A stretch of DNA of 64,000 nt from contig NIVC01000496.1 of the NCBI GenBank assembly GCA_002269645.1, positions 21,164-85,163 on the forward strand. The letters run 5' to 3'. The notes beneath the pieces were generated by a model. The model saw nothing but the letters and a program-made list of their open reading frames with translations, searched no databases and was not told the DNA's origin. Position 1 is the first letter of the stretch. Each line of letters opens with the position of its first letter. Below are positions 1-64,000 of this stretch, in pieces. A program made the position numbers and the translations under genes. Source of the stretch: Macrostomum lignano. Its lineage: Eukaryota.

Positions 1-5
1 ATTAT

Positions 6-312
6 TAGAGATGTTCCGAATGATCTGCAGTTTCGTCAAAATCAAAATTCGCTAACTTTCCAAAATCAAAATTGAAATTTCCCGAAATCATAATTCAGAA
101 AAACAAAGTTTAGCATGATCAACACTCACTTTTTTACTTTCAATTTACTGCTTAAGCAAAAAGTAATACATGTATATACAGTAGAAAGTAGTTTATTTTT
201 AGTGACTTTTTAGACAACCAAAATTTTCACTTCTAAATTTTTTTGAAATTGAAATTTGCTCTAAAAAATTCAAATTTTGGAAAATTGAAATTGAATTTTC
301 AAAACATCTCTA
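6..312. mobile_element. Putative hAT-like MITE (~307 bp)
   Basis: Terminal inverted repeat TTAGAGATGTT (5-15) / AACATCTCTAA (303-313); TAGAGATG ends resemble hAT TIRs; AT-rich non-coding interior. The 8-bp TSD cannot be verified because the left flank is cut by the window edge. Confidence 0.4.
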
Positions 313-477
313 AGCTTAATAAATTACAAGTGTATAAGCCCCTTCAACAGAGGTATTATACCCATTTCCATGTATATGTATTTGCTAGAGCAGCAGCCAG
401 TAAGAAAGGGCAGCGTGCGTGAAAAAATTCAAAAGTGCACTAGACACCATCTGCGGTTTTACAACTTTTTCCTATAG

Positions 478-830
478 GGCCCCCAGATAGCAAGCATCCC
501 CCAGATAGCAAGGATCCCCTAGATAGCAAGCATCCCCCAGATAGCAAGCATCCCCCAGATAGCAAGCATCCCCCAGATAGCAAGCATCCCCCAGATAGCA
601 AACATAACCTAGATAAAAAGACCTTATAGATATCTAGCAACCCCCTCTCAGATAGCAAGTACCCTCTACCCCCCAAGAGCAAGCATCTCCCAATAGCAGA
701 TAACCCCAGTAGCAAGCATCCCTCAGATAGCAAGCATCCCTCAGAAAGCAAGCATCCCCCTAATAGCAAGTATCTATCCTTAAATAGCAAGCATCCACCA
801 GAGAACAAGTAGCTAGTGCAACAATTTCCT
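478..830. repeat. ~18-bp minisatellite (CCCCAGATAGCAAGCATC), degenerate at the right end
   Basis: Directly visible tandem copies; explains spurious ORF 440..808. Confidence 0.9.
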
Positions 831-857
831 TAGCTTTATAGTGGCTCCATTTTGTTT

Positions 858-1762
858 GGCATGACACTTCTTTTTATGTTTGAAACAGTGGCTTTTTTAT
901 GTTTGAAATGGTGGCTCTTCTATTTTTGACATGGTAGCTCTTTATTGTTGACATGGTGGCTCTTCTGTGTTTGACATGGTGTCTTTTTTATGTTTGACAT
1001 GTTGGCTCCCCTTTGTGTGACATGGTGTCTCTTTTATGTGTTTAACATTTGACATGAAGTCACCTAGAGGTTTGACATGGTGGCTATTTAATGTTTGACA
1101 TGGAGTCACATATATGTTTGACATGGTGGCTCTTTAATGTTCGACATGGTGGCTCTTAAATGGTTGACATGGTGGCTCTTTTATTTTTGACATGGTGCTC
1201 TTTTATGTCTTACTTGGTAGCATTTTTATGTTTGAAATGGTGGCTCTTTTATGTTTGACATGGTGGCTCTTTAATGTTTGACATGGTAGCTCTTTAATGT
1301 TTGACATGGAGTCACATATATGTTTGACATGTTGGCTCTTTAATGTTCGACATAGTGGCTTTTAAATGGTTGAAATGGTGGCTCTTTTATTTTTGACATG
1401 GTGGCTCTTTTATGTCTTACTTGGTAGCATTTTTATGTTTGAAATGGTGGCTCTTTTATGTTTGACATGGTAGCTCTTTTATGCTTGACATGGTAGCTCT
1501 TTTATGCTTGACATGGTGGCTCTTTAATGTTTGAAATGGTGACTCTAATATTTGACATGGTAGCTCTTTCATGTTTAAGATGGTGGCTCTTTAATGTTTG
1601 ACATGGTGGCTCTTTAATGTTTGACATGGAGTCACATATATTTTTGACATGGTAGCTCTTTTTATGTTTGACATGGTGGCTCTATTATGTTTGACATATT
1701 GGCTCTTTTTATGTTTGACATGGTGGCTCTATTATGTTTGACATATTGGCTCTTTTATGTTT
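858..1762. repeat. ~20-bp degenerate minisatellite (TTTGACATGGTGGCTCTTTTATG)
   Basis: Dozens of tandem variants visible; two units read TTCGAC instead of TTTGAC (~1141, ~1348). Confidence 0.9.
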
Positions 1763-3290
1763 AGCATTTTTGTGTTTTTAAGGTGTTTTAATAAAAAAAT
1801 TTTTTGCACTACTAAGATTCAAACCCAGGTTGCTAGATTAGCAGTCCAGTCTGTTCACATCGAGGCTGTCTCTTTTCAATTGGAGAACATGATTTGTGGC
1901 CCTTATAATTCAATACTTACAGCAAGTCGGGTAGAGTAAAAAGTTATGACATAATCAATTTCTCAGTTAGCCAGTATCAGTCTCAATTAAAATTAGCAAT
2001 ATTGGTTATGCAATTTCAATCAAGTCTTGTGTGCATTTCTTTGGCACTGTTTTCACCTTGTTGTGATGCAATCTATTTCAGAATCAGAATTCAAAAAGTC
2101 AGTTTTTTCTCTAGCATTCTTACAATGTATTTCAAGTCAAAAATTTTGCTTGACCTTTGCAAAAAGCATGTTTTTCAAATATTTAATCCCTTTAACATTG
2201 AGCAATTTCTTAGCCAACATGCATATACCATCCCAGGAAAATTTCTGATTGAATGGTGCAAATTTGAAGAAAATTGATTTAGCAGTTTTTTCTGAAAATA
2301 ATTGCATACCCATATACATACCTAGATAACTCATTTTTAATATATAGGAATTTTAATAAGTCCAAACTAAGCTAACTATGCATTTGACTTTGAAATGCAT
2401 ATATTTTAAAGGAACTAACAAGACTAACAATAGTCACTTTTTGAACCATAGGCCACTTTGGTCTGCTTACCAAGTGAAATTAATAAATAAAAATTTTTGT
2501 TAATTTTAGATGATAAAAACTTGTTTAAGAATGATTATTGATACTGGAACTATTATCTAGCTACAAAATTATTATTCTTTGCTATTGTTTGATATTAAGA
2601 TAGTCATAATTAATAAATTAATAAATAAAAAGTTTAAAGTCAAAAGTAGTATAAGTAAAAGTATTTATTAATCAATATTAATTTGTCCTTAATAAGCTGG
2701 CTTATACTTTAACATCTATTAAACAAGGTCTTATTAGGCTATTTGCTAGTGTTCCACTATAAAGGGGGTTTATATATAGTAGCCATAGCTATAAGCAAAA
2801 CTATGGCTTTTTCCAATTCTCTATATTATGTAGCCATATGGACCCCAATATTACTATATTCCCATAGTTCTCATAGCCACAGTTTTAACAAAAAGTCTAG
2901 GATATAAAGTAGTTTGAATTAGGAATTAGGTTTAACTTAATATTTAAACAATTAGAAACAAAGATAAAAGCTAAGTTTCTGAATCTATGATGCTATTTAT
3001 AAAGTTAATAAGTTAATAAAGTTTATCATTTACACTATAGTAGAGTTTGCAAAATCAATCAAGTATTAGTGCTGTCATTAGTTCTCCTAAGCCACAAGTT
3101 GAATTTATATTTATATTAATATAGTGAACAAGGTAGCTGAAATATCTGTGGTAAATTATTGGTTAGGATTGTCTATTGGGAAGAGCATTATGACTAACTG
3201 AAAAGTATAAGGCTGTATTGCTAAACATAAAATATGATTGCTTATTTAATAGTTAAAAATTGTATTATTCTAAGCTAAGAATGTGTTGTC

Positions 3291-4135
3291 TATGCATGGT
3301 AATTTTGATAAAAACTGGAATATTATATCATATAATCTCCTCAAAATCAGGGGCCAATTTTATGAAGCACTGGTTAATAACTAGTAATAAAAAACCAAAA
3401 ATAGCACCAGTGCTGATAATTTTGATTTTATGAAGCATAGATAAAATCAGTCTAGATGCTAATAGTTAATCAACTAGTATGTAAATATTATAAATGTAAA
3501 TTTTATTATATAAGCCTATATTTGGAAGTTGGCCCATAGACACTAGAAAAAACTGTGTTAATCTTTCTATCTCCTTATGTAGTCTATCTTCTAAAAGACC
3601 AACATTAGGCTCAAGCCTTTCCTTAAGCATGAATCCTTAAATGAATCAGCTTGGACCCACCCTCTCCACTCCCTCTCTCTGGCTCTCTATCTTATCCACA
3701 CTGTGTACATTGACTAGAGCATAGATGCAATCTGTGGCTTCAACTATTGAAACCTCAAAGTGCATTCTAAGCACTGAACAAAGTAGCCATCGTTGTCCAT
3801 GAATGCTCTCTCAATATAAACAAGACCGGCGTCATTTGTCATTGACTTCCCACAATTGGAGCAGATCTATGCTCGAAATGCTAGTCTGTTATTAGTATAG
3901 TTGGCTTTTATCCTGCTTTGAAGGTGGATAAAATTTATAAATTTTGATTTTATCTACAATTTTTTACCAGTGGTAGACTGATAAGAGCTTTGTAAAATTG
4001 GATTCAGCACCTCTGCCACAAAAAATTTATATGGTTGATAGGTGGTAAAAAATCAGTGCTTTGTAAAATAGAGATAGAAAAATACCATTGGTTTGCTAGT
4101 AATTTACCAGTGGTAGTGCTTCATAAAATTGGTCC
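3291..4135. mobile_element. Non-autonomous PIF/Harbinger-type element (845 bp)
   Basis: 21-bp TIRs GGGCCAATTTTATGAAGCACT (3291-3311) and AGTGCTTCATAAAATTGGTCC (4115-4135), flanked on both sides by CAG (3288-3290, 4136-4138), a 3-bp CWG-type TSD. Confidence 0.7.
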
Positions 4136-5340
4136 CAGAGCAATCAAATTTCATATATGATTATGCCATTTAATTTATCATAGTCTATGGTTAGAATATC
4201 CTCAGTTGCAATCAATGGTCCTCAGCTCACTTTGCTCGCCCAAGGAATTCTAAATCTAGCAACTGGAATGACAACTGAAATAGCGGTGAAGACTTTTTTT
4301 ATACAAGATGAGGCTTACTGCAATTGCCACAGACATAGGATTTGTTTTCCGTATCAACTTAGATTGCCACTAAGAAGAATCAGCTTCATTCACCTTATTT
4401 TGTCTTTGTCTTAAGAGTGACTTTCCTAAAGCCAAGTCTCTGCATCCTCTGCAAGATTTAGAATTCCTTGGCTTACCTTGTGACCATTAAATGGAGCCTC
4501 AAACATTGTATCATTTTGGAGGGCTTTTAGGGGTCTACCAATGAAGCTAAATTGCTGCACATTTTAAATGTCTATGGCCAAACCACACTGAGAAAACACT
4601 TCAGCAAAAATCCAAGCAAGTCAGAATCTCAACTCAGTCAATAGGCCTGCGAAAAAAAGATAGCAAGCACGTAGTACACCTTCTGTTGAAGAATGGGTCA
4701 TTTTGGTCCAAGTCAAAGTTCTTCAGTCAAAGTAGCAGCGTTACTTTTCCAAATCCTGTCTCCAAAGCACAGATGGTTTCACGGAGCCACCTGACTTGAT
4801 GAACATTGGCGGTGGTGGCTTTGAATTGAAGATTGGCCTTTCCGAAATGTTGATCCTCAATGATATTGATTCCACAGACACGAAGTAGATAGCAGAATAG
4901 ACCAGCTTGCAGGTGCAGGTGCATAAAACTGCCATTAATCTTGCGTAAGCGTAGAAGAGTGTAGAAGATGCTCAATCCAGTGACTAGATGTTGAATATCG
5001 GCTGTCGCTGGATTGCAGAAGTAGCTCTTACTCGACAGAACCTCGCTAAACTTACAAAGCACCAATTTTCTTGCACTAGAACAGACTGGCATATTGCCCA
5101 ATTGCATAGTATTTATTTTATTGATCTCAGTGGAGGAGCTTCAACTTCATCGGCATCCAATTGAATGATATCGTCAAGCATGCTGGGAACTAACTGGGAA
5201 CTCAAAGCTCCAACAACGTCACCTTGCAACATGTTCAATAGTCCAATACGAGTGCCGGTTGTTGAATCCAACATGAAAACCATATGCTTTTGGTCGCAGT
5301 CGCGCATTGAGCTTTAGCTAGCTATGAACCTTCTGCTATA

Positions 5341-5924
5341 CTGTCCGTCAAAAGTTCCGGAACCCTTGCTACGATGTCTTCTAGCGGACATAATTTCAGT
5401 CCGTTTCAATTGTAACTTGATTCAAATGAAAGCTGCGGATCTCAGCTCCATGATGTGGTCAAGAAAAGTTTATTCGAAGGAGCGCGTGTGAACAGGCCAG
5501 TGTTATGTACATAAAGGTTAGAGAAAAAAAGTGAGGAAAAGACAGACAAGCAATTGACTCTCCCATGAAAGCTGACTGCACAAGAATCCATAAGAGCCTG
5601 TTGATTTCAACACAAGTTTTGGCCATATACTAATGTTAGCCAGGCTGAACACTGCGCGCAAACCGATTCCTTCCCATGTGTGTTTGCTCCATAGACTCAG
5701 CAACCATAGACAATTGCTTGTTTGTCTTTTCCTCACTTTTTCTCTAACCTTTATGTACATAACACTGGCCTGTTCACACGCGCTCCTTCGAATAAACTTT
5801 TTCTTGACCACATCATGGAGCTGAGATCCGCAGCTTTAATTTGAATCAAGTTACAATTGAAACGGACTGAAATTATGTCCGCTAAAAGACATCGTAGCAA
5901 GGGTTCCGGAACTTTGACGGACAG
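5341..5924. mobile_element. Foldback MITE with ~205-bp inverted arms and TA target duplication (Tc1/mariner-type non-autonomous element)
   Basis: Left arm CTGTCCGTCAAAAGTTCCGGAACCC...GACAGACAAGCAATTG (5341-5546) is the near-perfect reverse complement of 5711-5924; TA on both flanks (5339-5340, 5925-5926). Confidence 0.8.
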
Positions 5925-6107
5925 TATATTTGACTTACAACTAACAACTTCATGTCTACACTTTCTATTTTGGACCATAGATATTTTGAGCGTGCAGCAT
6001 TAGCTCTCAGCATAGCTATATAATTGCTACTCTATGCTTTTCAATTGCTTAAATTTAGATACTTTAGATTAGATTCAGGACTCAGGTTCCAAAAAACAAC
6101 TAGTTAA

Positions 6108-10976
<4,869 letters not shown>

Positions 10977-11830
10977 GTCGTCAGAGACGTCAGAGGATGC
11001 AAGCAGCGACGATATCAGGGGAATCAGGAGTTCAGCTGCTAAATGAATTGTATGCATGATTTCTAGTTCAGTTTCTGCTCTTGTTTTGCGATTTTGATCC
11101 CTCATTGCTGGTGCAATGCCCGCAGAAGTTAAACCTTGCTGGTCTGCGCTAATCCCAGGGCTGACGTTCAGTGTGCCATTTTTATTCATCGGTCAGTCAT
11201 TCTGCTTCTTGCCCTGCGCACCTTCGGCGAGCACTTGGTTATCGAGCCGTGCCGGAGACACTTGAGATTCTGTAAGCCAAATTGGCTCTGCTATTCATTG
11301 CTTTACCATTACGCTTAGCGATTATGCTAATCAGTTATTATGAGACACTGTGATTTCCGCTAATTCCCTTTTTGATTCCCCTATTTTGCTACTGTTAATC
11401 ACTGACGTTATCTTGTTGCCCTGCGCAGTTGCTTCACTTGGCTTCGAACTGTTATTTTAGTGTACATATCCTACAGGTAGATTGTAGCTTCGTTGGTGAT
11501 CGCAGTTTACGACTAGTCTGCGTCTCAACTATTTTTAGCTTTGTTCTTTGTACGCCCACCAGAAAGGTTTTATATCTGCACTTTTATATCTTATATCTTC
11601 ACAGAACACTTCGTTGTGCACAAATATTCTATTCCAGCTAAGTATTTCCCTTTGATTATTTTATCATTGCAAAGGTTTAAAAAAATAGACAGAATAGCGG
11701 AGTGCCATTCCGGCAACTCCTTCAGTTCAATAACTGATTTGAGTCCTCTTCAGTCTTGCTTTATTTTCACTTAGTTTCATTTGGGCTTCGCAGGCGGTTC
11801 AGCTTAACTGCGGTGCAGAGGCAGGCATAC

Positions 11831-13897
11831 TCAGTCGAACTCGGCGCCCAGCGCGATGCTCACTTCGCCAGGCTCAACTTCTGTCTCGTGAATCCACTTT
11901 GACGTCTTTAAAGCAACTGAAAACATTGGTGGGAAAATTTAGCCATGAACCTGGAAAACTGTAGCAGCCAACTAAATGTTGTAGCGACTCACTCATGTCC
12001 CCGGGTCTCAGCAAGACTTGATACACATGCTGGCAGGTATAGTAGCAATTCAGAGGCGGCCTCAGGCGCCACCGCTTGCTGCCCTGAATCTGCGCCTGCC
12101 ACGTGTTGTAGTACACTGCGTCGATCTGCGTGGGGTTCAGGTTTTTTACGTTAGTTTTTGTACTTGGTTCGGTTTCTGGACTAGTTGGTTCAGGTTCGGT
12201 TTCTGGACTAGTTGGTTCAGGTTCGGTTTCTGGACTAGTTGGTTCAGGTTCGGTTCCGGGACTAGTTGGTTCAGGTTCGGTTCCGGGACTAGTTGGTTCA
12301 GGTTCGGTTTCTGGACTAGTTGGTTCAGGTTCGGTTTCTGAACTAGTTGGTTCAGGTTCGGTTCCGGGACTAGTTGGTTCAGGTTCGGTTCCGGGACTAG
12401 TTGGTTCAGGTTCGGTTTCTGGACTAGTTGGTTCAGGTTCGGTTTCTGAACTAGTTGGTTCAGGTTCGGTTCCGGGACTAGTTGGTTCAGGTTCGGTTCC
12501 GGGACTAGTTGGTTCAGGTTCGGTTTCTGGACTAGTTGGTTCAGGTTCGGTTTCTGGACTAGTTGGTTCAGGTTCGGTTACGGGACTAGTTGGTTCAGGT
12601 TCGGTTTCTGAACTAGTTGGTTCAGGTTCGGTTCCGGGACTAGTTGGTTCAGGTTCGGTTCCGGGACTAGTTGGTTCAGGTTCGGTTTCTGGACTAGTTG
12701 GTTCAGGTTCGGTTTCTGGACTAGTTGGTTCAGGTTCGGTTTCGGGACTAGTTGGTTCAGGTTCGGTTTCGGGACTAGTTGGTTCGGGTTTATTTCAGGA
12801 CTAGTTGGTTCAGCTTCGGTTTCGTGCTGGCTGGTTCTGGCTTGGTTTGATTTCTGTTTAAAATGCGATATCTGTTCTTTCGAATGCATTAATAAATTTT
12901 GTCAGCTGCACAGAAATAAAAAGCCAAACATTTGAAACTTTCCAAAGTAAATATCGATCGTAATTCCTATCACGGTTGTGTACCTAAGATCAATTTTAGG
13001 CTAAGAAAGGCGTTGAAAATATAATCGCCCTAAAGACTCCAGAATAGCAGGTCTTTGTGCTCACATGGGCTGGCGCGCCCTTGCCGGGTCCGCCGACGAA
13101 AATCCACTCAGTGGCGCCGTGTTCGCTGTCGCTGGCCAGAAATCCCGGCCTTTTGTAGAGCCGCCTCAGCCTCCGAGCAACTCGCTGGTTGCAGACATTC
13201 CTGCAAGCGCGTGTTAGTGGCTGTTTGATGCTGACAATTCTCAAGGCCTGCAGTTAATATGCGAGCACCTTGAAGTGCAAATGCAGTCGTGTCACTCACC
13301 AACCGACGTACCAGGAGTCACGGCTCAGATTTTCCGGCTCCTTGGACCAGCGGAAAAAGTGGCCAAGCGTTGGGAACTGGTTCTTGTAGTCGAACATCTG
13401 GCAGAGCACGCTGGCCCTCCACCGCCGCCCTCTGGGTGGCCTTCGTTGGTCCACCGGCCCCGCCGGGCCTCCCGATAGAGCCGGCGCAGCAGGTCGAGGT
13501 CGAGGCGCCTGGTCACCGCCGGCCAATCCGCTGCGCCACCGCGGATGACAACAGGCACGTTCCGCTCCAGGAACTCCGACCGGAACCGGGCTGGGCTGAT
13601 GGCCTCGGCGCCTGCCTGCAGCTCTGGCAGGCTGGTGAGGTTGGCGCAGTGGCCGCAGTCGGTGTCGGGCTGCAGTAGCATCTGCACCCAACCCGACTGC
13701 GCCGCCAGCAGACAGGGTGCGCTGTACGGGTCGCTGCCGGGGTTCGCCCGCCTCGCCCAGGCGGCCATGGCGGAGTCAAAAAGTTCGGCCGCCCATCCTG
13801 GCGACTCCGGCTCAGGAGGCCAGGCGTGGCGGCCGAACAACAGCAGCAGCAGCAGAGCCAGCAGACCTCCGCCTACCTTTTTGGCAGTACCTGGCAT
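11831..13897 (-). CDS. JmjC/cupin-like domain protein with N-terminal signal or anchor, 4 exons, one apparent frameshift in exon 1
   Basis: Exons 13897-13300, 13200-13065, 12125-11993, 11916-11831. Motifs PVVIRG.A.DWPA, CQMFDYK..F, WYVGW, EWIFVGGPG.GA.AH|IDAV..TWQAQIQGSKRW.L.PP, W.HET, IALGAEFD-stop. The H-x-D...H triad is present. A +1 base is needed near 13410-13435. Confidence 0.85.
12160..12830. repeat. 27-bp minisatellite (~24 copies) in intron 2 of the cupin gene
   Basis: Unit GGACTAGTTGGTTCAGGTTCGGTTTCT; explains ORF 12130..12804 (GLVGSGSVS repeats). Confidence 0.95.
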
Positions 13898-14589
13898 CGC
13901 ATGAGTTGGCGCGGCTGCTTGCAGTCTTCCGCACAGAGTATTATTTATACCTTGAGTTCAGGTCGACCAGGCTGCATCACGCAACAGGCCAGTTTCCTGG
14001 AGCCGGTCAGAGTTCTGCTGGTCGCGTCAATCAGGTCTACCAGAAATCAGCGAATTTCCGCCGTTTGTGGCTTTCTGAAAGCCCACAGGCTGGGACTCGC
14101 CATGCTGGCATTTCCTAGCGTGCATGAACGGATAAGAAATGGCCTCACATTATTTGACTCTATTTTGCTTATCTGACGAATCGATGCCTTCAAATTGGCA
14201 AAGCTCGTGCTGTACAGATTAGATTTGGCTTTTAGCTTGATGATAAATGAACAAGGTGTTAGTATGCTCATATAGTGGTTTGAGGTGTAAAGGTTGTGTT
14301 GATATCGCTTGTGCATCTGTACTCATATATTCGTACTCATAATCGCCTATTGCACCTGCCCCTTCACGCCAGTGCCTTTATCGCCTCTACGAGCTATTCT
14401 GATGTGTTTAATTGTACATTGCAAGTAAGTCATTCACCCTTAGCACCCCGCTAAAGCCTTGCGTCAAGCCCACTTTCTATTAAATTGAAAATCAAAAACC
14501 TGGCACACAAAGTACTTCCCCTTCTCTCCAGTTATGAAAAATAAATGCAGGTTTGGCTAAGCAGCAATCGGTCATGAGCCTCCACTACA

Positions 14590-15100
14590 TAAAATCTCTG
14601 ACGAGTCACAACAGTTCTCGAAATTTTCGCATGCCCATGCCCATGTGATCATATTAGCTACCGTTACCTTACGTGAAATCTCTGACGAGTCACAACAGTT
14701 CTCGAAATTTTCGCATGCCCATGCCCATATGATCATATTAGCTACCGTTACCTTACGTGAAATCTCTGACGAGTCACAACAGTTCTCGAAATTTTCGCAT
14801 GCCCATGCCCATATGATCATATTAGCTACCGTTACCTTACGTGAAATCTCTGACGAGTCACAACAGTTCTCGAAATTTTCGCATGCCCATGCCCATATGA
14901 TCATATTAGCTACCGTTACCTTACGTGAAATCTCTGACGAGTCACAACAGTTCTCGAAATTTTCGCATGCCCATGCCCATATGATCATATTAGCTACCGT
15001 TACCTTACGTGAAATCTCTGACGAGTCACAACAGTTCTCGAAATTTTCGCATGCCCATGCCCATATGATCATATTAGCTACCGTTACCGTACATGAAATC
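14590..15100. repeat. 84-bp tandem repeat x6 in the divergent intergenic region between the cupin and PKD1L genes
   Basis: Period 84 (14676 to 14760); near-identical copies. Confidence 0.95.
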
Positions 15101-15660
15101 TCTTCACGCGTCGGCCAAGCAACTGCATGCAGTGCTCTGTGATGAAGTTAAAAGAATTTAGTTTTTGCAGGCGAGTGCAAAACGAAGTTTTGAGTGCAGC
15201 ATGGAGGAGCTCTGAGCACTTTCACGCCCAATTTCAGACAAAATCCTTAGCAAGATTTTATCTGCCTTGTAACTCGTAAATAATTAATTTTCTCAAACCG
15301 CCTCGCCCGACATGAGCACTGCTAGTTGCCAAAGCAGTTGCTCAAAAACAAAGGAGCTGCACTTCCTTCGTAGCAATGGGTTGCCATGGTGTTGCTGAGC
15401 TTCGTGCGAGCCGCCAGACCGTTGCCAACGCAAAGCGCAGCGAGCAATGCCGTACCCGTTTTTGACTCCATTATTCATGAAGCTGGGACAGCTCAATTTG
15501 TCGTTTGAATCATTGATGAGGCGCCCAGTGTCACCTCAGAACCATTTAATACGGCGGAACGACCCCGCATCTCTCGCGCTCAAAGTTTCTTAAAGTCTTC
15601 GCCAGCAGGCTCTGATTTGTGAGATTCATTTCACAAGCACCAGCTTCAAGGACCTCAGTG

Positions 15661-18600
15661 ATGCTGCGGATTTTGCTGCTGCTGCTGCCGCTGCTTCTGC
15701 TGCAGCAGCTGCTTGGAGTCAGCGGCCAGGCGCAGGAAGGTGAGGCAATCGGCAAGATTTCCCCCGAGTAAAATCGCTAAAGCTTGCTTAATAATATGAG
15801 AACTTAGAGTTTCTCATCATAGGACAGTATCTCTCACGAGCTCACAGCTTTAAATTAAAATCTGAAACTCTCGAACTAAGTGCCAGAGTCTTGAACTAGC
15901 TCTAACTCTCGAACTAAGTGCCAGAGTCTTGAACTAGCTCTAACTCTCGAACTAAGTGCCAGAGTCTTGAACTAGCTCTAACTCTCGAACTAAGTGCCAG
16001 AGTCTTGAACTAGCTCTAACTCTCGAACTAAGTGCCAGAGTCTTGAACTAGCTCTAACTCTCGAACTAAGTGTCAGAGTCTTGAACTAGCTCTAACTCTC
16101 GAACTAAGTGCCAGAGTCTTGAACTAGCTCTAACTCTCGAACTAAGTGTCAGAGTCTTGAACTAGCTCTAACTCTCGAACTAAGTGCCAGAGTCTTGAAC
16201 TAGCTCTAACTCTCGAACTAAGTGCCAGAGTCTTGAATGGAGGCAACCAGAATCGCAAAGTCTGCGACATCAAAGGTGAAGGTCCTGCTACTTGTCTTCT
16301 TTGATGCAAGGGACATGTGTCAAGCAGTATCTGGTGAACAGCAATGTTACTTTGCTGGAGCAGTTTCCATCCAGGGATTTTTTCCTGAATCTCAGAGAGG
16401 GGGCGCAAAGGAACTCTTTTTCCCAACATAGATCATCAGGAGAGCCACAACGAAGGAACTTTGGAGTGTTCAGACCACATGCACACAGAACTTCTTAAGG
16501 AACGACCTGGGAGAGGTTTATAGAAATTATATGCACTACTTTTTAAACTTTTCAGAGTCCTACACCTTGGTGATCAAGACTGGCAAAACGGGGACCACCA
16601 ACAAGGTTTTCTTCAGCCTTAAGGGCCAGATGGGCGATTCCCCACAGCAGAGCATCAACTTTGATGGCTCCGACAAGCCTATCACGAGCATGTTCACACC
16701 GGGAAAGTGAGTGCCTTCACTGGGCTAGGGGAGCATTCCCAAGAGCACAGCATGTTCACACCGGGAAAGTGAGTGCCTTCACTGGGCTAAGGGAGCATTC
16801 CCAAGAGCACACAGGATGTTCACACCGGGAAAGTGAGCCCAGTTCACTGGGCTAGGGGAGCATTCCCAAGAGCACACAGGATGTTCACACCGGGAAAGTG
16901 AGCCCAGTTCACTGGGCTAGGGGAGCATTCCCAAGAGCACACAGGATGTTCACACCGGGAAAGTGAGAGCCTTCACTGGGTTAGGGGAGCATTTCCCAAG
17001 AGAACATCTGCAACAGTCGCTGCCATTCTCTCTCGCAAGGGTGGATGTCATCGAAGGCAAATTTCGCGGAGCCCTGGGCTACATCAGCACAGTGAAGGTC
17101 AGCCAGGACTCTTACAATGGCTGGGAAATCGAAAGTGTAAGTTGTCTTGCACTCGCTTGTCTGCTTTAAGTAGTTATTTAGGAGTCGCAGTGCTATGCTC
17201 ATACCCTTTGGCCCCTTTGGCCACTGAAAGTGCCAGACTGGCGCGACCGAGTTCAGTTTTTGTTGTCTCTCTCAGTTAACAGCCACCTCATCAGTGGTAT
17301 CGCTGATGTGCAAAGAACAACCGAAATCGGAAGGCCTTAGAATCCTGTTACACCGCGTTTTATGTTTCTGTTAGCGATGCATCATTATGTTTGCTGCAAT
17401 TCCACGTGCCCTCTCAGATTGTGGTCTTCAGTGACACCACCAGGGTGTCCAACAACGAGACCTACATTGTTCGGCAGCCCCAGGACATCAGCTTCAACGG
17501 TGAGCAGCGAATTGTCCTTGCTCCATGCTATGACATTCCCATGACCCATGTGAGCACCGACACTGTGCTTTCCTGCTCCATGCTATGACATTCCCATGAC
17601 CCATGTGAGCACCGACACTGTGCTGTCCTTGCTCCATGCTATGACATTCCCATGACCCATGTGAGCACCGACACTGTGCTTTCCTGCTCCATGCTATGAC
17701 ATTCCCATGACCCATGTGAGCACCGACACTGTGCTGTCCTTGCTCCATGCTATGACATTCTCATGAACCATGTGAGCACTGGAACTGAGCTGCCCTTGCA
17801 CCCTGCTATGACATACCATAACCCAATGACTTACAGTGAACTGCGGCTGGAGCGCCTGGAGCAGCTGGATGACCTGCCAAGGCACCTGCGCCACAGGTGG
17901 GGTCCAGATGCGAATCCGCAACCCGAACAGCCCGCCCAGGATCAACTCTGGCAAAGCGTGCGAGGGCTCCGAGTTCGAGCAGCAGCCCTGCAAACTGGCA
18001 ATGGACTGTCCGGGTAAGACTGGGCTTCGGGTGCTGGGTCCAGTAGCTAGGCATGCAACTGGGTAGCTGGGAATGCAACTGGATAGCTGGACATGCAACT
18101 GGATAGCTGGACATGCAACTGGATAGCTAGACATGCAACTAGGTAGCTGGACATGCAACTGGGTAGCTGGACATGCAACTGGATAGCTGGACATGCAACT
18201 GGATAGCTGGGCATGCAACGGGGTAGCTTGGTAAGTGGTATTTAGTTTGCTTATCCGAGGTATGAAGCGGTGTCAAGAAGCCATATCGGGTATTATTAGG
18301 TCGAGTAAACTCAAGCTCAAACAGTAAACACCTGGCCAGGCCGAAACTTATTGAGGTAAAAATTGAGTCAGAATTTCACTACCAGCATGTACAGAGTCTA
18401 TCGGCCACTCACTCCACCTGTCAATTTTTACACCCCAAATTCCACAGTGAATGGCAACTGGAGCGACTGGTCCCCCTGGAGCGCCTGCAGCGTCAGCTGC
18501 GCCCAAGGCAGCCGCAGCCGCAGCCGCACCTGTACGAACCCGGCGCCCGCAAACGGCGGACTGGACTGTGTCGGCGCCGCCAGCGACACCGGAGTCTGCA

Positions 18601-21600
18601 CCGAGTCGCCCTGCCCCAGTGCGTCCTCAGATCTTACTCTGACTACTCTGAGTCGCTAGCAAATAACTCTGTAACTTGTATTGGAAACTTCTTATTATAT
18701 CTGTCTGGCAGCTCAGACTCTTGTTACCTCATCTGGGATTTCATCTCTGGCAATCACGGAAACCCTGATTTGATCAATCCGTTACTTCGCCGGCTGGCCC
18801 TGTGGGAAATATAGCTTACTATGTTAGACCAGGTGTCGGGTGCCAAAAAGCGGCCAATATTGCAGAAAGATCGACCCCAAGAGCTCCCCAAGCCAGCAGA
18901 TCCGCACCCGCCCCGCAGTCGATGGCCAGTGGGGCAGCTGGTCCCCGTTCTCCGCCTGCAACGCCAGCTGCGGCCCCGGAGTCCAGACCCGAGCTCGCCT
19001 GTGCAACTCGCCAGAGCCGAAGTTCAACGGCAGGAACTGCCAGGGCGACGGAATCGAGCTCAAGACCTGCGAGCTGACTCCATGTCCCAGTGAGTTGGGC
19101 TGGCTTCCATAGCAACCATCACCTACATAAACCTGTTGAGTCACGCTCCCGTAGCATTCACCGCAAAGTCACAGCCTCACAGCCCCATCCGTGCCCCAAC
19201 CCGCTGAGTCCGTGGCGCACTCGAAGTGCTGGGGTGGGCGTTGCGTGCAGCAGCCGGAGTCGGGACGAGGCTTCAGCGCGGCCGTTTCCTCGGCAACTTG
19301 TCGCCAGGAATTGTCCGAGGTAAGGTGCCGAATTTATCTCAGTAAATCTCTGTGTGCATGAATAGGCCTGCTTGAGCTGTGGTTGGATGAAAGCTTTCAA
19401 ATTTATTCAGCGCAAACTCATTTTTACGATTTTTTATAGCGTTAAAAAGACATATAGAATCGCTTCAACACTAAAGCTCGTATTTCACAAATCCTTTCTT
19501 CCATGAGCTGCTGGTCCTCAATGTGGACTGCAGCTCCAGTAGCTCTGGCACAAATCCTCACGCAATTCTGTCCATGAGCTGCTGGTCCTCAATGTGGACT
19601 GCAGCTTCAGTAGCTCTGGCACAAATCCTCACACAATTCTGTCCATGATCTGCTGGCCCTCAATGTGGACTGCAGCTCCAGTAGCTCTGGCACAAATCCT
19701 CACGCAATTCTGTCCATGAGCTGCTGGCCCTCAATGTGGACTGCAGCTTCAGTAGCTCTGGCACAAATCCTCACGCAATTCTGTCCATGATCTGCTGGTC
19801 CTCAATGTGGACTGCAGCTTCAGTAGCTCTGGCACAAATCCTCACGCAATTCTGTCCATGAGCTGCTGGTCCTCAATGTGGACTGCAGCTTCAGTAGCTC
19901 TGGCACAAATCCTCACGCAATTCTGTCCATGAGCTGCTGGCCCTCAATGTGGACTGCAGCTTCAGTAGCTCTGGCACAAATCCTCACGCAATTCTGTCCA
20001 TGATCTGCTGGTCCTCAATGTGGACTGCAGCTTCAGTAGCTCTGGCACAAATCCTCACGCAATTCTGTCCATGAGCTGCTGGCCCTCAATGTGGACTGCA
20101 GCTTCAGTAGCTCTGGCACAAATCCTCACGCAATTCTGTCCATGATCTGCTGGTCCTCAATGTGGACTGCAGCTTCAGTAGCTCTGGCACAAATCCTCAC
20201 GCAATTCTGTCCATGATCTGCTGGCCCTCAATGTGGACTGCAGCTTCAGTAGCTCTGGCACAAATCCTCACGCAATTCTGTCCATGAGCTGCTGGCCCTC
20301 AATGTGGACTGCAGCTTCAGTAGCTCTGGCACAAATCCTCACGCAATTCTGTCCATGAGCTGCTGGCCCTCAATGTGGACTGCAGCTTCAGTAGCTCTGG
20401 CACAAATCCTCACGCAATTCTGTCCATTATCTGCTGGCCCTCAATGTGGACTGCAGCTTCAGTAGCTCTGGCACAAATCCTCACGCTTCACTTTAACAGT
20501 CATAAACAGAGCCGGAACGGCTGCACCAGGCTATGGCAGTCCCAACAAGAACTGCAACCCGACAGCCCGACATTCCAGACCAGCTTTACTTTATTGCTAA
20601 TGGCTGGCGACTGAGATGCCCACTCCAGAGCCGTCTGCATCTCCAGATTCCCTCGCAATCGAACTCACAGGTTCACAAAGTTACACAGTTCTGTGGCATT
20701 CTGTTGGTGCATGGGTGCGTCTGAGAGCAACTCTGCGATTTTAATTTGCATAAATTAAGCCTGGCTGCCACCTCAGATTCAAGAGACAAAATGCCATCTT
20801 GATACCAGATTGCTCTTCGCCATAAGTCAGTGGATCCTCAGCTGATGCCCATCAGTCAGAGGATCCTCAGCTGATGGCCCATCAGTCAGCGGATCCTAAG
20901 CTGATGGCCCATCAGTCAGTGGATCCTAAGCTGTAGGCCCATCAGTCAGCGGATCCTCAGCTGATGGCCCATCAGTCAGCGGATCCTCAGCTGATGGCCC
21001 ATCAGTCAGCGGATCCCAGACAATAGCCAATGAGTTGTTTCCCATATCGCCCAAAGCAAATTCGATGAACATCCCGCAGTCGACGGCGGCTGGTCCAGCT
21101 GGGGCGAGTTCTCCAGCTGCTCGAGCTCGTGCGGCGACGGCATCGAGATTCGAAACCGGCCCTGCACGAACCCGCCTCCCCAGTTCGGCGGGCGGCCTTG
21201 TCCGGGGAGCGCCAACGACTCGAGGTCATGCAATCTCAGGCCATGCCCGAGTGAGTGGCTAGGGGCTTCCCAGCAGTTTAATGGTGGTCGAATATCGGGA
21301 TTTAATAAAAACTGCACGAGAGACCCGCAGAGACTCGAGATGTCCAATCCCGAACCCCTAAACCTTCCAGTTGACGGCCAATGGAGCGAGTGGTCCACCT
21401 TCTCTGGGTGCAGTCGCAGCTGTGGCTCCGGCAAGCAGTGGCGCGGCCGCCAGTGCGCCAGCCCGGTCCCGCAGTTTGGCGGTCTCGACTGCCCCGGCGG
21501 AGCCAACGAGACCCGCGAGTGCAACACCAACCCTTGTCCAGGTGGGTGCTTCGCGTGGAACCAGTTTCCTGATCGAAGACTTAAATCCAGAGAAAGTAGA

Positions 21601-24600
21601 GAGAATCATTCGAGTAAAAGGGTTGACCACGTGTCCATTGGCAAGATAATATGACTTTTAGACTCTCTCAGCAGCCAGCCTCCCTGCATCCGACGCCATT
21701 TTCTTGAACTTCCCTGCAGTGGACGGCGGCTGGTCTGCCTGGTCCGCCTTTGCTGACTGCAGCGTCACCTGCGGCAACGGCAGCCACAGCCGCCAGCGCA
21801 GCTGCAGCAGCCCGGAGCCGCAGTTCGGAGGCCTCAACTGTTCTGGCGAGGCGGTCGAATTCGGCAACTGTAACCCCCGACCTTGCCCGAGTGAGTGACA
21901 GCCGCTGCTCCCCCTGCCAGCCCCACCTGCCCGAGTGAGTGACAGCCGCTGCTCTCCCTGCCAGCCCCACCTGCCCGAGTGAGTGACAGCCGCTGCTCCC
22001 CCTGCCCATCCCCACCTGCCCGAGTGAGTGACAGCCGCTGCTCTCCCTGCCAGCCCCACCTGCCCGAGTGAGTGACAGCCGCTGCTCTCCCTGCCAGCCC
22101 CACCTGCCCGAGTGAGTGACAGCCGCTGCTCTCCCTGCCAGCCCCACCTGCCCGAGTGAGTGACAGCCGCTGCTCTCCCTGCCAGCCCCACCTGCCCGAG
22201 TGAGTGACAGCCGCTGCTCTCCCTGCCCAGCCCCACCTGCCCGAGTGAGTGACAGCCGCTGCTCCCCCTGCCCATCCCCACCCTGCCCGAGTGAGTGACA
22301 GCCGCTGCTCTCCCTGCCCACCCACCCTGCCCGAGTGAGTGACAGCCGCTGCTCCCCCTGCCTATCCTAGCCTTGCCCGAGTGAGACTACCGCTTGTCGG
22401 GGCTCGGGTCTGGCTGCTCACTTCTTCATCGTACAGCTCACCTCCTCACATATTTGACCTTTTAATTAGCTTTCGAATAGACCAGAATTTATTACGAGCA
22501 TTGAGTGCATGGTCCGGATGCGCAGTAATTAATAAGCCGTGGCAGCACTGGACAACCCATGCACTCGCAATGGCAATTAAATCTCAGTGCTTCAAGCCAA
22601 GCCATGCCATGGAACTCTCCCGCAGTTGACGGAGCCTGGACCAGCTGGTCTGACTACTCGGCCTGCTCGCTCACCTGCGGCAGGGGTCGCCAGTGGAGCC
22701 AGCGGAGCTGCAGCGCTCCGGAGCCGCAGTTCGGCGGGAAAAACTGCCCAGGAAACTCCACCCGCGACCGAGCCTGCCTGGTCACTGAGTGCCCCGTGGA
22801 CGGCCTCTGGGGATCCTGGGGCGCCTGGGAGAGCTGCAGCGTCACCTGCGGCAGCGGCACCGCCTGGAGGAGGCGGCACTGCGACTCCCCGGAGCCTCAG
22901 TTTGGCGGCAGCCGCTGCAGTGGTGCAGGCAACGAGAGCACGCCCTGCCATCCGGAGGACTGCCCCAGTGCGTGCTGCCGCATGGTCTTGCTTCCCGTTT
23001 CCCCTGTACTCAGCGCATTTGTGCTTGGGCCATTTTCGCCTATTCCCCGCCCCTGGTTTGTCAATCCAGCTGCACCTTGCAGACGCCGTCACCCGTTCAC
23101 AGTCATCCCGCCGTTTCTTCCATATTATTTTTTTCAATTCTCCGTCATCGCCCGAATTTCAGTAAACGGCGGCTGGTCGCCCTGGTCGGAATTCACCGCC
23201 TGCTCCAGGTCTTGTGGGGGCGGCCAGCGCAGCCGCACTCGGCGGTGCGACTCCCCGCCGCCCCACGCCGGCGGCGCTGACTGCGTTGGCAGCGGAAGTG
23301 ACGTCCAGGACTGCGGCACGGACCCTTGCCCAGGTCTGGCTTGTCTCCTACAAGACTATGCGATATGAGTTATGACCCCGCTGCCAACTATAGCAAGATT
23401 TTCCATCTATATTAAGCTGTTGCGTTTGTGTACGGTTGGGTTGCCAGACAGAAGAATGCCTGCAGGGCCATAGACTTCAGCAGGGGTGTAGCCAGTGAGA
23501 CAAGGGTGCCGCTGATAAAACTCATGTCACCCCTTCGCAACTGATTTGGAGCCCATTCACGTCAGTTGTGGTGTCCCCTACCTGCTGATTTGGCCCCCTC
23601 ACAGAAGGTGAGCCCTTGGTGCCCCTTGATGCTGGCGCCCCCTTGGTGCTAGAGCCCGTTGTTGATGGTGCTTTAGTGTCTCTGGGAGTATCTAATATTT
23701 TGACCGGGTTGAAATTGCTGTCGCCAAACCGATTGAGGTGTATCGTCCTTCCTGTCTCGTTTTTGTTTCTGGTCTGGAAAAAGCGCAAACTTGAAATCAT
23801 GAGATGCTGAAGAGAATTCACAGATGCATTTTTTATATCCGCCCTCACCCCAGTGAACGGAGGCTGGGCGCAGTGGAGCGCCTGGGGCAGCTGCTCCAGG
23901 AGCTGCGGCTCTGGCCTGGTGCAGCGCAGCCGCGGCTGCACCAACCCTGTGCCCGAATTTGGGGGCGACGACTGCGCTGGCGAGGCTGTCCAATCCACCG
24001 CCTGCGACATCCCCGTCTGCCCCGGTGAGGCCCGCCCTGCCCCAAACACCGCCTGCGACATCCCCGTCTGCCCCGGTGAGGCCCGCCCTGCCCCCAAACA
24101 CCGCCTGCGACATCCCCGTCTGCCCCGGTGAGGCCCGCCCTGCCCCCAAACACCGCCTGCGACATCCCCGTCTGCCCCGGTGAGGCCCTCCCTGCTCTCT
24201 ACCGGGTACTGCTCAGGATGACCCCTCAGCTCCCAGCTGACTTTTAAAGCTGATTAATCGGGTCGTCAGGCTGTTTAACGGCTCTGCAGCCCCGACCCAC
24301 GAAGCCTTTCGAGAGTCAAAAAGTCACTGGAATCACAGAAATTCATGAGTTTTTTGTTCCATCTTTTTGTTAACTAGTTTGTTTCTTGATATTCTGTTTG
24401 ACCTTTTCGTTCGCAAAGATTTACCTTTCTGCCAATCTGCCTTAAAAGCGAAGTGTAACTGAGCCGCCTGCCAATTCAATTCCATTCCCAATTCAATTCC
24501 AGTGAACGGAGGCTGGGGGGCATGGGGCCAGTGGGGCGACTGCAGCCTTAGCTGCGGTGGCGGCAACCAGCTGCGCTCTCGTCAGTGCGACTCGCCGAGA

Positions 24601-27600
24601 CCGCAAAACGGCGGAGGAGCCTGCGTTGGCACCGCCAGTGACGGCAGGCAGTGCAACACGGACCCCTGCCCCAGTGAGTGCCCTCGTTTGTCCACACAAA
24701 TTACTCATGTCTTCAGCACCACTCGACTGACTTCGGGCTTTCAACTTAGGGTTTTACCTGAAAGCAAGTCACACAGACATCCGCCCTCTCCGACTGCAGT
24801 TGACGGTGGCTGGTCAGCCTGGAGCGAGTGGTCCGGCTGCTCCACCAGCTGCGGTACCGGCAAGTCGACCAGGCAGCGCGGCTGCTCGAGCCCTGTGCCG
24901 CAGTTTGGTGGCCGGGGCTGCTCAGGCAGCGGCTCAGACATTCGCGACTGCCAACAAGGGCCCTGTCCAGGTGCGTTTCCTTGACCACTGACGTGACTTG
25001 GTCTTTCATGAATATATCTATGTATGAAAATATTGTGGCATGGAATCGCTTCCGATTTTATGTGCTCATCAACAGTGCACGGAGGCTGGAGCGAGTGGAC
25101 CGAGTTCTCGAACTGCTCCGTAACCTGCGGCAATGGAACCCGTAGCCGGAGCCGCAGCTGCAGCAGCCCGGCCCCCCAGTACGGTGGCCGCTTTTGCCTG
25201 CCCTGCACCGCAAACCTTACCTATCCGGAGTCTGCCGACAACGCCTCTGTCTCTTTGGCAACTGTTGTCAAGGACTACGTGAGCGTTGAGGACAATTGCT
25301 CCTACAAGGGAAACTACTATGAGGTGGACGGCGATCTCATAATTTGGGACGATGACGTTCAGTACGCGAACTGCAGCATGGAGCCCTGCATATGTGAGTC
25401 ACCCCATCGTAGGTCCTTTGGTCTCCCTATAAATTAGCGATTGCACATTTACTTCGTACCTCAACCCTCTCAATACGCAGCGACCCTTGCTGACAAGGCC
25501 AACAGTTTCGTTGACGAATTCCTCAAAGGCCTGAACAACTCAGGGACCAACAAATCCGTAAGTGCAGGAGAGCCCCTAGTTGCAATTTCGCTCAATTACT
25601 TTGCACCTATTTTGTAATTGCGGCTGCATCTTCTCTCTACGCTGGCCCGCAGGACTCGGAGTCCATGAAGGCCGCACAGGAGATGGTGAACAAGATTACA
25701 AACCTGTTGGCAGATCAGCTGAAGAACGCGGAGGTGGGTAAGCCTGTGATGATCGACGCCAAGGGCGTCTCCGTCGGCGTGTCGAAGGTGAACTCGTCCA
25801 ACATGGCGGGCTCCGAGATGAAGTCCGGTGACAAGGGCGGCATCGTGCTGGGCGACGCAGAAGATACCGGGGTCGAGGGCCAGGACGCCAGTCTGAAGTT
25901 CTCAGCCCTGGACCCAAAGACCTTCTTCCCGGGCGCCGACAAGAAGGACCAGTCCGCGGCAGTTGTTTCCCTCAACCTGGCCCAGGGAACTGAAGTGAGT
26001 TGGGCTTTTCCCGGCCATCAGTGCTGAGCCAGAACCCAAAATGTCTCCTGGAAATCTGATTCATTTCATTATGGCAATTGATTTTAGGTGGTGAAGCCAA
26101 GCAACGCCTCAAAGGTGTCGCTAACGCTATCGCTGCCCAACCAGAACCAGGAGACCACCGAGAACCTGCTGCAGCCGGTGGCCATGAAGCGTGGCAAGCG
26201 GATGGTGCAGAAGTTCACGTTCGAGGCGGCGAACACTGCCATCAAGGTATGAGCAGCAGCGAGCCTCACTGCATTGTCTGAAAAATCGTGCTGTGAGACA
26301 GTGCGCAGAAAAGTTAACTGAGCTCCGATGAAGAAATGAAGAAAAAACCGATAGCCGGGATGCATTAGCGGGACCTTTCAATGAATTTGTCGCCCCGCCC
26401 CTCAGGCGTCACTGGAGCTGCCATCTTCGGACTCCTACCTGATGATGTTCCGAGGCGGCGTCCCGGCCAACTTCAGCAAGCAGGCGAACTTTACGGCTTG
26501 GGTGCACTCCAACGAAACCATGAAGATCGAGACGGACGGCAGCCTGGAGGTCCGGCTGAAGTTCGACACCGCCTTGGCGGCTGCTCGGCGGCGACGGCGA
26601 CGCGAGACAGCCTCGCCGGAGAAGCCGCTGACGCTGAGCGTGTTCATCCCCGGTGGCCAGATGGCGGCGGGCAGCGCCGTTTTCATGTCGCTGGAGCTCG
26701 CGGACAACGGGACGGCGGCGGCAGCCTCCGGCAGCAACGTGACGACGGAGTCGGCCAACATGAGCCTGACGGTGGGGGTGGCGTCCATTACGCCGAGGGC
26801 GTGGAGCGACCTGCTGGGAGGCTGGGTGGACACGGACGCAGAGGTGGCGGAGGAGTCCAGCATCGAAAAGATGGTGTTCAAGAGCAACTTCTTCGGCTCG
26901 TACTCGGGCAAGATGTTCATCGCGCCCAACACCATCAATTTTGCCACCGTTTTCAACAACTTCGCGGGCAAGCTGGCTGAGAACTTTGTCACGCTGTTGG
27001 TGCTGTGTCTCATCATAGGCATCTACGTGGTCGTCTCCGTCTGGATGTGGCGACTGGACCGACAGGAGGCTGCCAATGTAAGTGCCAGCAGGCTGGGACT
27101 ACGGCAAATTTGGATTACTTGCCACTGGGTCTCCGCATGTATAGGCCTTATTAGGCAGTGTCGGTGTTACGTTGAACATATGTGGTACAGTCACACAGTA
27201 TAAATTCCCTTAAGCTGTGCACAAAGGCTGCCTGAGCAATAATAAAGATCTAAGGATGATTTGGATTGCCAGAGTGAGCTAAGGGGACAGTGGCTAAGTG
27301 TTCTATTAACATATTTATTTGAGAGTTAACGCAAGCGCTAGTTCCTCTGAGATGGAAGAGTTTTGTTTTTACTGCAAGATTTATACTTTTTATTTCGAGG
27401 CTATGAGCTAAGTAGCCGATCTTTGTACACACTGCATGCTTCAACAAATGGAATGATTGGCACAGCATGCGGTCTCAACCCAATCCACTCACTCAGCTGC
27501 GGTATGAGCCCCTGGAGGACAACGAGTTCGACAATGACTACACCTTCATCATCAGCGTGTACACCGGGGACGAGTCCGGCGCCGACACCACCTCGAATGT

Positions 27601-30600
27601 GTTCATCAACCTTGCGGGCACCTGGGGCTCTTCTGGCAAGCGCCAGCTGTCTGACGGAGTGCGCCAGAACTTCTCCCGCGGCTCCGTCTGCAACTTCGCA
27701 ATGACCACCAGGGCTCCTCTCGGCGAGTTGCGCGGCCTGAAGGTCTGGCACGACAACAGCGGCAAAAAGCCGGGCTGGTTCCTGGAGAAGATACTCATCG
27801 AGGACCTGCAGACCAAGAAGAAGTGAGTTTCTTCTTGTCTTTCTTCCTGTCTAGCTCGTGTTCAGCATGTCCGCCCTTTTGCCGCTTGGCTGGTTTGTTG
27901 CTTTTACATGTAACACTGTGTGGTGGCTTTCAAACTGGATCATCGTTTCAGATGTATCTGTATATGCTCATATTAGTCATGAGTCTCTCCTCGGAACACT
28001 GCGATTCCGGTGGAGGTTCATAGATTCGAGGAATGCACAGGAACCCACTAAATGCCCACGAATTTCACTATTTCAGGAAACTTCACATCTTTAAAATGCT
28101 GGCCTATTTTCATAACTCTTAATTCTGGGCATATCAGGGTGTAAAGAAAGCAAAATTAGGGATAGAATTAGGGATAGAAGGTGGAAATTTTATTTGAATA
28201 GTACAAAGCCTAGCGATTTTTGCGCCTTCCACTAAGTTCATTGCTAAGTCTACGACAATGCGAAACATTTAGCCAATTTAGCACAAGACGTTCAATGTGC
28301 TACACAGTCTGAATCTGCAAATTCCTTGCCCAAACTCACCTGCAGCTATGTCTTCATGTGCGATCAGTGGCTGGCTGAAAACAAGTTTGACAGCCGTACC
28401 ATGCGGGTGCTGCCCGAGGTGAAGCAGGACCAGCGCTTCCAGGAGATGATGCTGCGGTACAAGGCGGGCGGGGTGGTCAACAAGCACGTGATCACGGCGC
28501 TTTTCCGCAAGACCGGCCAGTCTAACTACTCCCGGCTGCAGCGCACAGGTGTGGCCAACGCCATGTTCTTCCTCACAATGGTGTGCAATGCCATGTGGTA
28601 CGGCAAGGGAGACGACCTGGATGCCGAGGCTAACTTCAGCATCGACCTCGGCCCGATTTCGGTCACCTGGTTCCAGCTGTACTCTGGCATTCTCTCCATG
28701 GCCATCACCTACCCCTGCATCTTCGCGGCGGCTGAAATCTTCCGCCGAACAAAGAAATGGCAGCGTCGCTGGAGCGAGGACGATGTGGAGAGCAAGAAGA
28801 AGGAAATTCGGCTGCCCAAGGGCTTCCTGGTCATCGGCTGGGGCCTCCTGCTCCTGGGCGTAGGGCTGAGTTTCTTCTTCACCTTCCTTTACAGCATCGA
28901 ATGGGGCAAGGAAAAGGCCAACGGCTGGCTCAAGAGCTTCTTCCTGGGAATCCTGCAGTTGGTGGTGGTCACAGATCCCATCTGCCTGCTTATCGTGTTC
29001 GTCGTGGCCAAGAAGATCTTCGGCCAGAAAGAGTCGGAGGAAAACGTCTTCGAGCTGGATGATCTCATTAATGATGATCTCAAGCAGGTGAGGAGCCGAA
29101 ACGATATGTTAATTGGTGGTAGTTATAGATAATTTAGTTCCGTATCTCTATTCTTGTAGCTATCTTTGAAAAGCTACAGCAATAAATGCTATTTTGATGT
29201 ATCTTCCTTCATGCGGCATTTGTCTGTCCTCGCTCCGATCACAACAGTTGCTGCCATCTAAATGGTGCTTCCACAACTCATGCCACACCTTACACACTTT
29301 CAGGTCCTGGATGGCACTGAATACGCTCCCCCGGACCCGACTCGGATGGAGGAAATCCGAGCTGAGCGCCGAAACAACCAGAAGATGTCGCAGACATTCA
29401 CGGACGTGATGTCCTATGTGGTGTACATGTTCCTCCTCGTCGCTCTGGCTTACGACTCACGTGACCAGGTCAGCTTCCGCCAGAACCAAAACTTAAAAGA
29501 CCAATTCCTCACGGCCGCGCCAACCCGGTTCAATGACTTTAAGCACGTTTTCGACTGGCTGAATGGCAGCATCGTGCCCAGACTGTACCGAACCACCGAA
29601 TACAACGGCGAACCACTCACTGGAGACCTCAAAGATGCGATCGACACGTGTGACTGCATCAAGCAGGGACCATTCAGGCTGAGGCAGCTGAGGGTCAATC
29701 CACGTGAGTCTAGGCTTTCCTAGTTGAAAATATTTGGGACTTATAGGATCCACTGCTTCTGGGGTTGCCACTGGATGGATTTAGCAGGTGGCTGCAGCAA
29801 CCAGCCCTATCTCCCACAGGCAAGTGCCCGGTAACGTGGCCGTTCAAGGCGTACCCCCAGAAATCGTGGATCTGCTCATCGGACTTCTCTCCCCAAGCGG
29901 CGGACCAGGCGGTTTACCGTCCGCTGTGGCTGCCCGACAGCAACGGCTGGGTGCGGAATGCGTCATTGCAAATGCGGGCAAAGTCGCAGATCAAGCGAAT
30001 GCGGCCGGATGAAATCGTTCTACAAGCCTTTTGGTACCGTAGCGCTGACTCCATGATGAGCTTCCCGTTCGAGGGCGCCTTCACAACCTACCCGGGTGAT
30101 GGCTATGCAGCCACGCTCGGGCTCAACAGTGCTGAGGCCATGTGAGTCCCAAACTCAAACGCTCACGCTGCTGAACGCTGTAGTTTTGTGAAAAGTGGCG
30201 GTGTGAAAAACTTGCAAAAAAGAAGCATATTCTCCCTGGTTTGAAGCGAAATGCATACAAACGCCTTAAAACTTTTTTCGTTTTTTTCCTATCGTGGACC
30301 CACAGGTGGATCATCAACCGGCTGCGGGCCACCAACTGGTTGGACGAGAAGACTCGAGCCATGTTCCTGGAGGGCACGGTGTACAACGCCAACACCAACC
30401 TGTTCACCACCATACAGATCCTGTTGGAGTTCCCGGCCGCAGGCGGAATTCTCACCTACAAGAACGGAGTCCGCACCTACCGCCTGTACAACTACACCGG
30501 CGGCAAAGGCATCATCCTCATGGCCATGCAGGGCCTGTTCGCCCTCATCTGCCTGTACCAGATCTATCGGGAGACGCGCAGCCTTCTCACGCTACGACTC

Positions 30601-33600
30601 AAGTACTTCGATGACCTGTGGAACAAGATCGAGTTCGTTAACATCCTGCTGTGCATCACAATCATGATCACGTACGGCATCCGCATCAAAATCACCATCG
30701 ACTCCATCGAGCTGATGATGAACAATAGGGGTGAGGGGCGGTGCTCGATTTAGTGAATTTGTTGTGAATTCTATTCCTGGCTGCGTGGCGTTTAAAATTT
30801 TTGTTTTGCTAGGCGGAAAAACACGCTGTTGTCACAATAACTCAACAGAAGTTCTAAAACAGCACAATTCCATCCCTTCAGCATGCTGTTGTTTCCCTGC
30901 GTCCCTTCAGTCCTCAGTTTAAGTTGTTGCCGTGTTTAATACACTAGTGCTTGGGAAAAAATGCTGGAGAACAACAGACAGCTGTATTAATTCCCTTTCC
31001 CACAGGAATGTACGTGGCTTTCGACAACGTTATTGAGTGGGTAGAGGCAACATGCGTGGCCATGGCTCTAAGTGTGTTCCTCACGATCTTCCGGGTGCTG
31101 AAGTTCTTGGGCTTCAACAAGCACATCGCCATCCTGCTCGCCACCGTGAAGCAGTGCGCCCGCCAGTTGTCCTCGTTCGGCGTCGCCTTCGTGCTGATCA
31201 TGGCGGCCTTCCTGTCGGCTGGCACGATCCTGTTCTCGTTCACCGAGGCCAGCTTTGCCTCCGTGCTGTCCAGCTGCCGTTCGCTCTTCACCACCGCACT
31301 CGGCATTCAGGGTTACACGCAGATCTTCGTCAACAGCCAGGGCACGACTGCCAGCCTCATCTTTTTTGGCGGCTGGTCTTGCCTGGCGGTCTTTTTTCTG
31401 GTGTCAGTCTTCGTGTCCATCCTCACAGACACCTACAGCGTCGTGGTCAGCGACGGCCTCTATAGCTACGATGAGGAGTTTGTCAACCACATGTGGAGCA
31501 AGTGAGCAAAGTGGTCAAGTGCACCTACTCCCGAATGTGTTAAGTGTAGTTGGTAGGAACTGGTCTTCGAAGAGTTTTGGAGCACATGGAATGTTGTATG
31601 CTGGTGGTGTTCATGGATTAGTCCGGTCCATGTGTTAGTGTGCTATGCACTGGTCTGGCGTATTTGCGTGCCAATCTGTTGGGGCTTTAACTACATACTT
31701 GCAGCATGTGTCGCTAGGCTAACCAGCCTTGATCATTCATTTACCTCATATTGGAATCCAAAATGCACTATGCTGCAAAATCATGCTTTCGAAACTACAG
31801 ATTCATGGGTACTATGGCCAGCATTACGTCAAAGAAGGACGAGCTGGGCGAGGCGCTGCAGAAGAGTGTCAGCGCTGTCAAGCGTCGAATGGGTGAGCCT
31901 AAGTTCAAGGATCAGATACATAACAATCCGTTGCTTTCACTGCTGCTAATTTCTTTTCGCAGTGACGGAGGACGACATCGAGATTCAGCTTAATGAGGAC
32001 CGGCGCCAGGAGTCCGTTGGCGGGGCCGAGGAGAGCTCTGGCGGCAAAAAGGCAAAAGACAGTAAGCCTTGCTCAGTTCTTGGAGCCGGAGACTACTCGT
32101 ATTTATGGATGTACTAATTAGACATAGCTCGTAAAAGTATCTCCAGCACAGCATGTTAAAAGTTCGCGTTTGCGGGTTCGCTCAAATTAGCAAGTATCCA
32201 CAGAATGACACGTGCAAACATATAAAAAGTGCTCTCGAACATAAAGAGCATGTAACCCTACATCTCCCCTTCTCCCCTGGCCCGCAGTCAACCCGGGCTC
32301 AAGATGAAGCTAGCGGTGGTAAACAGGGACAAGCCGGAGACCGGAGAAAGCTACGTCTGGACGCCCAAAGAGACGGGAGATGAGGTGCTCGTTGACGCCG
32401 GTGAGCTGAGCGCCGTTGCCACAGAGGACGCGGAGCCGGGCTGGATCCCCAGGTTCAAGTCAACCGCACTGGACTTGCAGCCGCCAGGACTTGACGACAG
32501 CGGGGCGTCGGCTTTCCGCTTTGACCCGCTGGGCGACAGCGCCAGGTCCGGCCTGCACCTTCTGTGTGTGTGTGTATTAACCTACGGCTCGGGTCCCAGC
32601 CCGCCGAGGAAGGTCGACTCCAGGAAGGTGGACGTCTCAATTGGGTTGTTCCAAAGGTCACTAGGGCAGAGCGGCGTCGGATAGACAGGGCAGTCGAAAA
32701 GATGGACCACCGTTTGGGGCTCCAGACCGCAATCAGGACAGACCGCGGCGACGCCTGGTTTGATTCTCGACTGAAAATCTTGGAGAAGCGGGCAGAAACC
32801 GGAGCGGAGCTGCGCCAGTATGCACCGCATGCGGCGGGGGAGGCAAGTTTCGGAGCGATGGATCGCTGGCCGTTGTGTTTGAATAACACGGTTCTGTGGC
32901 AGGCTGTCCAGCATGGCCTGTACTGCCTGCGTATGCTGGGCCCGCCTGGCGCGATCCCAGGCAGCAGCGTCAAGGACGTCCGGGGCCGGAACCGGCGTCC
33001 AATCAGCATTAAAGTGTTCAGCCGTGAAGATGGAGGCTTTCATGAGTCTGCGCGGCGGCGGAAGGCCAGAAAGGTGGTGACAAGGGAGTTCAGGGCGTCT
33101 AGCGCGAAGCTTGAACTGGAGCGAAAGAAGTCGGTTGTGCTGGCGGACGGTAAGCAACTGGACTTCACTATGAAGATCCGCTTCAGAGGTAAGGGCAGTG
33201 CAGCCGGTGATGCCGCGAATCGCTGCATTCTGGACCGATTGCAGCCGCGTCCAGGACGAGTTGGAGATGATAGGGCCCCAGACCGGAGCAGCATAGTCGA
33301 GCAGGCTTCTGCCTAACGCTTTGAAGGTGGTCAGCAAAAGTTCCTTGCAGCAGCCCCAGGAGGAGCCGGCGAGACAGCGTAGCAGGCAGTTCCTTTTCCG
33401 GGTTTTTTCCGCAAGAGTGGTAACGTGTCTAGCGAAGGAGAGCTTAGGGTCGAAAGTCACACCAAGAATTTTCGGATAGAGGGCTTGCGGTAGTAATGAG
33501 CCGTTGATGGACACGTTCAGTTGACGAGAGTACTCGCGCTGATCCGGACTGAACAGAGTGGAGGAGCACTTTGATGTAGAAATTTGGAGCTTGCGCGACT

Positions 33601-35608
33601 CAAGGAACGGAGCAAGGTCAGCGAGATAGCTGTTCAGTTGTTGTTCAATAGAATAACAGTTTGGGGATGAGGCGGCAACGGTAAGATCGTCAGCGTAACC
33701 AATTAGTTTAGTGGCCGGATTGGATGGCACAGGAGCTTTAGCCAAGTAAAAGGCAAAAAGAAGCGGGCTGATGGCGCTGCCCTGTGGAACTCCCATGCGA
33801 ACCTGCCGCCACTTCGACTTAAAGTCTCGCATGACGGTCCGAGCTTGACGACCAAGAATGTAGTTGGCAAGCCAGGCCTTAACAGTGTTAGGAAGATCAG
33901 ACTCGGCGAGATCAGAGAGTAATTCGTAGTGGTCAACGCAGTCGAATGCCATCCGAAGGTCGATCGCGCTAACGCCGGTCCTGGCCGGCGGTTTTGGCAA
34001 ACAAAAACCTGAGCAGATCTGCTCAACCAGTTGGCAGAGGGCGGTCACGGTGGAGTGATGCGGACGAAAGCCATGTTGCCAGGCCGGGAGCTGGAGGTGG
34101 TCAGTCAGTAGCGGAAGCAGGATCTTCTCCAGAATTTTGACGAGCGGCGAGAGAAAGGAGATAGGGCGATACGACGCACCATCGTCCTGCGGTTTACCAT
34201 CCTTCAGAAGGGGACAGATTAAGGACTTCTTCCAGACCGCCGGGATCTCATTGTAAGCGATTGAGCGATTGAAGAGGTTTCGGAGCACAGCCTTCGCCTT
34301 CGGACCAAAGTGCCTAATGACGAGCGGGCAGATTCCATCAGGGCCGATGGCCTTGGAGGGTTTGGACCGCTTGATGGCCATTTCGATGTCGTCAGTCGAG
34401 AAGACAGGGGCGTCTTCAGCGGCACGAGCAAGGCCCTTAAGACGTCGACGAACGACGCGCATCTGCGGGTTGGAGCAGTGAAGGCGCGGCCTCGTGAACT
34501 GACAGTTGAGACGGTCCGCAGTTTCGGCACCAGAAAGGGCCTGTTTTCCGTTAAACTTTAAAATGACATTCTTATCCGCGTTAGGACGACCGGTCAGCTT
34601 TTTAAGAGTGGACCAGATTCTAGAGGACGGGGCAGGCTGGTTGCCATTCTCTAAGAGAAATTCGTTCCAGCGCACCCGTCTCTCCGCTTCCAGACTTGAG
34701 TTGATTTGTGCTTGAAGGTCCGCGATACCGGGGTCCGACGGGTTGTTGGTGCGAAGAGCGTCGCGCGCAGATAAGAGTTGACTAATTTCCGGTGAGCAGG
34801 GATCCGGGCTCTGCTGTTTGAAACGACCCTCCGGGATCGCAGTCTTCATGGCCGACAGGATCAGCTTACGGAAGGCAGCTTCTTGAGTATGAGCAGAACC
34901 GGTGCCGGTGAAGTTGTCCAGAGAGCTCTCGAGGGTATTGGTGAAGAGCTCCCAGTCTGCCCTCCTAAAATTGATGAAGCATCTACGAGCCGCGGTGGTC
35001 GCCATACTGGACACACCCAACGAGATGATGATGGGCAGATGATCGCTAGAGAGTGTGTGAAGAATGTCGTAGTCGGCCTTCAGGAGTAAAGATTGATGGA
35101 CAGCCGTAACGTCAGGGGTCGAGGGAGGTCCGTTGCTAGGCAGTCTGGATTGGGCTGGCGTGGATAGAAAGTCGAAAGGAGCTTGTTCGACCTGGAGGGC
35201 AAGCAGGTCCCCGCGCGTTCTGTCGTCGAAGCCTGCGGCTCTGCCACCACTGCAGGTGAGTTGCTTTGGTGTGCAAAAAGATAGCGCTCAGAGTCAAATA
35301 CAGCTTCGAGCGCGTCCATGAGTGAATCCAATAAGGATCACTAAGGAAAAAGCTCACAATAAGGATGATTAAGGATGATCTGGATGATTAAAATACGTGT
35401 ACTTCAGCATATTCGTACTGCATTTATCCCAAAATTGCACTGTAGCTAAAAGTTCAGTAACTGGTCAAACTTGAATTTGCTCATGCGATCTCTGTCTCGA
35501 CAGGCTGATGAAAAAAAAGCGAAAAAGAAATCCAAGAAGGACAAGCGGCAGCCTGGCTCAGGCTCTGGTACTGATGAGACGCCGAAGCAGCTAGACTCGG
35601 AGATTTAA
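15661..35608 (+). CDS. Polycystin-1-like (PKD1L family) protein: signal peptide, N-terminal PLAT/LH2, 13 TSP1 repeats, GAIN with degenerate GPS, TM1, cytoplasmic PLAT, TM2-5, TOP and PKD channel (11 TM); penultimate exon interrupted by a LINE
   Basis: Exons 15661-15739, 16556-16706, 17040-17136, 17418-17499, 17837-18013, 18448-18618, 18919-19089, 21080-21250, 21371-21541, 21720-21890, 22626-22967, 23163-23333, 23854-24024, 24503-24673, 24800-24970, 25076-25393, 25481-25557, 25653-25994, 26088-26246, 26406-27077, 27497-27822, 28346-29087, 29304-29703, 29820-30141, 30306-30730, 31006-31501, 31801-31892, 31963-32011 or 32061, 32288-32564 joined to 35244-35255, 35504-35608. All GT-AG and phase-consistent except the 31963 exon, which is in frame only with the 32012 donor. 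Motifs [72 protein letters not shown]. Confidence 0.9.
15866..16236. repeat. 38-bp minisatellite (~10 copies), PKD1L intron 1
   Basis: Unit CTCTCGAACTAAGTGCCAGAGTCTTGAACTAGCTCTAA. Confidence 0.95.
16240..16330 (+). mobile_element. Short mariner-like transposase relic
   Basis: Peptide [15 protein letters not shown] resembles the mariner SK(V)K.ML.VFFD..G motif; no TIRs identified. Confidence 0.35.
16688..17000 (+). repeat. 62-65-bp tandem repeat x5 spanning the PKD1L exon 2 donor
   Basis: ATGTTCACACCGGGAAA|GTGAG repeated; GT at 16707, 16769, 16833, 16898, 16963. Confidence 0.9.
17515..17830. repeat. 55-56-bp minisatellite, PKD1L intron 4
   Basis: Unit GCTCCATGCTATGACATTCCCATGACCCATGTGAGCACCGACACTGTGCTTTCCT. 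Confidence 0.9.
18048..18230. repeat. 20-bp minisatellite (GCTGGACATGCAACTGGATA) x~9
   Basis: Tandem copies visible in PKD1L intron 5. Confidence 0.9.
19490..20485. repeat. 71-bp minisatellite x~14, PKD1L intron 7
   Basis: Unit CCATGAGCTGCTGGTCCTCAATGTGGACTGCAGCTTCAGTAGCTCTGGCACAAATCCTCACGCAATTCTGT; period 71. Confidence 0.95.
20822..21018. repeat. 30-bp palindromic minisatellite x~6
   Basis: Unit CCATCAGTCAGCGGATCCTCAGCTGATGGC; contains the CCATCAG/CTGATGG inverted pair. Confidence 0.9.
21880..22386 (+). repeat. ~44-bp tandem repeat x12 spanning the PKD1L exon 10 donor
   Basis: CCTGCCCGA|GTGAGTGACAGCCGCTGCTC...; GT at 21891, 21935, 21979, 22024, 22068, 22112, 22156, 22200, 22245, 22291, 22335, 22381. 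Confidence 0.95.
23995..24195 (+). repeat. 51-52-bp tandem repeat x4 spanning the PKD1L exon 13 donor
   Basis: CACCGCCTGCGACATCCCCGTCTGCCCCG|GTGAGGCCCGCCCTG; GT at 24025, 24076, 24128, 24180. Confidence 0.95.
32565..35239 (-). mobile_element. 5'-truncated non-LTR retrotransposon (LINE): partial APE endonuclease, intact RT, C-terminal Cys/His knuckle, (CA)n tail
   Basis: Open frame from the 5' junction through [47 protein letters not shown] and C..CG...TV.HLF.C to the stop at 32582; (TG)n on + at 32563-32575; TCTG duplicated at 32561-32564 and 35240-35243. Clade not determined. Confidence 0.93.
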
Positions 35609-36928
35609 AGTTCAGCTCACCCGAGATCAGAGATCTGATGCACACACACACACACACCGAACAATGAGCCACGTTGACTCCATTCAAAACTGATTCAAAC
35701 CGACGGAAATTGAAATACCCCAATTACACGAGACTTATTTTCTCACCTTTTAATTCACATTCCTGGCATTAAGGATCCGTGTTACGCTTCGGTCTTTTTA
35801 CTTTTGGCTTCCTACTCAAAGTAGAGGGTCGCGAATCGTGCTGTCAGTTTACAATGTAGAGTTCAATCCCAATGTAGCCCGAGCAGCGCACGCCTGCAAA
35901 CCCCGATTGTGAACAGAGAAATTTTCAGGCGCCAAAACAATATTCAGTTGTAGGAGCCTTAATGGTCCAGATTAAATTCTGCAGGGCCAATCGATTCCGC
36001 ATTTCTGTCGAATCAATCATCGAGATCGTGACTCAGCAAACTCTGCACTGCCTTATTGTTTTAGCAGCTCCCAGTGGAGAAGAGGGTGAAATTGCTGACG
36101 GACTGACTCAGCAAGCACTGGGTGCAGTGACTGCAGCGCGGTGTGCGAAATTCCCCTAGCGAGATTCCAGTCTGCTTTTCGTCCCCCTAATAAAAGCCAA
36201 AAAGCATTACTGAGGACAGAAACACTGCAGCAATTCTTCAACACACAGTTCTGTCCACAGATACTCGTAAAAGCAGAAAAATTCTTAGATTTATTTTGTC
36301 ACAGAAATCAGCGAATACTCGAGCGACTGGTCGAAGGGGTCAGGCATGGGAACGTCAAGAGACTGCATTAAAGCAAGAACTGGGAATAAATGAGAGGACA
36401 GAAGGAATGCATTGACCCAGGCAGCTTGGGCTCAGCTGGGCCAGGCACAACAAGAAACAAGAAAGCAGATAAAACTAACAAGTAAAAGAATACAATATCT
36501 CAAACACCAGTTGGCGGAAGCAGTCAAATCAAACAGTGAAGCCCCTATGGCGAGAATATGGCTGTCTCAGAAAAAACGACATAGAAGCACAGAAGCGTAG
36601 AGCAGCATTGGCTTGAGCTGTGCTCACTGCCAGCCCGTACAGCTAGAAGCTTGCGAGGAAGTGGGCAGAGAGAAATGAAGCCACACTGCGCCGTACAGTG
36701 GCTTGATGCCATCAAATTCGTGCCTGATATTAGAAGTTTATATTTGAAAATTCTGTTCTTTCCACAGGAATTTAGCAGACTTTCGTAGAGTTTGGAGGAA
36801 AAAGGAAGAGCGGGCAATGCGAGCGGCAGGCAGGCAACTGTGAGCCCTGGAACTGTGCTTTGTCTGAACTGCAAAACTGAACAAGCAGAGCCGGTGCCGA
36901 ACAGTTCGTTCAGGTGGAAAATTCACAA

Positions 36929-43836
<6,908 letters not shown>

Positions 43837-45008
43837 TTTCAATACCGAAACGAATTATTGAAAGTTGAAGAAATTTGAAACAAAGCAGAAAACGACCAGG
43901 TATATTTGGTTTTAGCACAATTTATTAAATCTGTAAAGTGTTATTAATTAGTATTGAAAGTTGAAACAATTTAATCTCAAATTACAGTTCACAGTAATAA
44001 TGGTTATCAAATGGAAAATGCAAAGTAGCTGTGTTCGCAAACTAGCTAGCTGCACTAGAAAAGTAATTAACTGAAACATTCTGTTTATGATAGGTCATAA
44101 AGTGATGTTCTTCGCAGTTTATGAATTTTGAATTTTATGAATTTTAATATTTTATACATCTATTTTACCTCTTGGGACAGTCCAGTAATAATACTTCTTG
44201 CAAAGCTTTAATTTGTTTTACTTTCTGACGTGTTATAACTGGGTTTTAGATGTGTTTACTATCATTTTCTTCATTTAATGAAATTAAAAACTCAAAGTAA
44301 ACTGATAATTCCTACTAATTGCTAGTTTTCCGTGCCTGAGATTTAGACATTATGATCACCACTCCGCTTTTTTTGTCTAGCTTAAATTGCCTTAAATAGA
44401 AGCATGCAGCTCAGCAGTGAATGTGGCTTTGGAAGGCTGCTTTCAGCAAAATCCCTACTGCAAAAGTGCTGATGGTCATCAAGTTGTCTTTGGTAATTAT
44501 TTTTTGGGTTGAACACCACCTGGATCAGTTTGGAGTGGCTGCCGTACTTCATGTTGAACACTAGCAGTGAAGTCACCACTGATCAATGAGTTTACATGTA
44601 TACGTGTAGATCTGATCCCAAGTGTCAGAGTCGCGGTTAACCCGAGCTCGGAGTGCCGATCAGTTCGGCTCTTTGAAACTTTGTGATGATCAAAAAATGT
44701 AAGTCACTGCAGAGCAACGTGAAAACACCACAGGACGACCTAAATCGGAAAAAAGAAGTTATGTTAGAATACCATATATACGGTTGAATAGGATCCGCTG
44801 GTCTTTTTCAAATTACTATTCTTATTTTCAGTATTGGCCTTTCGAATTTTAATTGTACATGGTAGAATTGCAGTGTTGATGGCAGAGATATGAATTTACA
44901 TGTAAGGAAGCTTGCACGAGCCATTAATTACATGTGGTTACTTCAGTATTTACTTACCTACTTAGTACTTACTTCACTTAAAGCTATAGCTTTTGAGTTA
45001 CACTTTAA

Positions 45009-46297
45009 CCATTTGGAAGCCAAAGGCCTGCACTGCAGGCCATACCGAAACGGCTCAAAAACCCAGAGATTGAAAAATGTCTATGGCATGAAAAACCATC
45101 TCCCAGTCACTAAAGCAAGTGCCCAGTATGGCCTGCTGTGCAGGTCATGATTAATTTAAAGAAGCCCTGCATTATGCATTTCCGTTATGTTTTCACTCAA
45201 ATGTTAAATGTGAAATAAGCGTGCACAGTGAAAACATGAGGTGATGCACAAATTTATGGTCGTATTAAATTTTAATCTCCTCACTACTGACCTACGAGTA
45301 TTAGTATTAGTATTAGTATAGTATTAGTATTAGTATAACTAGTTTTAAACAAATACAAAATTTAACTGCATGGTTCCAAACAAAACCCCCTGCTCTGGTC
45401 GATAGGTTTCGCGACAAATTCGGCTAATCAAGTCCAGAAAAGGCCTTACTTTGCACAGTGGGTCGTTGATATCGAACTCTCGGCAGTCGTAGCACCGGAA
45501 GTAGGCCAGTAGCTGAAGAAATCGCCAACGGGGAAGGCTCTCGGCTTGCTGAAAGTATGGATTCCGATACATGACGTCTGTGGACCAGTAGTGGCGTATG
45601 GTCGGCTTGCTGTTGATGCCCATGAAGAACACCATGCCCAGAAACTTTTTCATCTCGGCCACACAGCATGGTTTAAGAGCAGACAGTCCAGCAGGCAACT
45701 CTTCCTCGCCAGTTTCTGCACTCTCCTGCTGAAACTCCCTGACTGACAACCAAATTCTCTCATTGGTCCATGTGACAAGACTGGTGAGAAACTCTTCAGT
45801 CAGGAAGATTGATAAAAATTCCGCCATACTTTCGTCTGGATTTTCTGGCAGATCGATGCTTGGATTGATGGTCGAAAACCCTCGGAATTCCGGCACCCGG
45901 TCGTGGTCAAACGAGTTGTCACTTCCAGGGGCTACTTCAACCCATTCCGCGGCCGCCTCATCTTGGCTCTGATCAGTTTCTGGATCCATGCTTTCCGACT
46001 CCGTTTCTGACTCAAAAACCGTCGACTCATCGCTTGATAAAGCGTCATCCGAATCGGAATCGAGTCCCAGTCTGCGCAAGGCATCACTTTTAGCTGTCCT
46101 TTTCGGGCGCGTAGAAGCCATTTGTGAGTAGGAAGGTTTGAACAGGAGCTAGCAGAAAAACTCTGTGGTATACTTTACTTCTGGGCTTTTAGGGTGTGCA
46201 CTCGATTCAGAAAAAAAGACAAATTTGTCTATGGACTGCTCTGCAGGCCTTTGGGCTTTTAAGCGATCTTACAGAACCAAGCTTGGGCGCGAAGTGG
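45009..46297 (-). mobile_element. Internally deleted piggyBac element with N-terminal transposase ORF (46121-45345)
   Basis: TTAA on both flanks (45005-45008, 46298-46301); imperfect CCA(T/C)TT ends; subterminal inverted match CCAAAGGCCTGCA / TGCAGGCCTTTGG. ORF has an acidic N-terminus, EMKKFLG..F.MGI..KP.I..YWS.D, RF..L and DPL.KVRPFLD, and stops before the catalytic DDD region. Confidence 0.85.
45296..45337. repeat. (TAGTAT)n microsatellite near the piggyBac deletion point
   Basis: Directly visible. Confidence 0.85.
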
Positions 46298-47376
46298 TTA
46301 ATCAGAAATAACTCAGAAACAAATTGAACCGCGTTTGCAAAATGCTTTCTTTATTTGCTAAGCACTGTTGCTCTGCTCAAATAGAAAATATTTAGATAAC
46401 ATATGAGCTAAATTGCTATAGGCTGGGTGTTCATCACAATAGAATTTGATAATATGCTACTGCAGGTGAAAGGGGAAGGAGGATTGGCTAGTGCATCGCA
46501 GGTCTGCACTGAAACTAAAATGGCGCACTTGACGGTATCATTTTTGAGAGTGCTTGAAGTCGGAGATGAAAGAGGATAAGATAATGGGAGGCAATTTATC
46601 TGTCTGCTCACATCGAGTCCCCTGCGCATCGCATTAACTGCAGGCACAGCTCAATCACACCACCTTGACCGCAGCTGACTTTGAGGACGCCAACAGCCTC
46701 GGCTGCTCTGGCCCGGACCGACCTACTCAAACTATATGCTGACTCTGCTACTCAATACAAATGACACAATGGGACGATCACAGCAGTGTTCTAATCTCAT
46801 GGCTAACGATCATGAATCGCACAATAATATTCTCAGTAATTGTGCAGGCAAGTATACGTCGTAGTATTAGATGATGGCCAGCAGCGACGCCGAAGTGGAA
46901 CATTCATCAATTCATTTTTTAGCTACAGCATGCATGGTTTTGCATTGGAGAAGCTTCGAGTAATCGAACGAATCAAATGCTTTCAGTACCAAACTTCGCT
47001 CCAGTGCTTTGATTTGAAAGCTGACTGCCCGTGGTAAACGGCTGGATTACAGCCAGGGCGGCCAACACTCACCGCATACGAGAATATTCTCTGAGCCAAC
47101 CCGCTGCAAAGCTGAAAATGCAACGATGAAATCGAAAGCTTTCTTAAAGGTACGCGTATCACTGAACCATTTTGTGAGCAATAGAGGTGAGGGGCGCTGA
47201 TGATAACAGGTGGGAGATGCCTTTGGCAGTCGGCCCGTTCTATGGAGTAATAATTTGCGTTAGGAATAATAGAGGCTTGGAGTGCAGCGATTAATCAGGA
47301 AAAGAATACTATATGCCAGACTGGCAGCGATTATGCGTGAGACAAATGGGATTAGAGCGAGGTTCCGCAGATGTGG

Positions 47377-50300
47377 CTAGACCCGATCCGTGTCGCCATG
47401 GTAGCTGCGTCTGTCGTTGCTATGGGAACGCGAGCCGGCCGAGCGGGCCCTCCTGTGAGCGGCGGCTGCCGAGCTGTTGGACCTGCGGCTGGCACCAGAG
47501 CCGCGCCTGGGTTGAGGCGGGGCTGTGGGCGAGCGACAAAGTGTTTTTGCAACTGCAGGCGAGACTGGTGCAGGTGAGACTGGTGCAGGTGAGACTGGTG
47601 CAGGTGAGACTGGTGCAGGTGAGACTGGTGCAGGTGAGACTGGTGCAGGTGAGACTGGTGCAGGTGAGACTGGTGCAGGTGAGACTGGTGCAGGTGAGAC
47701 TGGTGCAGGTGAGACTGGTGCAGGTGAGACTGGTGCAGGTGAGACTGGTGCAGGTGAGACTGGTGCAGGTGAGACTGGTGCAGGTGAGACTGGTGCAGGT
47801 GAGACTGGTGCAGGTGAGACTGGTGCAGGTGAGACTGGTGCAGGTGAGACTGGTGCAGGTGAGACTGGTGCAGGTGAGACTGGTGCAGGTGAGACTATGA
47901 TAACAGATTTGACAACAGGTTAAAGTCCAGAGCAGTGCTACTCACTATCGCTTTGCACCCAGATATCCAGGATGTACTGCAGTACATGCGACATTCTGCC
48001 GAGCTGCAGAAAGCTAGCCTCCATGATCCGGGCTGAGTCAGGCGATGGATAGAGCAGCAGTGGGCCCAGGCAGGTGGCCAGCTGGTCAAGGGTCATCTTG
48101 TTGGCGTCTGATCGAAGCGCCACCCGCTTTAGGTGGTCCAGAATTGCCACCAGAGTCTCCTGTGAGGATGAAGGGTGCGAGAGTTCAAGTCATGATTTGG
48201 CAGGACTGGCTATTAAAAACTTGGAGCTCCCACACGGGTGGTGCGCTCATTTATTTGAATATTTGATCCATGTAGATACTGAGCATTGGGCAATGTACAT
48301 TAGATAGAAATGCCTTCAGATCAGGCAATGTACGCTAAACCACGCACGGGGTGTCGGAGAACAGGAGCGGTCGCTTACTACTCGTAGTTAAATAAGTGCA
48401 TCACAAAGGGGAGGCAGGGTTTGCTACCGGAGCACCAACTACTCATTCTTCGGAGGGAAGTGCAAGGTTAATGCGTCTGCGTCTCGTGCCAAAGAGCTCA
48501 TGCTCGATCCCATGAGCGGTCGCATTAATTTTGGTCACGTGACCGAAAATTGGTCTGGGCTTGTGGAATTCTCACCCATGAGGGCCAATCCCTAAGGCTT
48601 AGATTGTGTAAAAGCCTGGAGTCGAGGAACTTAGGGCCGCAGTTCACCCTATGTAAGTGTGCGCGTACATGTGCGTTTTGGTCAGCAAAATGAGCATGGC
48701 TGCTTGCCTCCTCGATAGCTACGGGTCGACTGTCGCTTTGATTTGTTCCAGTGCTCAACCCACCTGCAGAATAACAAACTAAATCAGTACTAAACTAAAT
48801 CTTTCTCAATTCCCTGCGATCAAAGCCAAAATGGAACAGGAACTACTCGGATCATCTGAGATTAATAAATCCAAAAACTTACATAAAAAGATTACAAAAG
48901 GGTGTATAATATTGTCTTTGTCTGCGAACAGCCTTGTGACTTTAAGCTGCATTAATTCTCTGTGGTATTACTTTGTGTCCTGGCTTATTCTAAATAGCGC
49001 GCCCAAAACTCAATGGCAGCCGCATTCCGGGTGTCAGAGCGGCAGGCACATGGGTAGCGGCTCTGATTCAGGATTCAATGGCAGCCGCATCCCGGGTGTC
49101 AGAGCGGCAGGCACATGGGTAGCGGCTCTGACTCAGGCTTCAATGGCAGCCGCATCCCGGGTGTCAGAGCGGCAGGCTCATGGGTAGCGGCTCTGACTCA
49201 GGCTTCAATGGCAGCCGCATCCCGGGTGTCAGAGCGGCAGGCACATGGGTAGCGGCTCTGACTCAGGCTTCAATGGCAGCCGCATCCCGGGTGTCAGAGC
49301 GGCAGGCACATGGGTAGCGGCTCTGACTCAGGCTTCAATGGCAGCCGCATCCCGGGTGTCAGAGCGGCAGGCACATGGGTAGCGGCTCTGACTCAGGCTT
49401 CGCTCATCAATATGTGGAGCTTAGGAATTCGCTCATGAGTGCAAGAATAAAAATGCAAATTACTGCGGCCAGCAGCTTGGGTAACTCAATAATGCAAATG
49501 CAAAGACACACAAATGCAAATTGCAAGCTGATTCAGCCGTCTGTCTTGGAGTAAATTAGCAGCTTGTGCCCCGGTTGATATCGAATTATCCAGGGCCCCC
49601 ACGAAGGCCTTGCGAATCGAGGTGAGAATTTCGCGATTCGCTCTGGCTGTCCGGCCTAAGAGAAGCACACAGTGCCACTTGGGTAAATTAAGTTAGCAGA
49701 CATACAGGCCATTAAACATCGCTTCCACGGATCCAAGGGAAAATTATTTTCAAAAATAAAAATCTGGGTTGATCTTTAACTCCGTAAACTGGATGGGAGC
49801 AGTACAGAAACGATCGTATTACACAATGTATTTTATGAGATACGGTCTGCTGTGAGCTGACTCGACTGCTTCACCTGCCCCAGCTAGTTCAGCTGCACCA
49901 CCTGCCCCAGCTAGTTCAGCTGCATCACCTGCCCCAGCTAGTTCAGCTGCTTCAGCTGCCTCATCTGCCCTGCCCACAAAATCCTTGCGGCCCGCTAACA
50001 GGCACTCTGAGGAAAAGATCGCATGGAATGAAAATGCCGGGCAGGCAGGGCAGCTAGGGGGCGGGGCTGAGTGGGAGCAGACAGGCATCTAATGATTTCC
50101 CCCAGTATCGATCCTCATGGTGCACTGAATTGAATGCCCCTCTCTTGAGCCTCTGCCGCACTCCGCAGTCGCTCGTGCCTCCTCATCAAGAGGAAGGGAA
50201 AGCCCAGCGACTTGCCGGTCACGAAAGAGGATGCGGCACTCATGCAGGACCGCCGCTGTCTCCACCGACTTTACTCTCTCTTAGGACTGGGCAGCGGGAC

Positions 50301-52108
50301 TGCCGAGAGTCACAATTTCACTCCTGTTGCTTTTAGGAGCAAAAACCTTTGTGGAAAGCACCACCCGCCAAGACCAAGCATGCCCAGAGATGAGTCGTCA
50401 GACTGAGCGGCAGAAGTCTTCCCAGCAGTTGCGGCCATGCTGCCTGATGGGAGAAAGCAAAGAGCTGAGATTTTGTGGCATTAACAGTACGCGGACTAGC
50501 GGGCTCTGCTCTTTAGTAGCCTTGTTAGAGAAAGTATCTAGCGTAAAGAAACAAATACGTGCATGATCCATGACCGAAGTGCAGCTTGCACTGTTGAAGA
50601 GTTTTTGTTAGCTAAACAGATCAATGCGAATGAAAGCATGGCGATCGATTCCTGACAGCACATGAAAAAATCAACTAGGTAAAGCTTGCTTATTGATGTC
50701 TGCACCCCCATGTGGAAAGATTGCTCAGAGCAAACACCCAAGAGCCACAGACCAGCCAGGGCAAAGTCCCTGACAGCTGGCTCAGGAGGGGAGGCGGCCA
50801 CTCACTTGATTGACGGGCGGCAAACAGTCCAGGATGCTGAGCATGAGCTTGGCGCCGCCGCGCGGATCCCCGGGGATTTCCACGGCCAGAGCGTCCAGCA
50901 GCATGCGGTACAGAGCGTTGGTGAACAGCGGCTCCGGCAGCTCGCGAACAAAGTCCTTCAGGAGGCCTGCGATCAGCGGTGGGGTTGGCTGTCGATTAAT
51001 CTGATCCCGAAATTATTCCCAGCTTCCCAATACGGGGCCTAGAAATCAATCGATTGTCTAGAGCACGAATATCCCATACTGACCGGCACAGCTTCAGCTT
51101 TCTCTCTACGAGAGCATGACCAAGGCATGCCTGGCCCCTGCTGTGAGCCTGTCTGCAACCGGCCTCATCCGCTTTCCTTCATCTTGCAATGATAATTTTT
51201 TAAAGCCTTACTGAGAAAATACGGGAAACCCATAGCAAAAAAGATAGCCGGGCAGTCCAACTCACCTGTGACTGCATGAATGTCGGGCACCTTGTCAGCT
51301 GAAAGGTCCACCTTGCCAGGTCGCCGCTCGAAGGCTTCCCGCAGGCTTATCTTGCTCTTGTTGGAGCCGCACAGCCGGTAGATGCCGGGAATGTCCAGAC
51401 CGCGCCGCTCCACCTCGTCGATGCACTTTTGCACGAGCAGCGGCACCTGTTGGCCGGATTTCTCCCGGCGCACGAGGATATCAATGGGAACCCCAAAGAT
51501 GGACGAATGCATCCGAGGCGACTGCGTACGGCACATCACTTCGGAGATGGAGTAGCAGGTCAGCTCAAAGTAGAGGCAGCCCTTGGGCTCCATGCCCAGG
51601 GCGATGCGCTCGGAGCGAATGCAGCGGTGCCGGAAGGAGGCTGCGAGGCTCACGAGGTTGACGCTGCCGTGGAAGCAGAGGCGGTGCTTGTTGCTCGGGT
51701 CCCACTGGTACAGCAGGAATCCAAGGCCGCGGGCTCCGGCTGCAAACAGATCAAACTGCTCGTCCCAATGGAAACATTCGGTGCTGGTGCGGATGAGGGA
51801 GCGGGCCATGCGGACGGAGTCCAGCTCCAGCAGGCAGTAGAGATCCCTCAGCGCCACTACAGGCGCGTGCAGGCCGGTGCCAGCCACCACGTGGACTCGC
51901 AGGACCCCGTCGATGCCGGCTGGATGGCCGGGACCCAGAGACCGCGCACTGCGGTCGGACGGGCACGGCCGGAACTCGTGCAGGCTCAAGCGGCCGGCCT
52001 GGCCCCTACGGCTTCGGCAGGAGCCCCAGCTGCCGCCAGCCCCGCCGCTGCCGCCACGCAGAAAGCAGCTGCCCCCACCTGCACAGTTGTTGCTTGCCAC
52101 CAAAGGAA

Positions 52109-52148
<40 letters not shown>

Positions 52149-55100
52149 ATGAAGTTGCAGATTTTGCGGTTGCTGGAGCAGCGGCTGTTGGGGTTGATAA
52201 AAAGCTGCTTGGGGCAGCAGCTGAGATGAGCCCACCGAGTAGGGGTAGGTTTGGTAGCCGGGGTCGAAAGACGAGTGGTGCTGCAGAGGCAGACACTCGC
52301 TGCTCATCTGCCTGCCCGAAGCCAGTTGCACCTGCCGCTGTCTTTCCCAAGTGGGCGGGTAGCGGCCAGCGGGCCTGGCAGAGTCGCTGGTGTAATAGCC
52401 ATCCAGCTGGTGGCTGCCCGCAGCCCCCAGTAACTCGCGCCCACAGGTGGCGGCACCTCGAATCCCTGCGGCATGGGCACGGGCGCAAACTCCGGTGGAG
52501 GCGGCGCCGCTGCAAATCGTGTGTTGGGACGGCAAGCTGAATTGGCTCTGCAGTTAGGGCCAATCCGGCTACAGTCGCATTATAGTTCCAACAATTATAA
52601 TTCCTGTCTTTTAGTTAGTACAGGGATATTATTTGTTGATCTGCTCCGCGCTTGCGGAATCAATCTGTCCTCTCAGCCTTTCTGCATTACCCCTTAGGAC
52701 GAGGTTTACCGCCCACATCTATTATTTCTAAAAAAGTACAAGTCAGCTGACTCGATTGAAAGCGGAAGGCTATTGTCGAGTACTCGTAAATCCCTTGCTG
52801 GGGAAGAAGACACCTCATTTCGCTGGAGCTGCAGCCAAATCCTATCAGCCCCCGCAATCTAAATTCTGCCTGTCTTCTCTCCCAGCTGGTTAGCACTTCG
52901 AGCCGAGCTCTGCCGCAGAGGCTCTACTACCCGCTCCCTTCTGCGGACGGACAGGCCTCGCTCCCCTCGTCACTTGCCGCTGCTTGATGGGGTTAGAGAA
53001 GTGCAGATGTACTTTTCCACCCGCCATCGCGCAAATAAAGGCCGCGGGGCTCTGCACACATTGCTTAGAGAGCTCCGGGTCGGCCTAACTGGAGCAGGCA
53101 AGGACTTTCTCTGTGTGCAATTTGGCGGTGGGATGAGTGAATTGAGGTACGTAGTGTGCCGCAGCTCAAGCAGGCATGTAGGACTGCAGAGTTCTCTCGT
53201 ACAGTACGTGGGATGGGACGGAATGAGAGAGAAAGAGCGGTCGCAGAGTTCGAGGCCCTCCTGTCCCAGGTGGCGGTGCAGGAATGTACGGCGCCAATCC
53301 ATCCCCTCCTCTCTCTTTCCATCCAGCTCGATCCCTTCCGGTCGTCTCAGCCGCCCACTGCTCCCAGCAGCTCCCTCTCGTTTAGCCTTGCCCAGCAAGC
53401 CACTCGAACTCGCCCCGGTGGCCTCTCGACAGACGCCAGCCCTCATCCCCTCAATCTCAACCGCCGCCTCTCGATCCCATCCCGCTCATCCCTTTCCACT
53501 CGCGGGCATGCCAGATGTAGCGGCTCTGCGGCTGCACCTGCCTTCCTGCTGTGTCGGCCTTCTTCTCTCCCTTTCTTTCGACACGCAGCGAAATTTCGCA
53601 GAGTCACGCTCGCCTCTCTTATTTCGGCATCTCCCTTCCTCAAAAGCTCCAAGCCAGTGACACAGAAATTCCCAAAGAGAGTGAGCGGGAAAGAGCACTA
53701 GCGCTGGTGTTAACTATTGATGAGGCACAGCGCCCTGCTATTCCAGCTTCCCTGGCATCCACTAATTCGCAGCCCCATCAGCACTCAGATTTCCCAACTG
53801 TGGGGAGATTTGGATGAAAAAAGCATTCTGGAGCTGCCGCTGGTAGGCAGGCGCTGGTGGCAATGCGGATGGAGTAGCAGGGTGAAAGAGCGGTGTGGGC
53901 TGGGGCAGCATTCAAGGGAGAAAGTAGCAAAGGAGTTTCCTATGGTCTGCTTCTGAGGTGTGCTTTGAGAGTGGCGCCTTGGATATTTCTGAGGCACAGC
54001 ATAGCACCTGCCAACTCACAATTGGCGCTGAAGGAGGCGTTTGGATTTTTCTGCCAAGAATTTGTACTACAAAATAGCAAAACTTATAAAGTTCTTAAAG
54101 GGTTAGTAAGTGACACAAAAATGCTGGAAGGTGAAGAGGAGGCAGTGAGAGTGACACAGAATGCTGGGAGGTGAAGAGGAGGCAGTGAGAGTGACACAGA
54201 ATGCTGAGAGGTGGAGAGGAGGCAATGAGAGTGACACAGAATGCTATGAGGTGGAGAGGAGGCAATGAGAGTGACACAGAATGCTAGGTGGAGAGGAGGC
54301 AGTGAGAGTGACACAGAATGCTGGGAGGTGAAGAGGAGGCAATGAGAGTGACACAGAATGCTAGGTGGAGAGGAGGCAATGAGAGTGACACAGAATGCTA
54401 TGAGGTGGAGAGGAGGCAATGAGAGTGACACAGAATGCTAGGTGGAGAGGAGGCAGTGAGAGTGACACAGAATGCTGGCACAGAATGCTGGGAGGTGGAG
54501 AGGAGGCAGTGAGAGTGACACAGAATGCTGGGTGAAGAGGAGGCAGTGAGAGTGACACAAAAATGCTGAGAGGTGGAGAGGAGGCAGTGAGAGTGACACA
54601 GAATGCTGGGTGAAGAGGAGGCAGTGAGAGTGACACAAAAATGCTGAGAGGTGGAGAGGAGGCAGTGAGAGTGACACAGAATGCTATGAGGTGGAGAGGA
54701 GGCAATGAGAGTGACACAAAAATGCTGAGAGGTGGAGAGGAGGCAATGAGAGTGACACAGAATGCTATGAGGTGGAGAGGAGGCAATGAGAGTGACACAG
54801 AATGCTATGAGGTGGAGAGGAGGCAATGAGAGTGACACAGAATGCTAGGTGGAGAGGAGGCAGTGAGAGTGACACAGAATGCTGGCACAGAATGCTGGGA
54901 GGTGGAGAGGAGGCAGTGAGAGTGACACAGAATGCTGGGTGAAGAGGAGGCATTGAGAGTGACACAAAAATGCTGAGAGGTGGAGAGGAGGCAGTGAGAG
55001 TGACACAGAATGCTGGGTGAAGAGGAGGCAGTGAGAGTGACACAAAAATGCTGAGAGGTGGAGAGGAGGCAGTGAGAGTGACACAGAATGCTGGGTGAAG

Positions 55101-57124
55101 AGGAGGCAGTGAGAGTGACACAAAAATGCTGAGAGGTGGAGAGGAGGCAGTGAGAGTGACACAGAATGCTGGGTGAAGAGGAGGCAGTGAGAGTGACACA
55201 GAATGCTGGGAGGTGAAGAGGAGGCAATGAGAGTGACACAGAATGCTAGGTGGAGAGGAGGCAATGAGAGTGACACAGAATGCTATGAGGTGGAGAGGAG
55301 ACAATGAGAGTGACACAGAATGCTAGGTGGAGAGGAGGCAGTGAAAGTGACACAGAATGCTGGCACAGAATGCTGGGAGGTGGAGAGGAGGCAGTGAGAG
55401 TGACACAGAATGCTGGGTGAAGAGGAGGCAGTGAGAGTGACACAAAAATGCTGAGAGGTGGAGAGGAGGCAGTGAGAGTGACACAGAATGCTGGGTGAAG
55501 AGGAGGCAGTGAGAGTGACACAAAAATGCTGAGAGGTGGAGAGGAGGCAATGAGAGTGACACAGAATGCTATGAGGTGGAGAGGAGGCAATGAGAGTGAC
55601 ACAGAATGCTAGGTGGAGAGGAGGCAATGAGAGTGACACAGAATGCTATGAGGTGGAGAGGAGGCAATGAGAGTGACACAAAATGCTAGGTGGAGAGGAG
55701 GCAGTGAGAGTGACACAGAATGCTGGCACAGAATGCTGGGAGGTGGAGAGGAGGCAATGAGAGTGACACAGAATGCTAGGTGGAGAGGAGGCAATGAGAG
55801 TGACACAGAATGCTATGAGGTGGAGAGGAGGCAATGAGAGTGACACAGAATGCTATGAGGTGGAGAGGAGACAATGAGAGTGACACAGAATGCTAGGTGG
55901 AGAGGAGGCAGTGAGAGTGACACAGAATGCTGGCACAGAATGCTGGGAGGTGGAGAGGAGGCAGTGAGAGTGACACAGAATGCTGGGTGAAGAGGAGGCA
56001 GTGAGAGTGACACAAAAATGCTGAGAGGTGGAGAGGAGGCAGTGAGAGTGACACAGAATGCTGGGTGAAGAGGAGGCAGTGAGAGTGACACAAAAATGCT
56101 GAGAGGTGGAGAGGAGGCAGTGAGAGTGACACAGAATGCTGGGTGAAGAGGAGGCAGTGAGAGTGACACAGAATGCTGGGTGAAGAGGAGGCAGTGAGAG
56201 TGACACAGAATGCTGGGTGAAGAGGAGGCAGTGAGAGTGACACAGAATGCTGGGAGGTGAAGAGGAGGCAATGAGAGTGACACAGAATGCTATGAGGTGG
56301 AGAGGAGGCAGTGAGAGTGACACAGAATGCTATGAGGTGGAGAGGAGGCAGTGAGAGTGACACAGAATGCTATGAGGTGGAGAGGAGGCAGTGAGAGTGA
56401 CACAGAATGCTAGGTGGAGAGGAGGCGGGAACAAGGGGAGTTTACAAAGAATTGAGATCGAAATCCTCGCTGAGGCAATAGGCAAAGAGAGTGGTGTGGC
56501 CTCACTGTATGCAGCGTACGGCCCTGCTGCTGAGTATCCATAATAGTCTGGGGCCGCGGCCGCCCGCCCGTGGAACAGATGGTTCTGCTCGTTCAACCGC
56601 TGATGAGGTGGTGGCAGTTGGCCGATCCCCATAGCGCCAAGTCGGTCGGCAGCGGCTGTGACCTCTTCGGCGGAGGCGAAGCCACCGGCCGCCCCCGCCG
56701 GGAGCCTCCCGTAACCGTGATGCAGCTCAGAGTCTGAGCAGTACTCCTGTCTGGAGTTTTGGCTGCCGGTCGGGCCGTACTGCAGGCCCGCGTCACGGCA
56801 AAAAGTGCGCGGTACCCGGCCTGCCGGGTGAGGGGCAAAGTGCACCCGCTGCTGCTGCTGCTGCGGCTGCGGCTGCTGCTGATGGTTCTCCAGCTCCCCT
56901 GAGCACAGCCTCTATGGGGTCACTCCGACAGCTGGTCAATGGACGGTGCGGGTAGCGGCGCCCCCGGCGGCGGCAGCGGATGGCGGCATGGGTCCGGCCT
57001 GCTCTGGGTTTCCCTGTGTTGCAGTTCCGTTGCCAAAGTTTGTAGAGGCTTTGGCGTGCTCTGACAGGCAGGCCGACACAAATCGCAGGAGGCGGTGAGA
57101 GCCGGTCAGGTTCCGCCGGCTGCA
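47377..57124 (-). CDS. SYD-1/RhoGAP100F/SYDE-like C2 + RhoGAP protein; 5' end uncertain; two apparent 1-bp indels
   Basis: Exons 57124-56506, 52536-51266, 50966-50806, 48159-47946, 47894 (or a later in-frame AG)-47377. C2 domain [13 protein letters not shown]...LRDLYC.LE.D...ARS; GAP domain IFGVP...[44 protein letters not shown]...LA.CLGP; arginine finger present. Confidence 0.88.
47553..47896 (-). repeat. 15-bp perfect tandem repeat x~22 at the start of the last RhoGAP exon
   Basis: + strand CTGGTGCAGGTGAGA; gene strand TCTCACCTGCACCAG, reading VSPAP in the gene frame. Confidence 0.95.
49010..49400. repeat. 65-bp minisatellite x6 in a RhoGAP intron
   Basis: Unit GCAGCCGCATCCCGGGTGTCAGAGCGGCAGGCACATGGGTAGCGGCTCTGACTCAGGCTTCAATG. 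Confidence 0.95.
49866..49960. repeat. 27-bp repeat x3 (CACCTGCCCCAGCTAGTTCAGCTGCA(T/C))
   Basis: Directly visible. Confidence 0.8.
54115..56425. repeat. 37-40-bp purine-rich minisatellite (~2.3 kb) with higher-order structure
   Basis: Unit GAGGAGGCA(G/A)TGAGAGTGACACAGAATGCT(GG/ATGA)GGTGGA variants; source of all ORFs in 54084-56363. Confidence 0.95.
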
Positions 57125-58099
57125 CTGGAAATCTCCATTTTCTGCGCTACCGTAGCTGGCAGTGGGTGAGACGAGTGAGCAGAGAGGCAGAGGAGATGAG
57201 AGAGACCGGACTGAGGCTCACGCACTGGTTGGTGCTGGGCCAGGAACTCTGCAGTTCATCTCTGTCCCGTCCCGGCTCACAGCAGTGGCCAGTGCACTCA
57301 CTCGCGCACAACTGGAGAGCGGGCAGCCTGCCCCAATCCTGTCTCGCTCCCCAATTCTAACACTAATCGGCCTCTGCGCTGCATTTCCCGCCCGCTCCGC
57401 TCTTCCCCTCTCTTCCCCGTGAACTTTCCCGCCCAAAAGAAACACAGCGGTGCAGGGAGGCGGGGAGGAGAGGAGGCGGGAGGAGGAGGAGACCAGCGGA
57501 GGCAGTGTGCCGAAGGGGCGATGGAGGCCGGTGGCCGGCTTTCACTCCCGGCGGGCAGCGCATTGTCTAGCCGGGAGCAGCGGAAGAGAACGACGGGGGA
57601 GGGCTCAGAGTTGGCGCTGAGTGGCGACCGTGTTTGGGAAAGGCCTGCTAGCGCTCGGGTCAAAAAACTGGCTGTGTCCCGGCAGCCCAGCCGGCATTCT
57701 CTCCGTGTCCTGTTAGGCGATTCAAAGGGAGGAACGAAAGTTCTGAGACACCAGTGACCTGAGAAGAATGGCAGGCTCACGGAATAGGGTGAGCTCAGTA
57801 ACTTTGGGAGTGATAAAAGAGGATAGAAAGGGGAGAGGTAGAAAGTAGGGAGTAGGCAGAAGAAGCCACGGCAAATTCAGAAAGTTGCTGAACCCGGGAT
57901 TAGACATGGCTGACTGGGAGCTCGGCTCATACGAGCGCCTTTTGCTGCTCCTTTAAATGGTTTGAAAGAGCGAGAGTAAAATGCGCTCGTAGATTGCAAA
58001 AAATTAATGCGGAAAATATCGGCGATGGCGAGGAGGCCAGCTTCAAAAAGTCCACGAAAAACATTCTGAGCACGGGTTTGTGCGCAGTAGAATTTCTGA

Positions 58100-58525
58100 C
58101 CAATACGAGCTATTCTCAATGAGATTCTCAGGGAAATCGCACTGATTTCTGACCAATATTCTCAATGAGATTCTCAGGGAAATCGCACTGATTTCTGACC
58201 AATATTCTCAATGAGATTCTCAGGGAAATCGCACTGATTTCTGACCAATATTCTCAATGAGATTCTCAGGGAAATCGCACTGATTTCTGACCAATATTCT
58301 CAATGAGATTCTCAGGGAAATCGCACTGATTTCTGACCAATATTCTCAATGAGATTCTCAGGGAAATCGCACTGATTTCTGACCAATATTCTCAATGAGA
58401 TTCTCAGGGAAATCGCACTGATTTCTGACCAATATTCTCAATGAGATTCTCAGGGAAATCGCACTGATTTCTGACCAATATTCTCAATGAGATTCTCAGG
58501 GAAATCGCACTGATTTCTGACCAAT
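58100..58525. repeat. 46-bp perfect minisatellite x9 with two internal hairpins
   Basis: Unit TATTCTCAATGAGATTCTCAGGGAAATCGCACTGATTTCTGACCAA; period 46 (58111 to 58157); no spacers. Confidence 0.95.
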
Positions 58526-59198
58526 AATACGTTGATTAACACTTTCTGGTATAGCAGAGCACTTTTCACACATGCTCAGCGAGTTTGTTAAAAAATCAGA
58601 TCCCATGAATTCGCTCAACTTTTGCAGCAATGTCTCACCCCCAGGGTTGCTGGGGAATCCCCGTGGCCCTCTCAATGCAGAAGTTCTACGCAAACTGGCT
58701 TCGTTTCTCCGCGGCATGAAAAACTCCCGGCGGGGCCCAGGCGGAAAAAGCAGGGAAGCCCCAGGGCAGAGTGGTTGCAGAAAACTGAGCAGCCGTTTAG
58801 CTTGGGAAGGCAAGTGGAATTTCTGATGTCACGATCCGGCGGGCGTGGCATTCAACAAAACAATTGCGGTCAACCATTTTTTTGCCTTTTTGTCAGCAGA
58901 GGTGCCTGAGCTCTTGTCGGTCCGATACCGATGTCGGTCCAAATGACTGAAGACTCGAGTCAATTAACTTGTGGAAACCACAGACCGGCCACCCGCTTGT
59001 CCAAGTGCAATGCAAGGTGGCTGGCGTAGCTAGGTGTATTTCATCGGTATATATACCCAGGTAGCCGGAGGGCGAGTAGAGCGACGGTGTACGAAAGGTC
59101 AATAGTTTTTACCGACAGTTACAGCTAGCGCATACGCATAATGCAGTGCGTATAACACAAAACAGCGAATAAATTGTTTGGCGTCAGCGCCGCAGGTT

Positions 59199-61966
59199 TC
59201 ACTTCAAGCCACGAGCCGCGAGCTTCGTCGGTGAAAACGAGCCGCTGTCTTTCAACTGGTCGGGCTGGCCCAGAGGCATCGTCTGCGGCACATCGAAGGT
59301 GACTGCCGAAAGTGTCGAAACCTTTCGACTGCGCCGGGGCCGCGACCGCTGTACCATGTGGCGAGTGGTCTCTGTGGCGACGTTTACATAGATATTGTCC
59401 CCATCAGTCAGTCGCAGGCTCTTAGCGGACCCGTTGGTGCCAAGCTCCATCCATGGGCGAACACCTGCAGTAATTTTAAGAGATATAGATAGTGAATAAA
59501 AAACAGCTACCTCGCAGCCCTTCAGTTTAGTATGGCCCAGAAAACATCTGTCGAGATAGACGAGAACCTTAATATGCTCAACACAAAGCTGATGCAGTTG
59601 TTATTGACGACCGGAGCTTCAAGTGTCCTACCTGGTTTTTGGACCTATCGGGACGCTGCAGCGCGACACGGTCAGGTCCTTGTCCCGTTTGCTATCAGTA
59701 TACAGAGGCCTGTGCAATTTCTCCATCCATCCAGAGACCTCCTGTAAGGCCCGTGGCCCCCACTGAGCTTGCCGACGGATCCATCAGGGTCCTGTTTGAC
59801 CAACTGCTCGATTCTAGTTTTGGTGTCGAACCAGAGTCGAAATGGTCTTTTGCCCGTTTGGCAAAGCTATCAAGGTATGTTAAAGAGCTAAATTCCCATC
59901 GAGAGAATTTACTGACGCCGGTGAGGCTGTAGAATTCTTTCTGATTGTAGATGCGAGGGCGTAAATGTCTAGCTAAGAACAGGAAGCGGAACATGCGGAA
60001 CCTCACTACTGGATGTACATTCCACTGGTCAAGGAAACAAATATCTAGGTGCAACGCTCACGCATAGCCTTCGTTAGACCAAGCACGTTGACATTGTCAT
60101 TGGACACTCTAAGCGGTGTTTCTTCCAGGCGAAATGGCTATCGGGGCAACCTGGCGGCTCTCTCCCAAGATGCTAAGGTGGATCTACACGGGCATCATCC
60201 AACCCAGCATTATCTATGCGCGTCTCATCTGGTCCAACGCGTTGGAGCTGAAGACGGTGAGGGATTGGCTGTACTAACTGCAGGGCAGTAATTGCCGGGA
60301 CATAACTGATGCGTACCCCTCCACCCCTAAGAGGGCTCAAAAATATCCTAACATGCTTCCGCAGCACCAAGCTGAGGCGATGAAAGGCCCGTATTAAGGC
60401 CTTGTCCTCTATCAAGCTATCAACCAAATCAGCTTTAAACTGCTTTATAAGCTTGCAAAAGCTAGCGATTCTCAATAGGATCAACGTGATCTGGACACCA
60501 GGCCACAGCAAAATCCGAAGTCATCCGTTAACCTCGTCATTCACAATTGTCTGAGCCACCAACATCAGCTGCACTGGAACAGCTGCTCCGAATATCAAAA
60601 AACATGCATGAGCTGCGGTGCCTGTTATAAACTGGGGAGTATACAAATTCCTGATCTCTTTAAATAAAACTGATATTAGGGAGATGTGGATGATCATTGC
60701 TGGCCATGGCTTCTTCTACAGTAGACATATTTCACTACAAATTGATTGCTCTGAAATTTGGCTCTATTATAGCTTAGAGGTGGAAACAGCGGCGCACCAC
60801 GTCACATTCTGCCCGCACTTCATCAAAGCTCGGAGACATCATCTCGGCTTTCCGTTAAGGTTAGAAGAGCTCACCACCCCGAGCCGGATCCGTGACCTAC
60901 GCGCATTCGTCCGGGACTCCGGCCGGATGAAGATCGCAGACGCCACTCTCGCGAGCTCTTCTGCTGCTGGCTTGGATAGGCGCAGCCCCAAGGCTAACGC
61001 CTTGTTGTTTTTTGCTTGGGGTTGCAATAGGGGCCACGGTCTAATCGCGGCGTCGTGCTTCTCGTAAGTAGTAAGTAAGTAGTAGTAGATGTCTAACAAC
61101 TGAAACCCGATAATCTAATCCGAACGTAAACTGATGTTTACTCACCGGGGCCAACATTGCCAAAGGCGTCTCCGAACGCCTCAACCCCGTAGAAGCCGTC
61201 AACGCAAAAGTGCAGCCCCAGAAGGGAGGTCAGTCCAAGGCGAGACTTGAGGCCGTGAAAGATGACACCGATTTTTATATTGACCCTCATTCGAACCTTA
61301 ATGCAGTGCGTCCAGATGGGCAGGTACTTCGTTTTATACAGGTCGCTGCGGCGCACTCCTTTCTGGTTGAGCAGGTAGCCAACGTACATCTCAGCGTTGC
61401 GACGCATGACGCGGAAGTTCAGCACAACATAGCGATAGTAAAGCGGCTGGATCGCCTCCCGGCGGGCCCGGCACAGGGTTTTCAGATATGGATGGCGAAA
61501 CACGTTAAGGTCCTGCGGGATGCCAGTAAGTGCTGGATGAACTTTCTCAAGTCCCTACCAAGGAGGCTTAGCAGTTCCAAATTCTATGGCTAAGTCGCCG
61601 AGACTTTAACAAAATAACAGTCAACTCTAGTTATTCAAGAGGTGCTATGACTACACATTAGAGGATTTGATGCAAATAAATTCGAGATAAACAATACAGT
61701 ATGAATCCCCTCACCCCCGGTTTGTCCGGACAGCCATCCTCGTCCACGGGCACAGTGAGTGGTTTGCTAGTCTCGGCCGTGAGGTGCTCCAGAGTCTCGC
61801 CCAGCTCCGAGAGCTCGTTCCGGCTGCGCCGAATCGGCGAGTCGCCAACTGGGGACATGGAAGGCCGGGAGAGTCTCCGCCGGTCGATGAAGCCAATGTC
61901 GAGCTCGATGACCGTGGAGTTGCCGCGCTGGCTCAGACGAGGTGAGGGTGAGTATTCTTCCACCAT
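59199..61966 (-). CDS. Unrecognised protein (~308 aa), 3 exons; possibly a 5' part of the RhoGAP gene
   Basis: Exons 61966-61715 (phase 0, GTGAGG donor), 61554-61146 (phase 1, GTGAGT donor), 59464-59199. Lengths sum to 927 nt with no internal stop. Confidence 0.55.
59520..61070 (+). mobile_element. Old degenerate LINE (I/Loa/R1-like) fragment in the intron of the unknown gene
   Basis: Frameshifted pieces [62 protein letters not shown]; (TAAG/TAG)n tail at ~61045-61070. Confidence 0.7.
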
Positions 61967-62498
61967 TGCGCCCGAGTCTGCGTGCCGCTGTGGCTGGAGA
62001 TGAGAATTTCTGCTGTGACTGGGCCTAATTGTAGCCAGCATTCTCCCAGTGAGCGGGCCAGGGCCTGCCACAGACAAATCCCAAAGCCAGCTGCTAAGTG
62101 CAGCGGGTGTTTGTGCACTTTTGCTTGCCTGCTTTAATTTAGCTTTTATTTCCCTCTAAGTATATGATAATAGCCATTTAATAGACAGCTTAATTTAATG
62201 GTTTTTTATATAAAATCAAATTGCTTATTTTGGCGTATTCCATCTGGTCGACCGTGGTTGCGGGCGGGGTGTGGGGGGGCAGAGCCCCCCCCCACAATCA
62301 AACTATAGACAAACTTCTATGTAGAAATATCTCAAAACAGCTTATACAGTTTTAAATCTTTCTCGCGGCCATGACAATTTTTTAGTAAGAATTTTCTTAA
62401 GACAGTCAGCAAGTGAAAGAATGTCTAAAACGGAGAGAAGCAAATGCAACAAAATTTGTCTAACTGCTTTACCGAGGATTTGTGCTGTTCAATTTGCT

Positions 62499-63700
62499 AT
62501 GGCTGGCGCTGAGGAAGACTTCGAATTCTCTGATTCTTCAACTCATTCGAGAATCCACCTGCTGCTATATCGGTGCGTCTATCATTACCTTCGACAAGCC
62601 GTGTGGGTGAGTTGCTTGATTCGACCGACTTGGAGCGCAGGATGTCTGATCGAGAATCATCGGTCCTTTGCCAAGGTGGCTAGGATATTGTGTCCAGTGC
62701 TTTGCAAGGCATCTCTGTTCCAGAAGTAAACCCGAGCAGCGGTCCCACCAGTGAGTTTGTCGCTTCTGATGAGTCTTGTGAGTCCTCTACTATACAATGC
62801 TCACGGAGTGAAGTCTACGAGCGTATCGTCATTTTGAGGGTCTAAAATTGAAATCCTGTTGAGTGCGTGCAGACTTTTTTGAAGCTAGCATGAAAAACTA
62901 TTGAGAAGAAGCATGAGTTATGCGTTATTCGTTTTCTGTTTTTGTCGTTTTCTATTTGCGGCATCAAATACACATGAATTGCTTATTAGTCTATGGTACA
63001 CATAGTTGTCATAGACTATTGATTCCTTGCTGCGAAGACGCCCATTAAACGTCAATTAAATAAGCAATCGGATTATTAGAGAATACCGAGCGCTCTTATC
63101 TCCATTCACTGCGCACTACCACTGAAGTCTGAGTCTGAAGGTAAAAGCTATGCCAGTAAACAGCGATGTGGTTTCTAATAAACACATATTTTACCAAGGC
63201 AGTTGATACCAAAATTGTACACTCTGGAAAGAAGTGGATGTAGAGATATTCTAGAGCAAAGCAAAGTTTCGTGAGGAGGCTCTGTTTAGGCTGAGCTCAT
63301 ATAATGAAATACTTTCGACTGGAACAGAAGCTTTGGTGGAGTGGAGCAGCTAAGAGTTTACACCTAAAGACTGCAGTGCCCTCTAAGTACTCAAACTCTC
63401 CGTTCACCTGGCCATGGGTTGCTCGCCCAGCAGCTTCTCTGGCGCCAAGAAGGGTTCGTGATTTCCATCTGGCTGTGGCAACTTTGCTGGAGCTTATTGC
63501 TCCGTGAGCACTTTTCCTCACTTGCCCATTGCTTTTCTCTTTCAGGCCGCTCTAGGAAAAGGATGAAGAAGAAAGAGGTGCGCCCAGCGGAATACATATT
63601 TTTGCCTTTTCACTTCTAAGATGCCAAAAGATTATCCTATTGAATCCGCTATTTTCCAGATCGCAGACCCAAGCCTCGAGTCAGAGGCCACGGCGGAGGT
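62499..63700 (+). CDS. Possible first exons of a + strand gene divergent from the unknown gene
   Basis: ATG 62499 to a GTGAGT donor at 62607 (phase 0); candidate 39-nt exon near 63660-63698 bounded by TTTTCCAG and GTGAGT. No recognisable domain. Confidence 0.25.
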
Positions 63701-64000
63701 GAGTTGTGCTCAGATTCTTGGTTTTCAAACATTCAGAACATGAAAAATGGCAGATACTAAATTTTGATTTGAAAACTTTCAGACAGTGATGGAGTGCCAG
63801 TGAGAATTCCAGCTGCTTTGAGCATGTTTCGCTTCTCTATTCCACTGTCTATTGTCTTTCAATGCCATTCAATAATAATGATAAGCTCTCGGTTTTCTTC
63901 CCTCCGACCCTTTTTTAGGAGATTGATGACGGCGGCAGCTGCGGCTTTGTGACTGGGGCCACCACTTGAGACTCTAATTTTTTGCACTGTCTATGTAGCA

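Follow-up and report, generated by a model that had tools for sequence, protein, structure and literature searches.

Gene model and channel half

Within the 64,000-nucleotide stretch of Macrostomum lignano DNA analyzed here (the window), positions 15661 to 32117 of the plus strand were modeled as a single gene of 28 exons, in which every intron is GT-AG, exon phases are consistent and one open reading frame of 2,330 amino acids runs without a stop through all exons. The predicted order of domains is a signal peptide, a PLAT-like domain, 13 TSP1 repeats, a short Cys-containing linker, a GAIN-like domain without cysteines, TM1, a cytoplasmic PLAT, TM2 to TM6, a Polycystin_dom/TOP domain and a PKD_channel module of the six-TM type; the hydropathy profile is consistent with 11 TM segments. 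The sequence-only reading had proposed a polycystin-1-like protein with a PLAT domain and 13 TSP1 repeats, lacking REJ and PKD repeats, at 15661 to 27077, and Pfam on the spliced model confirmed it there. The ATG at position 15661 opens a leucine-rich signal peptide, and 27077 is the final base of the exon that closes just past TM1 (donor GTAAGT); the gene extends beyond this point to 32117, adding the cytoplasmic PLAT, Polycystin_dom and PKD_channel.

In the channel half, exon 21 (27497 to 27822) encodes the cytoplasmic PLAT of the first intracellular loop (Pfam, 66 bits) and exon 22 (28346 to 29087) its end together with TM2 to TM5 (PDB match and hydropathy). TM6 and the start of the Polycystin (TOP) domain lie in exon 23 (29304 to 29703), more of that domain in exon 24 (29820 to 30141), its end with TM7 and TM8 in exon 25 (30306 to 30730), and TM9 to TM11 with the pore loop in exon 26 (31006 to 31501), all assigned by Pfam and, for the TM segments, hydropathy. 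Pfam scores were 120 bits for Polycystin_dom and 86 bits for PKD_channel, PDB sequence matches included PLAT plus TM of polycystin-1 (6a70_B; 5 × 10−38) and PKD2L1 (2 × 10−39), and an LGI encoded within 31296 to 31316 aligns to the LGD filter of PKD2 and PKD2L1. As these scores are far above curated cutoffs and the exon structure recurs in an independent database protein, the gene is not a product of chance. The cytoplasmic tail in exons 27 (31801 to 31892) and 28 (31963 to 32117, with the stop codon) is modeled without homolog support and is less certain, exon 28 being the least certain part. A GT at ∼32061 in exon 28 is a possible alternative donor.

Modules of the ectodomain

Exon 1 (15661 to 15739, ending in phase 1) contains the start codon and signal peptide (hydropathy peak at amino acids 2 to 20; followed by QAQE), with a start identical to that of the GenBank protein BOX15_Mlig015709g1. 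Exons 2 (16556 to 16706), 3 (17040 to 17136) and 4 (17418 to 17499) encode the first, middle and end parts of the N-terminal PLAT-like domain (amino acids 27 to 137). A PLAT-like fold right behind the signal peptide had been suggested from the letters and was borne out by Pfam (amino acids 29 to 114; 28.1 bits, E = 3.7 × 10−6, curated cutoff 23) and by hhalign against a profile of 80 PLAT domains (probability 96%, E = 2 × 10−9, 86 columns; five shuffled controls each <0.5%). We consider it unlikely, if not to an extreme degree, that the domain is no PLAT but a small beta-sandwich of other origin with a weak score against PLAT profiles, in which case PLAT would not occur on both sides of the membrane. 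The Pfam score is just 5 bits over the cutoff and spans profile positions 1 to 89 of 117, the planarian PKD1L-2 N terminus alone is not recognized as PLAT (hhalign 28%; Pfam does not report a second PLAT stretch in that protein), a two-sequence profile run against PDB sequences gave no match, and a single-sequence AF2 model of the domain is uninformative (pLDDT 40). However, the two independent profile methods concur, a custom PLAT HMM also matches amino acids 28 to 118 (E = 3 × 10−6), and the matched segment has the PLAT hallmarks (Y-x-V-x-V-x-T-G...G-T, L-x-G...G, F-x-x-G, L-G-x-[IL]-x-x-[IV]-x-[IV] and W). The earlier claim of PLAT domains on both sides of the membrane therefore stands insofar as two PLAT matches (28 and 66 bits) flank TM1; that the N-terminal one is extracellular is suggested by the signal peptide before it and the disulfide-rich repeats next to it.

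The 13 TSP1 units with tryptophan, CSxTCG-type and RxRxC motifs were recovered by Pfam as exactly 13 stretches (449 bits, E = 6 × 10−138), with WxxW in all 13, CxxS/TCG in 11, RxRxC in 12 and six cysteines in 12 (five in the 13th). They occupy 12 exons, all of phase 1-1, ten of which are 171 nt each. Repeat 1 (exon 5, 17837 to 18013) is divergent, with WSAWSSW and six Cys, and is followed by repeats 2 and 3 in exons 6 (18448 to 18618) and 7 (18919 to 19089). The intron ahead of exon 8 measures 1,990 nt and contains minisatellites (71 bp × 14 and 30 bp × 6.6). Exons 8 (21080 to 21250), 9 (21371 to 21541) and 10 (21720 to 21890) encode repeats 4 to 6, exon 11 (22626 to 22967) repeats 7 and 8 together, and exons 12 (23163 to 23333), 13 (23854 to 24024), 14 (24503 to 24673) and 15 (24800 to 24970) repeats 9 to 12. 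BOX15_Mlig015709g1 also ends exon 13 at 24024; use of a duplicate of this donor at 24075, also in frame, would lengthen the protein by 17 amino acids. The last, exon 16 (25076 to 25393), holds repeat 13, truncated past the fourth Cys region, and a Cys-containing extension, the linker, which has no Pfam match. A Pfam scan of the 2,330-amino-acid protein returned no REJ, PKD, Lectin_C, LRR, WSC or GPS match at E ≤ 1.

A helical part preceding the GAIN-like domain begins in exon 17 (25481 to 25557; AF2 helices). The domain's second helix and subsequent beta strands lie in exon 18 (25653 to 25994), further beta structure in exon 19 (26088 to 26246), and its end in exon 20 (26406 to 27077), together with a degenerate GPS equivalent (26874 to 26903), PNTINF and TM1 (26985 to 27041). 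Sequence profiles show homology between this domain and the GAIN of canonical PKD1-like proteins (hhalign against their REJ-to-TM1 region: 99.9%, E = 9 × 10−32, 329 columns). Its AF2 model (pTM 0.56) has two helices and then a beta domain, for which the best Foldseek matches were the GAIN domains of BAI2, BAI3 and latrophilin (probability 0.99 to 1.0); TM-scores were low (0.21 to 0.28), and it is therefore ranking and sequence profiles that carry the fold assignment. The GAIN domain of the sequence-only reading is thus upheld as to homology, but it retains none of the four GPS cysteines and lacks the HL|T cleavage site. Aligned residue by residue to the canonical C.C.HLT.F, the site reads FKSNFFG instead of C.C.HL|T, and autoproteolysis has therefore probably been lost.

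Orthology, transcript structure and proposed function

A search of 1.84 billion representatives identified Schmidtea mediterranea PKD1L-2 (GenBank AKN21725.1, UniProt A0A0H3YFF8, gene pkd1L-2, dd_Smed_v6_13975_0_1) as the nearest relative, with 714 bits and 43% identity in one stretch across the whole query (39% identity across 1,689 aligned positions); the next PKD1-like protein reached 389 bits. The two proteins were sisters in 100 of 100 neighbor-joining bootstraps of a TM-region tree, and their N-terminal domains align (28% identity, E = 5 × 10−11). On this sequence evidence the M. lignano locus is the ortholog of planarian pkd1L-2. Both have a signal peptide, homologous N-terminal domains, TSP1 repeats, a Cys-less GAIN-like domain with FKSNF[FL]G, TM1, PLAT, Polycystin_dom and PKD_channel; in contrast to the M. 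lignano protein, the planarian one has 4 TSP1 repeats rather than 13 and an N-terminal domain that has drifted below PLAT-profile detection, and its gene has been studied functionally (in rheosensation), whereas the M. lignano gene is known from sequence. The published domain analysis of planarian pkd1L-2 used an N-terminally truncated ORF and did not mention TSP1. No mention of this ectodomain was found in the searchable literature, and searching it by the M. lignano gene identifier returned nothing.

Among 88 sampled PKD1-like relatives, TSP1 repeats were confined to flatworm proteins, and a PLAT match upstream of the GPS occurred in flatworm proteins plus three frog entries, which look like fused tandem gene models. 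Within this sample, the proposed lineage specificity of the architecture is supported; the gene, however, is not new. Its protein is already deposited as BOX15_Mlig015709g1 (a “hypothetical protein” bearing TSP_1 and PLAT Pfam labels) and its layout is shared with a named planarian protein, so it represents a known family with an ectodomain variant specific to flatworms rather than a system of a new kind.

BOX15_Mlig015709g1 is identical to our model over amino acids 1 to 1847 apart from 6 substitutions, and belongs to an annotation set built from RNA-seq transcripts rather than ab initio prediction (PMC5730564). This match and the planarian ortholog's single ORF both support the placement of TSP1 exons and channel on one mRNA, and answer the objection that the TSP1 exons might belong to a separate transcript.

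Planarian pkd1L-2 is expressed in ciliated neurons of the rheosensory organ together with pkd2L-1 and pkd2-4, and its RNAi lowers mechanosensory behavior (PMC11448475; PMC12626421); planarians require the gene for flow sensing. The suggestion of a mechanosensory channel subunit made from the M. lignano sequence fits these findings. We consider it likely that the M. lignano ortholog encodes an intact mechanosensory polycystin subunit with a putatively uncleaved, tether-like ectodomain; the mechanosensory role is carried over from an ortholog of 43% identity with 4 TSP1 repeats versus 13, the tether from the protein's anatomy only. The product would be an 11-TM polycystin-1-like (PKD1L) receptor/channel subunit; by analogy with the ortholog and with polycystin biology, it may reside in ciliated mechanosensory (rheosensory) neurons, assemble with PKD2-like subunits and be needed for cation entry in response to water flow or vibration. 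Tetramers of PKD1-like and PKD2-like subunits have a 1:3 composition (PDB 6A70, 7D7E). Because the GPS would be unable to self-cleave, the ectodomain is predicted to remain covalently joined to the channel, where 13 rod-like TSP1 units could form a long stalk (∼60 nm if each is ∼5 nm) with the PLAT-like domain at its tip. In secreted lipases and alpha-toxin, the PLAT fold binds lipid or protein surfaces. An uncleaved long stalk with such a tip would therefore suit a tether or ligand-catching antenna that passes force or binding to the channel, rather than a shed subunit or a tethered-agonist switch.

It is improbable that the protein is mainly an adhesion or matrix receptor (for example, of adhesive organs or the reproductive tract) with a secondary channel part. 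TSP1 arrays typify matrix and adhesion proteins, and in sexual planarians pkd1L-2 signal also surrounds the copulatory apparatus and oviduct (PMC11448475), but the ortholog's most discrete expression is in the rheosensory ciliated neurons, the RNAi phenotype is sensory (PMC11448475), and the channel module is well conserved, both in its PKD_channel score and in its alignment to PKD2/PKD2L1. The adhesive-organ role floated in the sequence-only reading found no support, as nothing was found to tie the gene to adhesive glands. There is very little chance, too, that the locus is a decaying, nonfunctional duplicate. Duplicated blocks amount to 180 Mb in the M. lignano DV1 assembly (PMC5730564), and the copy behind BOX15_Mlig015709g1, with C4 in place of the C5 at 29854 to 29858, falls out of frame in exon 24 and has no channel module; yet the copy in the window is intact from ATG to stop with canonical splice sites throughout, and the two differ there by one base in a homopolymer, a typical long-read assembly error, and elsewhere by 6 of 1,847 residues. 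Least probable of all, and already largely refuted, is a misreading of two adjacent genes (a secreted PLAT-TSP1 matrix protein and a PKD1-like channel) as one, for instance, via a polycistronic trans-spliced pre-mRNA. Precursor mRNAs coding for at least two proteins account for approximately 7% of the assembled transcripts of M. lignano (PMC5730564), but here the open frame has neither stop nor start between TSP1 repeat 13 and the GAIN-like region, the two having exon 16 and its linker in common, the independently derived planarian protein has the same contiguous order, and the GAIN-like domain requires an N-terminal secretory signal that exon 1 alone supplies.

Comparison with known systems

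The single mechanosensory subunit proposed here shares with the vertebrate polycystin-1 family (PKD1, PKD1L1 to PKD1L3 and PKDREJ; structures 6A70 and 7D7E) a GAIN-type domain directly before TM1, a PLAT in the first cytoplasmic loop, 11 TM segments, a TOP/Polycystin domain and a PKD2-like channel module, the best vertebrate match being mammalian PKD1L2 (29 to 31% identity). In contrast to that family, it has no REJ, PKD, LRR, WSC or lectin modules; its ectodomain consists of TSP1 repeats with a PLAT-like cap, and the GPS cysteines and HL|T have been lost. That degenerate GPS is common to a spiralian subclade of PKD1L proteins (Lingula, Owenia, Argopecten, Ylistrum and Haliotis; annotated as PKD1L2, PKD1L3 or REJ-like), in which the equivalent reads FKSNFFGSF and which, in the TM-region tree, clusters with the two flatworm proteins. 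Unlike the flatworm proteins, however, members of this clade have ectodomains with PAN (Owenia), a C-type lectin (one Lingula protein) or no detected module, and neither TSP1 repeats nor N-terminal PLAT matches.

TSP1 repeats upstream of a GAIN domain are also found in the BAI/ADGRB adhesion GPCRs, whose BAI2 and BAI3 GAIN domains gave the best structural matches (the BAI2 entry being uncleaved), but the M. lignano protein has neither HormR nor a secretin-type 7TM, its membrane part being an 11-TM polycystin, and the likeness is one of ectodomain design and not of membership. SCO-spondin is rich in TSP1 repeats. As far as the accessible descriptions of these systems extend, SCO-spondin (Reissner fiber) with PKD2L1 in those vertebrate neurons that contact the cerebrospinal fluid, and mastigonemes with PKD2 in Chlamydomonas, likewise combine a polycystin in a ciliated or microvillar cell with a long extracellular glycoprotein. 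In those systems the extracellular filament is a separate protein, whereas in M. lignano the PKD1-like subunit itself carries the TSP1 array, and the parallel may be drawn as a functional analogy only.

Gene model, transcript support and surrounding sequence

Chaining of open frames via scored donor and acceptor sites yielded a polycystin-1-like (PKD1-like) gene of 28 exons on the + strand (15661..32117), with all introns GT-AG and a single uninterrupted open reading frame (ORF) of 2330 aa. The window sequence is eukaryotic in character; its introns are short and of GT-AG type, and minisatellites take up many of them. A sequence-only reading had placed the feature at 15661-27077. Its start stands, as a leucine-rich signal peptide opens with the ATG at 15661; its end does not stand as a gene end, as 27077 is the donor of an exon ending shortly past the first transmembrane helix (TM1) and the gene extends 5 kb further. 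That stretch therefore spans the ectodomain and TM1. With the C-terminal 1400 aa as query, the Macrostomum lignano entry BOX15_Mlig015709g1 (P0002; 1912 aa, labeled “hypothetical protein” or “PLAT domain-containing protein” in GenBank/UniProt) was found at 100% identity, and model and entry are the same over aa 1-1847 except for six substitutions. An exact substring of this entry stood in for the spliced model protein in some analyses. Because ORFs for the GenBank annotation of M. lignano were called with TransDecoder on assembled RNA-seq transcripts (PMC5730564), BOX15_Mlig015709g1 provides transcript-level evidence that one mRNA carries the PLAT, the thrombospondin type 1 (TSP1) exons and the membrane part, as the earlier reading had assumed, and that these are not spread over separate transcripts. 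Low weight is given to the possibility that two neighboring genes were fused into one reading. The last two exons of the model (27 and 28) are unsupported and stand as candidates only. From aa 1848, BOX15_Mlig015709g1 is frame-shifted and lacks the Polycystin_dom and PKD_channel parts, owing to a one-base difference in a homopolymer at window 29854-29858, where C5 keeps the frame and the deposited copy implies C4. The C4 is probably an assembly indel or belongs to a damaged duplicate copy. A damaged copy might raise the suspicion that the locus is a pseudogene, a reading likewise of low weight; the window copy is intact and provides the channel module missing from the deposited entry.

Intronic minisatellites occupy window positions 16690-17006, 21876-22385 and 23996-24195, and also 15866-16237, 17513-17825, 18044-18228, 19496-20486 and 20820-21016. 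In three arrays the repeat starts within the upstream exon and includes the final 15-29 nt of that exon plus the GT donor, so that the 5' splice site is present in 4-11 tandem copies. The 44-bp repeat unit ends in CAG too, and use of the second donor, at 24075, would keep the frame and add 17 aa. Upstream of the gene lies a serine/threonine protein kinase (6108-7382, + strand; Pfam Pkinase, 176 bits) that by eye resembles AMPK/SNF1, followed by a long stretch of tandem arrays, open in several frames, at ~7.0-8.7 kb of the window. Approximately 470 bp past the PKD1-like stop, on the opposite strand, a 901-aa open frame with RVT_1 (32585-35287, - strand; 104 bits) is probably a non-LTR retrotransposon. 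Other window content comprises segments at 37798-38268 (-), 40707-42155 (+), 45348-46148 (-) and 51168-52553 (-), and includes a Ras/Rab-family GTPase exon, degenerate LTR-retrotransposon pol fragments (RVT_1, RT_RNaseH), a piggyBac-type transposase fragment (DDE_Tnp_1_7) and a SYDE-type RhoGAP gene (C2_SYDE plus RhoGAP). Large tandem-repeat blocks at 54087-56369 (both strands), 47295-47941, 11877-12801, 10260-10973 and 37210-38073 show strong strand composition bias (GC skew of 0.57 at 54-56 kb); with several frames open through them, they might pass for coding sequence.

Domain architecture and the GAIN-like domain

Pfam searches of the spliced protein returned an N-terminal PLAT (aa 29-114; 28.1 bits, with the cut-off at 23), 13 TSP_1 stretches (aa 137-~865; 449 bits), a cytoplasmic PLAT (aa 1364-1467; 66 bits), Polycystin_dom (aa 1777-2002; 120 bits) and PKD_channel (aa 2012-2229; 86 bits), with no match at E ≤ 1 over aa ~870-1345. 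At the same threshold, REJ, PKD, lectin, LRR, WSC and GPS (the cleavage motif of GAIN domains) were without a match on the spliced protein. The previously proposed ectodomain of 13 TSP1 units lacking REJ and PKD repeats was thereby recovered. The 13 units are encoded in 12 exons, all of phase 1-1, and the units carry the expected features (~55 aa, WxxW, CSxTCG, RxR/RxRxC and six cysteines), with five cysteines in repeat 13. As the units share only 35-59% pairwise identity, the array is judged from its sequence to be old and not the product of recent amplification.

The PLAT-like domain that had been read directly after the signal peptide found support, at the sequence level, in profile comparison. 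Alignment with hhalign of an N-terminal profile (the gene under study plus its planarian homolog) against 80 PLAT domains gave 96% (E = 2e-9, 86 columns), with five shuffled controls below 0.5%, and an HMM made from the PLAT domains matched aa 28-118 (E = 3e-6). The domain has zero cysteines and one N-glycosylation sequon. A PDB sequence search with the two-sequence profile returned nothing significant, and an AF2 single-sequence model of the domain with the first TSP1 repeat (pLDDT 40) was too poor for a fold search; a spurious N-terminal PLAT nevertheless receives low weight, and on the sequence criterion the domain is very probably a PLAT. The signal peptide ahead of it and the disulfide-rich repeats that follow immediately suggest an extracellular location.

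The membrane part is that of a polycystin. In PDB sequence searches, the cytoplasmic PLAT in the loop after TM1, together with TM segments, aligned with polycystin-1 (6a70_B) at 5e-38, and PKD2L1 and PKD2 were matched at 2e-39 and 1e-32, respectively. Hydropathy showed a signal peptide and ten strong TM peaks plus a weaker TM2, consistent with 11 TM helices, the last six of which make up a channel module of TRPP type that aligns with S1-S6 of PKD2 and PKD2L1. The LGD selectivity-filter motif of PKD2/PKD2L1 reads LGI in the pore loop (window 31296-31316), placing isoleucine instead of an acidic residue at the filter position of this PKD1-like subunit. Membership among the BAI/ADGRB adhesion GPCRs was rejected, there being no Pfam HRM or 7tm_2 match and the membrane part being polycystin.

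The ~90 residues ahead of TM1 can be aligned position by position to the GPS region of canonical PKD1-like proteins. In place of the C.C.HL[TS].F present in 48 relatives, the gene under study has an FKSNFFG-type segment; the two upstream GPS cysteines are also absent and the GAIN-like region is cysteine-free. Over the 430 residues before TM1, hhalign of ten “FKSNFFG” proteins against 38 canonical proteins gave 99.9% (E = 9e-32, 329 columns). In a canonical relative, the homologous region sits between Pfam REJ and TM1, and hence corresponds to the GAIN domain proper. An AF2 model from the ten-sequence alignment (pLDDT 59, pTM 0.56) contained two long helices followed by ~20 strands. Foldseek against PDB matched it best to GAIN domains, those of BAI2 (in the uncleaved state), BAI3 and latrophilin, with probabilities of 0.99-1.0 at low TM-scores (0.21-0.28); BAI2/BAI3 GAIN domains made up three of the four matches at E ≤ 0.001 (the fourth being a GH43 enzyme, probability 0.30), and latrophilin ranked sixth in the list. 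A PDB sequence search with the GAIN-like region gave nothing significant, and the fold evidence is of moderate quality. Because the hhalign, AF2 and Foldseek results match GAIN while the GPS motif and its cysteines are gone, we take sequence and model to indicate a GAIN-homologous domain ahead of TM1, as the sequence-only reading had it, whose autoproteolysis chemistry has probably been lost. The protein thus has the PLAT after TM1, the 11 TM helices with Polycystin_dom and PKD_channel, and the GAIN directly N-terminal of TM1 that characterize the PKD1L family, and lacks the cysteine-bearing GPS with its HL|T/S site and the ectodomain REJ. Some accepted PKD1L family members are uncleaved too, so that GPS loss is no bar to membership.

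Relatives and distribution of the architecture

To place the gene, an exhaustive HMMER search (query aa 930-1848) against 1.84 billion representatives was used; it gave 4,525 matches, the best 150 of which formed the census. Many of these were multi-PLAT (LOXHD1-like) proteins that matched the PLAT segment alone and were excluded; 88 were PKD1-like. After this exclusion, the closest relative within the best 150 of 4,525 was Schmidtea mediterranea PKD1L-2 (AKN21725.1); a single stretch spanning the entire query is 43% identical and scores 714 bits, whereas the PKD1-like protein ranked next reaches 389. Residues 1-124 of PKD1L-2 correspond to the N-terminal domain of the M. lignano protein (28% identity, E = 5e-11), and the planarian protein continues with four TSP1 repeats (aa 142-355), in contrast to the 13 of M. 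lignano, followed by PLAT, Polycystin_dom and PKD_channel. In a neighbor-joining tree of 86 PKD1-like TM regions, the two flatworm proteins were sisters (100/100 bootstraps) within a spiralian group that includes Owenia, Lingula and mollusc proteins with a Cys-less GPS. As closest relative and sister with a shared derived architecture, planarian pkd1L-2 is, on these sequence comparisons, the ortholog of the gene under study. A word-indexed homolog search proved insensitive, returning nothing beyond entries from M. lignano, a few PKD1L2 proteins of mammals and two metagenome fragments and missing the planarian ortholog; the contig of one fragment (P0001) begins inside the TM exon and is therefore uninformative on the ectodomain of a third species.

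Among the 88 PKD1-like relatives (best 150 of 4,525), TSP1 repeats were restricted to flatworm proteins, and a PLAT match ahead of the GPS occurred only in the gene under study and in frog entries. The latter (P0039, P0158 and P0159, Pelobates cultripes “PKD1L3”) have two GPS-PLAT units in series and look like two tandem PKD1-like genes merged in one gene model. Neighboring members of the spiralian group carry PAN or C-type lectin modules in place of TSP1, and REJ is missing from several close relatives too. Given this confinement of TSP1 and the modules of the clade neighbors, the TSP1 ectodomain appears, among the 88 relatives sampled, to be a flatworm-specific rebuild in a family known for shuffled ectodomains. 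The layout had been put forward as unusual for the family, and among the relatives sampled it is confined to flatworms. Database entries labeled with Pfam TSP_1 and PLAT already exist for both the M. lignano protein and the planarian ortholog. In the searchable literature, no combination of PKD1 with TSP1 repeats and no occurrence of the M. lignano gene identifier were found.

Replacement of C.C.HL|T.F by FKSNFFGSF, with loss of the GPS cysteines, was observed across a spiralian PKD1-like clade (flatworm, brachiopod, annelid and molluscs; P0012, P0036, P0038, P0040, P0042, P0046, P0047, P0050 and P0076, and the protein variants P0083, P0111 and P0131). The shared motif suggests that a non-cleaving GAIN domain is conserved in this clade, of which no mention was found in the papers searched.

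Putative function and the flatworm ectodomain

A 1:3 architecture is established for PKD1-like/PKD2-like channels. Planarian pkd1L-2 is expressed almost only in the ciliated neurons that belong to the rheosensory organ; its expression requires soxB1-2 and pou4-2 and coincides with that of pkd2L-1 and pkd2-4, and its RNAi reduces mechanosensory behavior (PMC11448475; PMC12626421). By analogy with this expression and phenotype, together with the channel stoichiometry, the M. lignano gene most likely encodes the PKD1-like subunit of a ciliary mechanosensory channel. The alternative of an adhesive-organ protein, an adhesive role having been raised by the sequence-only reading for the TSP1-bearing ectodomain, carries low weight beside the sensory expression of the ortholog. 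In the text and supplements of the 2024 planarian PKD paper, TSP or thrombospondin is unmentioned (PMC11448475). The Smed-PKD1L-2 sequence in its supplementary file 2 begins within TSP1 repeat 3, at an internal Met (MQRSRLCNNPAPS...), so that the signal peptide, the N-terminal domain and most of the TSP1 repeats present in AKN21725.1 are missing from the published ORF. The record for planarian pkd1L-2 is corrected accordingly, as the published domain scheme rests on an N-terminally truncated ORF.

Mechanical sensing by polycystin complexes and the role of their large ectodomains are still debated. A lineage with a clear planarian sensory phenotype stands apart here, with an ectodomain rebuilt from TSP1 repeats, a PLAT-like cap and a GAIN apparently without cleavage chemistry, and, compared with vertebrate PKD1, it allows a cleaner distinction between a “permanently attached tether” and a “shed subunit or tethered agonist”. 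The 13 versus four TSP1 repeats of the two flatworms offer a natural length variant, and M. lignano is amenable to transgenesis and RNAi, making domain deletions testable in vivo. Should these expectations all fail, the locus would simply be one more well-annotated representative of an established family.

A further proposal, which we consider improbable, is that flatworm PKD1L-2 acts as a self-tethered mechanosensor, with its stalk permanently on the channel and its PLAT-like tip anchored. With an uncleavable GAIN, the ectodomain would remain covalently attached; thirteen rod-like TSP1 repeats would form a long stalk of roughly 60 nm, and the PLAT-like tip would be a plausible surface-binding end for lipid or matrix (neighboring microvilli, the ciliary membrane or a cuticle-like matrix), such that bending of the sensory cilium would exert a direct pull on the channel. 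If true, self-tethered PKD1L-2 would be a one-polypeptide analogue of the tip link or of the Reissner-fibre/PKD2L1 pair.
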